Assembly: GCA_963816185.1 (NCBI GenBank)
Contig: CAWFJJ010000001.1
Span: 320,001-384,000 of the forward strand
Direction of reading: 5' to 3'
Source of the DNA: Thermoanaerobaculia bacterium
GTDB lineage: Bacteria; Acidobacteriota; Thermoanaerobaculia; UBA5066
Length of the DNA stretch: 64,000 nucleotides
Shown here piece after piece: positions 1 through 64,000 of the stretch (position 1 is the first letter of the stretch; the number at the start of each line of letters is the position of its first letter). The position numbers and the translations under genes are program-made. A model generated the notes under the pieces. It worked only from the letters and a program-made list of their open reading frames with translations. It did not search any database and was not told the DNA's origin.

Positions 1-2309
1 TCTCGTCGTACTGCGGAGGCCAGGTCTTCGACGCCCTCGGGCTCGCGCCCGAGGTGATGGAGCGCTGCTTCCGGGGCACCTCCTCGCCGCTCTCAGGTCT
101 CGGCTTCGCCGAGATCGCGGCGGACGTGCTCGAGACCCATCGCACGGCGTGGGAAGGCGCCCCGCTTCCCGATCACGGCCGCGTGCGCTACCGCAAGGAC
201 ACCGAGGAACACGCGTGGTCGCCGCCGGTCGTGGTCTCCCTTCAGAAAGCGGCGAAGGGAACCGACGGCGCGTGGGCGGAGTTCCGCGAGAAGGCGGACG
301 GGCGCGGAGCTTCCGTGCCGCGGGACCTGCTCGGCTTCTCTCCTCGGCAAGCCGTGCCGGTCGAGGAGGTCGAAAGCGCCGAGGAGATCGTGAAGCGCTT
401 CATCGTCTCCGCGATGTCGCTCGGCGCCCTTTCGCCGGAGGCGCACGAGACGCTCGCGATCGCGATGAACCGGATCGGGGCGCGCTCGAATTCCGGCGAG
501 GGCGGCGAGGACCCGGCGACGTGGCGAGACGCCGGAGGCGACCGAAGGGACAACAAGATCAAGCAGGTCGCCTCGGCGCGCTTCGGCGTCACGGCCGAAT
601 ACCTCGTGAGAGCCGACGAGCTCGAGATCAAGATGGCTCAGGGCGCCAAGCCCGGCGAAGGCGGCCAGCTGCCCGCGCACAAGAACTCGCCGCTCATCGC
701 GCGGCTGAGGCTGACGGTGCCGGGCATTCCCCTCATCTCGCCGCCGCCGCACCACGACATCTATTCGATCGAGGATCTCGCGCAGCTCATCCACGACCTC
801 AAGGAGGTGAATCCGCGGGCCCGCGTCGGCGTGAAGCTCGTGGCCGAGGCGGGAGTGGGAACCATTGCGGCGGGCGTCGCCAAGGCCTATGCCGATTACG
901 TTCTCATCGCCGGGCACGCGGGCGGCACGGGCGCCTCGCCGCTCTCGTCGATCAAGCACGCGGGCGCGCCCTGGGAGCTGGGGCTCGCCGAGACGCAGCA
1001 CGCCCTCGTCGCGAACGGCCTGCGCCGCCGCATCGAGGTCCGCGTGGACGGGGGTCTCCGGACTGCGCGCGACGTCGTGATCGCCGCGTGCCTCGGCGCC
1101 GAGTCGTTCGGCTTCGGGACGGCGCCGCTCGTCGCGGCAGGCTGCTCGATGGCGCGGCAGTGTCACCTCAACACGTGCCCGACGGGCATCGCGACCCAGC
1201 GCGAGGACCTCCGCAAGAAGTACCGTGGGACACCCGAGAAGGTGATCGCGTACTTCACGCACCTGGCCGAGGACGTGCGCGAGATCCTCGCCTCGCTCGG
1301 CGTGCGCTCCGTGGACGAGATCGTGGGCCGCGCCGACTTCCTCGTCCGCGTGGATCGCCTGGAAGCGCCGCGCGCGGCGCTTCTCGACACATCGCTCCTC
1401 CTCCGGAGCTCCGGCGACGGGACGAACCCGCGCCGGCGGATGCAGACTCGCAACGACCGGCCGCGCAGAGGCCCGCAGTTCCCGTCGCTCGACAGCGAGA
1501 TCCTGCCCGAGGCCGTTCTCGGCCTGCGCTCGTCCCGCGCGTACTCCGGAACGTTCGAGGTCCGCAACCACAACCTCTCCGTAGGGGCGCATCTCTCCGG
1601 GGAGCTCGTGCGCCAGTTCGGCGAGCTGCCTCCGGGCTCGGTGCGCCTGAAATTCCGCGGCCCGGCCGGGCAGAGCTTCGGGGCGTTCGCGATCCGCGGC
1701 CTCGTCCTCGAGCTCGAGGGCGAAGCGAACGACGGCGTGGGGAAGGGTCTCTCCGGCGCGGAGATCGTCCTGAAGCCGTCCCCGCGTAGCCGGCATACGT
1801 TCGGCGCTCAGACGATCCTCGGGAACGCCGCGCTCTACGGCGCGACGTCAGGACGTCTCTTCGCCGCGGGCCGCGCCGGCGACCGGTTCGCCGTTCGCAA
1901 TTCGGGCGCCGTGGCGGTCGTCGAGGGGCTGGGCGTGCATGGCTGCGAGTACATGACGGGCGGCATCGTCGTCGTCCTCGGAGAGACGGGCGCGAACTTC
2001 GGGGCGGGCATGACGAACGGCATCGCGTACGTGCTCGACGCGGACGGCCTCTTCTCGTCGCGCTGCAACATGGAGCTCGTGAACGTCGAGCCGCTGGGTC
2101 CGGCCGACGAGGAGATCCTCCTGCCGCTTCTCAGGACCCATCACGAGAAGACGGGGAGCGCCGTCGCCCAACGCATCCTCTCCGGCTGGGAATCCATTCG
2201 CTCGCAGATGCGGCGCGTGGCTCCGAAGACGGCGCCCGCCGTCGCGCCAGCCGTCACGGAGGCGAAAGAGGCCTCCGACGAGAAACCGCCGCTCGCGAGG
2301 ACCGCGTAG
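1..2309 (+). CDS. gltB: Glutamate synthase large subunit, C-terminal part (truncated by window start)
   Basis: AMSLGALSPEAHETLAIAMN, SNSGEGGED, IKQVASARFGVT, EIKMAQGAKPGEGGQLP, [3Fe-4S] motif CSMARQCHLNTCPTGIATQ, GXGXG domain with GCEYMTGG. Reading frame is open upstream of position 54. Confidence 0.97.
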   Translation, partial: SSYCGGQVFDALGLAPEVMERCFRGTSSPLSGLGFAEIAADVLETHRTAWEGAPLPDHGRVRYRKDTEEHAWSPPVVVSLQKAAKGTDGAWAEFREKADGRGASVPRDLLGFSPRQAVPVEEVESAEEIVKRFIVSAMSLGALSPEAHETLAIAMNRIGARSNSGEGGEDPATWRDAGGDRRDNKIKQVASARFGVTAEYLVRADELEIKMAQGAKPGEGGQLPAHKNSPLIARLRLTVPGIPLISPPPHHDIYSIEDLAQLIHDLKEVNPRARVGVKLVAEAGVGTIAAGVAKAYADYVLIAGHAGGTGASPLSSIKHAGAPWELGLAETQHALVANGLRRRIEVRVDGGLRTARDVVIAACLGAESFGFGTAPLVAAGCSMARQCHLNTCPTGIATQREDLRKKYRGTPEKVIAYFTHLAEDVREILASLGVRSVDEIVGRADFLVRVDRLEAPRAALLDTSLLLRSSGDGTNPRRRMQTRNDRPRRGPQFPSLDSEILPEAVLGLRSSRAYSGTFEVRNHNLSVGAHLSGELVRQFGELPPGSVRLKFRGPAGQSFGAFAIRGLVLELEGEANDGVGKGLSGAEIVLKPSPRSRHTFGAQTILGNAALYGATSGRLFAAGRAGDRFAVRNSGAVAVVEGLGVHGCEYMTGGIVVVLGETGANFGAGMTNGIAYVLDADGLFSSRCNMELVNVEPLGPADEEILLPLLRTHHEKTGSAVAQRILSGWESIRSQMRRVAPKTAPAVAPAVTEAKEASDEKPPLARTA

Positions 2310-2378
2310 AACTTCACGGCGCACCCTGTCGGCAGGCCTCGCGTGTGAAGGCGTCGCCTCGTCCTAGAATCCGATGCG

Positions 2379-3257
2379 ATGACTGTCGTTGCGATGTGCT
2401 CCGCCGGCATCGCCCTCTTCCTGATCGGCGGAGTCGCCGCGAGACGCGAGGTCGCCGGTGCGCGCGGCCTGGACAAGATCGTGGCCTTGACCAATTTGTG
2501 TTTCGGCGTCCCGCTGGCGGTCTTCGGCGCGCTGCATCTCTTCGGTCCGCGCGTCGTCATCGACGCCGTGCCAGCCTTCATGCCCTGGCGTTCGTTCTGG
2601 GTGGTGTTCGTCGGGTGCGCGCTGATCGCGGCGTCCCTGAGCATCGCCACCGGGATCGCGGTCCATTGGTCGGGCCTGCTCTTCGGAATCATGATGTTCC
2701 TGTTCGTCGCGACGATCCATCTTCCGGGTGCCCTGCGCCAGCCTCACGACAGGTTCATCTGGACGATCGTCTTCCGCGAGATGGCGTTCGGCGGGGGCGG
2801 CTGGCTTCTCGCGGGGCTCGCAGCGGACGGACGGCGCGGGGAGAGCCGGAGTGCGCTGATCGCCGTGGGCCGCGTCCTTGTCACGATGGCGTTGATCGTC
2901 TTCGGCATCGAGCACTTCGCGTACGCGACGGGGCTTCCCGGGGTCCCGCTCAGGAAGGAGATGCCGGCGTGGATCCCGGGGCGCGAGATCATCGACCGGG
3001 TGACGGGCGCGGCGCTCCTCCTGGCCGCGGGAAGCGTCCTGGCGGGCAGGCAGACGCGGAGGGTGGCGACCTGGGTCGGCGCTTGGATCCTGCTGATGGT
3101 CCTCGTGATCTACGGGCCGGTCCTGGTCGTGGCGCTTTCCGACCCAAAGCTCGGCGTCCGGCTGGAGGGGGTCAACTACTTCGCCGACACGCTTCTGTTT
3201 GCCGGGACGGTCCTCGCGCTGGCAAAGGCGACGCCACACCGCCCGCGGCCGTCCTGA
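2379..3257 (+). CDS. Multi-pass membrane protein, DoxX-like with internal duplication
   Basis: Two similar halves (FGALHLF..VPAFMPWRSFW / FGIEHF..MPAWIPGREII); about 9 hydrophobic segments; TAGAAT 8 nt upstream of ATG. Confidence 0.65.
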   Translation: MTVVAMCSAGIALFLIGGVAARREVAGARGLDKIVALTNLCFGVPLAVFGALHLFGPRVVIDAVPAFMPWRSFWVVFVGCALIAASLSIATGIAVHWSGLLFGIMMFLFVATIHLPGALRQPHDRFIWTIVFREMAFGGGGWLLAGLAADGRRGESRSALIAVGRVLVTMALIVFGIEHFAYATGLPGVPLRKEMPAWIPGREIIDRVTGAALLLAAGSVLAGRQTRRVATWVGAWILLMVLVIYGPVLVVALSDPKLGVRLEGVNYFADTLLFAGTVLALAKATPHRPRPS

Positions 3258-3270
3258 TAGCGTCTGCGCC

Positions 3271-4284
3271 ATGCTGTTACCCCTTCTCCTTTTCCAGGCG
3301 GCGGTCGCGTCTCACTCCGCCGCTCCCGCTCCGCCCGTTCTCCGAGTCGTCCCGAAACATGACGAGCTTGCGTACACGTTCGGCGGCGTCCCCGCGCGCT
3401 ATCGGATCAAGCCCGGCACGCGGATCGTCGCGTGGACGGAGGACTGCTTCGACGGCGCCGTGAAGACGCCGGCGGATCTGCCGTCGAAGGTCATAGCGCC
3501 CGGCCACGACAACCCTCAGACGGGGCCGTTCTTCGTGGAGGGCGCCGAGCCGGGCGACACGCTCGCGATCCGGATTCTGAAGCTCGGGCCCGCGCGGAGG
3601 TGGGCCGTGTCCGCATTCGGGCCTGGCTTCGGCGCGCTCGTCGGGACGGACCGCACGGCGATGCTCGGCCCGGAGCTCCCCGAGACGGTCTGGCGCTACG
3701 AAGTCGACGCGAAAAGACGCGTCGCGCGGACGACCTCCGGCGACGGGAAGCAGGCATGGGAGGTTCCGCTCGCGGAGTTTCTCGGCTGTCTCGGGGTCGC
3801 GCCCTCGATGGGCGAGGCGCGATCCACGATCGTGCCCGGGAATTTCGGCGAGAACATGGACTGCCCCGAGGTGCGGACGGGGAACACGGTCTACCTCGGC
3901 GTGAACGTGCCGGGCGGGCTCCTGTCGTTCGGCGACGGCCACTACGCGATGGGAGAGGGCGAGATCATGGGCGCCGCCGTCGAGGGCGCGATGAACGTCG
4001 AGCTCGTCGTGGACCTCGTGAAGGGCAAGTCCACGCCCGTCCCGCGAATCGAGAACGCGGACGAGATCATGTTCGTGGGCGTGGGCCGCCCGCTCGAGGA
4101 CGCCGCGCGTGTCGCCTTCAAGGCGATGGTGGGCTGGGTGCGCGAGGCGACGGGACTTTCCGAGCTCGACGCATATCAGTTCGTCTCGCAATTCGCGAAG
4201 GCGCCGATCGTGCAGCTCGTCGACCCGGAGTACACGGTCCTCGCGAAGCTCGAGAAGAAGAGGCTGCCGAAGAAGCGCCCGTAA
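3271..4284 (+). CDS. Acetamidase/formamidase family protein with signal peptide
   Basis: NPQTGPFFVEGAEPGDTL, GENMDC, LSFGDGHYAMGEGEIMGAAVEG motifs; ATG at 3271 followed by hydrophobic MLLPLLLFQAA. Confidence 0.88.
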   Translation: MLLPLLLFQAAVASHSAAPAPPVLRVVPKHDELAYTFGGVPARYRIKPGTRIVAWTEDCFDGAVKTPADLPSKVIAPGHDNPQTGPFFVEGAEPGDTLAIRILKLGPARRWAVSAFGPGFGALVGTDRTAMLGPELPETVWRYEVDAKRRVARTTSGDGKQAWEVPLAEFLGCLGVAPSMGEARSTIVPGNFGENMDCPEVRTGNTVYLGVNVPGGLLSFGDGHYAMGEGEIMGAAVEGAMNVELVVDLVKGKSTPVPRIENADEIMFVGVGRPLEDAARVAFKAMVGWVREATGLSELDAYQFVSQFAKAPIVQLVDPEYTVLAKLEKKRLPKKRP

Positions 4285-4313
4285 TCCCCGCTGGCTCGCA
4301 TCGGCAAGCGAGT

Positions 4314-5222
4314 CTAGGTCGCGTCGGCGTCGCCGACGACCCGGTCGCGCCCCCGCTTCTTCGCTTCGTACATCCGCGCGTCGGCCCGAGCGATGAAGGA
4401 GGCCATCGTGTCGTCGGCCCGTGCCTCCGTCACGCCGACCGAGATGGTGACCTCGAGGTCCGGGACGGCGGGCACGCTGGAGCGCGCAACGAGCGTGCGC
4501 AGCCTCTGACCGGCTTCCGCGAGGCGGCGCGCGTCGAGACCTCCGACGAGAACGACGAACTCCTCGCCGCCCCAGCGCCCGAGGAAATCGCCCGCCCTCA
4601 GGCCGTTTGCGAGCGTGCGCCCGACGACGCGGAGAACGTCGTCTCCTGCCGCGTGCCCGTATTGGTCGTTGACGCTCTTGAACCTGTCCACGTCCAGAAA
4701 GAGGAGCCCGACGGGCAGGCCGTAGCGCTTTTTCTCGGCGAGGCGCGAATCGAGCTGGATTTCGGTGTACCGGCGGTTACCGGCTCCGGTGAGGGGGTCG
4801 ATCAGGGAAAGGGCCTCCAACTCCCGAATCCGCTCCGCCGCGAGAACCTGACCGGAGATGTCGTTGAAGACCTCCACGGCGCCGACGATCTCGCCCGCGA
4901 TTCCACGGATCGGGACCGCGCGCACGGTAATCGGCACTCGGTGGCCCTTCCTGTGATGAAGAAACAACTCCGTGGCCCGTTCGCAGCCGTCGCGCATCGT
5001 GGCTTCCATCGGGCAGCCGTCGTTGCAGAGCAATCGTCCCGCCGGATCCATGTGCTGGAGCAGGCCGTCCGCGCAGCACCGGCCGAGCACCTCCTCGGCG
5101 GGATAGCCCGTGAGGCGCTCGGCGCCGCGATTCCAGTACGTGATGCGGCGTGACCGGTCGAGAAAGTAGATTCCCTCCGTGAGGTTGTCGATCAGCTCCT
5201 TGAAAACACGGTCGTCCTGCAA
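4314..5222 (-). CDS. PAS-GGDEF diguanylate cyclase
   Basis: PAS (ITYWNRGAERLTGYPAEEVLG), DPLTGAGNRR, DVDRFKSVNDQYGHAAGD, RWGGEEF. Probable TTG start at 5222. Confidence 0.92.
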   Translation of the reverse strand: MQDDRVFKELIDNLTEGIYFLDRSRRITYWNRGAERLTGYPAEEVLGRCCADGLLQHMDPAGRLLCNDGCPMEATMRDGCERATELFLHHRKGHRVPITVRAVPIRGIAGEIVGAVEVFNDISGQVLAAERIRELEALSLIDPLTGAGNRRYTEIQLDSRLAEKKRYGLPVGLLFLDVDRFKSVNDQYGHAAGDDVLRVVGRTLANGLRAGDFLGRWGGEEFVVLVGGLDARRLAEAGQRLRTLVARSSVPAVPDLEVTISVGVTEARADDTMASFIARADARMYEAKKRGRDRVVGDADAT

Positions 5223-5251
5223 CGCGTCACTCTCTCTCGCGATCGTCCGAG

Positions 5252-7861
5252 CTAAGGATACAGAAGGAACGCCGCCCGGCGCTTCTCGAACTCCATCGAT
5301 CCCGCGGCCCAGGCGCCCGTGATCTCGCCGGCCGTCTCGCCGCGCGTGAAGCGCGCGAGCGCGGCCCGGCTGACGAGGAGGCGGTTCAGCTTCTCGGCGC
5401 TCCAGTCCTTCGGGTGCAGGTCGCGCAGCGCGGTCGCGACGTGGAGGCCGAGGGCCACGGCGTTCAGCGCATTCCGGTCGACGAGCGTGATGCGGATGCC
5501 CGAGCACTTCTCCCCTTTGAAGACGGACGACGCGGGCGTGAACCAGACCGGCGTGAAGCGCACGCCGGCGATCCCGCGCGCGTTCAGCGTGGCCGCGACG
5601 CGCGGCCCGTCCATCCACGGCGCCCCGAACACTTCGAACGGAGAGTCGGTGCCGCGTCCGACGGAGAGATTCGTCGTCTCGAGGATGCCGATGCCCGGGT
5701 AGAGAGCCGCTTCGGTGACGGAGCGCAGGTTCGGCGAGGGATTCACCCAGATGAGGCCCGTCTCGTCGTACCAGAGGTCGCGCGCGTAGCCGGACATCTT
5801 CACGACGGTCAGGTCCGCGCCGATCTTCCGCTCGGCGTTGAAGAGGCCCGCGAGCTCGCCGATCGTCATCCCCGTCCGAATCGGCGTCGTGTGGTATGCG
5901 ACGAAGGAGAGCGCGTCGTCGTCGGCCGGAGGGCCCTCCCAAACGTCCGCGCGGATCGGGTTCGGCCGGTCGAGGACGAAGACCTTCACCTTCGCCTTCG
6001 CGGCCTCCTCGAGCACGTAGCCCATCGAGGCGAGATACGTGTAGAAGCGGCAGCCGGCATCCTGCAGATCCACGACGACGGCGTCGAGACCCGCGAGATC
6101 CTCTGGCTTCGGCCGGCGCGACTCGGGTGTGTCGCCGTAGAGCGAGCGCACGGGAAGGCCGGTCTTCTCGTCGACGGAATCGGCTACCTTTTCGTCGAGC
6201 GCTCCCCGGATGCCGTGCTCCGGAGAGAAGAGCTTTGAAAGCGTGACACCCGCGGCCCGAGCCTTCGGGGAGTTGAGCACGTCGATGGTGGAGCGCCCGT
6301 CCCGCGTGAGCCCGGTCTGGTTGGTCAGGAGAGCGATGCGCATCCCGGCAAGCTGCTTGAAAGAATTTTCTTCGAGTGTGTCGATGCCCGGCCGGACCTG
6401 CCCCACGACGCGCGTCGGCGCAGCCGCAGCCCCATTCACCTTCGAAGAATGCGCCGGAGGCGCGCCCGACGCCGAAGGCGCGCTCGTGCCCTTCGAAGCC
6501 GACGTCGCGGCGCCGATGGCCGCCAGAAGCGCCGTCTCGTCCGAAGCCTTCCCAAGCTCTTCCGGATTCCTGTCCATGATCGCGCTCGCCACGATCGATG
6601 CGACCTTGCCGCGCAGCGCGATGACGTTTCCCGACTCGTCGGGATGGTTGCGGTTCGTGAGGAGGATGACGAACGTATCGGTCGCCGGATCCAGCCAGAG
6701 CGACGTGCCGGTCCACCCCGTGTGCCCGTAGGATCCGAGCGGGAAGAGGTCGCCGCGGTTCGAGGAGAACCGGGTCCAGACGTCCCAGCCCAGGCCGCGG
6801 AGGTCGTCGTCGCCGAAAAAGCGCGCGCGCGTCATCGCGGCGACCGTCGCGGGGGAGAGCGCGCCGCCGCCGCCCGCGAGCATCGCCCGGCAGAAGAGAG
6901 CAAGGTCGTCCGCGGTCGAGAAGAGCCCCGCGTGACCCGCGACGCCGCCTAGGGCATGAGCGCGCGGGTCGTGGACTTCGCCGCGCCGCACGACGCCGTC
7001 GATCCTCTCGGTCGGAGCGATGCGCGAGAGGGGAAGAAGAGGAGAAAGAGATTTCTTAGAAGGTGAAGAGGGAGAGAGCGGAAGGAAGCGGGTTTCCGTC
7101 ATTCCCAGCGGCTCGAAAATGCGCCGCGCCGCGAATTCATCGAGGGGAAGGCCGGACACTTTCCGGACCAGCTCTCCCAGCACCTCGAACCCGACATCCG
7201 AATACAGGAAACGCGAGCCGGGTGGCGAAACGAGAGGCTGCCTGTATTTCCTTTCGAAGATCTCTTCTCTCGATCCCGTATAGAGCGCCATCGGGTCATC
7301 GGGCGCCAGCCCCGCCCGGTGCGTGAGGAGCTCCTCGATCGTGACCTGATCGCGGGCGCCGCCGCCCGACGCGAACTCCGGGATGTATTTCGCGATGCGA
7401 TCCCAAAGGCGGACCTTTCCGTCCTCGACGAGAGCCATCACGCTCGGCGCCGTCGCGACGACCTTCGTCAGGGACGCCAGGTCGAAGACCGTGTCCGGCG
7501 TCATCGGCTCGAGGGCCGGAAGGACGGCGCGGTGGCCGTAGGCCTTGCGAAAGACGATCTTCCCGTGCCGGCCCACGAGCACGACGGCACCCGGGCATTC
7601 CTTGTTCCGAATCGACTCCTCGACGACCGGATCGATGAGATTCAGCCGGGAAGCGGACATCCCCACGGCGGCCGGCGCTACGGTGGCAAGGTTCGAAGAG
7701 ACCGGAGATTTCTTAGAAGGTGAAGAGGGGTAGGGATGGGCCTCCGCAAAGGTCGCGATCGGCAACGCGAGGATGAGCGCCGCCGCGACACGCATCGATC
7801 CGCCCGCTGCCTTGCCCCTCTTCCCCTTTCTCAGAAGATATTCCTCTTCTTCTTTCTTCAT
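5252..7861 (-). CDS. Serine hydrolase (beta-lactamase family) fused to NamZ/DUF1343 exo-beta-N-acetylmuramidase
   Basis: N-terminal FDLASLTK (SxxK), YSD, GHTGWTG; C-terminal LLTNQTG, LFSPEHGIRG, DLQDAGCRFYTY, VLDRPNP, PSPNL, SVGRGT. Start is 7861 (ATGA overlap) or 7795. Confidence 0.9.
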   Translation of the reverse strand: MKKEEEEYLLRKGKRGKAAGGSMRVAAALILALPIATFAEAHPYPSSPSKKSPVSSNLATVAPAAVGMSASRLNLIDPVVEESIRNKECPGAVVLVGRHGKIVFRKAYGHRAVLPALEPMTPDTVFDLASLTKVVATAPSVMALVEDGKVRLWDRIAKYIPEFASGGGARDQVTIEELLTHRAGLAPDDPMALYTGSREEIFERKYRQPLVSPPGSRFLYSDVGFEVLGELVRKVSGLPLDEFAARRIFEPLGMTETRFLPLSPSSPSKKSLSPLLPLSRIAPTERIDGVVRRGEVHDPRAHALGGVAGHAGLFSTADDLALFCRAMLAGGGGALSPATVAAMTRARFFGDDDLRGLGWDVWTRFSSNRGDLFPLGSYGHTGWTGTSLWLDPATDTFVILLTNRNHPDESGNVIALRGKVASIVASAIMDRNPEELGKASDETALLAAIGAATSASKGTSAPSASGAPPAHSSKVNGAAAAPTRVVGQVRPGIDTLEENSFKQLAGMRIALLTNQTGLTRDGRSTIDVLNSPKARAAGVTLSKLFSPEHGIRGALDEKVADSVDEKTGLPVRSLYGDTPESRRPKPEDLAGLDAVVVDLQDAGCRFYTYLASMGYVLEEAAKAKVKVFVLDRPNPIRADVWEGPPADDDALSFVAYHTTPIRTGMTIGELAGLFNAERKIGADLTVVKMSGYARDLWYDETGLIWVNPSPNLRSVTEAALYPGIGILETTNLSVGRGTDSPFEVFGAPWMDGPRVAATLNARGIAGVRFTPVWFTPASSVFKGEKCSGIRITLVDRNALNAVALGLHVATALRDLHPKDWSAEKLNRLLVSRAALARFTRGETAGEITGAWAAGSMEFEKRRAAFLLYP

Positions 7862-9645
7862 TTTCCTTCCGCCGCGACGATGTCGCGCAGCTCGGCCTGC
7901 GTCCGGTAGACGCCTCCGCGGACGACGGCCTTCACCTTTCTCAGGTTCGCGACGTCGGCGAGGGGATCTGCGGCGAGGAGAACGAAGTCGGCGAGCTTGC
8001 CCTTCTCGACCGTGCCGACGTCCGACGCGCGGCCCATCGCGCGGGCGCCACCCTTCGTCGAGGCGACGAGGACCTCCATCGGCGTCATCCCGGCGGCCTG
8101 CATCGCCTCCATCTCGGCGTGCACGGAAACACCGTGAAGCGTGCCGGGGTTGCCCGCGTCCGTTCCCATCGCGATCGTGACGCCGGCGTCGCGCACGCGT
8201 TTGAGGTTTGCGGCCGCGACCTGCCGGGTGGCGGCGACCCGCTTTTCGAAGCCATCGAGCGAAGCGCCGTGCGGGGGCGGGACCGTAATGCGCGCCGTCT
8301 CGGCGAGCTTCGCCCGCGTGAGCGGATCGACGCAGCCGTCGGGGTCGTCCGGGGGAACGTCCGCGTGGGCCGCGAAGCCTTTTGCGATCGCGAGATATCC
8401 GTCCATGACCGTCAGAGTCGGACAGTAGATCGCGCCCGAGGACTTCAGGAGCGCGAGGAACTCGTCGTCCACCGGAAGGTCCCCGACGCTGTGGACGAGG
8501 AGCTTCGCTCCGGCCTTCAGGGCGACCTTCGCCTCGGCAAGGCCCGTCGCGTGGACGATGAGCGGGAGCCCACGCTTCTTCGCCTCGTCGCCCGCCGCGA
8601 GGACCGCGGGCGCCGTCGCCGTCACGGGCAGGTCCGGCCGCACGATGTACCAGACTTTCACGGCCTGCGCGCCGCGCGAGGCGAGATAACGGACACCCTC
8701 GCGCGCCGCCGCCTCGTCCTTCAGGAAGATGAACTGCCTTTCGGCCGGAAGGTTCAGCCAGAAGTCGAGGGTGGAAAGCAGGGGACCCGCGGCGGCGACG
8801 CGGGGCGCGAGCGGATCGTTCTCGGCGCGCGCGGGGAGGTCCAGGGACCACGGGTAGCCGCCGACGTCGAACACCGAGGTCACGCCGGAGCAGACGTACG
8901 ACCGGAAGAAGCGCTCGGGCCTCGTGCGCAGCTCCTTCTCCGTCTCCTCGTACGGATGGGCCGCGCGAACGTCGAAAGCGTCGGGGCGGCCGTCGGCCCA
9001 TCCCGTCTGGGCGAAGTGGACGTGCGCGTCGACGAGTCCGGGGACGATCCAGGAGCCCTTTGCATCCGTCACGGCGACGCCCTCCGGCACGGCGCACCTG
9101 GATGCGGGCCCCGCGCAGGCGATCCGGCCGTTCCGCACGAATACGACGGCGCCCGCGACAGGATGGGCGCCGGTGCCGTCGACGAGCGTCGCGCCGAGGA
9201 AGGCATGCGGCGGCGGCGGCGTGCCCGGCGGCACGTCGAACGCGGAGGTCACCGTGATCTTCCAGCCTTTCGGCGTCTTCACGAACAGACGCTCGGAGAG
9301 GCCCGCGTGCTCGTCCCCGCCGTAGCGCGCCCTGTACCGATAGGTGCCGTAGACGACGCCCGGAGAGACCGGCATGAGCCGGAGATCGTCCGCGACGAGA
9401 GTGTCGGGCCACTTCTCGCCCGCCTGCTTCGCGAAGTCCTCGTAGCCGAGCACGGGCCCCTCGGGCGTCGCGCGGACGAGCCGCGCGGAGTCGAGGTAGC
9501 ACGCGAGATACGCGGCCTTGTCGCGCTTCTGGATCGCGACGATGTTCTTTTCGAAGATCGCCCGCGCCTCGTCGACGTCGGAGGCGAAGACGGATAGAGA
9601 TGCACAGGCCGCGCACGCGACCAGAAACAGGCGGGTTGTTCTCAT
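7858..9645 (-). CDS. Secreted amidohydrolase with N-terminal NTF2/DUF4440-like domain
   Basis: PGLVDAHVH, IVHA, LVHS, MGTDAGN, GTVEKGKLADFVLL; signal peptide; N-terminal ~120 aa ends LFVKTPKGWKI. Confidence 0.85.
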   Translation of the reverse strand: MRTTRLFLVACAACASLSVFASDVDEARAIFEKNIVAIQKRDKAAYLACYLDSARLVRATPEGPVLGYEDFAKQAGEKWPDTLVADDLRLMPVSPGVVYGTYRYRARYGGDEHAGLSERLFVKTPKGWKITVTSAFDVPPGTPPPPHAFLGATLVDGTGAHPVAGAVVFVRNGRIACAGPASRCAVPEGVAVTDAKGSWIVPGLVDAHVHFAQTGWADGRPDAFDVRAAHPYEETEKELRTRPERFFRSYVCSGVTSVFDVGGYPWSLDLPARAENDPLAPRVAAAGPLLSTLDFWLNLPAERQFIFLKDEAAAREGVRYLASRGAQAVKVWYIVRPDLPVTATAPAVLAAGDEAKKRGLPLIVHATGLAEAKVALKAGAKLLVHSVGDLPVDDEFLALLKSSGAIYCPTLTVMDGYLAIAKGFAAHADVPPDDPDGCVDPLTRAKLAETARITVPPPHGASLDGFEKRVAATRQVAAANLKRVRDAGVTIAMGTDAGNPGTLHGVSVHAEMEAMQAAGMTPMEVLVASTKGGARAMGRASDVGTVEKGKLADFVLLAADPLADVANLRKVKAVVRGGVYRTQAELRDIVAAEGK

Positions 9646-9668
9646 GCGGGGATTATCCCCGCGATGGG

Positions 9669-11366
9669 TCAGACCCCTCGTCGGAGGAGCACGAGCGCCG
9701 CCGCGACGAGCGCCAGGGCCAGGGCTGCCAGCATTCCGTCCGACAGCGCCGGGACGTTGCTGGCGCTGGCGGCGGGGCCTCCGGTTGTCGGGGTGGGCGT
9801 GACCGTGGGTGTCGTCGTCGGCGTCGGCGTGGCGGTCGTCGTGGGTGTGGGCGTCGGCGTGGGTGTCGGCGGGGCACCGATCGGGAACGCGACCGCGAAT
9901 TCGGACGTGTTGTTGGAGGGATCGGTGGCCGTCGCCGAGAAAATGGTCTGCCCGGGAGAGACCGCGAACACGAGCGGCCCGAAGCTCGCATTGCAGGTGG
10001 CGTCTGTCGTCACGTTGGCAAAGCCGATGAAGGTCTGGCCTTCGCCGTTTCCGCTCGGATCGGCGGCCGCGTTCGAGAAGAACTCGATTCTGTAAGTCGT
10101 GCTGGCGGTGCTGTTGAGGGTGCCGGAGATCGTGACGTTTCCGGCCGCGATCGGCGCCGCCGTGATGACCGGGTAGTTCTGACCGAGATTGCCCGGGACG
10201 GTGTCGACGTCACAGGCATCGTTGGCCAAAGGAGTAATCGAAAGACCCAGGAGGCTGATCCCGAGCTGGCTATTGGAGTAGATGGAATTGCCGAGGATGC
10301 TGTTCCCGGAGAAGTTGGCCGCAACAGTCACCCCCCATCCGGTATTGAAGGCGACCGCATTCCCTTGCCCAGCGCTCGTCCCGCCCACCACGAACCCGTT
10401 CGCTCTGAGATGGATTCCGCCGAAGCCGGAGTTCGGCAGGGGGCTCACGCCGTCACGCTGCGTCCCGATGAGATTGCCCTGGATCACGCCTCCGCCGACT
10501 CCGATCTGATTCGTGTCGATGCCGCCCACGATGTTTCCCGAGATCAGGTTTCCGGAAATCACCGTGTTCGTGGCGGCCAGAACGAGGATTCCTCCCCGGC
10601 TCCCCGTGCCGTTCAGCGCCGCCGTGCCCGTGACGTCGGTGCCGATGTAGTTGCCCTGGATCGTGGTGCCGTCGCCGCTCTCGACGGTGATTCCGCCCTG
10701 GAGGTCGCCGGAAAGCAGGTTCCTGTCGGCGACCGCCGCGCCGCCGAAGACGTTGTTGTTGCCGGACTGCTGCCGGATGGCGAGGCCGCCGGACGCTCCC
10801 GGCAGGGCTGCCGTCCCGGCCGGGTTGGTCCCGAGAAAATCGCCCGCGATGGTGACGTTGTTCGCGTTCACCGTGATCTCATTGCCGCTGCCGCGATTGA
10901 GCACGAGCCCCCGGATGGTCGTCCCCGCGGCGTTGATGGTGAGGCCGCCGGACGAGGTCTGGTTCAGTTCGATGAGCAGGACGGCGTTGATGCCGGCGCC
11001 GAGCGCGCTCGTGTTCGCGCTCGACACCCCTTGCGTATAGCCGTTGATGAAGACCGCCTCGGTGATCGTCGGCAGAAGGGAGGCCGGAGCGATGGTCTGC
11101 ACGCCGGCGCCCGGGATGCCGAACGCGATCGTGTCCAGTCCCGCGGCGCCGGCCACGCACTCGCCCGCGGCGGCTCCCGACGCCGTGTTCGTGTTCGCCG
11201 CGATGATCGCCTCGCGCAGCGTACACACGCCGTCGTTGGCGGCCGCGTCGGACGTGCTGTTGACCGTGATCGTGGCCGCGCCGGCCGGGAACGCCGCAAG
11301 GAAGGTCGCGGCGCCTGCGATCGCGGAAAGCCATCGAGAGTTGATCCGCATGCACTGAAGTGCCAT
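9669..11366 (-). CDS. CSLREA-domain beta-helix surface protein with PT linker and IPTL-CTERM sorting signal
   Basis: ITVNSTSDAAANDGVCTLREAIIAAN; GNYIGTD/NLISGN repeats; TSEF; PTPTPT linker; C-terminal NVPALSDGMLAALALALVAAALVLLRR; GAGGAGG SD before ATG 11366. Confidence 0.85.
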   Translation of the reverse strand: MALQCMRINSRWLSAIAGAATFLAAFPAGAATITVNSTSDAAANDGVCTLREAIIAANTNTASGAAAGECVAGAAGLDTIAFGIPGAGVQTIAPASLLPTITEAVFINGYTQGVSSANTSALGAGINAVLLIELNQTSSGGLTINAAGTTIRGLVLNRGSGNEITVNANNVTIAGDFLGTNPAGTAALPGASGGLAIRQQSGNNNVFGGAAVADRNLLSGDLQGGITVESGDGTTIQGNYIGTDVTGTAALNGTGSRGGILVLAATNTVISGNLISGNIVGGIDTNQIGVGGGVIQGNLIGTQRDGVSPLPNSGFGGIHLRANGFVVGGTSAGQGNAVAFNTGWGVTVAANFSGNSILGNSIYSNSQLGISLLGLSITPLANDACDVDTVPGNLGQNYPVITAAPIAAGNVTISGTLNSTASTTYRIEFFSNAAADPSGNGEGQTFIGFANVTTDATCNASFGPLVFAVSPGQTIFSATATDPSNNTSEFAVAFPIGAPPTPTPTPTPTTTATPTPTTTPTVTPTPTTGGPAASASNVPALSDGMLAALALALVAAALVLLRRGV

Positions 11367-11482
11367 TTGTCCTCCTCGAACGCGAGGACGTGAATCTATG
11401 AGGTTGTGCGCAATTTCTGCATAGCATGGGGATGCGGTGCCGCCCGGACGGTCCGGGAGGGCCGCCGCGTGGGACCGGCGCG

Positions 11483-12175
11483 TCACTCGATGAGGCGACG
11501 CCGCAGTCCCTTGCTCACGGCCTCCGATCGCGAGTGTACGTGCAGCTTCTCATAGACCGCGCGGACGTGATCGCGGACGGTGTTGATCGTGACTCCGAGC
11601 CGGCCGCTCGCGGACTGGTAGCTGTGGCCGTCGGCGAGGAGGTGCAGGAGGCGGATCTCCTGGGCGGTGAGGAGAGGCTTGGGCCGCGCCGCGCCGGGAG
11701 AGAGTCGGAAGCGTCGCACGATGTGACCCGCGATCTCCGGCGAGAGGGGAGTGCCGCCGAGCCTCGCCTGCCGCACGGCCTCGACGAGCTGCGCCGGAGG
11801 CGTCTTCTTCAGGAGATAGCCGCTCGCCCCGTTGCAGATCGACTCGAAGACCCGCTCCTCGTCCTCGTACACCGTGAGCATGAGAACGCGCATCTCGGGG
11901 AACTGCTCCGTCAGGACGCGCACGCCCTCGACGCCCGACATCCCCGGCAGGTGGATATCGAGAAGCAAGACGTCACACGGGGCCGCACCCAGCCCGGCGG
12001 CAGCCCGCTCGACCGACGCGTAGAGGCCGACGCACGTCAGCTCTGCCGAGGAGTCGAGAAGGGCTCCCAGCCCCTCGCGCGTGAGCCGTTTGTCCTCGAC
12101 GAGAGCCACCCGGATGCGATCGCGACCGTTCATCGTGCCGTCCGGCGGATCCTCCGCCACCGGGCTCTCTGCCAC
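11483..12175 (-). CDS. NarL/LuxR-family response regulator
   Basis: ALVED, LLLDIHLPGMSG, GASGYLLKK, C-terminal HTH (TVRDHVRAVYEKLHVHSRSEAV). Start could also be ATG 12133. Confidence 0.93.
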   Translation of the reverse strand: MAESPVAEDPPDGTMNGRDRIRVALVEDKRLTREGLGALLDSSAELTCVGLYASVERAAAGLGAAPCDVLLLDIHLPGMSGVEGVRVLTEQFPEMRVLMLTVYEDEERVFESICNGASGYLLKKTPPAQLVEAVRQARLGGTPLSPEIAGHIVRRFRLSPGAARPKPLLTAQEIRLLHLLADGHSYQSASGRLGVTINTVRDHVRAVYEKLHVHSRSEAVSKGLRRRLIE

Positions 12176-12182
12176 AACCGCA

Positions 12183-15100
12183 TCACGATGCGGCGCGAAC
12201 GGGCGCGCGGAGGGGAACGACGAGAGTGATGCGCGTGCCGCCCGCCGGCCGCGAGTCCACGCGGAGGTCCGCGCCGAGAGCGGTGGCGCGCGCGCGCATG
12301 CTCGCGAGCCCGTGGCCGGAGCCCGACGCCTCGGCCCCGATGTCGAAGCCCTTCCCGTCGTCCTCGACGTCGATCGAGATCGCGTGGGGGACGAGCAGGA
12401 CCCGCAGGGATGCGCGGGTGCAGCCGGAATGACGCGCGACGTTCGTCACCGCTTCCTTCAGGATGAGGAAGACCTGCCTCCGGCGTTCCGGGTCGATCGC
12501 GAGCCCGCCGAGCTCGTCCGGGACCTCGAGCGTCCACGCGATGCCCCGGCTCTCGAGGGCGTTCGCGGCGAAGTGGCGGATCCGCTGGACGACGCTTCCG
12601 AGGTCGTCCTTCCCCGGATTCGTGGACCAGACGATGTCGCTGAGCGTGTCGACGAGGCGGCGCGCCGAGGAACCGATCTCCCCGAGCAGTCGCGTCCGCT
12701 CGAGGGTGTCCCGGCTCGCCGCGAGCTCGCTCAGGATCGCGATCTCCGAGAGGTCCGCGCCGATGTCGTCGTGCAGATCGGTCGCGACGCGCATCCGCAC
12801 GCGCTCCACGGCGAGGGCGTTGCGGAGCCGGTTGCGATGAACCGCCCACGCGACCGAGGCCGCGGCGACGGCGAGGAGAAGCAGCACGCCCGGCCTCTTC
12901 CAGAGGGGCGGGAGCATCGCGAAGCGCACCTCGGCAGCGCCCGTCCCCACCGTGCCGTCGTTCGCGATCGCGCGCACCTGGAACCGGTACGTGCCACCGG
13001 GCAGCCGCGCGAGGATGACGGAGCGCTGGTCCGAGGGCGCGCTCCAGTCGCGATCGACGCCCTCCAGGCGGTGCTGGTAGCGCAGCTTTCCGCCGGACGC
13101 GAAGTCGATGCCGCCGAAGTCGATTTCGAGCGGCCCGGCCTCACGACCCGCGTCCGGGAGCGACACGAGGGTCTCGCCGAGCGGCGCCAGCGGCTGCCGG
13201 ACGCCGTCCAGCGTGACGCGCGTGATGCGCAGCGTCGGGGGATTCTTTCGTGGCTCGCGGGTGGGATCGAGCCAGGAGAGACCCTCCCCGGAGCCGAACC
13301 AGAGGTTGCCGTTCCGGTCGCGAAGAATGGTCTCCACGATTCCGGGAGCGAGTCCGTCGTCGGCGGTGAAGTGCTGGACGTTTCCGGTCGCAGGATCGAT
13401 CCGGTCGAGCCCGCGCTCGGTTCCGACGTAGATGCGGCCCCACCGGTCTTCGGCGAGAGACGCGGCGTTCTCGCTCGCGAGACCATACGCGAGCCCGAAC
13501 ATCATGAAGCGCGGCGTTTCCTCGGCAGGCCGGTCGATGCGGGCGACGCCGCCCCGGCTCGTCGCGATCCACAGTCGCCCGGCTGCGTCCAGGTGAAGCG
13601 CCCGTACCGAACCTCGAGGGAGACCTTCTCTCTCCGTGAAGAGCGTGGTCCGCCCGTCGCGATATCGCGCGAGGCCGCCTCGCTGGAAGCCGATCCAGAC
13701 CGCCCCGCTTCCGTCTTCCGCGAACGAAATCGGCGGCTCCCGTGGAACACCATCCGCCGCGGAGAAGACCCGGAAGGAACCCGTGCGCCGATCCCATCGC
13801 GCGAGCCAGCCTTCCGTCTCCAGGAGAGAGATCCAGAGGTCTCCCCGGCTGTCCTCGTAGAGACGGAAGATCTGATTCGAGGGAAGACCGTCGGCCTTGG
13901 TGTACACGCGGCGCGGCGGTGTCGAGCCCAGGCGATCGAAGGGGACCGACGGGAACCGAAACAGGCCGGCGAAGGTCGGCACCCACCACTCTCCGGCCCG
14001 GTCCCTGAGGGTCACCTGCTGCGAGCCCCATCCGTAGGGCGTGCCTTTCGGAAGGCGCGGGTGTCCGGCATGGAACCGCCTGCCGTCATAGCACGCGAGA
14101 AAGCCATCTTCGCCGGTGATCTCTTCGGGGCGTTGTCCTCTGGTGAACGCGCAGGGCTCGCCGCTCGGGCCCTCGAGAAGGGAGGCCACCCGGTCGCTCG
14201 TGAGTCCGTCCCGACGCTCATAGCGGCGGAATCCGTTCCGAGCGAGCCTCATGACGCCGGAGTCGTCGCTTCCGATCCAGAGATTTCCATTCCTGTCCTC
14301 GGCGAGCGACCACATGCCGAGCCCGGAGAGCCCCTCCGCCGTCGAATAACTTCGGAGACCAGACCGATCGGCGGCGATCTCGGTGACCCCACCGTAGCAC
14401 GCCGCCCAGAGCTTTCCGTCGGAAGTCTCGAGAAGGGCCGTCACATGATCGCCGGCGAGCCCGTTCGCACGCGTGAAGACCTGGCGGACCTCTGAACCCC
14501 TCACGTCGAAGAGTCCCGAGAGGTGCGTTCCGGCCCAGAGAAAGCCGGCGCGGTCCTGAGCCAGACAGCGGACCTCCACGAGAGGCGGACCCCGCCCGAT
14601 CACGCGATGGACGACGCCTGTCGGCGACCGCTGGAACAAGCCCGCGTCGGCCCCGATCCAGAGATTGCCCGCACGATCTTCGACGAGGGCGTTGATCGAC
14701 TCCGTTCCCGCTGGCGCGTCTTTTCCCACAGGGACGCACACCGCCTTCCACCCTTTTCCGGCCGGTTCGAGGCGAAACAGCCCGCTCGCGGTGCCGGCCC
14801 AGAGGACGCCCGCGCGGTCCTCGACCAGGGCCTGCACGTCGTCGGCGAGCCCGTCGTTTCGAAGGTCGACCCTCAGGAAGGCTGCGCGCGACCGTGTCAC
14901 CTCGCGCGCCGCATCCCAACGCACGAGACCTCCGACCGTACCGATCCAGTACGCCCCGTCGCGCGTCTCGAGCATCGCCTGGACGCTCGCGGCCGGCAGA
15001 CCCTCCGCGACCGAGTAGTTCGTGAAGCCGTAGCCGTCGAAGAGCGAGATGCCGTCCTCGGTGCCGAGCCAGAGGAATCCGCGCGAGTCGGGGAGGATGC

Positions 15101-15242
15101 AGTGGATCCGGTCGCTCGCGAGCCCGTCGGCGGTGGTGTAGGTCTTGAGAGGGAGCTGCTCCCCGGAAGCCGCGAGAGCTGGCAGGACGAGCAGCAGAAG
15201 GAGGGAGCATCGGTGTAAGGAGCACGCATTGCGCCCGATCAT
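12183..15242 (-). CDS. Sensor histidine kinase: Reg_prop beta-propellers + Y_Y_Y + TM + HisKA_3/HATPase
   Basis: Many DGL..(L)EDR.G.LWIGT repeats, LPGGTYRFQVRA, RVATDLHDDIG, EAVTNVARHS, DDGKGF, GHGLASMRARA. Confidence 0.92.
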   Translation of the reverse strand: MIGRNACSLHRCSLLLLLVLPALAASGEQLPLKTYTTADGLASDRIHCILPDSRGFLWLGTEDGISLFDGYGFTNYSVAEGLPAASVQAMLETRDGAYWIGTVGGLVRWDAAREVTRSRAAFLRVDLRNDGLADDVQALVEDRAGVLWAGTASGLFRLEPAGKGWKAVCVPVGKDAPAGTESINALVEDRAGNLWIGADAGLFQRSPTGVVHRVIGRGPPLVEVRCLAQDRAGFLWAGTHLSGLFDVRGSEVRQVFTRANGLAGDHVTALLETSDGKLWAACYGGVTEIAADRSGLRSYSTAEGLSGLGMWSLAEDRNGNLWIGSDDSGVMRLARNGFRRYERRDGLTSDRVASLLEGPSGEPCAFTRGQRPEEITGEDGFLACYDGRRFHAGHPRLPKGTPYGWGSQQVTLRDRAGEWWVPTFAGLFRFPSVPFDRLGSTPPRRVYTKADGLPSNQIFRLYEDSRGDLWISLLETEGWLARWDRRTGSFRVFSAADGVPREPPISFAEDGSGAVWIGFQRGGLARYRDGRTTLFTEREGLPRGSVRALHLDAAGRLWIATSRGGVARIDRPAEETPRFMMFGLAYGLASENAASLAEDRWGRIYVGTERGLDRIDPATGNVQHFTADDGLAPGIVETILRDRNGNLWFGSGEGLSWLDPTREPRKNPPTLRITRVTLDGVRQPLAPLGETLVSLPDAGREAGPLEIDFGGIDFASGGKLRYQHRLEGVDRDWSAPSDQRSVILARLPGGTYRFQVRAIANDGTVGTGAAEVRFAMLPPLWKRPGVLLLLAVAAASVAWAVHRNRLRNALAVERVRMRVATDLHDDIGADLSEIAILSELAASRDTLERTRLLGEIGSSARRLVDTLSDIVWSTNPGKDDLGSVVQRIRHFAANALESRGIAWTLEVPDELGGLAIDPERRRQVFLILKEAVTNVARHSGCTRASLRVLLVPHAISIDVEDDGKGFDIGAEASGSGHGLASMRARATALGADLRVDSRPAGGTRITLVVPLRAPVRAAS

Positions 15243-15264
15243 TCCGATCAGTCCGTCGAGAGCT

Positions 15265-17094
15265 CTACGGTCCCGCCGGGGCCGCCGGCTTCTCGATCCC
15301 GTCCCCCCTCTTCGCGAGGCCGGGAATCGTGATGGGGAGCTTGCCGCCGATCGCCGACTCGCCGAACAGCGCCTGGGCGGCGGCCACCTGCGCGACGTCC
15401 TGGCCGCCCCACGCGCAGAGGTACGTCTTGAGGTCGGGGAAATCCCGAAGGAGATAGGGGCTTCCGAAGGAGACGACGACGACGGGCTTGCCGAGCGCGA
15501 GAAGCTGCGGGATCGCGGCTCTCCCCGCTTCCGGCACGGCGATCTTCCCGAGCCCCGAATGCGTCCTGACGAAAAGCGAGACGAGGACGGCGTCCGCGTC
15601 CTTCGCGGCCTCGACGGCGCCCTTCGTCTCGTCCGGCGTCGAGCGCGGATCCAGCGTCAGCGTCTTCACGGACGGGGCGCGCGCTTTGATCTCCAGGCCG
15701 AGCGGGCCCGCCGGGCCGTTCTTCGTCGCCTCGTCCGCGACGACGAGCGAGAGCAGCTTCGCGCCTCTTCGGAGCGGCAGCGCGTCCGGCTCCTCGCGGA
15801 CGAGCGTGAGGGAGCGTCTCGCGACCTCGGTATCGAACGCCTGAACGGGCTGGGTGTCGACGATCTTCGAGAGGCCGCCGACGAAGGGGATGTTCTTATC
15901 GAAGAGCTTCAGCTTCTTCTTGCAGTCGAGAATCCGCGTCACGGACTCGTCGAGGCGTTTCTCGGTGATCCGGCCCGACTTCACCGCCTCGCGCACGGCG
16001 GCGATCGCGGCGTCCGTGTCGCTCGAGAGCAGGATCTGGTCGGCCCCCGCGAGGATCGCGCGCACGGCCGCTTCGCCGGCCGTGAAGTGGGACGTGATAC
16101 CGCCCATCCGGATCGCGTCCGTCACGACGAGCCCCGTGAAGCCGAGCTCCTTGCGGAGGATTCCCGTGACGACGGGCTCGGACAGCGACGCCGGCATCGT
16201 GCCGTGCGTCTCGACCTCCACGTTCTCGCCGATCGCGTCCACCGGCCTCGGCGGATTCGGGAGGGCCGGCGCGGGCGTGTCGTCGAGCGCGGGGATCGAG
16301 ACGTGCGCGACCATGACGGACTCGGCACCCGCCTTGATGCCGGCGCGGAACGGGACGAGCTCGACGGACTCGAGGCGCGGGCGGTCTGCGCCGACGATCG
16401 GGAGCGAGCGGTGCGAGTCCGTGGCGGTGTCCCCGTGGCCGGGGAAGTGCTTGAGCGTCGCAAGGACGCCGCCTTTCTCCAGGCCCTTCACGGTCGCCTC
16501 GACGTACCGCGAGACGTCGGCGGGGTCCTCGCCGAAGCTCCTGACGTTGATGACAGGATTGTCGGGATTCACGTTGACGTCGGCGACGGGAGCGAAGACC
16601 TGCGTGACGCCGATCGCGCGCGCCTCGCGGGCCGTGGCAAGGGCGGCGCGCTCGGCGAGCGCCGGATCGCCCGCCGCGGCGAAAGCCATCGCCCACGGGC
16701 CGTACGTGACGTCCTCGAAACGCATCCCGAGGCCGGCCTCGAGGTCGGCCGATACGAGGAGCGGAACCCTCGCGAGCTCCTGAAGCTTTCCGACGAGAAC
16801 GGCGGCCCCGTATACGTTCGAGCGGAACAGGATGACGCCGCCGACGCGATTGTCCACGACGTGGTGGCGCAGAGTCTGAAACTCCTTCGAGTCCTCGCTC
16901 ATGTAGATGCCGCTCGCGGGCACGACGAAGAGCTGGCCGATCTTCTCGTCGAGCGGCAGCGAGAGCGCCCGCGGGGCGTCCGGTGTGAGCTGTCCGAAGT
17001 CGACCGTGACGGGCGGGAAGGGGTTCCCGCCCGCACACGATACGAGAACCAGCGCCGTGGCGAGAATCGAGAGCAGCCGGACCGCCTTGAGCAT
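15265..17094 (-). CDS. nagZ: GH3 beta-N-acetylhexosaminidase, lipoprotein
   Basis: ADLEAG, APVADVN, RSFGED, KHFPGHGDTATDSH (NagZ signature), VTDAIRM; lipobox LVSC. Confidence 0.88.
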   Translation of the reverse strand: MLKAVRLLSILATALVLVSCAGGNPFPPVTVDFGQLTPDAPRALSLPLDEKIGQLFVVPASGIYMSEDSKEFQTLRHHVVDNRVGGVILFRSNVYGAAVLVGKLQELARVPLLVSADLEAGLGMRFEDVTYGPWAMAFAAAGDPALAERAALATAREARAIGVTQVFAPVADVNVNPDNPVINVRSFGEDPADVSRYVEATVKGLEKGGVLATLKHFPGHGDTATDSHRSLPIVGADRPRLESVELVPFRAGIKAGAESVMVAHVSIPALDDTPAPALPNPPRPVDAIGENVEVETHGTMPASLSEPVVTGILRKELGFTGLVVTDAIRMGGITSHFTAGEAAVRAILAGADQILLSSDTDAAIAAVREAVKSGRITEKRLDESVTRILDCKKKLKLFDKNIPFVGGLSKIVDTQPVQAFDTEVARRSLTLVREEPDALPLRRGAKLLSLVVADEATKNGPAGPLGLEIKARAPSVKTLTLDPRSTPDETKGAVEAAKDADAVLVSLFVRTHSGLGKIAVPEAGRAAIPQLLALGKPVVVVSFGSPYLLRDFPDLKTYLCAWGGQDVAQVAAAQALFGESAIGGKLPITIPGLAKRGDGIEKPAAPAGP

Positions 17095-17099
17095 GAGCG

Positions 17100-18410
17100 T
17101 CACCTCTCGGAAGGACGAATCTCGTCCCGGAACAGATCGTCGAACGTCCCCCGGCGCCGGATGAGGGTGGCCGTGTCGCCGTCCACGAGCACCTCCGCCG
17201 GAAGCGGACGTGCGTTGTACGTCGACGCCATCGAGAATCCGTAGGCGCCGGCGTCGAGAAAGACGACGAAATCGCCGGCCTTCGGGCGCGGGAGCCTTCG
17301 CTCGGCCGCGAGGATGTCTCCCGTCTCGCAGACGTCGCCCGCGACGTCGAGGGTCTCGGGAGCTCCCGTGCTTCCCACGACGCGCGCGCGATGGTGCGCC
17401 GCGTACATTGCGGGGCGCAGGAGCGTGTTCGAGCCCGCGTTCACGTTCACGAAGACCTTGAGCGGCGTTTCTTTCACCGAGTTCACGCGGGTCACGAGGA
17501 AGCCCGCCGGCCCCACGAAGAAGCGTCCGGGCTCCATCCACAGCTCGGGCTCGTACCCGGCGTCCGCGACGAATTCCTTCCAAAGAGGCTCGAGCGCGGA
17601 GGCCAGCGCATGAGGGGTGAGCCCTTTTTCGCCGTCGTGATAGGGCAAGCCGAGCCCGCCGCCGAGATCCACGAAGGACACGCGGATCGAAAGGCCGTCC
17701 TTCAGCTCGCGCACGAAAGAGAGCATCTTGCGGGCCGTCGCGACGTATCCGCCGATCTCGGTGATCTGCGAGCCGATGTGGCAATGCACGCCCGCGATCC
17801 GGACCGAAGGCAGCTCCTTCGCCCGCGCGTACCCGGCCAGGGCGAGGCCGCCTTCGAGGTGGAGGCCGAACTTCGACTCTGCGATGCCGGTGTTGATGTG
17901 GTGGAGGGTGTGGGGGTCGACGCCGGGGTTGATCCGGAACGAGATCCGCGCCTTGCGGCCCGCGGCCGCGGCCTCAGCGGCGACCTGCTCCAGCTCGTCG
18001 CGGGAGTCGACGTTCACGACGGCGCCGATCGCGACGGCCTTCTCGATCTCCTCGGGCCCTTTCGACGAGCTCGTGAAGAGGATCTCGTCGCCTCGGTATC
18101 CGGCTTTCACCGCCGCGAGAATCTCGCCGAGCGAGACGACCTCGGCGGCGGCACCTTCCGCCCGGAGGAGAGACACGAGCGCTCCGTTCGTGTTCGCCTT
18201 GAGGGCGTAATGGATACGCAGCTTCGAGAAGCGGGGCGCGAAGGCCGCCGTGAACGAACGGAACTGGCCCGTGATCGCCGCCTTGTCGTAGACGTAGAGA
18301 GGGGTCCCGAACTCCGAGGCGAGACGGGCGACGGCGCGGACGGCGGCAGGTTCGAACGCGCGGTCGGCGCGCAGGGCCTGGAGGCCCTCGTGGAGAGTGG
18401 AATCGGGCAT
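17100..18410 (-). CDS. lysA: Diaminopimelate decarboxylase
   Basis: GTPLYVYD, YALKAN, SKFG, HCHIGSQI, DLGGGLG, EPGR, GDVCETGD, GAYGFSMASTYNARP. Confidence 0.95.
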   Translation of the reverse strand: MPDSTLHEGLQALRADRAFEPAAVRAVARLASEFGTPLYVYDKAAITGQFRSFTAAFAPRFSKLRIHYALKANTNGALVSLLRAEGAAAEVVSLGEILAAVKAGYRGDEILFTSSSKGPEEIEKAVAIGAVVNVDSRDELEQVAAEAAAAGRKARISFRINPGVDPHTLHHINTGIAESKFGLHLEGGLALAGYARAKELPSVRIAGVHCHIGSQITEIGGYVATARKMLSFVRELKDGLSIRVSFVDLGGGLGLPYHDGEKGLTPHALASALEPLWKEFVADAGYEPELWMEPGRFFVGPAGFLVTRVNSVKETPLKVFVNVNAGSNTLLRPAMYAAHHRARVVGSTGAPETLDVAGDVCETGDILAAERRLPRPKAGDFVVFLDAGAYGFSMASTYNARPLPAEVLVDGDTATLIRRRGTFDDLFRDEIRPSER

Positions 18411-18457
18411 CAGCCCGCGATTCTGCCAGCTTCGCGGCTTCGCGGTACGATCAGGCG

Positions 18458-18811
18458 ATGCACGTGGAAGTGCGCAAGACCGGCGACGTCGTGATCGTCG
18501 ACCTCCAGGGCCGCCTCCTCGCGGGAGTCGGCGACGAGATCCTCCGCGACGTCATGAACGAGCTCCTCGCCGAGGGCTGGAGGAAGATCCTGCTCAACCT
18601 CTCCGAGGTGACCGCGATCGACAGCGCGGGGACGGGCGAGCTCGTCGCAAGCCACAAGATCTGCGAGCGATTCGGGGCGAAGCTCAAGCTCCTGAACCTG
18701 CACGAACGGGTGCGCAAGAGCCTGCACCTCGCTCAGCTCCTTCCCGTCTTCGAGGTCTACGACGAGGAGCGCGTTGCCCTCCGACACTACGGAGAGAGGA
18801 AGGCCCCCTGA
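18458..18811 (+). CDS. STAS-domain anti-sigma factor antagonist
   Basis: ILLNLSEVTAIDSAGTGELV; 117 aa. Confidence 0.9.
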   Translation: MHVEVRKTGDVVIVDLQGRLLAGVGDEILRDVMNELLAEGWRKILLNLSEVTAIDSAGTGELVASHKICERFGAKLKLLNLHERVRKSLHLAQLLPVFEVYDEERVALRHYGERKAP

Positions 18812-18833
18812 TTCCGGGCCTTTCCGGAGGGCC

Positions 18834-21416
18834 GTGTCCTCGTTCGGTGCTCGACTCGTCGCTCTCGGCCTCGTTCTCGTCGCTTCGCGTGCGGCGGCGC
18901 AGGGCTCCCTCCCGTGGCCCCGGATCGCGCTGACGCGCGTCGCGACCGGCTTCTCGAACCCCACCCAGGTGACGTCGGCGCACGACGGCACGGGCCGCCT
19001 CTTCGTCGTCGAGCAGAGGGGCCTCGTGAAGATCGTTAAGGACGGGGCCGTTCTGCCGACGCCGTTCCTCGACATCACCGACCGCGTGAGCGGTGGCGGC
19101 GAGCGCGGTCTTCTTTCGATCGTCTTCCCGCCGGGCCGCGCTCCGAAAGGCGAGTTCTACGCGGACTACACGGACGTCGCCGGCAACACGGCGGTCTCGC
19201 GATTTTTCGTCTCGGGCGATCCGAACGCGGCAAACGCGTCGTCCGAGGAGGTCCTGCTCAGAATCGTGCAGCCCTTCGCGAACCACAACGGCGGCCAGCT
19301 CGCGTTCGGGCCGGACGGGTACCTCTACATTGGGATGGGAGACGGCGGGTCGGCGGGCGATCCGAACAACAACGCTCAGAATCTCGAGAGTCTGCTCGGG
19401 AAGATTCTTCGAATGGATGTGCTGGGCGGGGCATCGCCCTATGGCATCCCGCCCGATAATCCTTTCGCAGGCTCTTCCTCCGCCCGTCCGGAAATCTGGG
19501 CCTATGGCCTCAGAAACCCGTGGCGGTTCTCGTTCGACCGCAAGACGGGCGACCTCTTCATCGGCGACGTGGGGCAGGGTGCGTGGGAGGAGGTCGACTT
19601 CCAGCCCGCGGGCAGCACCGGCGGCGAGAACTACGGGTGGCGGCTCTCGGAAGGAAATCACTGCTTCAACCCGTCCACGGGGTGCAGCTTCGCGGGCGTC
19701 ACGAGGCCCGTGGCCGAGTATGGGCACGTCGGCGGCAATTGCTCGATCACGGGCGGCTTCGTCTACCGCGGACGCGACTTCGCGCGCCTCTCCGGAATCT
19801 ACTTTTACGCGGACTACTGCAGCGGGCGCGTATGGGGCCTTCGCAACGGGGCCTTGGGCTGGGAGACTCAGGAGCTCCTGCAGCCCGGCTACGCCTTCAC
19901 GAGCCTCGGCGAGGATGACGCCGGCGAGGTCTACGCCGTGGACGGCACCTCGGGCGCCCTCTACCGGCTGGTGGACGCGGACGGGCCTCTGTCGGTCCTG
20001 ACCGTGCCGATCGTCGTCGACGTCAGCGGCCGGAACGGAACTCGCTTCGTCTCGGAAATCACGCTCGGGAACCGCGGGACCACGGACGCGTCCGTCGACG
20101 TGACATTCACGGCGGCGAGCGCTCTCCGGTCGACCGGAAGCGGCACGTTCACGACGACGGTCCCCGCGGGCCGGCAGCTCGTCTTCGCAGACGCCCTCCA
20201 GTGGCTGCGAAACAACGGTCTTCCCGTTCCGCTCGGCGACCAGGGCGGCACACTGCGCCTCGCGTACTCCGGGCTGTCGTCCGGCGACGCGGCGTTCGCA
20301 TCCGTGCGGACGCTCGCGGTGCTGCCCGGAGGCCGCGCGGGCCTCGCGTATCCGGCGCTCTCGCCCGTGGAGACTGCGGAGGCCGGAATCTCGATCTTCG
20401 GTCTGCGCGAGGACGCCGCGTTCCGGAGCAACCTCGCGCTCGTGAACGCGGCAGACCCGGCCGGAAAAACGAGCGTGCTCCTGCAGGTCACGCTCACGAG
20501 CGGCGACCCGGCCGACGCGCGGCGCTTCGCCCTCGCCCCCGTCAGCCTCGAGGCCGGGCAGTGGATGCAGCTCAACCAGGTCCTGCAGCGGGCGGGAATG
20601 ACGAACGGCTGGGCGACGGTCGAGCGCGTCGGCGGGGTCGATCCCTTCTACGCGTACGCCGTCGTCAACGACAACGTGACCGACGACGGCGCGTTCGTCG
20701 CGCCGGTCGCGGCCGGGCGGCGCGTATCAAGCCTGACGATACCGGCCGCAGTCCACACGTCCTCGTTCACGACCGAGCTCTGCTTGACGAATGCAGGTAC
20801 CGTTCCGATCCGACTCTCCTTCCGAGCCTTCTCGTCGCGAGACGTGGTTCTTCAGCCGCAGGAGCAGAGGTTCATTTCCGACATCCTCTCTTATCTCGAC
20901 GCCTCGGCCTCGGCCACGGCGCTCTGGATTTCTTCGAATGGTGGTGCAGCGGCGTTCCACGCGAGCGCGCGGACGTTCTCGTCCGCCGCGGGTGGGGGGA
21001 CATTCGGCGTGGCTTACGCGGGAATCTCGCGCGACGAGTCTCCTCTTTCGGAGGCATGGATCTACGGGCTGAAGCAAGACGGGCTGAGCCGTTCGAATGT
21101 CGCCCTCTCCGTCGTCGATGCGCCTTGGGTTTTTCCGTCGGACAATCCGCCTCCCAGCCCCATGACCGTCGATTTCTTCGACGGCGATTCGGGGTTATTC
21201 AGAGGGACCTCGGTCGTGCCGCTACGGCTTCGAGGGGACTGGCAGCAGGTGAATTCAGCGCTCTCGTCGTTCGGCATCCGCAACGGGTACGTGCGCGTTC
21301 GCGCTCCGGCTGGCAACTTCCAGCCCGTCCTCGTCTACGGCGTCGTCAACGACGGCGCCTCGCCGGGGCAGGGCACCGGGGACGGCAGCTATCTCGCGAT
21401 GACGTCCGTGAAGTAG
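18834..21416 (+). CDS. Glucose/sorbosone (PQQ-dependent) dehydrogenase beta-propeller with duplicated C-terminal domain
   Basis: RLFVVEQRG, GERGLL, NHNGGQLAFGPDGYLYIGMGDGG, IWAYGLRNPWRFSFD, ENYGW; GTG 18834 after GGAGG; C-terminal domain shared with other secreted proteins in the window. Confidence 0.87.
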   Translation: MSSFGARLVALGLVLVASRAAAQGSLPWPRIALTRVATGFSNPTQVTSAHDGTGRLFVVEQRGLVKIVKDGAVLPTPFLDITDRVSGGGERGLLSIVFPPGRAPKGEFYADYTDVAGNTAVSRFFVSGDPNAANASSEEVLLRIVQPFANHNGGQLAFGPDGYLYIGMGDGGSAGDPNNNAQNLESLLGKILRMDVLGGASPYGIPPDNPFAGSSSARPEIWAYGLRNPWRFSFDRKTGDLFIGDVGQGAWEEVDFQPAGSTGGENYGWRLSEGNHCFNPSTGCSFAGVTRPVAEYGHVGGNCSITGGFVYRGRDFARLSGIYFYADYCSGRVWGLRNGALGWETQELLQPGYAFTSLGEDDAGEVYAVDGTSGALYRLVDADGPLSVLTVPIVVDVSGRNGTRFVSEITLGNRGTTDASVDVTFTAASALRSTGSGTFTTTVPAGRQLVFADALQWLRNNGLPVPLGDQGGTLRLAYSGLSSGDAAFASVRTLAVLPGGRAGLAYPALSPVETAEAGISIFGLREDAAFRSNLALVNAADPAGKTSVLLQVTLTSGDPADARRFALAPVSLEAGQWMQLNQVLQRAGMTNGWATVERVGGVDPFYAYAVVNDNVTDDGAFVAPVAAGRRVSSLTIPAAVHTSSFTTELCLTNAGTVPIRLSFRAFSSRDVVLQPQEQRFISDILSYLDASASATALWISSNGGAAAFHASARTFSSAAGGGTFGVAYAGISRDESPLSEAWIYGLKQDGLSRSNVALSVVDAPWVFPSDNPPPSPMTVDFFDGDSGLFRGTSVVPLRLRGDWQQVNSALSSFGIRNGYVRVRAPAGNFQPVLVYGVVNDGASPGQGTGDGSYLAMTSVK

Positions 21417-21451
21417 GGTCGAAAACGGCCGGGAGCGTAAACTTCCGCGCC

Positions 21452-21784
21452 GTGAGAGCTGGTCTCGTCCGCGTCGCCGTGCTGGCCCTGCTCGCGCCGC
21501 TGGCGCTGGGCGGAGCGTTCGGGCACGTCGACGGCTTCGAGGTCCTCTCGCACGGCGCACACCTCTTCGCTCCCGACCATCCGGCCCACGCTCCGTTCGT
21601 CCCCGAGAAGGAACACCCGTGCGCAGCATGCGCCGTCGCGAATCTGACGCCTCCTGCTTTTGCGACCCTCCTCCTCGTTCCGCCGATCGTGGGGATCACT
21701 CGCGAGACGCAGTGGTCTTGGAGGGCGCCGACGCCCGCGCTTCCGGAACTCACTGGCCGCTCTCCGCCTATCCCGACCGCGTAG
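21452..21784 (+). CDS. Leader ORF 1 (110 aa): signal-like N-terminus, His-rich/CAAC core, C-terminal RSPP; DUF2946/CruR-like putative arrest peptide
   Basis: C-terminal part of track ORF 20201..21784; GTG 21452 lies 8 nt after TAAACT; paralog of 31965..32303 and 34991..35326. Confidence 0.8.
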   Translation: MRAGLVRVAVLALLAPLALGGAFGHVDGFEVLSHGAHLFAPDHPAHAPFVPEKEHPCAACAVANLTPPAFATLLLVPPIVGITRETQWSWRAPTPALPELTGRSPPIPTA

Positions 21785-21847
21785 ACGTTTTTCATTTCGT
21801 CCACGGTCGGGAGGCATAGCGCCTCCCCAATCGACACTCAGGGAGGC
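21766..21847 (+). promoter_or_regulatory. Putative four-segment translational attenuator (1:2 + 3:4 versus 2:3)
   Basis: TCCCGACCG 21771-79 pairs CGGTCGGGA 21804-12; GGGAGGC 21809-15 pairs GCCTCCC 21821-27, which alternatively pairs the SD GGGAGGC 21841-47. Confidence 0.65.
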
Positions 21848-21855
21848 TCGAAGAC

Positions 21856-22995
21856 ATGACCATTCGGTCATCACCGCTGAAAACGCTGTTCCTTCTTACT
21901 GTTCTCCTGCTCGCGGCGCATCCTGTCGCCGCGCAGACGGAACCTCCCCCGGCGGCGCCCGCACCCGACAGCCCGCCGCCTCAGGCGGGGGGCGGCGGAA
22001 GCCAGACGACGAACTACTTCAACCCCAGCGTCTCGGTCATCGGGAATTTCCTCGCCGTAGGGGGCCAGAACCAGGTTGAAAACCTGCCCAACGCGAGCCT
22101 GCGGGAATCGGAGCTCGGTCTCCAGGCGATCGTCGACCCATACGGGCGAGCCGATTTCTTTCTCTCCTTCGGCGAGCAGGGCGTCGAGGTGGAAGAGGGC
22201 TTCCTGACTTTCACCTCTCTGCCCGCGGGCCTGCTCGCGAAGGTGGGACGGATGCGCGTGTCGTTCGGCAAGATCAACACCCTTCACCTGCACGTGCTCC
22301 CGTGGCCGGACTCCCCCCTCCCGATCGTCAACCTCCTGGGAGGCGAGGAAGGGTGGATCGGAACGGGCGTCTCCCTCGCCGAGCTCGTGCCCTTGCCCGG
22401 AGATACGTTCTCGGAGATCACCGGACAGGTCTTCCGCGGGGATTCGGCGGGGTTGTTCGTCGCCCAGAAGCGGAGCGACCTCGCTTACAACGGGCACTAC
22501 CGGATCTTCCGCGACCTGAGCGACTCCACGAACCTCGACCTCGGTTTCTCCTACGGGCAGGGCCCGAACGGAATCGCCTCGAACGCGATGACGCGCCTCG
22601 AGGGAATCGATGCGACGTTTCGATGGAAGCCGCTCGTGCGCGGCACGTACCGCTCCGCTTCTTTGAGAGGGGAGTTCGTTCGCAGCAGGCGAGACCAGCC
22701 CGACGGCCGCCAGACGGCGCAAGGGTGGTTTCTCTCCGGCGAGTACCAGCTTGCCCAACGCTGGTTCGCCGGAGCGCGACTCGAGTCGTCCGACCACGCG
22801 GACGATTCCGCGAAGCGCGACACGGGCGTCGCCGCCACGCTGACCTTCTGGCCGAGCGAGTTCTCCCAGCTTCGCGGGGAGTTCCGGCGCCGCCGCTACG
22901 AAGGCTATCCGGGCGCGCCCGATATCTATACTGCCAACGAGGTCCTTCTCCAGGTGCAATTTGCGATCGGCGCGCACGGCGCGCATCCGTTCTGA
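21856..22995 (+). CDS. Putative zinc-regulated outer-membrane beta-barrel receptor/porin
   Basis: Signal peptide; FNPSVSVIGN, ELGLQAIVDPY, EVEEGFL, FGKINTLHLH, PSEFSQLR, C-terminal IGAHGAHPF; first gene of a ZnuA/ZnuB operon. Confidence 0.75.
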   Translation: MTIRSSPLKTLFLLTVLLLAAHPVAAQTEPPPAAPAPDSPPPQAGGGGSQTTNYFNPSVSVIGNFLAVGGQNQVENLPNASLRESELGLQAIVDPYGRADFFLSFGEQGVEVEEGFLTFTSLPAGLLAKVGRMRVSFGKINTLHLHVLPWPDSPLPIVNLLGGEEGWIGTGVSLAELVPLPGDTFSEITGQVFRGDSAGLFVAQKRSDLAYNGHYRIFRDLSDSTNLDLGFSYGQGPNGIASNAMTRLEGIDATFRWKPLVRGTYRSASLRGEFVRSRRDQPDGRQTAQGWFLSGEYQLAQRWFAGARLESSDHADDSAKRDTGVAATLTFWPSEFSQLRGEFRRRRYEGYPGAPDIYTANEVLLQVQFAIGAHGAHPF

Positions 22996-23005
22996 GGAAG
23001 GTTTC

Positions 23006-23920
23006 ATGAAAACGTTCAAGCTTCTGTTCGCCGCCCTTCTCCTTTCCTTCGCCTCGCCTCTCCTGGCGAAGATCCACGTCGTGTCGTCCCTCCAGGACTT
23101 CGCCTCGATCGCGGAGGCGATCGGGGGCGACCGGGTGGAGACGTACGCGCTGGCGAAGGGATATCAGGACCCGCATTTCGTGGACGCCAAGCCCTCGTTC
23201 ATCCTGAAGCTTTCCCGCGCCGACGTCCTGATCGTCGCCGGCCTCGAGCTCGAGATCGGATACCTGCCGCCGCTGATCGACCAGAGCCGCAACGACAGGA
23301 TTCACGTCGGCAGCGCCGGATATCTGGATGCTTCGATCGGCTGCGACATCCTCCAGCGGCCGACTCGGCAGGTCACACGCGCGATGGGTGACGTGCATCC
23401 GTACGGGAACCCGCACTACTGGACCGATCCGGAAAACGGCCGTGTGATCGCCTGGGCCGTCGCCGAGAAGCTGTCCGAGCTCGATCCCTCCGGGAAAGCC
23501 GTCTTCGAGAAGAACCTCGCCGCGTTCGAAGGGCTTCTGACCCAGAAAGAGAAGGAATGGAACGCGAAGATGGGTCCCTACGCGGGGACGAAGGTCGTGA
23601 CCTTCCACGACTCCTGGCCGAACTTCGCGAAGTACTTCAAGCTCGAAATCGCCGGGCACATCGAGCCGAAGCCGGGCATTCCGCCCACGCCCTCTCACAC
23701 ACTCGAGATCATCAACTTGATCCAGGCGCAGAAGATCCCGGTGATCCTCGTCGAACCCTACTTCGACAGCAAGACGCCGAAGTACATCGCACAGAAGACC
23801 GGCGCCGCGGTGGTCACGTTCTATCCGTCGGTCGGCGGGATACCGGAGATCAAGGACTACTTCGCGCTCTTCGATCACAACATCGACGCCTTCGTCGCGG
23901 CAAACAAGGCAAAGAAATAG
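23006..23920 (+). CDS. Metal ABC transporter substrate-binding protein (ZnuA/TroA family)
   Basis: QDPHFVDAKPS, GLELEIG, GDVHPYGNPHYWTDP, TFHDSW, IEPKPGIPPTPSH. Confidence 0.92.
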   Translation: MKTFKLLFAALLLSFASPLLAKIHVVSSLQDFASIAEAIGGDRVETYALAKGYQDPHFVDAKPSFILKLSRADVLIVAGLELEIGYLPPLIDQSRNDRIHVGSAGYLDASIGCDILQRPTRQVTRAMGDVHPYGNPHYWTDPENGRVIAWAVAEKLSELDPSGKAVFEKNLAAFEGLLTQKEKEWNAKMGPYAGTKVVTFHDSWPNFAKYFKLEIAGHIEPKPGIPPTPSHTLEIINLIQAQKIPVILVEPYFDSKTPKYIAQKTGAAVVTFYPSVGGIPEIKDYFALFDHNIDAFVAANKAKK

Positions 23921-23924
23921 ACAG

Positions 23925-24755
23925 ATGACGATCCTTCAGCTCCTCCTTCCTGCGTTCGTCGCGAGCCTCATCCTCACGGGAATCCACGCCTATCTCGGCG
24001 TTCACGTGGTCGAGCGGGGCGTCATCTTCGTGGACCTCTCGCTCGCGCAGATCGCGGCTCTCGGCACGACGGTCGCGTACCTCGCCGGATACGACCTGCA
24101 CTCCACGGCCGCTTACGTCTTCTCCCTCGGCTTCACGTTCCTAGGAGCCGCGATCTTCGCGTTCTCCCGCGTCCACCGTAAGACCCGCATCCCGCAGGAG
24201 GCGATCATCGGCATCGTCTACGCGGTCTCGGCGGCGGTCGCCATCCTCGTGATGTCGAAAGCGACGCAAGAGACGGAGCACCTGAAGGAGATGCTCGTCG
24301 GCAACATTCTTTCGGTGACGTGGGGGGAGCTGGCGAAGACCGCGTTTCTCTATTCCCTGGTGGGCCTGTTTCATTACATCTTCCGAAAGCGATTCCTCCT
24401 GATCTCGATGAACGAGCCGGAAGCGGAGCGGCAGGGCCTGAACATCCGGTGGTGGGACTTTCTCTTTTACATGTCCTTCGGATTCGTCGTGACGTCGTCG
24501 GTTGCGATCGCCGGCGTGCTCCTCGTCTTCTGCTTCCTCATCGTGCCTTCGGTGACCGCGATGCTCTTCGCCGAGCGGCTCGGGCCGAGACTCGCGATCG
24601 GCTGGACGATGGGAGTCGTCGTGTCGGCGCTCGGGGTGTGGTTCTCGTTTCAGCTCGACCTTCCGACCGGAGCGACCATCGTTGGAACCTTCGGGGCCGC
24701 GCTTCTCGTCATCGCGGGTTATCGGCGGGCGTTCCGGAAGCCGGCCGCCGCCTGA
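23925..24755 (+). CDS. Metal ABC transporter permease (ABC-3, ZnuB/MntB family)
   Basis: YLGVHVVERGVIFVDLSLAQIAALG, QEAIIGIVY, GVLLVFCFLIVP, LDLPTGATIV. Confidence 0.9.
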   Translation: MTILQLLLPAFVASLILTGIHAYLGVHVVERGVIFVDLSLAQIAALGTTVAYLAGYDLHSTAAYVFSLGFTFLGAAIFAFSRVHRKTRIPQEAIIGIVYAVSAAVAILVMSKATQETEHLKEMLVGNILSVTWGELAKTAFLYSLVGLFHYIFRKRFLLISMNEPEAERQGLNIRWWDFLFYMSFGFVVTSSVAIAGVLLVFCFLIVPSVTAMLFAERLGPRLAIGWTMGVVVSALGVWFSFQLDLPTGATIVGTFGAALLVIAGYRRAFRKPAAA

Positions 24756-24757
24756 CG

Positions 24758-25654
24758 TCACTTCGGCGCGCTCTCCGCCACGAGGCGCAGCTTCGTTCCG
24801 CCTCCGCGACCGTCGATGACGTACGTCGTGAACCGGGGAACGAGCCGGCCGGCCGTCTCGAGCCAGAGCCGCGAGCGCAGAAGAGCGGGGTCAGCGGCCG
24901 CTTCACGCGCGAGGGCGGCGAAGCGATTCGAGTCGCCTCGTGCCGCCTCGACGCGCTGAACGCGCACGGCCTCGGTGTCCTCGATCAGCGCTTGCGCCTC
25001 GCCCCGCGCCTTGGACGCGAGCTCGTCGGAATAGGCTCGCGCGTCGTTCTGAAGGCGCTCGCGGTCGGCCGCGGCGTTCTGCACGGACTGGAAGGCCGCA
25101 ATCACGGGGGGCGCAGGGTCGAGCGAACGCCAGGCTGCGGAGATCACGACGACGCCGAGCCTGCGGCCGTCCGCCTCGCGCTGAACGCGTGCACGAACTC
25201 TCTCCAGGAGGGCCGTTCGCCCGGACGAGAGGACGTCGTCCACCGGGCTCGCTCCGAGCTCCTCGGTCAGCGCCCGTTCGCCTTCCCGCTTCAGGACGCC
25301 CGACACATCGATGGCGCTGACCAGGAACCGGACCGGATCCGCGATCCGATACTGCAGGGCGCACTCGGCGACGAGGAGGTTCGTGTCCCCCGTGAGGAAG
25401 GAGCCGGCCTGCGCGGCGCCGCTCGAATTCGCGTCCGCGCCGCCCGCCGAGACCGTGAAGGTGCGCGTGACCTCCACGCGCACGATCCGGTCGACGAGGG
25501 GGATTCTCGTCCTCAGCCCGGGTCCGAGCGTCGCTTTCAGCGGAGAGCCGAAGCGGAAGACGACGGCCCGTTCCGCGGGCCCCACGAGGTATGACGACGA
25601 AAGGAGGACTGCGAGGCCGGCAGACGCCACGAGAACGAGCGCGACCCTCTTCAC
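24758..25654 (-). CDS. HflK-like SPFH/band-7 protein
   Basis: TM, then YLVGPAERAVVFRFG, LGPGL, FLTGDTNLL, YRIADP, VIAAFQSVQNA, ARGEA; GTGA overlap with the upstream gene. Confidence 0.85.
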   Translation of the reverse strand: MKRVALVLVASAGLAVLLSSSYLVGPAERAVVFRFGSPLKATLGPGLRTRIPLVDRIVRVEVTRTFTVSAGGADANSSGAAQAGSFLTGDTNLLVAECALQYRIADPVRFLVSAIDVSGVLKREGERALTEELGASPVDDVLSSGRTALLERVRARVQREADGRRLGVVVISAAWRSLDPAPPVIAAFQSVQNAAADRERLQNDARAYSDELASKARGEAQALIEDTEAVRVQRVEAARGDSNRFAALAREAAADPALLRSRLWLETAGRLVPRFTTYVIDGRGGGTKLRLVAESAPK

Positions 25655-26559
25655 TTGTGCGACTCCCGGGGGTTTGGCGGCCCGTCGACCAGAACCTTGA
25701 GCAGGGGAGAATCGGCCGGGAGCACCGCGGTCGTCCCAGTCGCGAGCATCTTCTCGTACGCGTCGAGGGCCTGGACCAGCCGGTACAGCTCCCGATCCTT
25801 CGCCGCGGCGGCGGCGTAGAGACGTGCCGCCTCGGCTTCCCCTGCGCCGCGGGCCTCGGCGGCCTTGCGCGTGGCGTCGGCGAGAAGCTTCGCCTTGTCG
25901 CGCTCGGCCTCCGCACGGATCCGCAGCGCCTGCTCCTCGCCTTCCGAGCGGAGGCGCCGGGCGATCCTCTCTCGCTCCGACCGCATTCGTTCGAAGACGC
26001 TGGCGAGGTTCTGTTCCGGGAATCCCAGCCTCTTCACCGCGAGCTCTTCGACGACGATGCCGTAATCCTCGGCCGCGCGGGACCGGACCCTGCCCTCGAC
26101 CGACGCGGCGAGGTCGGAGAGTTTCGCCTCGCCTGGCTTGGCGGAGATCAACTGGCTCATCGGGACGGTTCCAAGAGCCGCCGCGAGCTCCGAAGAGGAG
26201 AGATCCGCCAGGCGCGCTTCGGCCGCCTCGCGTCCGGCAAGGGTCTCGAGAAAACGCTTCGGATCGGCGATCCGCCACAAGAGGAAAGTCTCGACGGCGA
26301 GGTTCTTCTTGTCCTGCGTGAGGAACTCCGCGGCCGGCGGATCGAACGGCTGGAGGCGCTTGTCCAGACGTGTGACTCCGTCGACGAACGGCATTCGCAC
26401 GTGGAGACCCGCGTCCGTCACGATCTCGATGGGACGCCCGAACCGTGTGCGAACCACTTGCTCCGTCGCCTCCACGACATAGAGTGACCGCCATGCGACG
26501 AGTACGACGAGCAAGGCCCATGCGATCCGCGCGAGAGCTGCCCGATTCACTTTGATCAT
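25651..26559 (-). CDS. HflC-like SPFH protein
   Basis: LYVVEATEQVVRTRFGRP, AGLHVRMPF, FLTQDKKNL, WRIADP, VFERMRSERERIARRLRSEGEE, RGAGEAEAARLY. Confidence 0.88.
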   Translation of the reverse strand: MIKVNRAALARIAWALLVVLVAWRSLYVVEATEQVVRTRFGRPIEIVTDAGLHVRMPFVDGVTRLDKRLQPFDPPAAEFLTQDKKNLAVETFLLWRIADPKRFLETLAGREAAEARLADLSSSELAAALGTVPMSQLISAKPGEAKLSDLAASVEGRVRSRAAEDYGIVVEELAVKRLGFPEQNLASVFERMRSERERIARRLRSEGEEQALRIRAEAERDKAKLLADATRKAAEARGAGEAEAARLYAAAAAKDRELYRLVQALDAYEKMLATGTTAVLPADSPLLKVLVDGPPNPRESHK

Positions 26560-26566
26560 GAGGTCC

Positions 26567-28663
26567 TCATTCAGAAGGCGCCGCGGGAGGCTTCGTGGAA
26601 GTCGGCGCTGGAACGACTCCGGCCCGTCCGGGTGGCGTTATCCAGAGCTCGACGCCCGGGAATCGGCGTGGATCGGGAAGAATGAACTTGGGAGCCGCCC
26701 CAAGGGCGCGCGCCATCCGCTCCCAGTAGAGGCGCTGGGCGACGAGCCCTCCGAAGTGATGCGAAGACGCCGCGAGCTTCTCGAACACGTGTGCATCGGA
26801 GGCGGCCTGGCTCGTCACGAGAAGGCGCTGCGCGTCCGCAGCCAGGACTTGCCTGGCCGCCTCGCCCGCGGCAAGGCGTACGGTGGATTCCTGCTCGACG
26901 AGGGCCCGATTTCGCGTCGTCGTCCGGTCCTCGGCCGCAGAGGCCACGTCCCGGAAGGCCGCGTGCACCTCGTCCGGTGCGTGGACGTAGAGGAGCTCCA
27001 CGGCGAGCGCTTTCACGCCGAGCGTCTCCTCCAGGCGTGCCGCCTTTAGCCGGGCGAGAACTGCGCCTTCGACTCCTGCGCGGCCCGACGCGTAGAGCGC
27101 GTCGAGCTCGGTGCCGGCGATCTCCGACGTCATGGCCGCGCGGGCGACCCCCCGGAGCGATCGTTCGACGTCGGATGGCCCGAAGGCGAAGCGGGTGGGG
27201 TCGACGACACGCCACAAGATCGAGGCGGTGGCGTCGACGACGCTTTCGTCTCCCGTCACGTAACGGGATTCGGAAAGAACCCGATTCCCCGCCAGCGGAT
27301 ACAGATCCGCCGCGGCCTTTCCGGTCCGGTAGCCGAGTTCCAGGACATGCATGCGACCAACCGAGATGCGCCGCGAGATGCCGATCGGCCACGGAAGGAG
27401 CACGTGCCCGCCTGGCTCTCGTGGTTCTCCGACCGGACGCCCGAACGCAGTGACGATCCCACGCTCTCCGGGTCGCACGACGAAGAAGGCAGTCGAGACC
27501 CAGAAGACCAAGAGCACGAGACCAGCCATCCGCACGATCAGCCTCCACGGAATTCGCGGCCGCAGGACGCCGAGAAGAACGCGGGCCTCGCGGAGCCCGG
27601 CACGCATCTCGCCCCACGCGTGCTTGAAGCTGCCTCGCCTCACGCTGAGCACGAGAAGCACGACAAAGGCGAGCGCGGCGAGGATCTCCAGCCAGACGAG
27701 CGTGCCGCTCGGCGCTTCCGAGCCGGGCCCCATGAGCGTCGCGGCGCTGCGGGAGACCAGCGTGTCGAACGCCAGGCCGGCGAGCATCGCGACCGCGAAG
27801 ACCGCGCCGAGATAGAGAGCGAGGATCCGGCGGCCGAAGAGCCGTGCCACGACGGCCAGGGTCGGCAGGTTCGTCGCCGGGCCTGTGAGCATGTAGACGA
27901 GTCCGGCTCCGGGGCTCAACCCTTTCGCGATGAGGACCGCGGCGACAGGCGTCGAGCCGCTCGCGCACACGTAGGTCGGGATGCCCGCGAGGGCGGCCGC
28001 CGCCATGCCCAGGACGGGATTCGGAAAGAAGCGGGCGAGCGAGTCCGGTCCAAGACTGGCGTCGAGGAGCGCCGAGAGAACGAATGCGAGGGTCAGCCAG
28101 GGCGCCAGCTCGTCGAAGATCTCGACGAAGCCACGCCGAAGAGCGCGCTCGAACCTCTCGCGAAGAGAGGTTTCCCGTTGGGCCGATTCCGGCATTTCGT
28201 CCGGGGCTTCCGGGTGCTCCGGTTCCGGGTCTGTCACCGGCTCCGAATCCACCCGGCGACGCGCGGTCACGAGCGTGAGAACGCCCGCCACGAGGGCCGT
28301 TGCGACGGCGGCCACGGGCCGGGCGATCATCATGGCGGGGCCCAGGTAGCCGTATGTCAGAAGGATGGAATCGATTCCGGTCTCGGGAGTCGAGATCAGA
28401 AACGCGACGACCGCTCCCGGGCTGGCGCCCTTCCTCCGGAGCTCCCGCGCCGCCGGGACTACGCTGCACGAGCACAAGGGAAGCGGCACCCCGAGAAGCG
28501 TCCCGAGGAAGACCGGTCGAAGACCGCCGCCGCCGAGAAGGTGAGTGATCCGGTCGGCGCGAACGAACTCGGCGAGGATGCCGGCCAGAAGGAAGCCGCC
28601 CAGGAGGAACAGGCTTCCGCCCAGGAAGACTCGGATCAGCGCCGACGTGAAAGTTCCGATCAT
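26567..28663 (-). CDS. DUF318/ArsP-type (SO_0444-like) permease fused to a C-terminal HflK-like SPFH domain
   Basis: GVPLPLCSCSVVP, AFLISTPETGIDS, GIPTYVCASGSTP, GLSPGAGLVYMLTGPATN; then FVVRPGERGIVTAFG, YVTGDESVVD, HAPDEVHAAFRDVASAAED, all in one frame; ATGA overlap at 28660-28663. Confidence 0.85.
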   Translation of the reverse strand: MIGTFTSALIRVFLGGSLFLLGGFLLAGILAEFVRADRITHLLGGGGLRPVFLGTLLGVPLPLCSCSVVPAARELRRKGASPGAVVAFLISTPETGIDSILLTYGYLGPAMMIARPVAAVATALVAGVLTLVTARRRVDSEPVTDPEPEHPEAPDEMPESAQRETSLRERFERALRRGFVEIFDELAPWLTLAFVLSALLDASLGPDSLARFFPNPVLGMAAAALAGIPTYVCASGSTPVAAVLIAKGLSPGAGLVYMLTGPATNLPTLAVVARLFGRRILALYLGAVFAVAMLAGLAFDTLVSRSAATLMGPGSEAPSGTLVWLEILAALAFVVLLVLSVRRGSFKHAWGEMRAGLREARVLLGVLRPRIPWRLIVRMAGLVLLVFWVSTAFFVVRPGERGIVTAFGRPVGEPREPGGHVLLPWPIGISRRISVGRMHVLELGYRTGKAAADLYPLAGNRVLSESRYVTGDESVVDATASILWRVVDPTRFAFGPSDVERSLRGVARAAMTSEIAGTELDALYASGRAGVEGAVLARLKAARLEETLGVKALAVELLYVHAPDEVHAAFRDVASAAEDRTTTRNRALVEQESTVRLAAGEAARQVLAADAQRLLVTSQAASDAHVFEKLAASSHHFGGLVAQRLYWERMARALGAAPKFILPDPRRFPGVELWITPPGRAGVVPAPTSTKPPAAPSE

Positions 28664-29373
28664 GACTTCGAGAGGACGATTGCGAGGTAGATGACGACCG
28701 CCCCGAAGACGGACATCAGGCTCGTCACGACCTTGGGGTGGCGATGGTGGCTCTCGGGAATCAGATCGCTCGCGCCGATGAAGAGAAAGAACCCGCAGAA
28801 CAGGGCGAGGAGGATTCCGAGGTGATCCTCCCTCAGCGAGAGGAACGTGGTGGCGAGGACGCCTGCGATCGGAGCCGCCGCGTCGAGCAGGAGCCACCGA
28901 AACGCGGTGCGGCGGTTTTCCGCGCCCCTGAGGACCACGCCCACGGTGTTGATGCCGTCCGAGAAGTCGTGGGCCACGACCGCGATCGCGACGACGACCC
29001 CCACCGCCGCTGAGGCCTGAAAGGCGAAGCCGAGCCCCACGCCGTCGAGGATGCTGTGACACACGAGGCTGCCCGCTCCGAGCCACGTCGGTGTGTGCAC
29101 ATGCTCGTCGTCTCCATGCGCGTGCAAGAGGAGCGTCCGGCTCAGAAGCATGTAAAGGAGGAATCCCGTCGCGACGATGGCGGTGACCGCCGGTGTCCCG
29201 TATCGCTTGCCCCCGAGCTCGAGGGCTTCCGGGAGGAGGTCGAAAAACGCGACCCCGATGACGGCGCCGGCGCTGAATCCGAGGATGAGATGCAGCTTGT
29301 CCTGCCGCTTGAGCGCCAGGAGGCCGCCGGCTAGCGTGGCCAGCCCGGCGGCGCAGCCTAGGAGGAGGACCAT
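28660..29373 (-). CDS. ZIP-family metal transporter (ZupT-like)
   Basis: LGFSAGAVIGVAFFDLLPEA, HAHGDDEHVH loop, HSILDG, AHDFSDG, ASDLIPESH. Confidence 0.88.
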   Translation of the reverse strand: MVLLLGCAAGLATLAGGLLALKRQDKLHLILGFSAGAVIGVAFFDLLPEALELGGKRYGTPAVTAIVATGFLLYMLLSRTLLLHAHGDDEHVHTPTWLGAGSLVCHSILDGVGLGFAFQASAAVGVVVAIAVVAHDFSDGINTVGVVLRGAENRRTAFRWLLLDAAAPIAGVLATTFLSLREDHLGILLALFCGFFLFIGASDLIPESHHRHPKVVTSLMSVFGAVVIYLAIVLSKS

Positions 29374-29391
29374 GAGCCAGCCCTGACCTCC

Positions 29392-29416
29392 GACGGGGGC
29401 GAAAGCCCGCCCCCGT
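29392..29416 (-). other. Intergenic GC hairpin with UUCG-type loop between TBDR and ZIP genes
   Basis: Minus strand GACGGGGCGGGC-TTTC-GCCCCCGTC; no U-tract, so an RNA stability or pausing element is more likely than an intrinsic terminator. Confidence 0.4.
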
Positions 29417-29439
29417 CTGGAGCTCGCATCGACGCGCCC

Positions 29440-31878
29440 CTAGAACTCAAACTTGATCCGCGCCGCCCACGTCCGCGGCGGAACCACGTGCGTACCTCCG
29501 AAAACGGACTGGAAGTTGTAGAGCCCCTTGACGTCGAAGGCGTTCAGGAGATCGCCCTGCAGCTCGAACGGGAGGCCGTATTTCTGGAGGCGCGCGCCGA
29601 GCGAGAAGCTCCAGATCGTGCGCGACTTGACGCGCTGGGGGTCCTCGTCGAACCGGATGTACGGCGCCGCGTACGCGGTGTCCGGGCTCGAGAGGACGTC
29701 GTCGATCGTGCCCGCGTCCGTGACGAGGCCCGAGTCGTAGCGTTGCGTCATGCCGGCCCAGAGGCCGGTCTGGCCGAAGTCGTAGAAGAAGCCGGCCTGC
29801 TCCTGGATGTCCTGGTCGTGGTCGATCAGGAAGCAGCCGCCGCCGAGGGTGTCGAGGGCGCCGGCGTCGAGGAATAGCCCGCCGACGAACGGGTTGCAGT
29901 ACTCCGCGTGCACGTGACCGACCGAGACGTAGCCCCTCAGGCCGCCGAGGACTGGCGCGAGGTCGAGCCGCGCGTTCCAGCCGTTCAGATTCCCGCTCTC
30001 GAAGTTGAGCGGAAAGACGATTCCCGTGTTGAAGAACTGATCCTGGTCGGCCGCGTTCTTCACCTTGCGATACCAGTACGAGACGTCGAGGCGCAGCTTC
30101 GATCCGATTCCCTGTTGGATCCCGGCGTTGTACACATCGTGCCGTTCGGAGAGATTGAAGAGCTGGCCGCCGCCGAGCGCCTGCGCGTCCTGGATCTCAG
30201 GCGGGGCGACCGATCTCGCCTGCGCGGAAGAGGACAAGAGGATGTTCTCGTACTCGGGCGTGATGAACATGCGGTTGTACGAGGCGCGGAACACGGTGCT
30301 CGTCGCCTCGAGGAGATACGCAACGCCGATGCGCGGCTGGAGCTGGCTCTCGGAAAGGAAGAGCTCGTTGTGGTCGAAGCGTACGCCGGCGTTCACGGTG
30401 AGGCCGTTCCACCGGATGTTGTCCTGCAGATACGCCGCGACGTACGTTCCCGTCTTCGAGTCGGCGAACTGGAAAACCGAGCCGCCGCGCGTGAGGTCGT
30501 ACGGCGCCAGGTTCGGGTTGTAGCCATCGGCGTTTGGGTCGTTGAAACCGGGGTCCGTGATGCCGAACGTGAACTGCTCCCGGATCGGAAAGCGTTTCGC
30601 CTGAACCCCGACCTTGAGCTCGTTGATACCCGCCGTCTTCGAAAGCGCGAAATTGATTCCCTGATTCTCGAGAGACCGGTTCTGGTCGGCCTGGACGGGC
30701 GTGTCGTAGGGCGAGGAATAGAGCGTCAGGCGGTTATCGCGACCGTAGGCCTGCCCCTCGACCACCCAGCCGCCGGGGAGAACGTTCTGATAGCCGAGGT
30801 TCGCGTTCCAGTCGTTGGACTGGATGCGCTGGTCCTGGCCGGCAACCTCCTGCGAGGGCAGGTTCGTGACATCACGTTTCGTCCGGCCGATGTTGCTCGT
30901 CAGGCGCCAGGAGGTCGACTCGTCCGCGGAGACGGCGTCGAGGCGGATGAAGGCCCGCAGCGAGTTGCCGACGTTGTGGAAGCTGTCGAACGACACGGGG
31001 TCGAGGAACCGATCGGAACGGGAGCCGTCGGCATCCGCGAACCATCCGAACCGCGCATTCCCGCCGCCGGCGGAGGCCGAAGCCGAGCCCGTGTTGAATC
31101 GTGCGCCTCCCACCGTCACGTCGCCTTTCACGCCGTTCGTTCCGAGGCCGGAGCGCGTCGTCAGGTTGATCACGCCGTTCGCCTTCTCGCCGTACTCCGC
31201 CGGGATGCCGCCCGTGACGACTTCGAGGCTCTGCGCGACGCTCGGATCCAGGGAGTTCGAGAACGTGATGCCGATCTGGTCCCCGATCGGCTGTCCGTCG
31301 ATGACGAGGAGCTGCTGAGAGTGCCCGCCCTGGAAGTGATAGCGGCCGTTCTCGTCCTGAGAGAAGCCCGGCGTCGAGGTCACGATCGACTCGAACGCCC
31401 GCCCCGGCACGGCGGCCGCGGTCCTCTGGATGAGCGACTTGTCGATGTCGATGTGGGTCATGGCCGTGTCGCTTTCCAGCTCGACGCCCTCCTTCTCGGC
31501 CGTCACGGACTCGGCCGCCGTCGTCTCGATCCCGAGCGAGATCTCGCGCGTCACGGGGACGCTCCCTCGCACATCCACGTCGGTGTGAAACGGGGTGAAG
31601 CCCTGCAGATTCGCCGTGAGGTGATACGGGTTCGGGGGCACGTTGTAGAAGAGGTAGCTTCCGTCGCCTCCCGACGTGGTCTGCTGCCGGTACCCGGTGA
31701 TGTCGTTCGCGAGAACGACCGTAACGCCCGGAAGAGGCTTGCCGTCCGGGCCGGCAACGTGTCCGCGGATCTGGCCGCCAGTGGCGGTCGACGCGGACGC
31801 CGGGTGCGAGCCGATGAAAAGGACCGCGAAGAGAAACGAGACAAATGCGGCGCTGCGCGCCGCGCTTCGAAAAGTCAT
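29440..31878 (-). CDS. TonB-dependent receptor with N-terminal carboxypeptidase-regulatory-like domain
   Basis: GQIRGHVAGPDGKPLPGVTV, VVTGGIPAEYG..GVINLTTRSG, LTVNAGVRFD, C-terminal ...ARIKFEF; Cys/His in loops (HVHAEYC, GGCFLIDHDQ); ATG 31878 with GTGGAGG SD. Confidence 0.9.
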   Translation of the reverse strand: MTFRSAARSAAFVSFLFAVLFIGSHPASASTATGGQIRGHVAGPDGKPLPGVTVVLANDITGYRQQTTSGGDGSYLFYNVPPNPYHLTANLQGFTPFHTDVDVRGSVPVTREISLGIETTAAESVTAEKEGVELESDTAMTHIDIDKSLIQRTAAAVPGRAFESIVTSTPGFSQDENGRYHFQGGHSQQLLVIDGQPIGDQIGITFSNSLDPSVAQSLEVVTGGIPAEYGEKANGVINLTTRSGLGTNGVKGDVTVGGARFNTGSASASAGGGNARFGWFADADGSRSDRFLDPVSFDSFHNVGNSLRAFIRLDAVSADESTSWRLTSNIGRTKRDVTNLPSQEVAGQDQRIQSNDWNANLGYQNVLPGGWVVEGQAYGRDNRLTLYSSPYDTPVQADQNRSLENQGINFALSKTAGINELKVGVQAKRFPIREQFTFGITDPGFNDPNADGYNPNLAPYDLTRGGSVFQFADSKTGTYVAAYLQDNIRWNGLTVNAGVRFDHNELFLSESQLQPRIGVAYLLEATSTVFRASYNRMFITPEYENILLSSSAQARSVAPPEIQDAQALGGGQLFNLSERHDVYNAGIQQGIGSKLRLDVSYWYRKVKNAADQDQFFNTGIVFPLNFESGNLNGWNARLDLAPVLGGLRGYVSVGHVHAEYCNPFVGGLFLDAGALDTLGGGCFLIDHDQDIQEQAGFFYDFGQTGLWAGMTQRYDSGLVTDAGTIDDVLSSPDTAYAAPYIRFDEDPQRVKSRTIWSFSLGARLQKYGLPFELQGDLLNAFDVKGLYNFQSVFGGTHVVPPRTWAARIKFEF

Positions 31879-31889
31879 GTCAGTCGATG

Positions 31890-31980
31890 CCTCCACGAAG
31901 AAAGCCTCTGATCGCGGAGGGTGCGTACCCCCCGACCGTGAATGACGACGTCGGAACGTGTCTTCTAAACGGCCAGGGAG
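31890..31980 (-). promoter_or_regulatory. Putative four-segment translational attenuator downstream of leader ORF 2
   Basis: mRNA CUCCCUGGCCGU (31980-69) pairs ACGGUCGGGGGG (31939-28); CGGGGGGU pairs ACCCUCCG (31922-15); CCUCCGCGA (31920-12) pairs UCGUGGAGG containing the SD (31898-90). Confidence 0.68.
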
Positions 31981-32303
31981 ACGGGGGGCGCGCGGGCGGG
32001 AAGCTCGGGAGCGGGGGCGAAGGTGATAGTCCGCTCGGCGCGGATCTCGAGCGCGCGGCGGACCTCGGGTGGGACGAGGAAGAGCGGTGCGGCTGTGGGT
32101 GCTACCAGCGAGGCGATCGCGCAGGCCGCGCAGGGGTGCTCCTTCTCCGGCACGAACGGCGCATGCGCGGGATGGTCCGGCGGGAAGAGGAACGTGCCGT
32201 GCGACAGCGTCTCGAAGCCGTCGACGTGCCCGAACGCGCCGCCGAGAGCGATCGGCGCGAGGGCGAGGACGACCAGCAGGCGCCGGAACCGGGTCAATCG
32301 CAC
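31965..32303 (-). CDS. Leader ORF 2 (112 aa): His-rich/CAAC core, C-terminal RAPP; DUF2946/CruR-like putative arrest peptide
   Basis: ...HVDGFETLSHGTFLFPPDHPAHAPFVPEKEHPCAAC...PELPARAPPVSLAV; lies 86 nt upstream of the TBDR; TAGGAT 6 nt before GTG. Confidence 0.85.
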   Translation of the reverse strand: MRLTRFRRLLVVLALAPIALGGAFGHVDGFETLSHGTFLFPPDHPAHAPFVPEKEHPCAACAIASLVAPTAAPLFLVPPEVRRALEIRAERTITFAPAPELPARAPPVSLAV

Positions 32304-32338
32304 CCTTGAATCCTACACGAGCCCATTCTTCGAACCTC

Positions 32339-34426
32339 TTACGGAAGGATCGTTCTCGGGTCGTTCGTGGTGTTGTCGATGACCGCGGCATACGTCGCGA
32401 TCTGCGCGCCGGCCGTCGCGGTCGACACGACGAGGACCGCGTTCGTCGTGCCGAAAGGCGCGAGAAGCGTGGTGACGACGTTGCCGACCTGCGTCATCCC
32501 GAGCGGGGGCAGCGTCCGGGTCGTGGTGCCGAAAGTCGAGCCGTCCGCAGCGAGCAGCGTGAGCGTGACGTCCACGCTCAAGGCCGTCGCGTTCGCGAGG
32601 ACGACGTTCGTGCGGAATGCCGTGTCGTCACGAAGGCCGATGAGCGCTTTGGGCGTGCCCGGCATGACGAGGTCGTTCGCGCCCTCGGCCGGAACGGACT
32701 GGCCGAAAGTGCCGGCGCCGCCCGCCGCCGGTGTCGAGGTCTGGCTGACCACTTTGAGCGACGCCGAGTCGGCTGTGATCAAGATCGCGCCATAGTTCTG
32801 GGGATCCGTGGGGCTGACCCCGAAGAGCGAGGCGAGAATGTCGGCATAGGTCACGGCCTTGTTCGCCGCGAGCGCGCGGACCTGCTTCGGGCCCCCGGTG
32901 CCGTCCTGGTCGTGGCCCAGGAACTGGAGCGTGAGATTCGCGTCCGTCGTGCCGCGGTTCGCGATCGTCAGGTCCGTCGTGTAGAAGGCGCCGTTCTTGC
33001 CGGCGGCGTGGGCGCTCGAGGGCAGGATGTACGTGGTCGTCGGGCCGCCCGAGCCGGCGAACCAGCCGATGTCGTTGAACAGGGGAAGTGTGGCGTCGAC
33101 TCCGCTCGGCAGGTCGGACGAGATGTACGGCTCCATGAGAAGGCTCGGGGACGCCGTCGAGTCGAAGTGCGACACCGACGAACCCTGTACATACGGGTTC
33201 GGTGCGTAGAGAAGCAGGCGGCCGGCGGCGTCCGTGCCGGCGAGAAGCGTCGGGTCCGTACCCAGATTTGCCGAATCGGGCAGGTTCGCGCGGAGGGTCG
33301 CGCCGTCGCTCATGGTGACGAGGATGGACGGGATCGTGATCGTGGCGTCCGTGCCGGACATTCCGAACAGAGGCTCGGTCGTGTTGTCCGCGATGATGGC
33401 GCCGATCGCGCCCGCGTTCTGGGCGTTCTTGGCCTTGACTGTAAAATTACAGGTTCCGCGGTCGATGAGCGCGATCTGGCCGGAGACATTCGACGTGATC
33501 GGGCTGCACCCGTCCGTGGCGAATCCGTAGAGGGCCGCGACGATCTGCCCGGTGACGCCCGGGTTTGAGAGCGCCGGCCCGAAGGAGGCGGTGCCGACGG
33601 AGTAGGAGCCGGACGCCGCCCCAGCGGTCACGAGAAGGCGCCGCCTCTTGCCGAGATACGTGCCCGCGAACGCGTTCGCCGCCGTCCCCGACCACGTCAG
33701 GTTGCCCGTGTTGAGCTCGGACGCCGCGCGCTCGGCGTCCGTGAGCTTGTCCCACGTCTTACCGAGCGTGTCGTCGTAGATGAAGCGGTCGAAGATGGTC
33801 GGCTGCGGCGTCGGCTGCGATGACGTGCTGCCGAGGAGCGCGCCCGTCGAATCCACGCCCGAGAAGAACCCGAGCCCGTGGGCGAACTCGTGTACGGCGA
33901 CCGAGAGGAAATTGATGTCCGACCCGGCGAGGTTGTCGAGGCCGAGGTAAAACGAGAGACCCGTCAGGCAGCCTGTCTGTCCGAGGCTGCTGTTGAAACG
34001 CGCCGTCATGTCGACCGTGGCGGGGTCCTGGTCAGAACCCACGAACTTGTTCGCGAGAGCCTTCGCGTACCACGTTCCCGCGACGGGGGCACCCGCAAAA
34101 TCGGCGTAGACCGTATTCGCGTAGGTCGATCCGAGGATGCCGGAGGTCGCGCTGCACGCGAGGGGAGTAAAGCTCGCGCTCACGCGGATCGTGACATTGC
34201 TCGTCAGGAGCCCTCCCCAGATCGCGCCGGCCTGCTGGAATACGTTGAGGCGTTGCTGCCCGAGCGTCGTGCCCGTGTTGCCGCCGACGGGCGAGACCGG
34301 AGTCGGGTCGTTGAGGCCGGTTCCCGCAGGATCGGAATTGACGATGACGAAAGCCGCGCCGGCGAAAAGCGGCCGGGCGGCGAGAGACGCAAGGAGGAGG
34401 AGCGGCAAGAGCGAGCGTCGCGCCAT
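32339..34426 (-). CDS. Secreted zinc metallopeptidase with PA domain and lineage-type C-terminal domain
   Basis: Signal peptide; VAVHEFAHGLGF (HExxHxxG); PA domain IALIDRGTCNFTVKAKNAQNAGAIGAII; GSSVSHFD, LMEP; C-terminal ...YAAVIDNTTNDP. Confidence 0.85.
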   Translation of the reverse strand: MARRSLLPLLLLASLAARPLFAGAAFVIVNSDPAGTGLNDPTPVSPVGGNTGTTLGQQRLNVFQQAGAIWGGLLTSNVTIRVSASFTPLACSATSGILGSTYANTVYADFAGAPVAGTWYAKALANKFVGSDQDPATVDMTARFNSSLGQTGCLTGLSFYLGLDNLAGSDINFLSVAVHEFAHGLGFFSGVDSTGALLGSTSSQPTPQPTIFDRFIYDDTLGKTWDKLTDAERAASELNTGNLTWSGTAANAFAGTYLGKRRRLLVTAGAASGSYSVGTASFGPALSNPGVTGQIVAALYGFATDGCSPITSNVSGQIALIDRGTCNFTVKAKNAQNAGAIGAIIADNTTEPLFGMSGTDATITIPSILVTMSDGATLRANLPDSANLGTDPTLLAGTDAAGRLLLYAPNPYVQGSSVSHFDSTASPSLLMEPYISSDLPSGVDATLPLFNDIGWFAGSGGPTTTYILPSSAHAAGKNGAFYTTDLTIANRGTTDANLTLQFLGHDQDGTGGPKQVRALAANKAVTYADILASLFGVSPTDPQNYGAILITADSASLKVVSQTSTPAAGGAGTFGQSVPAEGANDLVMPGTPKALIGLRDDTAFRTNVVLANATALSVDVTLTLLAADGSTFGTTTRTLPPLGMTQVGNVVTTLLAPFGTTNAVLVVSTATAGAQIATYAAVIDNTTNDPRTILP

Positions 34427-34433
34427 GTTTCGC

Positions 34434-34898
34434 CTATTTCTCCCGGCTCGCGGGGGGCGGGGCGGGCTGGGGCGAGGCCTCGAGGAAGATTCGCGCCTCG
34501 TCGGCGCCGCGAACGCAGGCGCTCGTGAGGGTTCCGTCCGGGTTCTTCCGGATTACGGAAAGGCTGGCCTGATCCGGGCCGAGCCGCATCATCTTCGTTC
34601 CGTCCGGCAACGTGATGACCTGCGGCTCGGCCGCGACCAGAGGGCGTCGTCCGAGAAGCTGGCGGGCCTCTTCGGGGGTCAGGGGACGGAGTGCTCCGGT
34701 CACGGGATCGCGCGCCACGGTCAGGGAGATCCCGGGCGCGGCCGAGGGCTTCACCGTAGCGGGAGCCGCAGCCTTCCTCGTTGCGGACTCCTTCGGCGCA
34801 GCGCTTGTCGCGGGCTCGTCCGCGCGGGCCGGGAAAGAGAGGAGAAGAAAGACGAGAATCGAAGGGGCGGAATGTCGCGCCGTTCGGAGGAGGATCAT
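34434..34898 (-). CDS. Small secreted protein (post-PEP-CTERM-1-like), partner of the PA peptidase
   Basis: Signal peptide; VARDPVTGALRPLTPEEARQL, LPDGT, KNPDGTLTSAC; AGGGAG SD. Confidence 0.65.
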   Translation of the reverse strand: MILLRTARHSAPSILVFLLLSFPARADEPATSAAPKESATRKAAAPATVKPSAAPGISLTVARDPVTGALRPLTPEEARQLLGRRPLVAAEPQVITLPDGTKMMRLGPDQASLSVIRKNPDGTLTSACVRGADEARIFLEASPQPAPPPASREK

Positions 34899-34990
34899 TT
34901 GTCTGGTCTCCCTATGTCGGCAAGAGCCTGCGCCGAGAGCGAGGCTGCTCGACCTTCGAAGAAATCCGTTTTACGACTGATGAAGGTCGG

Positions 34991-35326
34991 CTACGCGCGA
35001 GCCAGGCAGGGAGGGGAGCGTCCGGGAAGCTCGGGGAGAATTGGAGCGTGCTGCACGCGCTCGGCGTGAACCGGATGCGCGAGACGGATTTCGGGCGGAC
35101 TCAGGAAGAGGGGTGCGATGACCGGCGGCAGGAGGTTTGCTACCGCGCAGGCGGCGCACGGGTGCTCCTTCTCGGGCACGAACGGCGCGTGCGCGGGGTG
35201 GTCCGGCGGGAAGAGGAACGTGCCGTGCGACAGCGTCTCCAAGCCGTCGACGTGCCCGAACGCGCCGCCGAGAGCGATCGGCGCGAGGGCCGCGAGGACG
35301 ACGATCCGGAAGAGCCGCCTTTTCAT
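34991..35326 (-). CDS. Leader ORF 3 (111 aa): His-rich/CAAC core, C-terminal RSPP; paralog of leaders 1 and 2
   Basis: Core nearly identical to leader 2, with mostly third-position changes; PELPGRSPPCLARA; TAGAAT 10 nt before ATG. Confidence 0.85.
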   Translation of the reverse strand: MKRRLFRIVVLAALAPIALGGAFGHVDGLETLSHGTFLFPPDHPAHAPFVPEKEHPCAACAVANLLPPVIAPLFLSPPEIRLAHPVHAERVQHAPILPELPGRSPPCLARA

Positions 35327-35449
35327 CGCCGTTGAGATTCTATCTCGTCAGAAGAGCACGGCCGGCCCCGAGGTGTCGTTCAGCAGTTTCGGGAAAGGCT
35401 TTCACGCGGGCCTGCCCTCTTGACGAGCCGCGCCTAGAATGCGCGAGAT

Positions 35450-35824
35450 ATGCGCCGCCTGAGGGAGGTTTCGGCCGCGCTCCTCCTCGCCGTCTTGGCG
35501 ACTGCGGCCATCCTGCCGCTCGCCGCGTCGGGCGCCGCGTGCCACAGGTGCCACTGCGCGGTGCGGATGGCCTGCTGCGAGGACGGCACGTGCACGATGG
35601 GCGAGGAGCCGCCTGCGGGCGGACCCGAGTGGCGCACTTGCCGGCGCGAGGCGCCGACGTCCGCGGCGTCGGCGCTCGACGCGTTCGACCGGGCGCTGAG
35701 AGGGGGTTCCTTCGAAGGAAAAGACAGGGAGCCCGCCGCTCGAAGCGTAGAGCTTCAGCCCGCCCGGCCGCGCACCACCACACCGAATCCTGAAACGCCC
35801 CCTCCCCGCGTCTTCTCTTTCTAA
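35450..35824 (+). CDS. Leader ORF 4 (124 aa): signal peptide, Cys/His cluster, C-terminal PETPPPR; putative arrest peptide
   Basis: CHRCHCAVRMACCEDGTC; ends PNPETPPPRVFSF; divergent from leader 3; TAGAAT 9 nt before ATG. Confidence 0.75.
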   Translation: MRRLREVSAALLLAVLATAAILPLAASGAACHRCHCAVRMACCEDGTCTMGEEPPAGGPEWRTCRREAPTSAASALDAFDRALRGGSFEGKDREPAARSVELQPARPRTTTPNPETPPPRVFSF

Positions 35825-35859
35825 GAAATTCCTCTCTTCGAATTTCCTCGGAAGGAGAA
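35813..35859 (+). promoter_or_regulatory. SD-sequestering hairpin overlapping the last codons of leader 4
   Basis: TTCTCTTTC 35813-21 pairs GAAGGAGAA 35851-59 (SD), enclosing GAAATTC 35825-31 / GAATTTC 35840-46. Confidence 0.62.
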
Positions 35860-35866
35860 CCGCATC

Positions 35867-36868
35867 GTGAAGACGGTCAAGGTGTTTCGCTTTCTATGTC
35901 TCGTCCCCGCAGCTTTTCTCGTTCTCCCCTCGAACGCCGGCCTGGCCTGCGCCTGCGGCTGCAGCGTGTTCGACGTCGGCGCCGGCACGATGATGCCGGT
36001 GAGCTCCGAGTCAGGTTTCTCTCTCTGGCTCCGCTACAGCTACATGAACCAGAACCGGAACTGGGAGGGCGGCTCCCGGGCGCCGGCCTCGGACAACCCG
36101 GACGTCCAGATCAAGACCAGCTTCTACACCTTCGGAGGCAGCTACATGGTGGACCGGTCCTGGTCCGTGATGGCCGAGCTGCCGGTCTATTCCCGCAAGT
36201 TCACGTCGACCGACGACGGCACCGTCGCCGGCCCGGCCGGCAGCCTCTACACCGCCAATCTGACCGATCTCGGCGACATGTCGCTCTCGGTCATGTACAC
36301 GGGGTTCTCACCGGACATGTCGACCGGGCTTGGCCTCGGCGTCAAGCTGCCGACGGGCAACTACACGGGGCCGTCCGGCCCGCTCGGCGGCTCGGAGTTC
36401 GACCGCGACACGCTGCCCGGCACGGGCAGCACCGATCTCGTGCTGGGCTCCTATCACGTCGGCGGGCTCAATTCCGACGGCTCGCTCGCCTGGTTCGCGC
36501 AGGCGCGGTACGAGTTCGCGGCCTTCACCCGGAACGACTACCGACCCGGCAACGACCTGAACGGCGCGCTCGGGTTGACGTGGAGTTTCAGCGCCGGCGC
36601 GTCGCAGACGAGGATGACGCCGGTCCTGCAGATGATCGGAAGCTACCGGGAAAGAGACAGCGGCGCCAACTCGGACCCGGACAACTCCGGATACAAACGC
36701 CTGCTCCTCGCGCCTGGCGTCGAGGCGCGGCTCGGGAAGATCCGTCTCTACGCCGACGTCGAATTTCCCGTGTATCAATTCACCAACGCCGCGGCGAGCG
36801 GGAGCGACAAGGCGGGGCAGCTCGTGGCGTCGACGTTTCTCAAGGCGCAGATCGCGTACGATTTCTAG
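35867..36868 (+). CDS. Putative outer-membrane beta-barrel (MetA/phenol-pathway-like transporter) with N-terminal CACGC motif
   Basis: Signal peptide then ACACGCS; DLGDMSL, GLGVKLPTG, PGTGSTD; C-terminal aromatic QIAYDF. Confidence 0.7.
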   Translation: MKTVKVFRFLCLVPAAFLVLPSNAGLACACGCSVFDVGAGTMMPVSSESGFSLWLRYSYMNQNRNWEGGSRAPASDNPDVQIKTSFYTFGGSYMVDRSWSVMAELPVYSRKFTSTDDGTVAGPAGSLYTANLTDLGDMSLSVMYTGFSPDMSTGLGLGVKLPTGNYTGPSGPLGGSEFDRDTLPGTGSTDLVLGSYHVGGLNSDGSLAWFAQARYEFAAFTRNDYRPGNDLNGALGLTWSFSAGASQTRMTPVLQMIGSYRERDSGANSDPDNSGYKRLLLAPGVEARLGKIRLYADVEFPVYQFTNAAASGSDKAGQLVASTFLKAQIAYDF

Positions 36869-36903
36869 ACGGCCGACGGCATGGGAGAGAACGGATTGTG
36901 AAA

Positions 36904-37416
36904 ATGACGCGCTCGGTCCTGACTTCCGCAGTGATCCTCGCGATGCTGGCCGGTCCGGCCGCGGGCGCGCCCGCGCTCGGCGAGCCGGCGCCGGCGCTCG
37001 TCGTGCCCCTGATCGATGGCGCAGGATTCGATCTCGGCGTGCTCCGCGGCAAGGTCGTGATCGTGAATTTCTGGGCGACGTGGTGCCCGCCGTGCCGGAA
37101 GGAGATGCAAGCACTCGACGCCTTCTTCGCCCGGTTCCACGCCCGCGGCGTCGAGATGGTCGGAACGAGCGTCGATCGCAAGCGGGACCGCAAGGCCGTG
37201 CTCAAGGCGGCGCGGGCGGTGCGCTATCCCGTCGCGCTTCTGGCCGACGCCGTAGCCAACGGCTTCGGCAAGCCCGCCGTCCTGCCCGTGACCTACGTCG
37301 TCGATCGGGCGGGCGTCGTCCGCGCCGTCCTGACGCCAGACGCGGGTGCGGTCACCGAGAGCTCCCTCGAACAGACCGTGGCGCCCCTCCTTTCGGGCGG
37401 TCACCCCGGCCTCTAG
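36904..37416 (+). CDS. TlpA/ResA-family thiol-disulfide oxidoreductase
   Basis: LRGKVVIVNFWATWCPPCRKEM, LPVTYVVDRAG. Confidence 0.9.
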   Translation: MTRSVLTSAVILAMLAGPAAGAPALGEPAPALVVPLIDGAGFDLGVLRGKVVIVNFWATWCPPCRKEMQALDAFFARFHARGVEMVGTSVDRKRDRKAVLKAARAVRYPVALLADAVANGFGKPAVLPVTYVVDRAGVVRAVLTPDAGAVTESSLEQTVAPLLSGGHPGL

Positions 37417-37426
37417 AATCCTCTCC

Positions 37427-38512
37427 ATGTTGAAAAGCCGTCGCGCGTTCCTCGAGGAAGTCTCGTTCGCCTCGCTCATCGCCGGTTTTCCCCTGCCCGC
37501 CCAGGCCGCGCTCGCGCGCTACGCGGAGAGGCCGCCCGACCCCGTGTACCCGAAGGCGCTGCGGCCCGGCATGACGGTCGCGCTCGTCGCGCCCTCGTCG
37601 CCCTCTTGGAATCCCGACCGGAACGACGTCGCCGTCGAGGTCGTCGAGTCGATGGGATTCAAGGCGAAGCTGTTCCCGCACGCGCGGGAAGCCACGAACT
37701 ATCTCGCGGGAAGCGACGAGCACCGCGCCGCGGACGTGAATGCCGCGTTCGCGGATTCGTCCGTCGACGCGATCTTCTGCCTGCGCGGCGGGTACGGCGC
37801 CTCGCGCATCCTCCCGCTCCTCGACTACGAGACGATCCGGAAGAACCCGAAGGTCTTCATCGGCTACAGCGACATCACCGCCCTCCTGAACGCGATCCAC
37901 CGCCTCACGGGCCTCGTGACGTTCCACGGGCCCATCGGCGGCGAGATGCAGAGCGACTACACGCTCGCGGCGTTCAAGAAGGTGCTCTCGCAGACAAGCG
38001 CGGCCGGGCGCGTCGCCGATCCGCCGCCGTTCAAGCCCTCAGAGGGGCACGTCGACGTGGAGAACCGCATCTACAGGCTCGCTCCGGGAAAAGGGAAGGG
38101 CCGGCTCGTGGGCGGCAACATCAGCGTCTTCTCCACGCTCGTGGGAACGCCGTTCGAGCCGGAGCTCAAGGGCCGCGTCCTCTTTCTCGAGGAAGTGGGC
38201 GAAGAGCCCTACCGTATCGACCGCTGGCTCACGCAGTTCCTCCTGACGGGGAAGCTCTCGGGCCTCGCCGGCGTGGCGCTGGGGAAGTTCCACGACTGCG
38301 GCCCGAAGGACTACAAGCCGAGCTTCCCCGGCATGGGCACGTGGACGTGGCAGGAAGTCTGCCGGGACCGCCTCGGCAAGCTCGGCATCCCCGTCGTCGC
38401 GAACCTCGTCTTCGGGCACGTCACCGACAAGGCGACTCTTCCGCTCGGCGTCATGGCCGAGCTCGACGGCGACGCGGGCACGCTCACGCTGCTGGAGGCC
38501 GCGGTCCGGTGA
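37427..38512 (+). CDS. S66 LD-carboxypeptidase (LdcA/MccF-like), twin-arginine signal
   Basis: SRRAFL; VAPSS, RGGYGA, FIGYSDIT, FHGP, GGN, LFLEEVGE, FGH. Confidence 0.9.
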   Translation: MLKSRRAFLEEVSFASLIAGFPLPAQAALARYAERPPDPVYPKALRPGMTVALVAPSSPSWNPDRNDVAVEVVESMGFKAKLFPHAREATNYLAGSDEHRAADVNAAFADSSVDAIFCLRGGYGASRILPLLDYETIRKNPKVFIGYSDITALLNAIHRLTGLVTFHGPIGGEMQSDYTLAAFKKVLSQTSAAGRVADPPPFKPSEGHVDVENRIYRLAPGKGKGRLVGGNISVFSTLVGTPFEPELKGRVLFLEEVGEEPYRIDRWLTQFLLTGKLSGLAGVALGKFHDCGPKDYKPSFPGMGTWTWQEVCRDRLGKLGIPVVANLVFGHVTDKATLPLGVMAELDGDAGTLTLLEAAVR

Positions 38513-39846
38513 GGCCTACGTTCGCGAACAGCGTCCTCGCAGTGGCACTGCTGTTCTCGGGCGACCCTTCTGATATGCGGCGGCTGCTCATGCAGCCGCC
38601 GATAGACGCGAATCTTTGCCCGGATGTCCGGTGTCAAGGGCGCGCTCCGCGCGCCGCGCAGCGGTCGGAGACCCTTGACTCCGGACTTCCGGGGAAGAGC
38701 GCCGGGCCCGCCGGCGCGGCCGAGACCTTGTCCGCAGCGCGGGCGCAACTCCGCGCACTCGATGAAGTCTTCCGGCGTGAGGTGAGCGAGACCGGCGTCG
38801 TGGGGGCGGCCCTGATGGTCGTGCGAGGGAGCAAGATTCTTCTCTCTTCTTATGTCGGGCTCGCCGACCGCGAGAGGAACATCCCGGCGTCGCCCGACAC
38901 GATCTGGCACTGGGCATCGATCACGAAGACGTTCACCGGCGTGACGATCATGCAGCTCCGCGACCGCGGACGCCTCTCGCTCGACGACCCGATCGTGAAA
39001 TACGTCCCGGAGCTCGCCGCCGTGCACGACCCGTTCGGAAGCGTCTCCGAGATCAAGCTCCGGCACCTCATGACGCACAGCGCCGGGTTCCGTTCGGCGA
39101 CGTTCCCGTGGGGAGGCGACAAGGACTGGCATCCGGCCGAGCCCACCCGGTGGGAGCAGGTCGCGGCGATGCTCCCGTACACGGAGATCCTCTTTCCGCC
39201 CGGATCGAAATACTCGTATTCGAATCCGGGCGTCGTGTTCCTCGGGCGCACGATCGAGGGCCTCATGGGCGAGGACTACGAGATCACGGTCGAGAAGAAC
39301 ATCTTCAAGCCCCTCGGCATGACGCGCGCGTATTTCGACCACGCCCCCTATCACCTGGCAAAGGACGTCGCGCGGGGCTACGAGATCGAGGACGGCAAGC
39401 CCAGGCCGACGCGCGCGAACTTCGACAGCGGGATCACGGTCTCGAACGGGGGCCTGAACGCGCCGATCGGCGACCTCGCGAAGTGGATCGCCTTTCTCGC
39501 GGGAGACGGCCCGTACCCCGTCCTCGCGCGGGCGTCGCTCGAGGAGATGTGGACGCCGGTTCTCCCGACGGGGCGCGCGGGTCCGGGAACCGAGTCCGTG
39601 GGCCTCTCCTTCTTCGTCGAGGACCGGGACGGCGTGCGCTACGTCGGGCACGAGGGCGGCCAGAACGGCTTCATCAGCCATTTCTTTCTCGACCCGAAGT
39701 CGAAGCTCGGCTACGTCGTCGTCTACAACACGTCCGTCTCGGATCCGACGAAGACCTGGGACAAGAACCTCACGCGCGCGTTCGACCGTCGTCTCAAGGA
39801 TCTGATGTTCACGGGCGTCTTCCCGGCGCTCCGTGGGGAACGTTGA
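38509..39846 (+). CDS. Serine hydrolase, beta-lactamase/PBP family
   Basis: WASITKTF (SxxK), LMTHSAG, YSYSNPG, GHEGG; GTGA overlap; N-terminus contains a palindromic insert. Confidence 0.87.
   Translation: MRPTFANSVLAVALLFSGDPSDMRRLLMQPPIDANLCPDVRCQGRAPRAAQRSETLDSGLPGKSAGPAGAAETLSAARAQLRALDEVFRREVSETGVVGAALMVVRGSKILLSSYVGLADRERNIPASPDTIWHWASITKTFTGVTIMQLRDRGRLSLDDPIVKYVPELAAVHDPFGSVSEIKLRHLMTHSAGFRSATFPWGGDKDWHPAEPTRWEQVAAMLPYTEILFPPGSKYSYSNPGVVFLGRTIEGLMGEDYEITVEKNIFKPLGMTRAYFDHAPYHLAKDVARGYEIEDGKPRPTRANFDSGITVSNGGLNAPIGDLAKWIAFLAGDGPYPVLARASLEEMWTPVLPTGRAGPGTESVGLSFFVEDRDGVRYVGHEGGQNGFISHFFLDPKSKLGYVVVYNTSVSDPTKTWDKNLTRAFDRRLKDLMFTGVFPALRGER
38578..38698. repeat. Palindromic MITE/REP-like element inside the CDS
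   Basis: Perfect 10-bp hairpin 38578-38601; ~27-bp imperfect inverted repeat 38613-38640 / 38672-38698 ending GTCAAGGG...CCCTTGAC. Confidence 0.6.
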
Positions 39847-39847
39847 C

Positions 39848-40501
39848 GTGGCCGATCCCGACTCCCGTGCCGGCCAGAGGTACACGACGCCCGAGATCCT
39901 CGACTGGGTGGCGCGTGTGCACGCCCCGCACGACGAGGCGCTCGCTCGCGCGTTCGACGCGCCGGACAAACATGGCATGCCGGCCATCCAGCTCGGACCC
40001 TCGGAGGGAAAGGCGCTCGAGCTCCTCCTGAAGCTCGCCGGCGCGCGGCAGGTAGTGGAGGTCGGAACGCTCGCCGGCTACTCGGCGATTCGCGCCGCGC
40101 GGGCTCTGCCCTTGGACGGGCACGTCCACACCGTCGAGTTCGACCCGAAGCATGCGCGCGTCGCGCGCGAGAACGTCGAGGCCGCGGGTCTCTCGGAGAC
40201 CATCACCGTTCACGAGGGCCGGGCTCTGGACGTCTTGCCGCGGTTCGTCCACTTCGGCCCCTTCGACGCCGTCTTCATCGACGCGGACAAGGGCAACTAC
40301 GACCGGTACGGGCGCTGGGCGGCCGAGAACACGCGCGCGGGCGGCCTCCTCGTCGGCGACAACGCCTTCCTCTTCGGGCGCCTTCTCGAGGACTCACCCG
40401 AGGCCGCTGCGATGCGCCGTTTTCACGAGGAAGCGCGAGCTCACTACGACACGGTCTGCCTGCCGACGCCGGACGGCATGCTGCTCGGCGTCCGGCGCTG
40501 A
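39848..40501 (+). CDS. Class I SAM-dependent O-methyltransferase (caffeoyl-CoA OMT-like)
   Basis: VVEVGTLAGYSA, FDAVFIDADKGNY, LLVGDN. Confidence 0.9.
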   Translation: MADPDSRAGQRYTTPEILDWVARVHAPHDEALARAFDAPDKHGMPAIQLGPSEGKALELLLKLAGARQVVEVGTLAGYSAIRAARALPLDGHVHTVEFDPKHARVARENVEAAGLSETITVHEGRALDVLPRFVHFGPFDAVFIDADKGNYDRYGRWAAENTRAGGLLVGDNAFLFGRLLEDSPEAAAMRRFHEEARAHYDTVCLPTPDGMLLGVRR

Positions 40502-40522
40502 TTGCCGCTTGCTTCCGCGATC

Positions 40523-41947
40523 TCAGGCGCCGAGGAGCTTCGAAACGACGTCCTTCGCCGTGTACGAGGTTGAACCCTGCGGCAGGAAGCGTCCGATCTC
40601 CACGAGGTCGTCGCCGGAGGTCAGGAGCGGCTTCTCCTTCAGGGTGTCGCTCCGGACCTGCCCGTAGCCGATGTTCGCGAGGAGCGCGTTGCAGAGGCAC
40701 CGCCTCCCCTCCGTGTCGGAGGGGTCGCCGCCCTTCGCGGCCCAGGTCGCGAGCGGCTCGGACGGGCAGCGATAGCCGATCGACGCGTCGTCTCGCCGGT
40801 AGGCCTCACGCAGGTAACCGAGGTCGCAGATGCGCATGCGAAGAAGGTAATCCTCCTGCTCCGAAAGGCTGCCTTCCATCTGTGCGACCTTGAACGGGAA
40901 ACCGGTCGGGGAGGCGACCGGATGCGTGAAGACGTTAGCCTTGCCGGCGAGCGCCAGCTTCAGGATGTGCTCCTTGTAACGCGCGTCGAGGCCCGACTCC
41001 TCGCAGAAAGCGAACGCCGTCCCGACCTGGATCCCCGCGGCGCCGGCCGCGAGGGCCTCCTCGAGACCTACGGCCGTGCCGTGTCCGCCCGCGAGCCAGA
41101 ACGGCAGCCCCAGGTCGCGGATCTTCGCGAGATCGACGGCGTCGCGCTCCCCGTACACAGGCTCGCCCAGGGCGGAGAGCTGGAGGCGGCCGCGGGGCGG
41201 TGCGTTGTGGCCTCCCGCCGTCGGGCCTTCCACGATGAAGCCGTCCACGCGTCCGTTCGCCTTTCTGACGAGCGTCAGCGCGAGCGTGTACGACGAGATG
41301 ATCGGAAGGAAGAAGGGACGTTTCAGCGGGGGGAGGTCCGCGCCGTCTTCCCTCAATTGGCGCGGGTCGAAGTGCAGCAGATTGTCGTCGCCCTCCTGCG
41401 AGCCCGCCACGTTGAGCGGGTAGGTTGCCGCTTCGTGGTTCGCGAAGAGGTCGAGCGCGAGCGGCACCTTCAGCGGGATCCCGGCACCCATCAGTACGTA
41501 GTCGACACCGGCCAGCATGGCGCCGTACAAACACGGGAGGACCGGAAGCTGGATCTTCTCGAGGAAGTTGACCCCGACGAGGCCGCCGTGGCCCTCCCGG
41601 GCGAGGAACACCTCCGTGAAAGTGGAGGCGACGCACAGCTCCAGAAGCTCCAGCGGGCTGGTCTTCGAATGCATCGGCACGGCGCGATACGGCTTGTCGG
41701 CAGCCTTCCCGCCCTCGACGAAATAACGCTCGAGGATCCGCGCGGCGGCCCGGGGAAACGGAAAGCGAGAGAAGGCCCTGCGAACGTGGCCCCCGGGGTC
41801 GCCGTCCTGCAGGCGCCGGGCGAGGACGACGTCGAGCGCCGTTCCCGCGGCGACGCCGAGCTGGCCCAGGGACGAGACGGCACGGGCCAGCCTCCAGCCG
41901 GAGACGCCGACCCCCATTCCGCCCTGGATGATTCTCGGGTGCTGCAT
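40523..41947 (-). CDS. Nitronate monooxygenase/FabK-like flavoprotein
   Basis: IIQGGMGVGVS, LMGAGIP, VEGPTAGGH, LAGG, IQVGTAF, SPTGFPFK, Cys cluster near the C-terminus. Confidence 0.85.
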   Translation of the reverse strand: MQHPRIIQGGMGVGVSGWRLARAVSSLGQLGVAAGTALDVVLARRLQDGDPGGHVRRAFSRFPFPRAAARILERYFVEGGKAADKPYRAVPMHSKTSPLELLELCVASTFTEVFLAREGHGGLVGVNFLEKIQLPVLPCLYGAMLAGVDYVLMGAGIPLKVPLALDLFANHEAATYPLNVAGSQEGDDNLLHFDPRQLREDGADLPPLKRPFFLPIISSYTLALTLVRKANGRVDGFIVEGPTAGGHNAPPRGRLQLSALGEPVYGERDAVDLAKIRDLGLPFWLAGGHGTAVGLEEALAAGAAGIQVGTAFAFCEESGLDARYKEHILKLALAGKANVFTHPVASPTGFPFKVAQMEGSLSEQEDYLLRMRICDLGYLREAYRRDDASIGYRCPSEPLATWAAKGGDPSDTEGRRCLCNALLANIGYGQVRSDTLKEKPLLTSGDDLVEIGRFLPQGSTSYTAKDVVSKLLGA

Positions 41948-42003
41948 CGCTCTATTTCTATTCGCCGCCCCGAGCACGCGTGCGTTCGGCCCCGGCCGCC
42001 GGC

Positions 42004-42028
42004 AGAACCATTTTCCGCCGAATGCGTC
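42004..42028 (+). promoter_or_regulatory. ECF-type promoter AGAACC-N15-CGTC
   Basis: Same architecture at 42846-42870 and 44499-44523; adjacent to the ECF sigma gene. Confidence 0.55.
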
Positions 42029-42048
42029 TTATCGGATAGAGGTTCCGT

Positions 42049-42832
42049 ATGAGACACCTCCTTCAAGGAGTTCTGGCCCTCTTTCTGGCGGCTTCACCGG
42101 CCGCCGCCGACCGCGCGGTCTCGAAGACGCTGCCTCTGCCCGCCGACGGCAAGGTCACGATCGACACGTACAAGGGCAGCATCCGCGTGACGCCTTGGGA
42201 CCGTGCCGAGGTCGCGGTCGAGGCCCGGATCGTCCCGGACGACAGCTGCGGGTCGGAGCGGGACCAGAAGAAATGGGTGGACGCGACGGAAGTCGTCATC
42301 GAGCCGAGCGGCCGGAACGTGCGAATCGAGTCCGACTACGACAAGCTCGAGACGAGATGGGGCTTTTTCGGCGGCTGCACGAGCCGCCCGTTCGTCCACT
42401 ACAAGGTGAGCCTGCCGCGCGCCGCGACTCTGAAGATCCACGACTACAAGTCCGACACGGACGTCAAGGATTTCGCGGGGCGCCTCACGATCGACACGTA
42501 CAAGGGAAGCGTCTCGCTCGTCGGCCTCTCGGGCGCCCTCGACCTCAAGACCTACAAGGGCGAAGTCCGGGCGGCTTTTGCGCGCATCTCGGAAAGCGTG
42601 CGCGCCGAGACGTACAAGGGCGACGTGACCCTGACGTTCCCGGCCGCGTCGGCGTTCGAGCTGAGCGCGAATGCAGGCCGGAGAGGCGAGATCGTCTCCG
42701 ACTTCGAGGGAGTAGGGCCCGATTCGCTCGTCCCGTCGCTCGGGACTTCGCGCCTCGGCGACCGTGAACGGCGGCGGCCCGAGCGTCACGCTGTCCACGG
42801 ACAAAGGCAGACTCTCCATCCGCCGGAGCTGA
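42049..42832 (+). CDS. DUF4097 (adhesin-like beta-strand repeat) secreted protein; frameshift near 42720-42760
   Basis: Repeated IDTYKG motifs; the typical end TVNGGGPSVTLSTDKGRLSIRRS* is in another frame, ending at 42832. Confidence 0.75.
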
Positions 42833-42845
42833 GAACCTCCGCGCC

Positions 42846-42870
42846 GTAACCTTCCGGCCGGCGCGCCGTC
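42846..42870 (+). promoter_or_regulatory. ECF-type autoregulatory promoter GTAACC-N15-CGTC
   Basis: Lies 8 nt upstream of the GTG start of the ECF sigma gene. Confidence 0.6.
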
Positions 42871-42878
42871 ATACTCCC

Positions 42879-43511
42879 GTGAGTGCTGCCGTTTCGGCCG
42901 TTTCGGCTTTGGAGGCGTGCGTGGAAGCTCCCGGCGCGAACCCGGATCAGGAAGCGGATCTCGAGTCGATGGAGCAGGTTCGCCGCGGTGAGGCCGCGGG
43001 AGCGGCGCGGCTTTTCCAGCGCTATGCGGCGCCTCTCCTGAGGTTCACCGGGCGCATCCTGGGCGATCCGGCGGAGGCCGAGGAAATCACGCAGGACGTC
43101 TTTCTCAAGCTCATGGTTCGCGCCGACCAGTACGACGGCCGCGCCCCGGTGGCCTCGTGGCTCTTCGCGATCGCGACGAACGCGTGCCGCGACCGTCTGC
43201 GCCGCTCGGCGCGTCGGCCGAACGTTGCGCTCGAGGCCGTGGCCGAGGCGAGAGAGCCCGGGATCCCGGCGGACGAACGCCTCGCCCGCCGGCAGCGGCG
43301 CGAGGCCGTGCGGCGCGCCCTCTCCGAGCTTTCTTTGGAGCAGCGCGAGGCTCTCGTCCTCGCGCGCTATCACGGGATGCCTTACGCGGAAATCGCGCGG
43401 GCTCTCGACATCAGCGAAGGCGCGGTGAAAACGCGGATCTTCCGGGCCATGGAAACTCTGAAGGCCCATTTTTCCGAAGGAGACTCGTCATGGAATGCCG
43501 CCAGGCTCTGA
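42879..43511 (+). CDS. ECF RNA polymerase sigma factor
   Basis: AEEITQDVFLK, SWLFAIATNACRD, LSLEQREALVLARYHGMPYAEIARAL, GAVKTRIFRA. Confidence 0.93.
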   Translation: MSAAVSAVSALEACVEAPGANPDQEADLESMEQVRRGEAAGAARLFQRYAAPLLRFTGRILGDPAEAEEITQDVFLKLMVRADQYDGRAPVASWLFAIATNACRDRLRRSARRPNVALEAVAEAREPGIPADERLARRQRREAVRRALSELSLEQREALVLARYHGMPYAEIARALDISEGAVKTRIFRAMETLKAHFSEGDSSWNAARL

Positions 43512-44494
43512 AGATTCGGGATCTCGTCCTCGTTCGCCTCGCCGGGTGGCAGTCCGCGAACGCGGACATGGCGTTTCTCGCATCCCACCTCGCGTCGTGC
43601 GAGGCGTGTCGGGCGGAAGCGGCACAGATCGAATCCGTGTGGGCCGGTCTCGGCGACGACGACGGAGGCGATCTCGCCCCTCCGCGGCGTTCGTCGCCCG
43701 CGCCTCGGCTGCCCTCGCAGACGCGAGCCACGGGAACGTGATCCGGTTCCGCGCGCATCGGGCGACGGACGGACTCCTGAAAGCCGCGGCCCTGCTCCTG
43801 GCGGGAGGGCTCGGGTTCCTCGTCGCGAAGAGCGGGGGTCGCCCGCTTCCCCTCGTCGGGCGCGGCTGCGCTCCCGACGCCGAGCGGACGCGGCGAGAAC
43901 GTGGCGCTCGTCGCGAACCGCACCGTCGACGCCTCTCGTGCCGTGCTCGACCTCTCGAGCAAGCCGCGGCTCGCGAACGCGACCTACGGCGCCGCGGAGG
44001 AGCCCGGAAAGATCGCGGTCTCTTTCGACGTGACGACCCGGTACACGGTCGTCGGGCGTCCGGAGGACAAGGGCGTGGCGGATCTCCTCGTCTCGCTGAT
44101 GTCGGGCGCCACGGAGACCGAGGGCGCCCGGGGCCGGGTCCTCGACTTCGTTTCGGCGACGACACGCGAGGGCACGGCCGTCTCTCCCGAGATCGTGAAC
44201 CTGCTCCGGCGCACGCTCGAAACGGACAAGAACCCGAGCGTCAGGAAGAAGGCCGCCGAGGCGCTCGTCGAGATGCCGCCCACGCCGGAGATCCGGGACG
44301 CGCTCGCGCACGCACTGAAGACGGACGTGAACCCCGCCGTCCGGATCCTCGCGGTGGAAGGACTCGCGAAGTCCGCCACCGTGCTGAAGGACCAGACGAC
44401 GATCGAGACGCTCCGGCAGAAGGCCGGAGACGACCGCGAGAACGACTACGTGCGCAGCCAGGCCGCGCTCGCCCTGAAGAGGCTCGAGATCTGA
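43490..44494 (+). CDS. Zf-HC2 anti-sigma factor with TM and periplasmic HEAT repeats; two apparent frameshifts (~43680, ~43860)
   Basis: HLASCEAC (HxxxCxxC); LLKAAALLLAGGLGFLV; DKNPSVRKKAAEAL / DVNPAVRILAVEGL / DRENDYVR repeats, split across frames. Confidence 0.75.
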
Positions 44495-44498
44495 TGGC

Positions 44499-44523
44499 GA
44501 TACCTATTTCTCACAGGAGCGTC
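44499..44523 (+). promoter_or_regulatory. ECF-type promoter GATACC-N15-CGTC
   Basis: 8 nt upstream of ATG 44532; same spacing as the other two. Confidence 0.5.
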
Positions 44524-44531
44524 TTGCCAAC

Positions 44532-46461
44532 ATGAGTACGACCTCTTATCCCTCTCCCTCGAAAGGGACGCCGACGCGCGGCGGGAGCCGCGTCGCCCTC
44601 TGGGCGCTCCTCATCGCGGCTCTCGTCCTCCTCACGCTCGCCGCCGGCCTTCGTGCGGACGCGCGGGAGCTGACGGCCCACGCGAGCCGGACGCAGAGCT
44701 TCGTCGCGTCGGGCAACCTGAAGTCTCTCGCCGTCGAAAACGTCAACGGCAGCGTCGAGGTTCTCTCCGGCCCGTCGTTCAAGGCCGACGTCGACGTGAC
44801 GGCGTACGCGTCCACCGAAGCGACTGCGAAGAAGCGGCTCGAGGACGTCAAGGTGCGCTTCGACAACGAGAACGGCGAGCTCTCGCTCTATACCGAGGAG
44901 CCGGGCGTCACCGTCCGGCGGAGCGGCCGGGGCTGGCACGTGCACAGTGACCACGACGACTACACGTGGCGGACCGAGGTCGAAGTACCGCATCACGACG
45001 CCCCCGGGCCTGTCGCTCAACGTCTCGACGGTGAACGGCGCCGTGAACGTCGTGGACGTGGCGGCGCCCATGGAACTCTCGACCGTGAACGGGAAGATCG
45101 ACGTCACCCGTGCGCGGCGGGACGCGAAGCTCAACACCGTGAACGGGGCGATCCGCGCCGCGTTCGCCGAGCTTCCGAAAGGCGTGAGCGTGGACGTCCG
45201 GACCGTCAACGGCGGCATCGACCTCACGCTGCCTGCGAAGGCCGGCTTCCATTTCGAAGGCCACACGATGAGCGGCGAGATCCTCTCGTCGTTCGCGCTC
45301 CCGGCCGCCGCGGACGGCGACGAGGCGACGCTCGCGCGCGACGAGTCGCGGGCGGCGCGGGACAAGATCCGCGCCAAGCGCGACACGCTCCGCATGGAGA
45401 TCCGGGAAAAGCAGCGTAAGGCCAGGAAAGGCGACGAGGGCGACGAGGAGGTCATCGACCTGTCCGGGCTGAACGAGGCGCTCGGGGACTTGAACCGCGA
45501 AATGGCGGAGATGAGCCGCGAGCTTTCCCGGACGATCACGGTCCGCCTGAACCGTGCCTACGAAGGGACCGTAGGCGGCGGCGGCGCGAATGTGCGCTGC
45601 TCGAACCTGAACGGCAGGATCGTCCTGCTGGCCGAGGGCACGACCGAGGCGCAGGCGAAGAAGCTCACGTCCTCTCGCGGGCCGATCGTCGTGACGGTCC
45701 CGTCGCCCCGCGTTTCCATCCCGCCCGTTCCCCCGGTCCCGCCCGTTCCTCCGATCCCTCCGATCCCGCCGGTGGCGTCGGATCCGTGGGGGCGTTCGAT
45801 CTCGAAGGGCGACGTGGAGGGCGATCTCGTTCTCACTTACGCGCCGAGCGACGTGACGGCCGGCCACGTCGCCGGCAGCGTGAAGATCTCGACGCGTTCC
45901 GGCCAGATCCGCGTGGCGGCCGCCGGCAAAGGCGCGGAGCTCTCGTCGGCGGGCGGCGACATCCGGATCGAGAACGTGACGGGCGACCTCAAGGCGACGA
46001 CGTCCGGCGGTGACATCCGGGCGGGCGACGTCAGCGGGGACGCACGGCTCGCGACGGCCGGAGGCGACGTCGTCGTCCGATCGGCGGGCGGGTCGGTCAC
46101 GGCGAGGACGGGGGGAGGCGACATCACGCTCAGGAAGGTGCACGGACCGGTCCTGGCGCGCACGTCCGGCGGCACGATCGTCTGCGAGATCTCGAGCGCG
46201 GCCGCGCCGGGCGGCGAGCTCGTGACGAGCGGCGGCGACGTGACGGTCACGCTTCCGTCCAACTACCGCGCAGACGTCAACGTGCGCGTGACCGGCGGGG
46301 AGATGGAAGCAGACGCCATCTCGTCGCAGTTCCCGGACATCGTCGTGACGCGCCGCCCGGGTTCGATCTCGGGAGAAGGAAAGCTGAACGGAGGCGGCCC
46401 GAAGCTGATCATCCGCTCGACGTCCGGCTCGGTTTCCGTCCGCAAGGGGCCCGCGGCCTGA
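44532..46461 (+). CDS. Large DUF4097 beta-strand-repeat protein; frameshift ~44987
   Basis: TVNG repeats, coiled-coil insert, (IPP/VPP)n linker, TSGGD repeats, C-terminal LNGGGPKLIIRSTSGSV; joins track ORFs 44532 and 44947. Confidence 0.78.
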
Positions 46462-46490
46462 CGGCAGGCCGCGCGCCGCCCGGGCGGCGC
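46452..46490 (+). terminator. Tandem GC hairpins at the end of the ECF operon
   Basis: CGCGGCCTG-ACGG-CAGGCCGCG followed by palindrome GCGCCGCCCGGGCGGCGC; no U-tract. Confidence 0.35.
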
Positions 46491-46512
46491 TCCGTTACAA
46501 TGGTTTCACTAC

Positions 46513-47121
46513 ATGGGTACGGCTTCGCCACCTCCCACGCGCCCGCCCGCCGTGCATCCGGCTCCGGATGGCGAGGCGGCGCCGCCGCAGGCCGCGACCA
46601 CGTCACGATTCCAGTTCGCCGAGCGTTCGGTCTCGATGGGTCCCTCGGGAACCACCATCCTCCTCGTGATCGCCGCCGTCGCCGTCGGGCTCTGGCTTTA
46701 TTACAAGCCACCAGGGGAGATCGGCCCCCAGGAACTTCAGAGGTACACGGGCTTCGAGTCGAACATGGATACCGTCGTCCTGCGCAACTGTACGCCGCCG
46801 GGATGTGCGGCCGTCTATCTGACGCCGACGGTGGGAGGCGGATACCAGGAAGCGTTGCCCCAGGCGGTCGCTCTGGCCGGACAGCTCGAGCAACAGAGCA
46901 TCGAATGCTTCATCGTGTTCGGCGAAGAGCCGCTGAAGGACGCGGTCAGCCGCGCGCGTAGCGTTCGCCGGCCCGTCCTCATCGATCCGAGCGGGGCGTG
47001 GGCGAAGGAGTCGGGCATCGAAAAGGCGCCTTACTGGATCGCGTGGCGGACGGGCGGAAAGATCTGCCTGAGAAGTGAGAAACCGGTTTCGGCCGCGGAC
47101 GTCGCGGCCGCGATCCGCTGA
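46513..47121 (+). CDS. Hypothetical membrane-anchored protein, possibly thioredoxin-like fold
   Basis: TM ILLVIAAVAVGLWLYY; VLIDPSGAWAKESGIEKAPYW resembles the redoxin C-terminus; start could be 46636. Confidence 0.5.
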   Translation: MGTASPPPTRPPAVHPAPDGEAAPPQAATTSRFQFAERSVSMGPSGTTILLVIAAVAVGLWLYYKPPGEIGPQELQRYTGFESNMDTVVLRNCTPPGCAAVYLTPTVGGGYQEALPQAVALAGQLEQQSIECFIVFGEEPLKDAVSRARSVRRPVLIDPSGAWAKESGIEKAPYWIAWRTGGKICLRSEKPVSAADVAAAIR

Positions 47122-47139
47122 GAGATTCCGATTCCTTCT

Positions 47140-47719
47140 GGATCTCCCGGACCCGCCGCCCCGTCCCGCTACGCCGCCGCCCTCGGTGACGACGACCCGG
47201 TCTGGGTGATGGCCGAGACCCCGGACCAGCGTCCGGAAGCTGATCCGGGGCCTGACCGAGAGGCAGCTCGGGACGAAGCCCGCTCCGGGAAAGTGGTGCA
47301 TCAAGGAGATCGTCGCGCACCTCGCGGACGGCGAGGTCATCCTCGGAAGCCGCTATCGGTTCATCGGCGCGCTCGACCGCCCGCCTCTGCCCGGCTACGA
47401 TCAGGATGCCTTCGTCGAGCGCCTCGGTCCGATGAATGCGAAGGCTGCCGACCTCGCGGACGACTTCGCCATGGCGCGTGCCGTCAATCTCGGCCTGCTC
47501 GAGCGGCTGCCCGAGGAGGCGTGGGATCGTGTCGGCGTGCACGCCGAACGGGGCGAGGAGTCGATCCGGTCCATCGTGGCGATGTATGCGGGCCACGATC
47601 GCCTCCATCTCGCCCAGATCGAAACGATCCGGACGGGGCTCTTTCCGAGGGCCGGGAAGAAGCGGGCGCCGCGAAGGTCCGCAAAGTCGACTCGGAAGAA
47701 GGCCGCGACGCGGCGCTGA
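47140..47719 (+). CDS. DinB-family protein (5' end frameshifted, start uncertain)
   Basis: GKWCIKEIVAHLADGE, LPGYDQD, HAERGEES, YAGHDRLHLAQI; paralog of 56078..56632. Confidence 0.75.
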
Positions 47720-48838
47720 TCACGCGCGCGTGGCGCGCGCCGCCCAGCGTGCGATCGGCGCCGCCGCGGGAGAGACGAAGCGCGACGCGATGCCGCCGGA
47801 AAAGAACGGGCGAAACAGGCGCGAGAGGAAGAATCGCCTGCCGGCGATCTCGCGGTGCCGGCGAAGATGGGCGCTCCGAAGACCCTCGGCGTCGAGAGTT
47901 CCCGCGAGGAACCCGGCGAGTGGAGCGGCTACGGCCTCGCCGAAAAGAAGCGCGAGGGACATGCCGGTGCCCGTGTAGGGGTCGATGACGCCGGCGGCGT
48001 CGCCCACGCAGAGAACGTCGCCCGCCAGCGCCCCGTGCGCGCCAAGAAGAACGGGTTCGGAGAGCAGAACGGGTCCCGTGAGCGGGGACAACCCTTCAAG
48101 ATCGGCTGCCAGCGCGCGGCTCTTGTGCGCGGCCTCCGAAAGGAAGTCCTCGAGGGAAGAGTGTGCCCTTTTCGCAAAGGCCGCCGTCACGAGGCCTGCG
48201 AGGTTGACACGGCGTCCTTCGACGCGCGAGAGGCCGAGATAGCCCCCTTCTAAGAAATGCAGGACCGCACGGCCAGCGAGGTGTTCGCCATTTCCCGCGA
48301 GGGTCTTTCCGAATCCGAACAAAGACGGTTTTCTTCGAATGAACGTGCGGCCGAGGCGTCCGTCCAGCGGACTGTAGCGTCCCCAGGCCCCCACCGCCGC
48401 GCGGGCGCCCACCTCCCAGTCGAGGCCCTTGATTCGAAAGCCTCCCTCGAGATCTCCCTCCAGGGAAAGGACGGTCGCGCCGTAACGCATCCGCGCGCCC
48501 GCGCGCTCGGCCGCAGCGGCCGCGAGGGAATCCAGACAGCTCCGTGAAATCGACACCACAGGTCTTGGAAGCTGGGCCTCCACGGCGGTGCCGTCGCGCC
48601 GAACGAGTCGGAAATGCGTGATCGTTTCCGCTCCGTTCCTTCCAAGCTCTTCTCCGAATCCCATCCTGGCGAGCACCGGCAGCGCTTCGTGCGAGAGGAA
48701 GCAACCACAGACTTTCTCGCGCGGAAAGCGCGCTTTCTCGAAGACGATCACGCGAGCCCCGGCGCGTGCGAGGGCGCACGCCGCGGCGGAGCCCGCAAGG
48801 CTGCCGCCGATCACCGCGACGTCGAAATCGGCCTTCAG
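47720..48838 (-). CDS. NAD(P)/FAD-dependent oxidoreductase (geranylgeranyl reductase-like)
   Basis: DVAVIGGSLAGSAAA, FPREKVCGCFLS, VGDAAGVIDPYTGTGMSLAL; probable CTG start in a CTGA overlap. Confidence 0.85.
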   Translation of the reverse strand: MKADFDVAVIGGSLAGSAAACALARAGARVIVFEKARFPREKVCGCFLSHEALPVLARMGFGEELGRNGAETITHFRLVRRDGTAVEAQLPRPVVSISRSCLDSLAAAAAERAGARMRYGATVLSLEGDLEGGFRIKGLDWEVGARAAVGAWGRYSPLDGRLGRTFIRRKPSLFGFGKTLAGNGEHLAGRAVLHFLEGGYLGLSRVEGRRVNLAGLVTAAFAKRAHSSLEDFLSEAAHKSRALAADLEGLSPLTGPVLLSEPVLLGAHGALAGDVLCVGDAAGVIDPYTGTGMSLALLFGEAVAAPLAGFLAGTLDAEGLRSAHLRRHREIAGRRFFLSRLFRPFFSGGIASRFVSPAAAPIARWAARATRA

Positions 48839-49527
48839 GGGCGTTTCCAGACGAGCTCCCAGACGAAGCGCGAAGCCATCGTGACGCGCGCGTCCGGCAA
48901 AACGGGCGCGGCGATCGCGGCGATCTCGTCGGGCGTGTAAGCCTGCCTCACGGACGTCTTCCCGTCGGCGACCGAGAGCCGGCTGCGGAAGGCGACCGGT
49001 CCCACCACGGAGATCACGGCGAGCGCGAGGCGGTGCCGCGTGAGGTCGAGGACCACGATGGTCGATGCGGCGACGCGGCGGGCCTCCAGGAAGAGCGCCT
49101 CTATTTCCGGGGGCGAGAAGTGATGCAGGAAGAGGGTCGAGAGGACGACGGCCACGCTCCGGTCGCCGAAGGGAAGCCGGAACGCATCGGCGACGACGGC
49201 GGTTCCACGCGCGGCGAGCCGCACGTGCGACGCCTTCCGGTCGAGGCCGAAGACCCGGACGCGCGCGCCTGCTTCGGCGGCCGCCGCGAGGAGATCGCGG
49301 CCCACGTGCCCCGAGCCGCAGCCGAGGTCGAGGACCTGGAACTCGTCCTCCCGCCCGGCCAGCGCGGCGAACAGAGGCCGGAAGCGGCGCCGGACGAGGG
49401 CCCGGCCGCCGAGTCTGTGATGCACCCACTCGATGTCGGCGAGGCTCGCCTCGGCCTCGCTCGCCGGGACGTCGTCGTCGTCGAGGAGCTCGGATTCGGG
49501 ACGCCGGCGGGGAACCCAGAAGCTCAT
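48835..49527 (-). CDS. SAM-dependent methyltransferase
   Basis: RRRPESELLDD, VHHRLGG, VLDLGCGSG, STLFLHHF, DLTR, DGKTSVRQAYT. Confidence 0.87.
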   Translation of the reverse strand: MSFWVPRRRPESELLDDDDVPASEAEASLADIEWVHHRLGGRALVRRRFRPLFAALAGREDEFQVLDLGCGSGHVGRDLLAAAAEAGARVRVFGLDRKASHVRLAARGTAVVADAFRLPFGDRSVAVVLSTLFLHHFSPPEIEALFLEARRVAASTIVVLDLTRHRLALAVISVVGPVAFRSRLSVADGKTSVRQAYTPDEIAAIAAPVLPDARVTMASRFVWELVWKRP

Positions 49528-49532
49528 CGACC

Positions 49533-50793
49533 TCAGAGGGACCGTCCGTTGCGGACGATGAGCGCGGAGTTCTTCGAGCCGAACGCGATCCCGTTGCAGA
49601 GCGCGAACTCGACCTGGGCGGGGCGCGCCGCGTTCGGGACGTAGTCGAGGTCGCACTCCGGGTCGGCGGTCTCGAGGTTGAGCGTCGGCGGAAGGAAGCC
49701 GCACTGCATCCCGAGCAACGTAGCCGCGAGCCCGGCCGCTCCCGAGGCGCCCTGCGGATGCCCGATCTGGCTCTTCACGCTGCTGCCGGGAATGCGGGCG
49801 GCCGCGTCGCCGAGAGCCTTTCTCGTCGCCCGCGTCTCGATGCGGTCGTTGAGCAGCGTGGAGGTGCCGTGGTACTGCACGTAACCGATGTCGCCCGGCG
49901 GAGAGGCCGGCGTCGGCGAGCGCCTCGCACATCGCCCGCGCAGGCTCGTCGCCGGACTCGTCGAGGCGCACGCGGTGGTACGCGTCGCAGGTCGTGCCGT
50001 AACCGCAGACCTCGGCGAGCACCCTCGCGCCGCGCGCGCGCGCCCGCTCGAGCGGCTCGAGGACGAACATCCAGGCGCCCTCGCCGAGGACGAACCCGTC
50101 CCGCCCCGCGTCGAACGGACGGCTCGCCGTCGACGGGGCGTCCACGCGAGCCGTGGAGAGGATCTGCATGAGAGAGAACCCCGTCATGATGCCGGGCGTG
50201 ATGACGGCGTCGGCGCCGCCCGTGAGGACGAGATCCTCGTCGCCCCATGCGACGAGCCGCGCCGCGTAGGCGAGCGCATCGGCCGAGGACGTGCAACCCG
50301 TCGTGATCACGTGAGAGCGGCCCTTGAGGCCGAAACGCATCGAGATCTCCGAGGAGAGCGTTCCCATGGTGCCGGTCGGGATCGAGTAGACGGAGGCCTT
50401 CTTGAGATCTCCGCGGTACCAGTGGCCGTACATACGTTCGAAGAAATCCACGGCGCCGCCGCCCGTGCCGAAAACGACGGCGATCCGGCGCCGCTCCTCG
50501 AGCGACAGTCTCTCGGGGTCGATCCCCGCGGCCGCCAGCGCCTCGCCGGCAGCCGCGAGCGAGAGCGGGACGACGCGTCCGACGTGCCGGAGCTCTTTCG
50601 CGCTCAGGGCGGATTCGGGGTCGAAGCCCTTCACCTCGGCCGCGATCGGCACGTCGAGCGCGGCCGGGTCGAAGAGCGTGATGCGCGCGACGCCCGACCG
50701 TCCGTCGCGGAGCCCCTCGGTGAACGACCGAACGCCGTTTCCGATCGGCGTGAGGCAACCGAGACCCGTCACCCCGACGCGCCGACCTCTCAA
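49533..50793 (-). CDS. fabF: Beta-ketoacyl-ACP synthase II (FabF-like); single-base frameshift ~49897
   Basis: RVGVTGLG, TGCTSS (catalytic Cys), SRPFDAGRDGFVLGEGA, HGTST, KSQIGH, FGSKNS; extra G in a GGG run; TTGA overlap with moeA. Confidence 0.82.
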
Positions 50794-52001
50794 AATGTGC
50801 TCTCCGGAGAGCCGCGGTGCACGGGGACGAGATCGCCGGCCGCGAAAGACGACTCGGGCGGGAGCTCCAGGAAGACGTTCGCCCGCGCGTACGCGAGGAC
50901 GTCGTGGCTCCCCTTCGTCGCGATGGGCTCGACCACCTCCTCGCCCTCTCGCACGGTGAGCGTCGCCGGATGGAACGCGAGACGCGGCCCCTTGTTCCGC
51001 ACGGGACCGGTGAGGCGAGCCGGCACCGGGAGAGGCAGGGGAGGCAGGATCCCGGCCGCGGACCTCAGCGCGGGCCTCACGAGGAAGTCGAAGGCGACCG
51101 CGGTCGAAACCGGATTGCCGGGCAGGCCGAAGACGAGGGTCGCGCCTTTCGTCGCGAAGAGCACCGGCTTCGCCGGTCGGATCGCGACCTTGTGGAAGCG
51201 GATCGAGGCGCCCGCGGTCTCGAGAGCCGTCGCGACGTAGTCGTAGTCGCCCGCCGAGACGCCGCCGGTCGTCAGGAGGAGATCGTCGCCGCGTTCCAGG
51301 GCGGCGCGGAGCAGCTTGACGAGAGATTCCTCCGTGTCGCGCGCGACGCCGAGGTCCGTGACCAGGGCGCCGTTTCGCAGCAGGGCGGAGACGAGGAGCG
51401 GTCCGTTCGTGTTCCGGATTTGCGCCGGGCCGGGCGTGGTCCCGGCTGTGACGATCTCGTCTCCGGTCACGAGAACCGCGGCCCGGACCGGACGCGCCAC
51501 CCGCAAAGTCGCGCGCCCGGCCGCAGCGGCCAGGACGAGATCCGCAGGCGTGAGGCGGCGGCCCGCGGAAAGAAGGCGCGCACCCTTCTGGAAGACCTCT
51601 CCGTGAACGCGGACGTGCGCGCCAGGGCGTGGTGCGACGTCGAGCCGCACGGTCTTCTCGTCGATCTCGGCCGCCTCCTCGACGGGAACGACCGCGTCGC
51701 TGCCGGGCGGCATCGGGGCGCCCGTCATCACCTTCCACGCCGCGCCGGTGGGAAGCCGGCCTGTCACGCGCCCGGCGCCCGCGGCTCCCGCGCGGGCGAG
51801 GAGGGAGGGCACCTTGCCGACCTCCGCCGCGCGCACGGCCCAGCCGTCCATCGCGGTCATGTCGAAGACCGGAAAGGGAAGGTCCGCCGAGACGTCCTCG
51901 GCGAGGACCCTTCCTGCGGCCTCACCGAGCGGGACCGCGACGGCCGTGAGCGGCGTGGCCGCCCCCACCACGTTCGCGAGGGCTTCCTCGAACGCGATCA
52001 C
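50790..52001 (-). CDS. moeA: Molybdopterin molybdotransferase
   Basis: GRVLAEDV, AMDGWAVR, MTGAPMP, TGDEI, TTGGVSAGDYD, IRPAKP, GLPGNPVS. Confidence 0.95.
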   Translation of the reverse strand: MIAFEEALANVVGAATPLTAVAVPLGEAAGRVLAEDVSADLPFPVFDMTAMDGWAVRAAEVGKVPSLLARAGAAGAGRVTGRLPTGAAWKVMTGAPMPPGSDAVVPVEEAAEIDEKTVRLDVAPRPGAHVRVHGEVFQKGARLLSAGRRLTPADLVLAAAAGRATLRVARPVRAAVLVTGDEIVTAGTTPGPAQIRNTNGPLLVSALLRNGALVTDLGVARDTEESLVKLLRAALERGDDLLLTTGGVSAGDYDYVATALETAGASIRFHKVAIRPAKPVLFATKGATLVFGLPGNPVSTAVAFDFLVRPALRSAAGILPPLPLPVPARLTGPVRNKGPRLAFHPATLTVREGEEVVEPIATKGSHDVLAYARANVFLELPPESSFAAGDLVPVHRGSPESTF

Positions 52002-52053
52002 GGGTCGATCGTAGCAAGGCGCGGAATTCTCGCCGTGAGTAGAATCACGGAAC

Positions 52054-52857
52054 GTGACGGAATCCCCGTATCAATACACGGGCGATCTCGCGGAAGAGCC
52101 GCTCCCGGAGATTCTCCGAACGATTCACCATCACCGCGCCCCAGGGGTCGTCACCGCGACGTCGGGCGACGTGGTCAAGAAGATCTATCTCATGGGCGGG
52201 AACGTGATCTTCGCGACGTCGTCGGATCTTCATGATTCGCTGGGCGCGTACCTGAAGAAGAGCGCGATCATCTCGTCCGGTGAATTGCGCGTGTCCACGA
52301 GCCGGATCGATGCCTCGCAGGGCAAGCGCCATGGCGAGCTTCTCGTCGAGATGGGCGTTCTCACGCCGGACCAGCTTCGCCAGATCGTCACCGAGCAGGT
52401 GAAGGCCATTCTCCATTCGATCTTCTCGTGGGAGAAAGGTACGGTGACCTTCGAGGTGGGGAGATTCCGGACGGACGAGCTCATCCAGCTCGACGTGTCG
52501 ACGCCGCAGGCCATTGCCGACGGCATCCGGCTGTTGCCCGATCCGAGGCGCCTGGTCCTGCGTCTCGGGCCCTCCTGGACGATCTTCGAGCGGGGCGACG
52601 TGGAGCCCGAGGCCTCCGGCGTCTCCTGGAGCGAGGGCGAGCTTAAGCTCCTTTCGCGCGTGGACGGGCGCCGCAGCCTCCGCGACCTCATCACGTCCGG
52701 ACCCGGCGACGTTTCGACGAACGCGAAGCTTCTCTATGCGTTCTGGGTCCTGCACCTCGTGACGCGCCGCGACGTCCTGACGAGCGGAATCAAGAAGATC
52801 CAGTGGAAGACTCGCTCCGGCAACTTTCCCGCGGCCGGCGGCGGCGCCGCGAGCTGA
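52054..52857 (+). CDS. DUF4388 (PATAN-like) domain protein
   Basis: GDLAEEPLPEILRTI..GVVT, IYLMGGNVIFATS, HGELLVEMG, FSWEKGTVTF. Confidence 0.75.
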   Translation: MTESPYQYTGDLAEEPLPEILRTIHHHRAPGVVTATSGDVVKKIYLMGGNVIFATSSDLHDSLGAYLKKSAIISSGELRVSTSRIDASQGKRHGELLVEMGVLTPDQLRQIVTEQVKAILHSIFSWEKGTVTFEVGRFRTDELIQLDVSTPQAIADGIRLLPDPRRLVLRLGPSWTIFERGDVEPEASGVSWSEGELKLLSRVDGRRSLRDLITSGPGDVSTNAKLLYAFWVLHLVTRRDVLTSGIKKIQWKTRSGNFPAAGGGAAS

Positions 52858-52862
52858 CGGAC

Positions 52863-53294
52863 ATGGCCCTTTACGAGTACCAGTGCAGGAGGTGCGGGCG
52901 GAAGACGGAGGTCATCCAGCGTTTCTCCGATCCCGCGCCTGAGAAATGCCCTGTTTGCGGCGGCACCCTGGTGAAGCTCCTCTCGTCTCCGGCGTTCCAG
53001 TTCAAGGGCTCGGGCTTCTATTCGACGGACTACGGAAAACCCGGGAGGAAGGCGGAGGATTCGGCGAGGGAGAAAGAGGGAGATTCCTCGAAAGGGAAAG
53101 AGGCGGAGGCCTCGGAGCCGGAGCCGAAGCGAAGGGCGACCCGGCCGGGGGATCTTCGAAAGAGAAGAAGGACTCGAAGGATTCTTCGAAGGAGAAGAGA
53201 GACTCCGGGCCGGGCACGGCGTCTTCAAAGGAGCGGGTGCGAAGGCCTCTCCGAGTCGTCTTCACCTTCTAAGAAAAACACCAAGAGGAAATAG
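52863..53294 (+). CDS. FmdB-family zinc-ribbon protein with low-complexity tail (tail probably frameshifted)
   Basis: MALYEYQCRRCG...CPVCGG..KLLSSPAFQFKGSGFYSTDY. Confidence 0.88.
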   Translation: MALYEYQCRRCGRKTEVIQRFSDPAPEKCPVCGGTLVKLLSSPAFQFKGSGFYSTDYGKPGRKAEDSAREKEGDSSKGKEAEASEPEPKRRATRPGDLRKRRRTRRILRRRRETPGRARRLQRSGCEGLSESSSPSKKNTKRK

Positions 53295-53352
53295 CGAGCC
53301 GGTCACCGGATTCGATGTGGGTCCTCGGACTGCTAACCCGCTAAACTTACGC

Positions 53353-55143
53353 ATGCGCTTCCGGCTCACAGGTCTTCTGTGCGCGCTTCTCGTGTCGCTT
53401 CCCCTCGAGGCCGCGCCCCCGCGCGGCACGCCGGGCGCGTGGTATCGATATCCGCTTCCGGGAGCGGAGGTGAAGTCGCTCGCCGCGGACCCGGCCCTGC
53501 CGGGCGTCTTCTGGGCGGGCACGGCGCAGGGCGGCATCTACCGTTCCGGTGACGGCGGCGTTTCGTGGACCTCGCCTCCGGGGGGTGCCCCGTTTCCGGG
53601 CTACGCGGTGACCTCGCTCGCAGTCGATCCCGCGCATCCCGGCGCGGTCTGGGCCGGTCTTACGGGCGTCGTCAAGGGCGGCCTCCTCGCCCGCTCGACG
53701 GACCTCGGACGCTCGTTTCAGGTCGTCAGGCGCTGGGAGGACCGGGCGGGTGCGCGCGTGGTCGCCGTGATGTCGCGGTCGGGCCGGACGACGATCGGCG
53801 TCGGCGGCGATTGGGACCTCGAAATCTCGGAAGACGACGGGATGACGTGGCGCGCGTCCACGCCGCCGCTCGACGCCGGCAGCGGCATCTCGTTCCTGGC
53901 ATTCGACCCCGTCCGGCCGGGCGTTCTCTATTGCGGGTCGTTCCGCCACCCCTTCCGCTCTCTGGACGGCGGCCTCACGTGGGCGCGAATCGCGAACGGG
54001 ATGGTCGAGGACACCGAAGTCTTCGGAATCGAGTTCTCGCCCGACGATCCGAACGACCTCTGGGCAGCGACGTGCGGCTGGGTGTACCGCACGACGGACG
54101 GGGGTGCGAGGTGGACGCGCTATCGCGAGGGGCTCACGGACCGGCGCACGCTCGTCGTGCGGGTGGACCCGCGAGACCCGAATCGGATCCTCGCGGGCAC
54201 GACGGGCGGCCTCTTCGAGAGCCGCGACCGGGGCAAGAGCTTCCGGCGCATCTCGGCGGACCTCGTCGTCACCGCGCTCGTCTTCGATCCGCACGATCCT
54301 TCGCGCCTCCTCGTCGGAACCGAAGCGGACGGAATCTTCAGGTCCGAAGACGGCGGCCTGACGCTCACGGAGTCGAACCGCGGCCTTTCGGAAGCGCGCG
54401 TCTCGGCCGTCGCCGTGCTTCCGTCGGGCCGCGTCGTCGTCGCGCGCGCCGCGGACGGGAAGAGCGGCGGCCTGTGGAGCGTCGACGCGACGACGGGCGA
54501 CGTGGAACGCCTCGCGGCGTCTCCTCCCGCGACGGTCCTTTCCCTCACGTGCGCGGGCGTCGCGCTCGTCGCCGGCGCGCCCGACGGGATCTATCGCGCC
54601 GCGCGCGTGGGCGCTCCCTTCACGAAGGTGCTCGGCGCCGGTACGCGCGCGTTCGCGTCGGACGGCGGGGGGCGAGTCCTCGCGGCGACGGACGAGGGCG
54701 TTTTCGAGTCGATGAACGGCGGGAGCACGTGGCGGCGCCTCGGCACCTTGAAATCGCGAGTCGAAGATATCCGCCGCGCCCGCCTTCCCCAGAGCGGTCT
54801 GAAGACATGGTCGGCCGACGCGGAAGGCCTCACGCTCTGGTGGGACGGCGCAGACTGGGTCCGGCGGCCGCTTCCGGGCAGCGGCAGGATTCTCTGGGGC
54901 GGCTTCGGGCGCCCGCGCGCGCCCCTCCATTTCGTCCCCGAGCCCATCGGCGTCGCGCTCTCGACCGAGCACCCGGTCCTTTTTTTCCGGCCCGAAGACG
55001 ATGCCGGCGAGAACCTCGCGGTCACGCTGCCCGAGACCGGTCTCGTCGTCGCGGGCTGGGCCGGAGACCCGCGCGAAAAGAGCGGCCTTTACCTCGCGAC
55101 GATCGGCCGCGGCCTTTTCCGATTCGTCCCGAACGGGCTTTAG
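53353..55143 (+). CDS. Secreted BNR/Asp-box (YCF48-like) beta-propeller protein
   Basis: Repeated SxDGGxTW motifs; signal peptide. Confidence 0.8.
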   Translation: MRFRLTGLLCALLVSLPLEAAPPRGTPGAWYRYPLPGAEVKSLAADPALPGVFWAGTAQGGIYRSGDGGVSWTSPPGGAPFPGYAVTSLAVDPAHPGAVWAGLTGVVKGGLLARSTDLGRSFQVVRRWEDRAGARVVAVMSRSGRTTIGVGGDWDLEISEDDGMTWRASTPPLDAGSGISFLAFDPVRPGVLYCGSFRHPFRSLDGGLTWARIANGMVEDTEVFGIEFSPDDPNDLWAATCGWVYRTTDGGARWTRYREGLTDRRTLVVRVDPRDPNRILAGTTGGLFESRDRGKSFRRISADLVVTALVFDPHDPSRLLVGTEADGIFRSEDGGLTLTESNRGLSEARVSAVAVLPSGRVVVARAADGKSGGLWSVDATTGDVERLAASPPATVLSLTCAGVALVAGAPDGIYRAARVGAPFTKVLGAGTRAFASDGGGRVLAATDEGVFESMNGGSTWRRLGTLKSRVEDIRRARLPQSGLKTWSADAEGLTLWWDGADWVRRPLPGSGRILWGGFGRPRAPLHFVPEPIGVALSTEHPVLFFRPEDDAGENLAVTLPETGLVVAGWAGDPREKSGLYLATIGRGLFRFVPNGL

Positions 55144-55189
55144 TCGACGTACGCAAATCGATCTCGTCCAGGTCGAAGCAAGACTCCGA

Positions 55190-56032
55190 ATGCCGAAGAC
55201 TCGCGCGCTCCTTCTGGCAGCCGCTCTGACGCACGCGGGCGCGGCCAGCGATTCGAGTCCGGTGACCGTCGGGCCGGAGACGGTCGCGGTTCGAAGCGGC
55301 ACGCTCGTTCTTCACGCGCTCCTCTGGCGCCCGCCGGGGCGCGGCCCATTTCCCGCCGTGCTCTTCAATCATGGGAGCGGCAACACCTCCGAGCGGCAAG
55401 CTGCACAGGCCGCGGCGGTCGGCCCGGTCTTTTCGGCCCATGGATACGTCCTCCTCTTCCTCTTTCGCCGCGGGTCCGGGCTTTCCGCGGACCAGGGGAC
55501 GTCGGCCGCCGATCTCCTGGAGAGGGAACTCTCAGCTCACGGGCAGGAAGCGCGAAACGAGCTGCAGCTCCGGTTGCTGGAAGGCGACCAGATGAAGGAC
55601 GCTCTCGCCGGACTGGGGTTTCTGCGCGCGCTCCCCGAGGTTGACGTCCGGCATGTCGCGGTGGCGGGGCAGTCGTTCGGCGCTTCTCTCACGCTCCTCA
55701 TGGCCGAGCGCGACAAAGCGGTTCGCGCTGCCGTCGCCTTCTCGGGCTCGGCCGAAAGCTGGGAGCGCTCGCCGCAATTGCGAACGCGGCTCCTCGCTGC
55801 CGTCGGCCGCACGACGGCACCGATCTTCTTCATTCAGGCGGCGAATGACTACTCGGTCGCTCCGGCGAAGGCTCTGTCCGCGGAGATGGCTCGCCTCGGC
55901 AAGCCACATCGCGTCGCGTTCTACGCGCCGGTCGGGGAGACCGCCGCCGAGGGTCACGATTTCGCTTTCACGAGAGTGAACGCCTGGGAGGCCGACGTCT
56001 TCGCCTTCCTGGAACGGTACGTGCGGCGATAG
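55190..56032 (+). CDS. Dienelactone hydrolase-family alpha/beta hydrolase
   Basis: PAVLFNHGSG, GQSFGA nucleophile elbow, AAND, EGH. Confidence 0.82.
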   Translation: MPKTRALLLAAALTHAGAASDSSPVTVGPETVAVRSGTLVLHALLWRPPGRGPFPAVLFNHGSGNTSERQAAQAAAVGPVFSAHGYVLLFLFRRGSGLSADQGTSAADLLERELSAHGQEARNELQLRLLEGDQMKDALAGLGFLRALPEVDVRHVAVAGQSFGASLTLLMAERDKAVRAAVAFSGSAESWERSPQLRTRLLAAVGRTTAPIFFIQAANDYSVAPAKALSAEMARLGKPHRVAFYAPVGETAAEGHDFAFTRVNAWEADVFAFLERYVRR

Positions 56033-56077
56033 CCTGATATCTTCCGGGGGCGGTGTTCCACCGTTTTCGGAGTCGCC

Positions 56078-56632
56078 ATGTCCGAGCTTTCCTACAGCGC
56101 CTCGAACGCACGAGAGCAGGCAAAAGCGTACGTCGCGCCGATCCTGAAGGCCCTCGGGCCGCGAGACGCGATGGAGGTTCTGGCGGAAACTCCCGGGACT
56201 CTCCGCCAGACCGTCTCCGGGCTCACCGCGACGCAGGACGGCACTCCCGAGCGCGCGGGAAAGTGGTCGGTGCGGCAGGTCGTTCAGCACCTGGCCGACT
56301 CCGAGCTCATCGGCGCGTTCCGTTTCCGCATGATCCTCGCGCACGACGCCCCCGAGCTGCCCGGCTACGACCAGGATCTCTGGGCGGCACGACTGCACTA
56401 CGACGAAAGCGACGTCGCGACGTCTCTCGACGACTTCGCCACGCTCCGGCAGGCGAACCTCCGGCTGTTCCAGCGTGCCTCGCCCGCGGAGCTCAAGCGC
56501 GTGATGCATCACGCCGAACGGGGAGACGAATCCCTCGAGCAGACGATCCCGCTTTATGCAGGACACGACATCGTGCATCTCGCGCAGATCCGCCGCATCC
56601 GCGTCGCCATCGGGGCACCCGCTCCCGCCTGA
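56078..56632 (+). CDS. DinB-family protein
   Basis: GKWSVRQVVQHLADSE, LPGYDQD, AGHDIVHLAQI. Confidence 0.88.
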   Translation: MSELSYSASNAREQAKAYVAPILKALGPRDAMEVLAETPGTLRQTVSGLTATQDGTPERAGKWSVRQVVQHLADSELIGAFRFRMILAHDAPELPGYDQDLWAARLHYDESDVATSLDDFATLRQANLRLFQRASPAELKRVMHHAERGDESLEQTIPLYAGHDIVHLAQIRRIRVAIGAPAPA

Positions 56633-56661
56633 GCGAGCAGGCGGCGAAGACTCGAGAGTTC

Positions 56662-57096
56662 GTGAGCCCTGACGACCACTTCCGAAAGCTCGAGCGGATG
56701 TACGTGACGGCGCCCATCAACGCCTACTTCGCGCCGCGCCTGACAGTCGGGGAAGGGCGCGCGGAAGTCTCGATCCCGGTGCGTCCCGATTTCTTTCACG
56801 CGGCGCACGCCGTCCACGGCTCGGTCTATTTCAAGGCCCTCGACGACGCCGCGTTCTTCGCGGTGAACTCGCTCGTGACGGACGTCTTCGTCCTCACCGT
56901 CACGTACAACGTCTACCTGACGCGGCCGGTGACGGCCGGCGTCTTGACCGCGACTGGCCGCGTCGTGAGCCGGTCCAGGAACCTCTTCATCGCGGAAGCG
57001 GAGCTCGTCGACGATCGGGGCCGGAGCGTCGGGCGCGGGAGCGGCTCGTTCATGCGCAGCGCAATTCCGCTGAACCCCGAGGTCGGCTACGCCTGA
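56662..57096 (+). CDS. PaaI-family hotdog-fold thioesterase
   Basis: HAVHGSVYFKALDDAAFFA, YLTRPV, GRGSGSF. Confidence 0.88.
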   Translation: MSPDDHFRKLERMYVTAPINAYFAPRLTVGEGRAEVSIPVRPDFFHAAHAVHGSVYFKALDDAAFFAVNSLVTDVFVLTVTYNVYLTRPVTAGVLTATGRVVSRSRNLFIAEAELVDDRGRSVGRGSGSFMRSAIPLNPEVGYA

Positions 57097-57114
57097 TCGG
57101 AGCGCGCCTCGGGA

Positions 57115-59928
57115 TCAGGGTGCAGGGATGCTCGCCTCGACGAATGCGCCGTCGCCGCTCCGCTGGCCGGGCTCGGCGCCGTCGTTGAGGACCGCATAGG
57201 CGAGGAAGGGATTGTCCCCTGAGATCCTGGTGACGAGGGCGTAGCCGCTGCTCGTGCCGGGGGCGTAAATCGCGAGGATGCGGTCGATCTGGACGAAGCC
57301 CTTCGCGGGGACGGTCGCCACGAGGGAGCCGGTTTTCGCGCCGGTAGCTCCGTCGAAGAGGTCGATGCGGAAGTTGGAAGACGAGGCATCGGCGGAGCCG
57401 GTATTGACGAGGGCGAGATTGGAGCGCGTCTCGGCATTCTGCTGGAGGCCGAAGAGCCAGGCGGTCGTCGTGGCTTCGGATCCGCTCGGCACCGCGGGCA
57501 GGAAGACGCCGTAGCGACCTCCCGTCGAGGCGGACGTGATGCGCGCCGCGATCGAGACGCCTCGCAGGTCACCGGAGTCGTCCGAAGCGAAGAGGGCGCC
57601 GGCGAACGACTCGCCGGGCGGGTCTATGACGACGTCACGATCGCGCAAGAACTGGACGAAGGCCGGAAGGATCTGCTGCTCGCCGGGGAGGAGAGAGATC
57701 GAGAAGGTCGCCTGTCCTCCCGAAAGAGAAGGAGAAACCCAGGTGAAGCGCAGCGTACGCGGTGAGGAAGAGAAATTCGTGAGGATGAGCTCGGTCGAAT
57801 ACGCCGAGGTTTCGACGAGAGCCGGCAGCGTCATCGAGGTGATCGGCAAGGCCGGGCTCGCCGCGACGGGCCCGACGAAGGAGCCATCGGACGTCGACTG
57901 ATCGTTGACGACGGCGTAGGCATAGAAAGGAGCCGTGCCGGACAGCCGTTCGACCTTCACGTAACCGTTGGAGAGCGAGAGGCCGTTCGAGACGAGGATG
58001 CCGGATATCTGCGCGAAGCCGCCGGGACGGAGCGGGACGTCGGGTAGCGTCTTTGACACGGAATTTGCCGGATCGCCGGAGAAGACGGTCAGGCGCAGCG
58101 TGATATCCCCGTCACCCGAGGAGCCCGCGTTGAGGACGGCGACGTTGGAGCGATCGGTCGAGTTCTGGCGCAGGCCGCAGAGGAAGACGGGGGAAGTCAG
58201 AAGTCTCGACGTCGGGATTCCGGCGTAAGCCAGGCCGGCGCGGCCGTTGGGCACGGCCGTGGTCGTGCGGACGGTGGCAGAGGCGGCGTCGGGGGACGAG
58301 AGGCCCGTGAAGGAGATTTGCAGCGTCCCGCCGCCCCCGGGAGACGTGAGACCGAGGCCCCCGAGGTACGCGATCACGTCGGGGATCACGTGTTGCCGGC
58401 CCGCGGGCAGAGCGTCCGTGGCCGAGCCTGCCGTCCCGCCGAAGGCCGGCGTATAGGCATAGGAGATCTGGGCATCGGTCGTGCCGCGGTTTGTGAGCGT
58501 GAGCTCGGACGTGAAGGCAGACCCGCCGAGACCGGCGGACGAGAGGACGATCGGGACGGTCAGCGTCGAGGTCGGCGCCGCCCCTTCCGCGACGAATTCG
58601 TAGTGTGAGGTTGTCAGCGTGCCGGTGACGTAGAGCCCCGCGTACACGTCTCTCTGCGTGTGGATGTGCGTGGAATCGACGTCGTCGTAGCGCCAGCCGT
58701 TGAAGCTGAAACTTCTGAGGGTCAAGTCCACGGAGAGGAATGGACAAGGTGGAGTCGGAAATTCCGTCGGCGGCTTAACGAGGTCTCCGAAGTCGCCGAC
58801 GCAGACGTCTGCGGCGACTTCATGTGGGGAGTACGCCTTGAGGTAGGAGGTCAGTTGGACGTCGTGAACGCCGCCAGGCAGACCGGCGTCAGTAACCGGC
58901 CGGGCGGACGTCGAAAGGAGAGTTGGGCCCGTTACCGGAACGGCGCGGTGGGCAGCTTCCGCGACGGCCTGTCTCGCGTCTTCGAAGGCCGACTGAACGT
59001 CGCCGTCGGAGTCGGGGGCGATGGTCGCGTTGAGAGTGACGTCGAAGACGAGGGGGCCGCCCGAGAGGCGTCCCGTGATCCGCGTCGACCACGCGTTTGT
59101 GCCGAGCGACAGCGTCGAGTCGTGCAGGACGGTGTGATGCGATGTTGACGTGCACTCGTAGTGGTTGTCGATTCCCTGGGCTCCAAAAATTATTCGCTCG
59201 AACGTGCAAGGCGGGCTCAGCCGGGCAACGACCTCGTAGTGCGACGTCGTGAGATTTCCTGTTACGAGGAGTGTGGAATAGGTGTCGGTCTGCGCGTGCG
59301 CGTGCGTGTCGTCGAGGCGGTCGGCTACCGGCGGAACGACCGAGTTGTCGGCGGCGCGCAGCTCGACCTTCCACGCGCCCGGCCCACAGCCTGGAGCCTC
59401 GGGAAGGGGAGGCGGCGGCTGGGCGAGGTCGCCGAGGTCCCCGACGCAGACGACCCGCGACGTACCCGAAGACGACTCGGAGATCTGCGTGACGAGAATC
59501 GTCGTATTCGCGACATTCGAGACAGGCTCGGACTTCACGGCGGCGATGGAGGACGACACGAGCGCCGGGCTCGACACGTCGTAACCCGTACCCGCCACGC
59601 TCAGCCTCGCGTTCGCGAGGACCGCCTGGACCGCCGGGTCGTCGGGAGGCGTGGACGGCGAGAGAGGTGCCAACAAGGAGTCGACGGTCACGTCGAAGAC
59701 ATCCGGGCTCCCCTCGCGGTGGGCCGTGATCCGCGTGCGCCAGGCGTTGACGGCGAGGTGCGTCCCGTCTACCCCCTTGGCCGTATGGCTCGAGGTCGAC
59801 CGGCAGGAGTATCGGAGTCCGGTGAACGGCGTGTTCGGCTGCTCCGAGCAAGGCGAGAATTGGGCCAGGGCCTGCTCATTCAGGACGCAGAGAGCAGCCC
59901 CCAGAAGCGCGCCGCTCAACCACCGCAT
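57115..59928 (-). CDS. Large secreted protein: two Cys/His-containing N-terminal repeats plus duplicated C-terminal domain
   Basis: Signal peptide MRWLSGALLGAALC; two ~200-aa repeats; C-terminal half homologous to that of 18834..21416. The track ORF starts at 60006. Confidence 0.75.
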   Translation of the reverse strand: MRWLSGALLGAALCVLNEQALAQFSPCSEQPNTPFTGLRYSCRSTSSHTAKGVDGTHLAVNAWRTRITAHREGSPDVFDVTVDSLLAPLSPSTPPDDPAVQAVLANARLSVAGTGYDVSSPALVSSSIAAVKSEPVSNVANTTILVTQISESSSGTSRVVCVGDLGDLAQPPPPLPEAPGCGPGAWKVELRAADNSVVPPVADRLDDTHAHAQTDTYSTLLVTGNLTTSHYEVVARLSPPCTFERIIFGAQGIDNHYECTSTSHHTVLHDSTLSLGTNAWSTRITGRLSGGPLVFDVTLNATIAPDSDGDVQSAFEDARQAVAEAAHRAVPVTGPTLLSTSARPVTDAGLPGGVHDVQLTSYLKAYSPHEVAADVCVGDFGDLVKPPTEFPTPPCPFLSVDLTLRSFSFNGWRYDDVDSTHIHTQRDVYAGLYVTGTLTTSHYEFVAEGAAPTSTLTVPIVLSSAGLGGSAFTSELTLTNRGTTDAQISYAYTPAFGGTAGSATDALPAGRQHVIPDVIAYLGGLGLTSPGGGGTLQISFTGLSSPDAASATVRTTTAVPNGRAGLAYAGIPTSRLLTSPVFLCGLRQNSTDRSNVAVLNAGSSGDGDITLRLTVFSGDPANSVSKTLPDVPLRPGGFAQISGILVSNGLSLSNGYVKVERLSGTAPFYAYAVVNDQSTSDGSFVGPVAASPALPITSMTLPALVETSAYSTELILTNFSSSPRTLRFTWVSPSLSGGQATFSISLLPGEQQILPAFVQFLRDRDVVIDPPGESFAGALFASDDSGDLRGVSIAARITSASTGGRYGVFLPAVPSGSEATTTAWLFGLQQNAETRSNLALVNTGSADASSSNFRIDLFDGATGAKTGSLVATVPAKGFVQIDRILAIYAPGTSSGYALVTRISGDNPFLAYAVLNDGAEPGQRSGDGAFVEASIPAP

Positions 59929-60047
59929 GCTTGAGAGTGAACGCTGGGACGGCGAACTCACGGTCACGGCCTGCGAACCCCGAGGAAACTGGTGCAGATG
60001 CATCACTTCACCGACGCAGGCCAGCTGTCGACCTCTACTCCCTCGGA

Positions 60048-60428
60048 TCAGCGCTTCTTCTTGGAAAGAAACGCGACGCCGGGGAGGCCTTCGAGATCCG
60101 CATCGGTCGTCACGAGCTCGGCGTCATGCGCCCGCGCGGTCGCGTAGACGATTGCGTCCGCCATCGCGAGCGAGTTCTCGAGGCTCGTGTCCGCGGCCTC
60201 GAGAGCGAGAGTCTCGCTCAGGGGCACGACGTTCGTCCGGAGCATCTGGGCGACGGCCAGGAGCGCATCCTCTTCGGACGCGTCGCGCTTGAGAACCTTG
60301 TAGACCTCGTAGATCGCGATCGTCGGCGTCACGATCTCCTCGGGATCGGCCAGCAGGCGGGCCACGCGATCGGCGTGCGGGCCGCCGCGAAAGACCTCGA
60401 GCCAGCCCGACGAGTCGATCAGCCTCAG
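60048..60428 (-). CDS. vapC: PIN-domain toxin (VapC family)
   Basis: RLIDSSGWLE, PTIAIYEV, LAMADAIVYATA, LVTTDADL; the frame extends to CTG 60428, overlapping the antitoxin stop. Confidence 0.9.
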   Translation of the reverse strand: MRLIDSSGWLEVFRGGPHADRVARLLADPEEIVTPTIAIYEVYKVLKRDASEEDALLAVAQMLRTNVVPLSETLALEAADTSLENSLAMADAIVYATARAHDAELVTTDADLEGLPGVAFLSKKKR

Positions 60429-60634
60429 AAGCGATCCCGCTTCTCGCGGAATCTCGTCGACCGCGTGCTCCGGGCGAAGCCCTTTAGCTCCGAGAGCGGC
60501 CGCTCCGGCACGAGTGAGATGACGCCGCCCTTGCTGACGACCTGGAACGTCTGCCCCTTTCGAAGGCCCGTTTCCTCGCGGATGTCCTTCGGAATCACGA
60601 CCTGGAACTTCGTCGAGACGACGGTGCGAGCCAC
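60425..60634 (-). CDS. vapB: AbrB/MazE-family antitoxin (VapB)
   Basis: VSTKFQVVIPKDIREETGLRKGQ; directly upstream of the PIN toxin. Confidence 0.9.
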   Translation of the reverse strand: MARTVVSTKFQVVIPKDIREETGLRKGQTFQVVSKGGVISLVPERPLSELKGFARSTRSTRFREKRDRF

Positions 60635-60640
60635 GAGAGG

Positions 60641-60669
60641 ATTGTAATACGTAGTTTGTATCGACTCAA
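60641..60669 (-). promoter_or_regulatory. Sigma70 promoter of vapBC: TTGAGT-N17-TACAAT, probably leaderless
   Basis: -35 at 60669-64, -10 at 60646-41, GTG start 6 nt downstream. Confidence 0.7.
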
Positions 60670-60684
60670 GTTTCGTAGGTTACA

Positions 60685-63564
60685 TCACGGCGCGGGGGTG
60701 CTCGCCTCGACGAATGCGCCGTCGCCGCTACGCTGGCCGGGCTCGGCGCCGTCGTTGAGGACCGCATAGGCGAGGAAGGGATTGTTGCCGGAGATCCTGG
60801 TGACGAGGGCGTAACCGCTGTTCGTGCCGGGCGCGTAATTCGCGAGGATGCGGTCGATCTGGATGAAGCCCTTCGCGGGGACGGTCGCGACGAGGGAGCC
60901 GCTCCCGGCGCCGGTGGCTCCGTCGAAGAGGTCGATGCGATAGGTGGACGGCGAAGTGTCGGCCGAACCCGTGTTGACGAGGGCGAGATTCGAGCGCGTC
61001 TCGGTGTTCTGCTGGAGGCCGAAGAGCCAGGCCGCCGTCATAGCTTCGGATCCGCTCGGAAAGGCGGGCAGGAAGACGCCGTAGCGGCCTCCCTGAGAGG
61101 CGGACGTGATGCGGGCCGCGATCGAGACTCCTCGCAGGTCGCCGGAATCGTCCGAGGCGAAGAGGGCGCCGGCGAACGATCCGCCGGGAGGGTCCGTCAC
61201 GACGCCGCGATCGCGCAGGACCTGGACGAAGGCCGGCAGGATCTGCTGCTCGCCGGGAAGGAGCGAGATCGAAAAGCCCGCCTGTCCTCCCGCCAGCGAG
61301 GCCGCGACCCACGTGAAGCGCAGCGTACGCGGTGAGGAAGAGAAGTTCGTGAGGATGAGCTCGGTCGAATACGCCGAGGTCTCGACGAGAGCCGGCAGCG
61401 TCATCGAGGAGATCGCAGAGGCAGGGCTCGCCGCGACGGGCTCGACAAACGAGCCGTCGGAAGTCGCCTGGTCGTTGATCACGGCGTAGGCGTAAAAGGG
61501 AGCCGCGCCGGAGATCCTTTCGACCCTCACCGTGCCGTTGGAGAGCGAGAGGCCGTTCGAGACGAGGATGCCGGAGATCTGCGTGAAGCCGCCGGGGGAG
61601 AGCGTGACGTCGGGAATCGTCTGCGACAGAGGGCTCGCCGAATCGCCGGAGAAGACGGTCAGGCGCAGCGTGATGTCGCCGTCGCCCGAGGCGCCAGCAT
61701 TGAGGACGGCGACGTTGGAGCGGTCGGTCGAGTTCTGGCGCAGGCCGCAGAGATAGACCGGGGAATTCAGGAGCTTCGACGGCGGGAGTCCCGCGTAGGC
61801 CAGGCCCGCACGGCCGTCGGGCACGGCGGTGGTCGTGCGGACGGTGGCGGACGCGGCGTCGGGGGACGAGAGGCCCGAGAAGGTGACTTGCAGCGTCCCG
61901 CCGCTACCAGGAGTCGTGAGGCCGAGGCTCTGGAGGTACGCGATCGCATCGGGAATGACGCGCTGCCGGCCCGCAGGCAGCGCGTCCGTGGCCGAGCCTG
62001 CAGTCCCGCCGAAGGCCGGCGTGTAGACATAGGAGATCTGCGCATCGGTCGAGCCGCGGTTCGCCAGCGTCAGCTCGGACGTGAAGGCCGACCCGCCGAG
62101 ACCGGCGGGCGAGAGGACGATCGGGACGGTCAGCGTCGATGTTGGAGCCGTCCCTTCCGCGACGAATTCCCAGTGCGAGGTCGTCAGCGTGCCGGTGACG
62201 TAGAGGCCCGCGTAGATGTCCTTCTGCGTGTGGACGTGCGTGGAGACGACGTCATCGAAGGAAAGTCGGCCCAAAGCTGTCGTCAGGAATGAGGGTCAGA
62301 AGGTGAGAGCGAAGGAACCGGATGGACACAGGCGGAGTTGCGGCAAGGCCGTCGGCGGCTGAACGAGGTCTCCGAAGTCGCCGACACAGACCTGCGTAGT
62401 TCACGAAGGAGAAGGAGTTCGCATGAGAGGAGGAGGTCAGTTGGACGACGCGCGCCGCTCCGGGCAGATAGGCGTCAGTGACCGGCCGGGCGGACGACGA
62501 AAGAAGCAGACGGGCCCGTCACCGGGACTGCGCGTGCGCAGCTTCCGCGACGGCCCGTCGCGCGTCCTCGAAGGCCGACTGAACGTCGCCGTCGGAGTCG
62601 GGGGCGATGGTCGCGTTGAGCGTGACGTCGAAGACCGGGGGGCCGCCCGAGAGGCGTCCCGTGATCCGCGTCGACCACGCGTTTGTGGCCGAGCGACAGC
62701 GTCGAGTCGTGCTGGACGGTGTGATGCGATGTCGACGTGCACTCGTAGTGGGTCCCGAAGATGTGTAAATTGCCCATGGGGGTTGCCGTCCGGCTGAACA
62801 GGTCTGTCGGCAGGCTCGGCCGGGCGACGACCTCGTAGTGCGACGTCGTGAGATTGCCTGTCACGAGGAGCGTGGAATAGGTGTCGGTCTGCGCGTGCGC
62901 GTGCGTGTCGTCGAGCCGGTCGGCTACCGGCGGAACGACCGAGCTGTCGGCGGCGCGTAGCTCGACCTTCCATGCGCCCGGCGCGCAGCCGGGAACCTCG
63001 GGTAGGGGCGGCGGCGGCTGGGCGAGGTCGCCGAGGTCCCCGACGCAGACGACCCGCGACGTACCCGAGGACGACTCGGAGATCTGCGTGACGAGAGTCG
63101 TCGTATTCGCGACATTCGAGACAGGCTCGGACTTCACGGCGGCGACGGAGGACGACACGAGCGCCGGGCTCGACACGTCGTAGCCTGTCCCGGCCACGCT
63201 CAGCCTCGCGTTCGCGAGGACCGCCTGGACCGCCGGGTCGTCGGGAGGCGTGGACGGCGAGAGAGGCGCCGACAAGGAGTCGACGGTCACGTCGAAGACA
63301 TCCGGGCTTCCCTCGCGGCGGGCCGTGATCCGCGTGCGCCAGGCGTCGACGGCGAGGTGCGTCCCGTCCAGCGCCCTTGGCCGTATGGCTCGACGTCGAC
63401 CGGCAGGAGTATCGGAGCCCGGCGAAGGGCGTGTTCGGCTGTTCCGAGCAAGGCGAGAACTGAGCCAGGGCCTGCCCGCCCAGGACGCAGAGGGCAGCCG
63501 CCAGAAGCGCGGCGCCGCTCGCCAGTTTCACATTTGGGAGTGCGCCCCGGTGAGGCCACCTCAC
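60685..63564 (-). CDS. Paralog of 57115..59928, broken by several frameshifts (62280-62760, ~63370)
   Basis: Long near-identical DNA stretches to the neighbouring copy; pieces fall in track ORFs 62437..63564, 62475..63290 and 60685..62274. Could be a pseudogene or an assembly error. Confidence 0.65.
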
Positions 63565-63594
63565 GGGAACGGAGCCGCGCTCATCGCCTCCGCG

Positions 63595-64000
63595 TCAGCC
63601 GGCCGCCCCCTCCGTGAAGCGCTGGCGAATCGACTCGACCTCGGAGGCCTGGCTTTCGAAAGCCACGACGCACGCCGGGTCGAACTTCGTGCCCTTTTGC
63701 TCCCAGAGGAAGCCGAAGGCCTCGTTTTGGCTCCAGATCTCCTTGTAAGGCCGGTCGCTCGTCAGCGCGTCGAAGACGTCCGCGACGGCGACGATCCGGG
63801 CCTCGAGGGGGATCTCTCCGGCCTTCAGGCCGTCCGGGTATCCGGAGCCATCCAGAGCCTCGTGGTGAGAGCCCACGATGTTGCGCAGCATCCTGACGTG
63901 TGCAGAGCCGCCGAGATCGAAGTCCCGGATCAGCTCTTCCACGACGGCGACTCCGGACTTCACGTGCCCCTTCATGATCTCGAACTCCGCCGGCGCGAGG
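63595..64000 (-). CDS. HD-GYP phosphodiesterase domain protein (truncated by window end)
   Basis: HHEALDGSGYPDGL, ARIVAVADVFDALTSDRPYK, FDP. Confidence 0.92.
   Translation of the reverse strand, partial: LAPAEFEIMKGHVKSGVAVVEELIRDFDLGGSAHVRMLRNIVGSHHEALDGSGYPDGLKAGEIPLEARIVAVADVFDALTSDRPYKEIWSQNEAFGFLWEQKGTKFDPACVVAFESQASEVESIRQRFTEGAAG

Follow-up and report, generated by a model that had tools for sequence, protein, structure and literature searches.

The whole stretch of DNA analysed here, a window of 64,000 nucleotides, holds three paralogous leader ORFs (Table 1), of which leader 2 precedes a gene for a TonB-dependent receptor that is its proposed target. Across the family the leader-to-gene spacers measure 57-131 nt, and the downstream genes encode either a TonB-dependent receptor or an outer-membrane-type protein of 379 aa followed by a ZnuA-like protein and an ABC-3 permease; receptor orthologs come after the leader in 13 related loci. 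Only 35 nt separate leader 2 from the stop of the preceding gene, so that its place at the head of an operon is not obvious. No promoter was found at the leader-2 region, and the terminator search returned a single terminator-like site, situated within the coding region of the receptor and no stronger than expected from shuffles. Rfam covariance models gave no match at E values up to 1 between positions 31700 and 32400.

Table 1. Leaders, RNA elements and neighbouring genes, in coordinates of the window.
Feature	Position	Strand	Remarks
Leader 1, paralogous ORF	21452..21784	+	ends ...PELTGRSPPIPTA-stop
Leader-1 relay	21772..21847	+	CCCGACCG (21772-21779) pairs with CGGUCGGG (21804-21811)
ZIP/ZupT-like zinc transporter gene	28660..29373	-	downstream of receptor
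TonB-dependent receptor gene	29440..31878	-	CarboxypepD_reg + Plug; proposed target
Segment 4, UCGUGGAGG	31890..31898	-	includes SD GGAGG at 31894-31890
Segment 3, CCUCCGCGA	31912..31920	-	anti-SD
Hairpin 2:3, CGGGGGGU-acgc-ACCCUCCG	31915..31934	-	8 bp
Segment 2, ACGGUCGGGGGG	31928..31939	-	partner of segment 1 or, via 31934-31927, of segment 3; SD-like G-run (decoy)
Small inner hairpin	31941..31964	-	enclosed by helix 1:2; present in MFE
Leader 2, 112-aa ORF	31965..32303	-	basic/hydrophobic N-terminus, His-rich stretch, CAAC (CXXC), C-terminus ...PELPARAPPVSLAV-stop
Leader 2 stop codon	31967-31965	-	
Tail codons V-S-L-A-V	31982-31968	-	five codons between R-A-P-P and stop
Segment 1, CUCCCUGGCCGU	31969..31980	-	within tail codons, mostly under footprint of ribosome stalled at Pro codons; 99.1% of cells paired, nine orthologs
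R-A-P-P codons CGC GCG CCC CCC	31983..31994	-	presumed arrest site, first Pro codon in P site
CXXC codons TGC GCG GCC TGC	32121..32132	-	42 residues ahead of R-A-P-P
Leader-3 direct pairing	34908..35013	-	Pro codons CUCCCUG (35013-35007) with SD UAGGGAG (34914-34908)
Leader 3, paralogous ORF	34991..35326	-	ends ...PELPGRSPPCLARA-stop

By inspection, leader 2 is predicted to carry an export signal of basic residues followed by a hydrophobic stretch up to GGAFG. The ORF is kept in 27 of the 28 genomes of the genus, and residues C58, C61, R104, P106 and P107 are invariant in the family alignment of 20 sequences. The CXXC was also seen in 15 distant relatives of the leader family. The C-terminal motif is RAPP or RSPP, with RGPP in one distant relative, and stands 1-6 residues from the stop; in every intact member an invariant RxPP lies 3-6 residues from it. 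The P-site placement of the first Pro codon was borrowed from toeprinting of RAPP-like peptides as given in the available part of PMC10987492. For DUF2946 proteins the available part of PMC9426467 gives a CXXC-to-RAPP distance of about 45 residues, within one or two; the spacing in leader 2 is close to but outside this range, and that in the PF11162 member L110 is 43. Leader 2 has the architecture of the published CruR and CutF (DUF2946) arrest ORFs, as far as these are described in the available text of PMC9426467 and PMC9973294, and judged from its sequence it is predicted to arrest the ribosome.

Homology to DUF2946 (PF11162) was sought in the Pfam and NCBIfam libraries, by a PF11162 search of the genome and by profile comparison, all of which came back empty. 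The Pfam model matched neither leader 2 nor leader 3 of the window and, at E values up to 10, none of 20 leader-family members, and nothing matched in a six-frame search of the genome; against 16 distant relatives the best value was E = 0.54, for one sequence and below the cut-off. Comparison by hhalign of the family profile with L110, the sole PF11162 member detected among 301 genomes of the phylum, gave E = 0.32. The sole pointer to DUF2946 homology comes from language-model features, for which the nearest named clusters (scores 0.97 and 0.96) have PF11162 in 13-16% of their members.

Four-segment RNA behind leader 2

Three helices with the receptor SD in segment 4 are predicted to exclude one another: segment 1 with segment 2 over 12 bp, three of them G-U (helix 1:2), segment 3 with segment 4 over 9 bp (helix 3:4), and the 2:3 hairpin. 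The GGAGG stands 11 nt ahead of the receptor ATG at 31878-31876. In kcal/mol, the energy model assigns -27.8 to helix 1:2 with its inner hairpin, -15.3 to 3:4 and -12.8 to 2:3. The unconstrained MFE of 31994-31862 (minus strand) is -53.8 and consists of 1:2 plus 3:4, the OFF state with the receptor SD paired; forcing 2:3 in the same stretch gives -42.1. All leader-2 pairings put forward by the first-pass annotation were recovered at their positions, and the predicted ground state is the OFF state it had proposed. The 2:3 hairpin was also considered as an intrinsic terminator and rejected, as it has no U-tract.

By geometry, if the first Pro codon occupies the P site (the placement taken from the available part of PMC10987492), a stalled footprint reaching to +15 spans 31988-31973 and overlaps segment 1 in 8 of its 12 bases. 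When the 22 nt that the stalled ribosome would cover are masked, the opening cost of the leader-2 SD falls from 9.3 to 5.1 kcal/mol, a drop matched by 0 of 20 shuffles; once 30 nt of upstream leader may pair as well, the cost is 7.7 kcal/mol unmasked and 7.0 masked. In the stalled MFE the SD keeps a weak pairing with GCUUUC. The modelled equilibrium switch of the leader-2 copy is sensitive to sequence context and, because 2:3 is no stronger than 3:4 at equilibrium and masking barely opens the SD once the upstream 30 nt may pair, the switch would have to be kinetic.

Among 1000 shuffles each, the relay topology appeared 6 times when the whole sequence was shuffled and 15 times when only the spacer was, so the four-segment pairing is indeed rare under the GC-matched shuffle control that had been proposed for it. 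An MFE as low as the observed one occurred in 12 and 3 of 1000, respectively; fold stability has a z of -2.37, with 4 of 200 shuffles equally stable. SD pairing per se is frequent, with at least four of the five SD bases paired in 696 and 580 of 1000 shuffles. The motif said to be common to the spacers of leaders 1 and 2, CACGGTCGGG, is present in both and occurs twice in the window (21802-21811, plus strand; 31931-31940, minus strand), each time in a leader-to-gene spacer; the count alone is not significant, at least two occurrences being found in 13 of 100 shuffles.

Pairwise identity among nine leader-2 orthologs is 98.3% in segment 2, 98.0% in segment 3 and 100% in segment 4, which is invariant; the comparison sites, namely the 2:3 hairpin loop and the third codon positions of the leader, are 65% and 75% identical. 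Hairpin 2:3 is paired in 100% of cells in these orthologs, its top pair being U-A in the present copy and C-G in the 8 others. The RNAalifold consensus of 16 leader-2-type and leader-1-type spacers is the four-segment topology, with 93.7% of cells paired as against 37-59% when the partners were slid, and with 87.3% for helix 2, the entry of the inner hairpin. Compensatory changes between leaders, which had been claimed, turned out to be scarce: changes on both sides affect 3 of 22 pairs between the paralog groups, a number that column shuffles match or exceed in 297 of 500 cases, and, among the nine orthologs, none of the 21 OFF pairs and a single one of the 8 hairpin pairs. The 2:3 hairpins of the two paralog groups are shifted by one register, so that they are not pair-for-pair homologous, and a joint 2:3 hairpin count over both groups was given up because the registers are offset by one column. 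Structure covariation in these alignments is weak; pairing itself is high (93.7-100% of cells). The earlier argument that structural conservation supports a switch thus stands as regards the topology, the consensus fold and stems far more conserved than synonymous sites, and is unsupported or weaker as regards compensation and a 2:3 helix that is no stronger than 3:4.

In leader 1 the relay comprises the hairpin GGGAGGC/GCCUCCC (21809-21827, plus strand) and the SD GGGAGGC (21841-21847, plus strand) ahead of an ATG at 21856; its free MFE is 1:2 plus 3:4 and its stalled MFE is 2:3. The relay logic is repeated with other sequences at two further loci (L083 and L012), and at three (L004, L036 and L021) 3:4 is retained in the stalled MFE. 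Behind leader 3, where direct pairing of the Pro codons with the SD had been suggested, this pairing is present in the MFE; the SD is that of a 154-aa gene starting at 34898, and the stall footprint accounts for 0.79 of its pairing probability.

Predicted SD pairing and presumed arrest codons at 73 loci

The protein search yielded 219 proteins, and the sample consisted of 73 distinct homologous loci, whose counts overstate independence because the loci are related. Excluded were loci without an in-frame C-terminal RxPP (L029, L034, L041, L042, L045) and an out-of-frame piece of L043, loci whose downstream start was not assignable (L030, L035), not found (L065, L066, L070, L098, L100) or ambiguous (L093, L094, L096), metagenome loci running off the contig (L049, L077, L107), and 15 exact duplicates.

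Throughout this set the downstream SD is predicted to be paired, with a probability above 0.8 at 66 of the 73 loci. At 52 loci it pairs chiefly with the stall footprint, where the arrest codons lie, and at 19 with a spacer anti-SD, leader 2 being among the latter. Masking the footprint lowers the SD opening cost from 8.69 to 4.69 kcal/mol, as against 6.77 to 6.48 in shuffles, and the drop is at least 2 kcal/mol in 59 of 73 loci. With 30 nt of upstream leader free to pair, 12 of 73 change by less than 0.5 kcal/mol, and L005 is unchanged. In the model, termination leaves the SD almost as accessible as stalling does (4.88 vs 4.68 kcal/mol); the difference between the two would lie in dwell time alone.

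Codon choice at the arrest site departs from that elsewhere. The first Pro is CCT in 56 of 73 loci vs 59 of 1000 other Pro codons of the same ORFs, a twelve-fold excess; Ser is TCT in 32 of 62 vs 16 of 343, and Arg is CGT in 20 of 73 vs 12 of 229. The CGT enrichment is unexplained by SD pairing and fits a rare-codon or pyrimidine-tract effect. The motif CCTCC lies inside the footprint at 62 of 73 loci vs 6.3% of background windows, and duplexes between arrest window and SD have a mean of -16.68 kcal/mol for cognate and -15.53 for non-cognate combinations, with 1 of 5000 permutations as good. Leader 2 is a relay variant of this family-wide design, in which the arrest codons of most members (CCU-CCN, reading CCUCC) are the anti-SD.

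Proposed mechanism and rival explanations

What was observed is the set of pairings, which is rare in shuffles and conserved, and the architecture of the family; on the folding model, the leader-2 RNA is probably a real stall-dependent translational attenuator. We lean slightly towards reading leader 2 as a CruR/CutF-like regulatory uORF, in which arrest at R-A-P-P switches the receptor SD through the relay. Leader 2 would encode an exported nascent peptide that binds metal (CXXC, His-rich stretch) and arrests the ribosome by its C-terminal R-A-P-P. On free mRNA the tail codons of segment 1 would hold the G-run of segment 2, and segment 3 with its CCUCC anti-SD, left free, would sequester the SD of segment 4 and keep receptor translation off. 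A ribosome dwelling at the Pro codons would cover segment 1, whereupon newly made segment 2 would capture segment 3 in the local hairpin and the SD would be open for initiation; the choice between 2:3 and 3:4 would be kinetic. Metal would presumably relieve the putative arrest, and the polarity may be CruR-like, with plentiful metal turning uptake genes off. The metal is probably zinc because the neighbours are ZupT-like, ZnuA/AztC-like and ABC-3.

More tentatively, we propose that in this family of Thermoanaerobaculia arrest site and regulatory RNA coincide in the same nucleotides: synonymous R-S-P-P codons would build a CCUCC anti-SD under the stalled ribosome, leader 2 would be a relay with a decoy SD, and the peptide would sense zinc and not copper. 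If this is true, the dwell time of one ribosome uncovers the start signal of the next gene, and the locus holds a zinc-responsive arrest-peptide regulon of three operons.

A different reading, unlikely in our judgement, is Rho-dependent control as for CruR, in which a ribosome stalled at R-A-P-P would keep Rho from loading onto the 3' half of the leader, which is rich in C; with the stall relieved, transcription would end before the receptor gene, and the spacer helices would be accessory (pause or anti-termination) or incidental. This mechanism has been demonstrated for a DUF2946 ORF that precedes the gene of a TonB-dependent transporter (PMC9426467, in its available part), the gene for Rho is present in the genome, and leader-2 mRNA from 32130 to 31980 is 47-55% C and 23-28% G. 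The pyrimidine tract at the arrest site (UCU CCU CCU in most relatives) would fit as well, as would the Arg codon bias that SD pairing does not account for. Yet Rho alone leaves unexplained why the SD is paired at 66 of the 73 loci, at 52 of them with arrest codons, why there is a relay with an SD-like decoy, and why segments 3 and 4 are nearly invariant. Rho control could also combine with SD masking.

That there is no switch at all, the leader being an ordinary small periplasmic metal-binding protein whose RxPP serves the protein and the spacer structures being constitutive, with a role in keeping translation low or the mRNA stable, appears quite improbable. Conservation does extend over the whole 112-aa protein and is not confined to its C-terminus, SD pairing is frequent in shuffles, the equilibrium model of leader 2 is context-sensitive, and the gap to the preceding gene is short. 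This reading, however, accounts neither for the CCT excess nor for exclusive helices rare in shuffles and an invariant near-terminal RxPP, and CruR and CutF, of the same architecture, are regulatory and barely detectable as proteins in the available accounts (PMC9426467, PMC9973294). Chance complementarity, finally, is already disfavoured and could only be upheld with great difficulty: the window has 68% GC, shuffles sequester the SD too and the count of the shared 10-mer is not significant, but just 0.6-1.5% of shuffles have the relay, the stems are 98-100% conserved vs 75% at synonymous sites, and the consensus fold was recovered across paralog groups.

Comparison with known systems

Attenuation of the ermC type likewise involves four segments. 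Its leader encodes a short peptide, and the ribosome, stalled there in a drug-dependent manner, occupies segment 1, whereupon 2:3 forms and the SD in segment 4 is released. The four-segment logic of leader 2 is alike, whereas its product is a 112-aa exported protein with a predicted arrest of RAPP type.

As a regulatory uORF, leader 2 also resembles CutF-cutO of Rhodobacter capsulatus, which in the available descriptions has a small exported protein, a Cys metal motif, a C-terminal proline stall motif and a downstream SD hidden by an anti-SD, with opening on stalling proposed; CutF stalling melts the stem-loop that shields the SD (PMC9973294 and preprint 10.1101/2025.02.05.636593, both as available in part). 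CutF differs in having CXXXC and PPP with a single intergenic stem-loop, where the present family has CXXC and R-A/S-P-P, is unmatched by Pfam DUF2946, and uses as anti-SD the arrest codons or, in leader 2, a four-segment relay with an SD-like decoy. In CutF copper induces the stall and turns a detoxifying oxidase on, whereas the targets here would be uptake genes.

CruR-bfrG of Bordetella pertussis is built like leader 2: the ORF encodes an N-terminal export signal, a CXXC and a RAPP near the stop, and a spacer that is both long and structured separates it from the gene of a TonB-dependent transporter (PMC9426467, available part). In that part of the source CruR acts by Rho-dependent termination and an SD switch is not described, whereas an SD relay is predicted for leader 2. 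The CXXC-RAPP spacing is 45 in CruR and 42 in leader 2; the metal of CruR is copper, whereas the neighbours of the present leaders look zinc-related; and the arrest-motif codons are frequent ones in CruR and rare NNU codons in the present family.

SecM-secA and the RAPP-like monitoring substrates (RQH family) have in common with leader 2 an export signal, an SD-masking structure and a C-terminal R-x-P-P/G arrest with the codon of the third residue in the P site, and RSPP is listed among the motifs clustered with RAPP uORFs (PMC10987492, available part). These systems regulate genes of the Sec/YidC machinery and sense translocation force, whereas the genes behind the present leaders are those of metal transport.

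According to the available sources, the metal-sensing arrest peptides CruR and CutF were described in 2022-2025, only from Proteobacteria and only for copper. The present locus would extend the principle to Acidobacteriota, to a protein clade unrecognised by Pfam and to genes resembling zinc uptake genes. It would also add two RNA read-outs absent from the family descriptions in those sources, namely a four-segment relay and arrest codons that serve as anti-SD at the same time. With three paralogous leaders and three spacer designs, one genome offers a direct comparison of how dwell time may be converted into initiation.

Pairings behind leader 2 and their conservation

Leader 2 encodes a 112-aa protein whose N-terminus is basic/hydrophobic; the protein also has a His-rich stretch and a CAAC (CXXC) motif and ends in ...PELPARAPPVSLAV. 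A spacer of 86 nt separates the leader from the gene of a TonB-dependent receptor, which is followed by a ZIP/ZupT-like transporter gene. The pairings listed in the first-pass annotation were all found on the minus-strand sequence. Segment 1 (tail codons, CUCCCUGGCCGU) pairs with segment 2 (a G-run decoy, ACGGUCGGGGGG) over 12 bp including three G-U, and segment 3 (anti-SD, CCUCCGCGA) pairs over 9 bp with segment 4 (UCGUGGAGG), which holds the receptor's GGAGG 11 nt upstream of the ATG. Alternatively, segments 2 and 3 form the 8-bp hairpin CGGGGGGU-acgc-ACCCUCCG. Folded in isolation, helix 1:2 with its inner hairpin has -27.8 kcal/mol, 2:3 has -12.8 and 3:4 has -15.3. Left unconstrained, 31994-31862 folds at minimum energy into precisely 1:2 plus 3:4 (-53.8 kcal/mol), versus -42.1 kcal/mol with 2:3 enforced. 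In the fold of 31995-31870 (z = -2.37; equal stability in 4/200 shuffles) the G-run pairs with the Pro codons CCCCCC instead of CUCCCU, and helix 3:4 is the same.

Coordinates of the leaders, RNA elements and neighbouring genes in the window
Feature	Position	Strand	Remarks
Leader 1 paralog	21452-21784	plus	
Leader 2 ORF	32303-31965	minus	
Leader 3 paralog	34991-35326	minus	
Segment 1	31980-31969	minus	
Segment 2	31939-31928	minus	
2:3 hairpin	31934-31915	minus	
Segment 3	31920-31912	minus	
Segment 4	31898-31890	minus	
TonB-dependent receptor gene	31878-29440	minus	CarboxypepD_reg and Plug domains
GAAGAAAGAGAUUUCUUAGAAGGUGA-type element	34951-34966	minus	
Leader 1 with its gene set	21452-24755	plus	
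Leaders 2 and 3 with their gene sets	28660-35326	minus	
AhpC/TSA-thioredoxin-like gene	35896-37416	plus	divergent, upstream of leader 3
GSDH-domain ORF	18774-21416		upstream of leader 1, from the ORF list
SPFH/Band-7 protein gene and long ORF	24758-26521, 26567-29086	minus	downstream of the ZIP gene
Tandem paralogous ORFs	57115-60006, 60685-62274, 62437-63564	minus	large; near-identical C-terminal halves

Nine distinct leader-2-type spacers (loci L001, L004, L005, L048, L050, L052, L053, L055 and L056) are 94% identical overall. Mean pairwise identity is 98.3%, 98.0% and 100% in segments 2, 3 and 4, 87% in the coding segment 1, 65% in the 2:3 loop, 90.5% in the 3:4 loop and 75% at leader third codon positions; an ungapped comparison of the receptor, affected by indels, gave 63%. 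Such a distribution of identity points to purifying selection acting on the stems outside the coding sequence.

Covariation within this group is nearly absent. In the two OFF helices (1:2 and 3:4) 99.5% of cells pair, 16 of the 21 pairs are invariant and none changes on both sides; the 2:3 hairpin is 100% paired with a single both-side change (U-A in the window, C-G in the other eight), matched by 67/500 shuffles. Seven leader-1-type spacers have CGTC..CACGGTCGGG.GG in common with the leader-2 type, and RNAalifold on all sixteen returned 1:2 and 3:4 as consensus. In this combined alignment 93.7% of cells pair (37-59% with slid partners) at a covariation score of 0.231 (versus 0.08-0.12), and 0/500 shuffles reach either value; both-side changes occur in only 3/22 pairs, which 297/500 shuffles match. 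Of the earlier proposal that the topology recurs with compensatory changes, the shared topology holds across groups, but compensatory changes are few. The 2:3 registers of the two groups are offset by one column, so that the hairpin is kept through slippage and not pair by pair. In the leader-1 relay one heptamer, GGGAGGC, serves both as segment 2 and as the SD, and the two copies compete for GCCUCCC. Relays built from unrelated sequences occur at L083 and L012 and a less clean one at L033; the spacers of L015 and L072, which precede the gene of a 379-aa protein, combine direct pairing with an independent SD-like hairpin.

Presumed arrest codons and SD pairing at 73 leader loci

For 73 distinct sequences (leader 3' end through spacer), partition-function folds were computed, beginning at the Arg codon and ending 15 nt beyond the downstream start. 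Not among the 73 are five loci whose leader lacks an in-frame C-terminal RxPP (L029, L034, L041, L042, L045) and the out-of-frame part of L043, two without an assignable downstream start (L030, L035), three metagenome loci cut by the contig end (L049, L077, L107), five for which a start was not found (L065, L066, L070, L098, L100), three whose start is ambiguous (L093, L094, L096) and 15 exact duplicates. The downstream SD is paired at p > 0.8 in 66 loci. Its main partner lies within the presumed stall footprint (22 nt, ribosome on the first Pro codon) in 52 loci and is a spacer anti-SD in 19, including leaders 1 and 2. Without this footprint, opening the SD costs a mean of 4.69 kcal/mol, down from 8.69, and the drop amounts to 2 kcal/mol or more in 59/73 loci; in shuffles (20 per sequence) the same operation takes the mean from 6.77 to 6.48 kcal/mol.

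The presumed arrest site shows strongly skewed codon use: the first Pro codon is CCT in 56/73 loci (elsewhere in these ORFs, 59 of 1000 Pro codons are CCT) and the second in 37/73, the Ser codon is TCT in 32/62 (versus 16/343) and the Arg codon CGT in 20/73 (versus 12/229). This skew places a CCTCC anti-SD within the footprint of 62/73 loci, as compared to 6.3% of background 22-nt windows; the 11 loci lacking it are mainly of the relay type, leaders 1 and 2 among them. Duplexes between arrest window and SD average -16.68 kcal/mol for cognate and -15.53 for non-cognate combinations (1/5000 permutations as good; relatedness inflates the contrast), and in only 23/73 loci does no other stretch of the ORF pair better with the SD than the arrest window. 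For 20 spacers of the commonest type RNAalifold gave a Pro codon:SD helix, a stop-codon helix and a central hairpin, with both-side changes in 6/17 pairs.

In the longer spacers (92-131 nt) an element of the type GAAGAAAGAGAUUUCUUAGAAGGUGA is conserved, made up of a small A/U hairpin and, after it, the SD-like GAAGGUGA, far upstream of the real SD; besides the copy in the window, the element occurs at L007, L010, L013, L059, L071 and L073, and a standby site and a tiny ORF are two possible readings of it.

Gene neighbours, proposed mechanism and rival explanations

The window's three leaders are the only paralogs found by a genome search. Behind leader 1 lie the genes of a 379-aa outer-membrane-type protein, a ZnuA/AztC-like binding protein and an ABC-3 permease; behind leader 3 are those of a 154-aa protein (post-PEP-CTERM-1 domain) and of a metalloprotease with a PA domain and an HExxH motif. 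The metalloprotease gene ends only 35 nt upstream of leader 2, and leaders 3 and 2 may therefore share one long transcript. Judged from annotations whose NCBIfam matches are mostly below their cut-offs, all three gene sets look zinc-related, which suggests zinc as the metal sensed.

A domain like the C-terminal one of the PA-domain protein (~230 aa, residues 461-695) lies, 28% identical, in the GSDH-domain frame upstream of leader 1. In translation, the long ORF beside the SPFH/Band-7 gene resembles a fusion of a multi-pass permease with an SPFH-like region; a Pfam search of its 26571-28475 portion gave no match.

The likeliest reading, which we hold at slightly better than even, is stall-dependent translational attenuation. 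The target of the metal would be the nascent CXXC/His peptide, and nascent segment 2 would meet segment 1 or segment 3 depending on dwell time at the last codons. By analogy with CruR, relief of the stall by metal would turn the genes off, a sensible polarity for uptake genes. Chance pairing is highly improbable. The first-pass annotation had proposed shuffled controls, and 1000 dinucleotide-preserving shuffles each were made of all sequence upstream of the SD and of the spacer only. A shuffle was scored as a relay if its SD paired with a partner in the spacer, an upstream segment captured this partner after removal of the stalled footprint, and the capturing segment was bound to the leader 3' end in the free fold. 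The four-segment relay proved rare (6/1000 upstream, 15/1000 spacer-only), as did an MFE at or below that observed (12/1000 and 3/1000). At least four of five SD bases were paired in 696/1000 and 580/1000 shuffles, so SD sequestration is ordinary at 68% GC and the relay is not.

That the structure is constitutive and the leader an ordinary periplasmic protein is rather unlikely in our view. Several results speak against a clean switch. In isolation 3:4 is more stable than 2:3; the stalled MFE of leader 2 leaves the SD weakly paired with GCUUUC, and L004, L036 and L021 retain 3:4. With 30 nt of upstream leader RNA free to pair, segment 2 finds an alternative C-rich partner and the opening cost falls only from 7.7 to 7.0 kcal/mol for leader 2 and stays unchanged for L005; over the 73 loci the means are 8.56 and 5.74 kcal/mol, with a drop of at least 2 in 46/73 and below 0.5 in 12/73. 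In fold modelling the SD is opened to about the same extent by termination as by stalling. Given these unfavourable equilibrium results, the switch model requires kinetics. Rho-dependent control as in CruR, doubtful here as the explanation, may act alongside attenuation: the genome encodes Rho, and the 3' half of leader 2 is 47-55% C and 23-28% G.

The leader family and known arrest peptides

Leader homologs occur in 27/28 genomes of the genus and in 32/151 relatives searched; a metagenome scan added 62 loci. C58, C61, R104, P106 and P107 are invariant in a 20-member alignment, and the C-terminus reads G/A-R-S/A-P-P plus 3-6 residues, RSPP being prevalent and RAPP confined to the leader-2 lineage. 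L029, L034, L041, L042 and L043 have a homolog without in-frame C-terminal RxPP (apparent frameshift or downstream-frame fusion), the cause being either pseudogenisation or faulty assembly.

A profile search of 1.84 billion representatives yielded only 22 proteins at E <= 0.001; all those examined share the leader architecture. The Pfam DUF2946 model does not match the leaders, and PF11162 matches in only 1/301 genomes of the phylum, where the lone protein (CPVC, 43 residues, RGPP) gives no significant alignment with the leader family profile. Among 16 of the profile-search proteins, the best Pfam matches are to DUF2946 in one (E = 0.54) and to DUF6153 in two (E = 0.02-0.04). The best 120 of 219 word-indexed matches lack any Pfam domain and, where named, are hypothetical proteins from Thermoanaerobaculia or Acidobacteriota. 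By language-model features, the nearest clusters carry PF11162 in 13-16% of members (scores 0.97 and 0.96), a lead and not a test. As sequence comparison does not show membership in DUF2946, we describe the leader as probably CruR/CutF-like in action and its clade as outside the family model. Weak sub-threshold DUF6153 matches (E = 0.016-0.04) occur in the proteins P0129 and P0134 and in one member of alignment A1, so that DUF6153 could represent a further clade with the same CXXC/RxPP leader architecture.

In the text covered of the DUF2946, RAPP and CutF literature, neither an acidobacterial clade nor arrest codons as anti-SD nor a four-segment relay is described; one zinc-regulon paper, in the passage covered, lists DUF2946 genes in a table only (PMC4176598). 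The leader architecture is that published for DUF2946 regulatory ORFs, and a metal-sensing arrest ORF acting on the next gene through RNA is already in print. RAPP-like peptides give toeprints with the codon of the third residue in the P site, and RSPP is among the motifs clustered with RAPP uORFs (PMC10987492); in CutF a stem-loop anti-SD shields the cutO SD and stalling melts the stem-loop (PMC9973294; preprint 10.1101/2025.02.05.636593). CruR lies upstream of a TonB-dependent transporter and acts by Rho-dependent termination, copper relieving the stall; AhpC_TSA genes are listed partners of cruR operons (PMC9426467). Its RAPP lies three residues from the C-terminus and 45 residues from the CXXC (PMC9426467), as compared to 42 in leader 2.

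Follow-up and report, generated by a model that had tools for sequence, protein, structure and literature searches.

A candidate CutF-like nascent-chain sensor ahead of an outer-membrane channel gene in Thermoanaerobaculia

A small gene of a Thermoanaerobaculia bacterium, ORF124, is under selection, carries invariant motifs and a length ruler, ends in a hairpin held in place by its codons, and stands ahead of genes for outer-membrane proteins. This combination suggests that ORF124 is probably a CutF-like nascent-chain sensor, a cis-acting translational switch, with the pause, the ligand and the sign of the regulation being the parts that we infer. A first-pass annotation had proposed a CutF-type reading for this DNA, and every element it listed (the ORF, the signal, the Cys motif, the PPPR and the hairpin) was recovered in its place. 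The anatomy behind that reading holds, namely an exported Cys-rich ORF, an invariant PPPR and a conserved pairing with the Shine-Dalgarno (SD) sequence, while a shared promoter, a back-to-back arrangement as a rule and a fixed TlpA target are not supported. All coordinates refer to the window, the whole stretch of 64,000 nucleotides that was analysed, in which the locus comprises the following features:

34991–35326, minus strand: ORF111 ("leader 3"), divergent neighbour of the CAAC...RSPP class, with its own TAGAAT at 35342–35337
35435–35440, plus strand: TAGAAT, a -10-like box 9 nt upstream of the ORF124 start codon, found by comparison of loci
35450–35824, plus strand: ORF124, a leader protein of 124 aa, rich in Cys and Met and predicted to be exported, stop codon included (homologues, GC3, conservation, dN/dS)
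35450–35536, plus strand: predicted export signal, residues 1–29, with n-region MRRLRE, hydrophobic core 8–27 and small residues SGA (inspection; AF2 helix)
35540–35641, plus strand: Cys/Met cluster, residues 31–64, with C34, C36, M40, C42, C43, C48, M50 and PEWRTC64RRE (columns invariant or at least 90% conserved; dN/dS)
35702–35788, plus strand: variable linker, residues 85–113, free in sequence and constrained in length (dN/dS)
35789–35809, plus strand: PxTPPPR, residues 114–120, proposed ribosome pause site (conservation; dN/dS)
35813–35859, plus strand: predicted SD-sequestering hairpin, with outer stem 35813–35822/35850–35859, inner stem of 7 bp 35825–35831/35840–35846 and loop 35832–35839
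35852–35858, plus strand: SD sequence AAGGAGA of the barrel gene, invariant in 15/15 loci
35867–36868, plus strand: ORF333, predicted outer-membrane beta-barrel with N-terminal CACGC and a COG4313/FapF-like fold (AF2, Foldseek, CACGC conservation)
36901–37416, plus strand: TlpA/ResA-like periplasmic thiol-disulfide oxidoreductase with WCPPC (Pfam and NCBIfam matches)

The leader protein and its length ruler

ORF124 is considered a real gene because of its GC3 (0.83 versus 0.60–0.64 in the overlapping frames), its 45 homologue clusters (E≤0.01 in a homologue search) and its low dN/dS, and on these measures it is a conserved small protein under selection. By region, dN/dS is 0.18 in the Cys region, 0.03 in PPPR, within which synonymous codon changes are present, and 0.86 in the linker. 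The gene is present as a single copy in its genome, and a wider scan of 1.84 billion proteins returned no more than 17 representative clusters, most of which belong to a single Thermoanaerobaculia family. No Pfam (E≤0.1) or NCBIfam family matched it, and its nearest neighbours in the ESM Atlas were unnamed Acidobacteriota clusters, with DUF6660 and DUF6769, both at 0.93, serving as leads only.

The protein begins with MRRLRE and a 20-residue hydrophobic stretch, continues with AACHRCHCAVRMACCEDGTC and ends in PNPETPPPRVFSF before the stop codon. Its N-terminus is a predicted export signal, judged by inspection and by a helix at residues 2–26 of the AF2 model (pLDDT 86–90); the mean pLDDT of that model is 59.5, with nothing folded beyond two helices. 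A lipoprotein reading was set aside, as C31 is not conserved. Similarly, a PEP-CTERM sorting signal, defined by a PEP motif, a transmembrane helix and a C-terminal Arg cluster, was considered owing to the PETPPP string and a neighbouring post-PEP-CTERM gene, and was rejected given only four residues after PPPR and the lack of an NCBIfam hit.

The Cys/Met cluster follows the pattern CxCxVRMxCCxxGxCxM, which is also retained by distant relatives. The cluster had been described as a Cys-only sensor; the Cys motif is confirmed, but "only" is not, as M50 is invariant, M40 nearly so, and H35 is the majority residue in its column, though below the 90% conservation line. Residues 31–66 have no confident fold in the AF2 model (pLDDT 43–56), a result that is compatible with a stable metal-bound protein without demonstrating one.

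Near the C-terminus, P114, P117–119 and R120 are invariant across 34 sequences, and the tail after PPPR is four residues long in 32 of the 34 close sequences. In the distant set, 10/12 sequences have a run of at least two prolines followed by R or E, 1–9 residues from the end, and eight of these ten spell out PPPR. The spacing between the Cys cluster and PPPR is 66–71 residues in the close set (49–53 when counted from C64), and the last Cys of CCxxGxC lies 67–73 residues from the last Pro in 10/12 distant representatives, the two exceptions being one without the regular-expression form of the Cys motif and one without a Pro run. Across these sequences, the distance from cluster to PPPR is a conserved length ruler.

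Promoters, SD pairing and downstream genes

TAGAAT lies 7–10 nt before the leader start in 13/15 loci, with TAAAAT in one and neither in another, and in the window the string TAGAAT-N6-10-ATG occurs four times versus 0.08 expected. These boxes were detected only through the comparison of loci; a strict sigma-70 scan gave no promoter-like sites. Because the box stands 9 nt before the ATG, the arrangement implies that the ORF124 mRNA is leaderless or nearly so. The starts of ORF124 (35450, plus strand) and ORF111 (35326, minus strand) are separated by 123 bp, and the divergent promoter that the two genes were said to share is not supported, each gene having its own TAGAAT 9–10 nt before its ATG and the boxes lying ~95 bp apart. 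Likewise, two leader types do stand back to back at this locus, but as a rule this is not supported: the layout occurs in 5/17 loci, a gene of the RAPP/RSPP class lies downstream on the same strand in another 5/17, and none was seen in 7/17 within the sequence covered. ORF111 and ORF112 share CAAC, a 42-residue spacing, R[AS]PP and a five-residue tail, and no profile similarity links them to ORF124 (hhalign probability 0.5%). This unrelated class, with its 42-residue ruler, is found on neighbouring operons of the same genome.

The last codons of ORF124 pair with the SD sequence of the next gene, as the first-pass annotation had seen. In the outer stem, 35813–35822 (UUCUCUUUCU) pairs with 35850–35859 (GGAAGGAGAA) over 10 bp, including two G-U pairs, and the 5' arm consists of codons F122-S123-F124 and the first base of the stop. 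The region 35770–35900 folds with a minimum free energy of -36.3 kcal/mol (z = -2.94; 1 of 200 shuffles was equally stable), the hairpin itself has predicted energies of -14.2 to -22.1 kcal/mol in 13/13 loci folded, and the SD of the barrel gene has a P(unpaired) of 0.00 in the free mRNA model. Rfam gave no matches at E≤1 over 34800–36100, and the sequencing runs listed for 35300–37400 were four DNA metagenomes from one study and no RNA. The pairing between tail and SD is kept in 15/15 close loci, with 91% of cells paired versus 43–68% when the partner is slid, and stem identity is 88–90% versus 56% in the loop, with a pS of 0.45 at synonymous sites. The S123 codon is TCT in 11/15 loci, a codon used for only 5 of the 147 serines encoded by six genes of the window, and F124 is TTC in all 15; this codon choice therefore points to constraint at the RNA level. 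Altered tails (FFF in L005 and FPF in L016) still pair with the SD. As none of 17 pairs has a double-sided compensatory change, the case for the close-set hairpin is one of conservation and biased codon use rather than of covariation. In the equilibrium model, masking of the 5' arm raises the P(unpaired) of the SD to no more than ~0.1, because the SD can re-pair with early barrel codons. A second anti-SD in the first codons of the barrel gene, proposed by this masked-fold model, was dropped, as 86 of 100 shuffles were as good and it was not conserved.

A more distant subgroup has retained PPPR and, with its offset unchanged, an anti-SD, which here belongs to a structure of ~90 nt before a TonB-dependent receptor gene. 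The anti-SD CUCCAUCGC lies at +10 from the pause codon, as in the close set, and pairs with GCGAUGGAG, although the tail peptide is unrelated. In this subgroup 84% of cells pair versus 32–52% when slid, with one compensatory pair, and the observed pairing was reached by 23 of 500 shuffles; the duplex energy is nonspecific, as between 13 and 73 of the 99 windows taken as controls from these ORFs pair equally well with the SD. On the sequence evidence, SD pairing by the leader tail recurs in a second RNA architecture.

ORF333 starts with GTG, 8 nt past the SD and after a 42-nt spacer from ORF124. AF2 predicts a beta-barrel (pLDDT 73.6, pTM 0.75), for which Foldseek returned FapF (5o65_B, E 5e-11) and a COG4313 channel (4rl8_C, E 6e-9, TMt 0.75). 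The yardstick for COG4313/PF13557 was a twelve-stranded barrel, an N-terminal segment and a Pfam model match; ORF333 itself has no Pfam match at E≤0.1, and among the 120 homologues listed, two carry PF13557 and one PF13505. CACGC follows its signal peptide and is invariant in 40 sequences, and the CxCxC outer-membrane channel family comprises 1391 clusters. The product of 36901–37416 matches PF00578 (1.9e-21) and PF08534 (2e-17) and scores below the ResA and TlpA equivalog cut-offs; judged by thioredoxin fold, CxxC active site (WCPPC) and export signal, it is assigned as a TlpA/ResA thiol-disulfide oxidoreductase at family level only. The CACGC barrel and the TlpA reductase had both been named as targets. 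The barrel identity is supported by the predicted fold and invariant CACGC; the TlpA gene is present, but its place as a fixed target is not supported, as it follows the barrel in 4/7 type-A loci where the DNA extends past the barrel.

The same-strand gene after the leader encodes an outer-membrane protein in all 24 readable loci: eight type-A barrels, six type-B barrels, one other barrel and nine with TonB-receptor-type N-termini, of which one was scanned against Pfam. The barrel is present in 19 of 401 genomes of the phylum sample. Upstream of barrels elsewhere, ORF124-like genes occurred at 0/17 foreign loci examined; at one of these (L044), a different Cys/His/Met-rich ORF of 129 aa precedes the barrel.

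Likeness to known leader proteins

In CutF, control depends on four elements, each of them required: a signal peptide, a Cys motif, PPP at the C-terminus and a stem-loop that covers the SD of cutO (PMC9973294; 10.1101/2025.02.05.636593), although its proline motif gave no arrest in LepB fusions (PMC9973294). CutF (Rhodobacter capsulatus, cutFOG, DUF2946-like) and ORF124 are both shorter than 150 aa and Sec-exported (predicted for ORF124). Each has a Cys motif and PPP near its C-terminus, and a short spacer leads to a same-strand envelope-protein gene whose SD lies in a stem-loop. Mature CutF is reportedly undetectable or rapidly degraded. With respect to the CutF-like rules of Ozturk 2023, ORF124 has 124 aa, PPP at 117–119, a 42-nt spacer and a signal recognised by inspection and AF2, and its predicted fold supplies the CutF-type stem-loop shielding the SD of the next gene. 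In contrast to CutF, the 5' stem arm lies within the ORF124 coding sequence and the mRNA is apparently leaderless, the CxxxC of CutF is replaced by CxCx5CCx4C with two additional Met, and the target is a COG4313-like channel or TonB receptor rather than a multicopper oxidase.

CruR (Bp2923, Bordetella pertussis, DUF2946) is similarly an exported upstream ORF with a Cys motif, a C-terminal Pro motif and conserved spacing, features that ORF124 shares, its export being predicted. However, CruR has CXXC and RAPP 45 residues apart and acts via Rho, whereas ORF124 has PPPR, a ruler of ~70 residues and an SD hairpin; in their motifs, ORF111 and ORF112 are closer to CruR than ORF124 is. Typical partners of cruR homologues are AhpC_TSA and TonB-dependent transporter genes (PMC9426467), kinds that also occur next to the ORF124 family. 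The hallmark of DUF2946 is CXXC and a RAPP three residues from the end, ~45 residues apart (Roy 2022), whereas ORF124 has CxC, CC, CxxxxC and a PPPR four residues from the end. The DUF2946 model PF11162 matched none of 34 members of the ORF124 family at E≤10, and a whole-genome scan gave two sub-threshold matches, neither within the window.

In SecM, MifM, VemP and the RAPP-type arrest peptides, nascent-chain arrest near the C-terminus opens an SD-hiding hairpin and the pulling force of export releases the arrest (10.1101/2025.02.05.636593; PMC12992588). These leaders monitor the export machinery with RAGP, RAPP, RGPP or idiosyncratic motifs, whereas ORF124 has PxTPPPR and targets other than Sec/YidC; its C-terminus carries TPPPR and none of RAPP, RGPP or RAGP. 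A search of a limited library found no paper that ties such leaders to Acidobacteria, or PPPR to a COG4313-like channel.

Proposed mechanism, rival explanations and meaning

In the proposed mechanism, a leaderless operon of three genes would open with ORF124, followed by the genes for the CACGC channel and the TlpA-like reductase. In free mRNA, the last three ORF124 codons and the stop would fold over the SD of the channel gene, a strong SD ahead of a weak start codon (GTG or TTG). A ribosome may pause on PxTPPPR with P118 and P119 in its P and A sites. Its mRNA entry side, 11–15 nt downstream, would then stand where the outer stem begins (from 35813), keeping the two strands apart and the SD accessible. 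The duration of the pause could be set by the Cys/Met cluster ~70 residues upstream, a distance that would span the ribosomal tunnel plus SecYEG and thus place the cluster on the periplasmic side during the pause. If a soft metal (e.g. Cu(I)) were bound, or if disulfides did not form, the pulling or folding force by which the pause is normally ended would be lost; the ligand may accordingly be Cu(I) or the signal thiol redox state. The genome encodes two EF-P genes above the family cut-off.

Plain translational coupling is the most serious rival, although we judge it unlikely. ORF124 would then be a periplasmic Cys/Met metal-binder or chaperone, the hairpin would fix stoichiometry, and PPPR would be a structural or recognition motif. 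In the model, a ribosome terminating on ORF124 covers 35819–35834 and opens the stem unaided, so any ribosome reaching the stop would suffice and no sensor would be needed; the Cys region is strongly selected at the protein level, the partners are always envelope proteins, and the Cys/Met ligand set presumably resembles that of periplasmic Cu(I) binders. Classical coupling via an SD-occluding stem is indeed like this locus in that upstream translation unfolds the downstream SD, but it needs no pause motif, export signal or length ruler. It leaves unexplained why PxTPPPR stays near the C-terminal end across subgroups, why the anti-SD keeps a constant offset from PPPR in two RNA architectures, and why a near-neutral linker keeps its length, and the two helices of the AF2 model, with no further fold, also speak against it.

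A CruR-like control of transcription appears improbable. A paused ribosome would here block Rho or RNase on pyrimidine-rich, G-poor intergenic RNA, and the output would be transcript continuation or stability rather than SD exposure. The stretch 35810–35866 is G-poor, its 57 nt including 9 G and 16 C (44% GC versus 68% in the window), and the distant subgroup has its structured spacer of ~90 nt. However, 42 nt of spacer would give Rho little room to load, in both subgroups it is the SD itself that takes part in the conserved pairing, and a scan of the plus strand after ORF124 gave no terminator-like site. CruR itself does act in this way (PMC9426467). It is more improbable still that ORF124 has no regulatory role and that the hairpin serves to stabilise or process the mRNA, or has persisted only because of close relatedness: the loci are relatives from one family with no double compensatory change in the close set, but the stems are far better conserved than the loop at that synonymous divergence, the rare TCT is retained, the fold z-score is low (-2.94) and the arrangement recurs with another RNA architecture.

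Regulation by exported nascent proteins that report on the periplasm to the ribosome has been recognised only recently, and its experiments rest on CutF and CruR, both DUF2946. If the nascent-chain sensor reading of ORF124 is true, a second family, unrelated in sequence, would follow the same logic of export signal, thiol cluster, length ruler, Pro pause and SD hairpin, and the principle would have evolved more than once. More tentatively, it is possible that ORF124 stands at the head of a separate family of exported arrest-peptide sensors, outside DUF2946 and of independent origin, with a ruler of ~70 residues, and that the cell carries two nascent-chain sensors of different geometries and presumably different signals (e.g. 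Zn versus Cu(I) or thiol redox), which may set outer-membrane permeability without a transcription factor. The natural comparison of rulers (~70 versus ~42–45 residues) would make the site of sensing, translocon or periplasm, directly testable, and the ORF124 family would provide the first functional clue to the large, uncharacterised family of CxCxC outer-membrane channels.

The ORF124 leader and its family

ORF124, an exported leader rich in cysteine and methionine, is followed on the same strand by two genes:

35450-35824, + strand: ORF124, an open reading frame of 124 codons
35867-36868, + strand: ORF333, an outer-membrane barrel with a CACGC motif, starting with GTG at 35867
36901-37416, + strand: the third gene, a TlpA/ResA-like thioredoxin-fold protein with WCPPC

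A 123-bp spacer separates it from the divergent leader ORF111 (34991-35326, - strand), and every element of the first-pass annotation's observation at this locus (the ORF, the 123-bp gap, the hairpin and the downstream genes) was correct. GC3 is 0.83 versus 0.60 and 0.64 in two long overlapping frames. The protein begins with MRRLRE and a 20-residue hydrophobic core (residues 2-26 form a confident helix in the AF2 model), contains AACHRCHCAVRMACCEDGTCTM...PEWRTCRRE and ends in PNPETPPPRVFSF. It is present once in its 5.09-Mb genome. At E<=0.01 a word-indexed search returned 45 proteins, 52-73% identical to it and, with few exceptions, ~124 aa long; none of the 45 has a Pfam domain, their sole name is 'hypothetical protein', and two carry Thermoanaerobaculia MAG labels. 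In an exhaustive profile search, 1.84 billion representatives yielded only 17 ORF124-like clusters at E<=0.001, and homologues occur in 20 of 401 genomes of the class and 17 of 38 scored genomes of its own family.

The window protein was aligned with 33 of the 45 matches (34 sequences), leaving out 12 homologue rows (P0004, 7, 11, 13, 16, 21, 22, 24, 27, 28, 34 and 42), most of which cover the query partially. Invariant residues are M50, P55, R62, C64, R66, A82, P114, P117, P118, P119 and R120, while G33, C34, C36, V38, M40, C42, C43, E44, G46, T47, C48, T116 and F124 are conserved in at least 90%. Across 15 distinct loci, dN/dS is 0.18 in the Cys region, 0.03 in the C-terminal PxTPPPR motif (hereafter PPPR) and a nearly neutral 0.86 in the linker (residues 85-113). 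The Pro and Arg codons of PPPR vary synonymously in these loci, so selection acts on the peptide itself. Judged from these comparisons, ORF124 is a real, selected gene in a very small family. The middle proline, P118 (35801-35803), is CCT in 12 of 15 loci, a codon that six window genes use for 5 of their 139 prolines. It gives CCUCCC, a run that is SD-complementary in its own right, and may serve either to slow decoding or as an additional anti-SD. In one genome (G176; loci L007, L024 and L037) the homologue is split across two frames near residue 72, with hairpin and SD intact; the cause is a frameshift or an error in the assembly.

The length of the linker is constrained. In the sequences most like ORF124, C48 lies 66-71 residues and C64 49-53 residues from the first Pro of PPPR, which is followed by four residues in 32 of 34 sequences. 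With both motifs written as regular expressions, the last Cys of CCxxGxC lies 67-73 residues from the last Pro in 10 of 12 representatives, the most distant included; the other two have a variant Cys motif in one case and no Pro run in the other. Arrest-peptide force profiles indicate that ~70 residues suffice to span the ribosomal tunnel and SecYEG, so the Cys/Met cluster would be periplasmic when the ribosome decodes PPP. DUF2946 proteins similarly have a constrained distance from Cys to Pro motif (45 residues between CXXC and RAPP, against ~70 here), a constraint shown to be functionally important (PMC9426467).

Pairing between the leader's last codons and the next SD

Codons F122-S123-F124 and the first stop base (35813-35822) pair with GGAAGGAGAA (35850-35859), bearing out the earlier claim that the last codons of ORF124 pair with the SD of the next gene, and an inner 7-bp stem (35825-35831 with 35840-35846) closes the hairpin. 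The MFE of 35770-35900 is -36.3 kcal/mol (z = -2.94; 1 of 200 shuffles equally stable), and the SD core (35852-35858) has P(unpaired) of 0.00 in a partition-function model. When the window structure was imposed on 15 distinct close loci (duplicates removed, aligned from the last codons to the next start codon), 91.0% of 255 cells were paired, versus 43-68% with the 3' partner slid by 1-3 columns. Compensatory double changes were found at none of the 17 pairs in these loci. The 5' and SD arms have pairwise identities of 90% and 88%, against 79% for the inner stem, 67% for the SD-to-start spacer and 56% for the loop; pS at synonymous sites of the adjoining ORF is 0.45. S123 is TCT in 11 of 15 loci, a codon used for 5 of 147 serines in six confident window genes, and F124 is TTC in all 15. 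The duplex is kept where the tail peptide differs, as VFFF (L005, with a continuous 17-bp helix), AFPF (L016) or LVSF (L014); each of the 13 loci folded gives a hairpin energy between -14.2 and -22.1 kcal/mol, and only 0-16 of 101-102 same-length windows of the same ORF equal the duplex of ORF end and SD in close loci. By sequence comparison, then, selection acts on the hairpin as RNA. Given the stem conservation, the codon choice and the retained duplexes, FSF makes most sense as an anti-SD encoded in the codons; PxTPPPR is a peptide motif.

Homologues from a different genus within the family (E 1e-16 to 1e-22) retain PPPR and the Cys cluster but have unrelated six-residue tails (e.g. TSIAPR, NSILPC), followed by a spacer of ~85-90 nt and a TonB-dependent receptor. 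RNAalifold of seven of these loci gives a helix of CUCCAUCGC (tail codons) with GCGAUGGAG (at the SD) that encloses the whole spacer and includes one compensatory change, G-C to C-G. In this helix 84.1% of 63 cells are paired versus 32-52% when slid, a level reached by 23 of 500 shuffles, and duplex energy is non-specific in these GC-rich ORFs (13-73 of 99 control windows equal it). There is thus moderate support for the same SD-hiding logic in a different architecture. In both architectures the core anti-SD starts 10-12 nt past the first base of the penultimate Pro codon, where the mRNA entry/helicase side of a ribosome paused on Pro-Pro is expected.

Most likely, a ligand modulates a pause at PPP that would keep the outer stem from closing. 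Competing explanations are plain coupling, a mechanism acting through Rho or stability, and a hairpin with no regulatory role. The pause model has weak points in the absence of covariation in the close set and the only moderate specificity in the distant set. Another is that the freed SD re-pairs with early barrel codons in an equilibrium model (P unpaired ~0.1), although this pairing was no better than in shuffles and was not conserved. The genome carries two EF-P genes. A further weak point is that the CutF proline motif did not arrest out of context (PMC9973294).

Promoters and neighbouring leaders

In 13 of 15 loci, independent of the identity of the upstream gene, the ATG is preceded by a GGCTAGAAT element at a distance of 7-10 nt; of the remaining two, one has TAAAAT and the other no box. 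TAGAAT-N6-10-ATG occurs four times in the window versus 0.08 expected:

35435-35452, + strand: before ORF124
35324-35342, - strand: before ORF111
37414-37429, + strand: before an LD-carboxypeptidase gene at 37427, the box overlapping the TlpA stop codon
2365-2381, + strand: fourth site

Three of the four are starts of ORFs read in the window, and this organism seems to make frequent use of leaderless mRNAs with a TAGAAT -10 box. ORF124 thus probably stands first on a leaderless mRNA driven by a promoter of its own, the operon ending before 37414. The shared divergent promoter described in the first-pass annotation is not supported, as the spacer holds two separate -10 boxes. A (T/C)TGAC(G/A) hexamer at 35420-35425 also precedes TAGAAT in L004, L006, L014 and L016; at several loci the distance to the box is only 8-11 nt, which is too short for a -35 element, and the hexamer could be a site for a regulator or part of an extended promoter.

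The two leader classes had been pictured as wired back to back. They do tend to co-occur, but without a fixed layout: an ORF111-like gene is divergent at five loci (the window, L008, L010, L014 and L034), downstream on the same strand at five (L002, L003, L007, L016 and L023), and was not seen at seven, several of them short contigs. ORF111 and two further window leaders, ORF112 (31965-32303, - strand) and one at ~21518-21784 (+ strand), are paralogous and exported. The three share GHVDG...HPAH...HPCAAC, 42 residues, R[AS]PP and a five-residue tail, a layout resembling CruR, although PF11162 does not match them. The RSPP codons of ORF111 (CCCUCCCU) pair with the next gene's SD, AGGGAGA, in the MFE fold, but z for the whole region is only -0.92; it is -3.7 and -3.0 for the spacers that follow the other two RAPP/RSPP leaders. 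ORF111 heads a post-PEP-CTERM-1 domain protein (34434-34898, - strand; NF047450, 9e-20) and a 695-aa PA-domain metalloprotease-like protein (32339-34426, - strand), whose C-terminal part has paralogues at three more places in the window. Leader 1 lies upstream of 21856-24755 (+ strand), which encodes an unannotated 379-aa protein, a ZnuA-family binding protein (PF01297, 6.5e-51) and a permease-like membrane ORF. Given these neighbours, zinc or a related metal may be what the His/Cys leader class reports.

Likeness to CutF, downstream genes and possible signal

ORF124 has the anatomy of CutF and falls within the rule-based 'CutF-like' definition of PMC9973294. Membership of DUF2946 was nonetheless not detectable: ORF124 has no Pfam match, PF11162 matches none of 34 family members even at E<=10 and nothing in the window, and ORF124 shows no profile similarity to the window RAPP/RSPP leaders (hhalign probability 0.5%). 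ORF124 is therefore best filed as a leader that would work like CutF without belonging to its family.

ORF333 belongs to a large CxCGC barrel family, with 1391 homologue clusters at E<=1e-5 that come from several phyla and all lack a name. In ORF333 and homologues P0046-P0165 the Cys triad directly follows the predicted signal-peptide cleavage site. C28-A29-C30-G31-C32 is invariant in 40 aligned sequences (39 of 120 listed and the window protein). The AF2 model is a barrel (pLDDT 73.6, pTM 0.75), with best PDB matches to FapF (5o65_B, E 5e-11) and a COG4313 channel of Pseudomonas putida (4rl8_C, E 6e-9, TMt 0.75).

The downstream gene is readable at 24 loci (23 and L011). It is an ORF333-like barrel (type A) in eight, a distant relative beginning CSICRCGDPTFN (type B) in six, another Cys-motif barrel in one, and a TonB-dependent receptor in nine, identified by CarboxypepD_reg and Plug in one scanned locus and by matching N-termini in nine. 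The targets first proposed, a CACGC barrel and TlpA, are both present in the window, but TlpA follows the barrel in only four of seven type-A loci with sequence past it; in the other three an ORF111-like gene follows. At L044 (genome G024, same order) a CACGC barrel has a different 129-aa ORF 46 nt upstream, with a signal-like N-terminus and HCPMECH...CCPM...CC and without a C-terminal Pro run, which may be a third kind of leader.

ORF124 carries a soft-ligand set of five motif Cys, a sixth at C64 and two Met. Because this set occurs with a thiol reductase and Cys-motif channels, we infer that the leader would sense a thiophilic metal or periplasmic thiol redox state, a reading helped by the published finding that cruR homologues are syntenic with genes for TonB transporters and AhpC_TSA proteins (PMC9426467).
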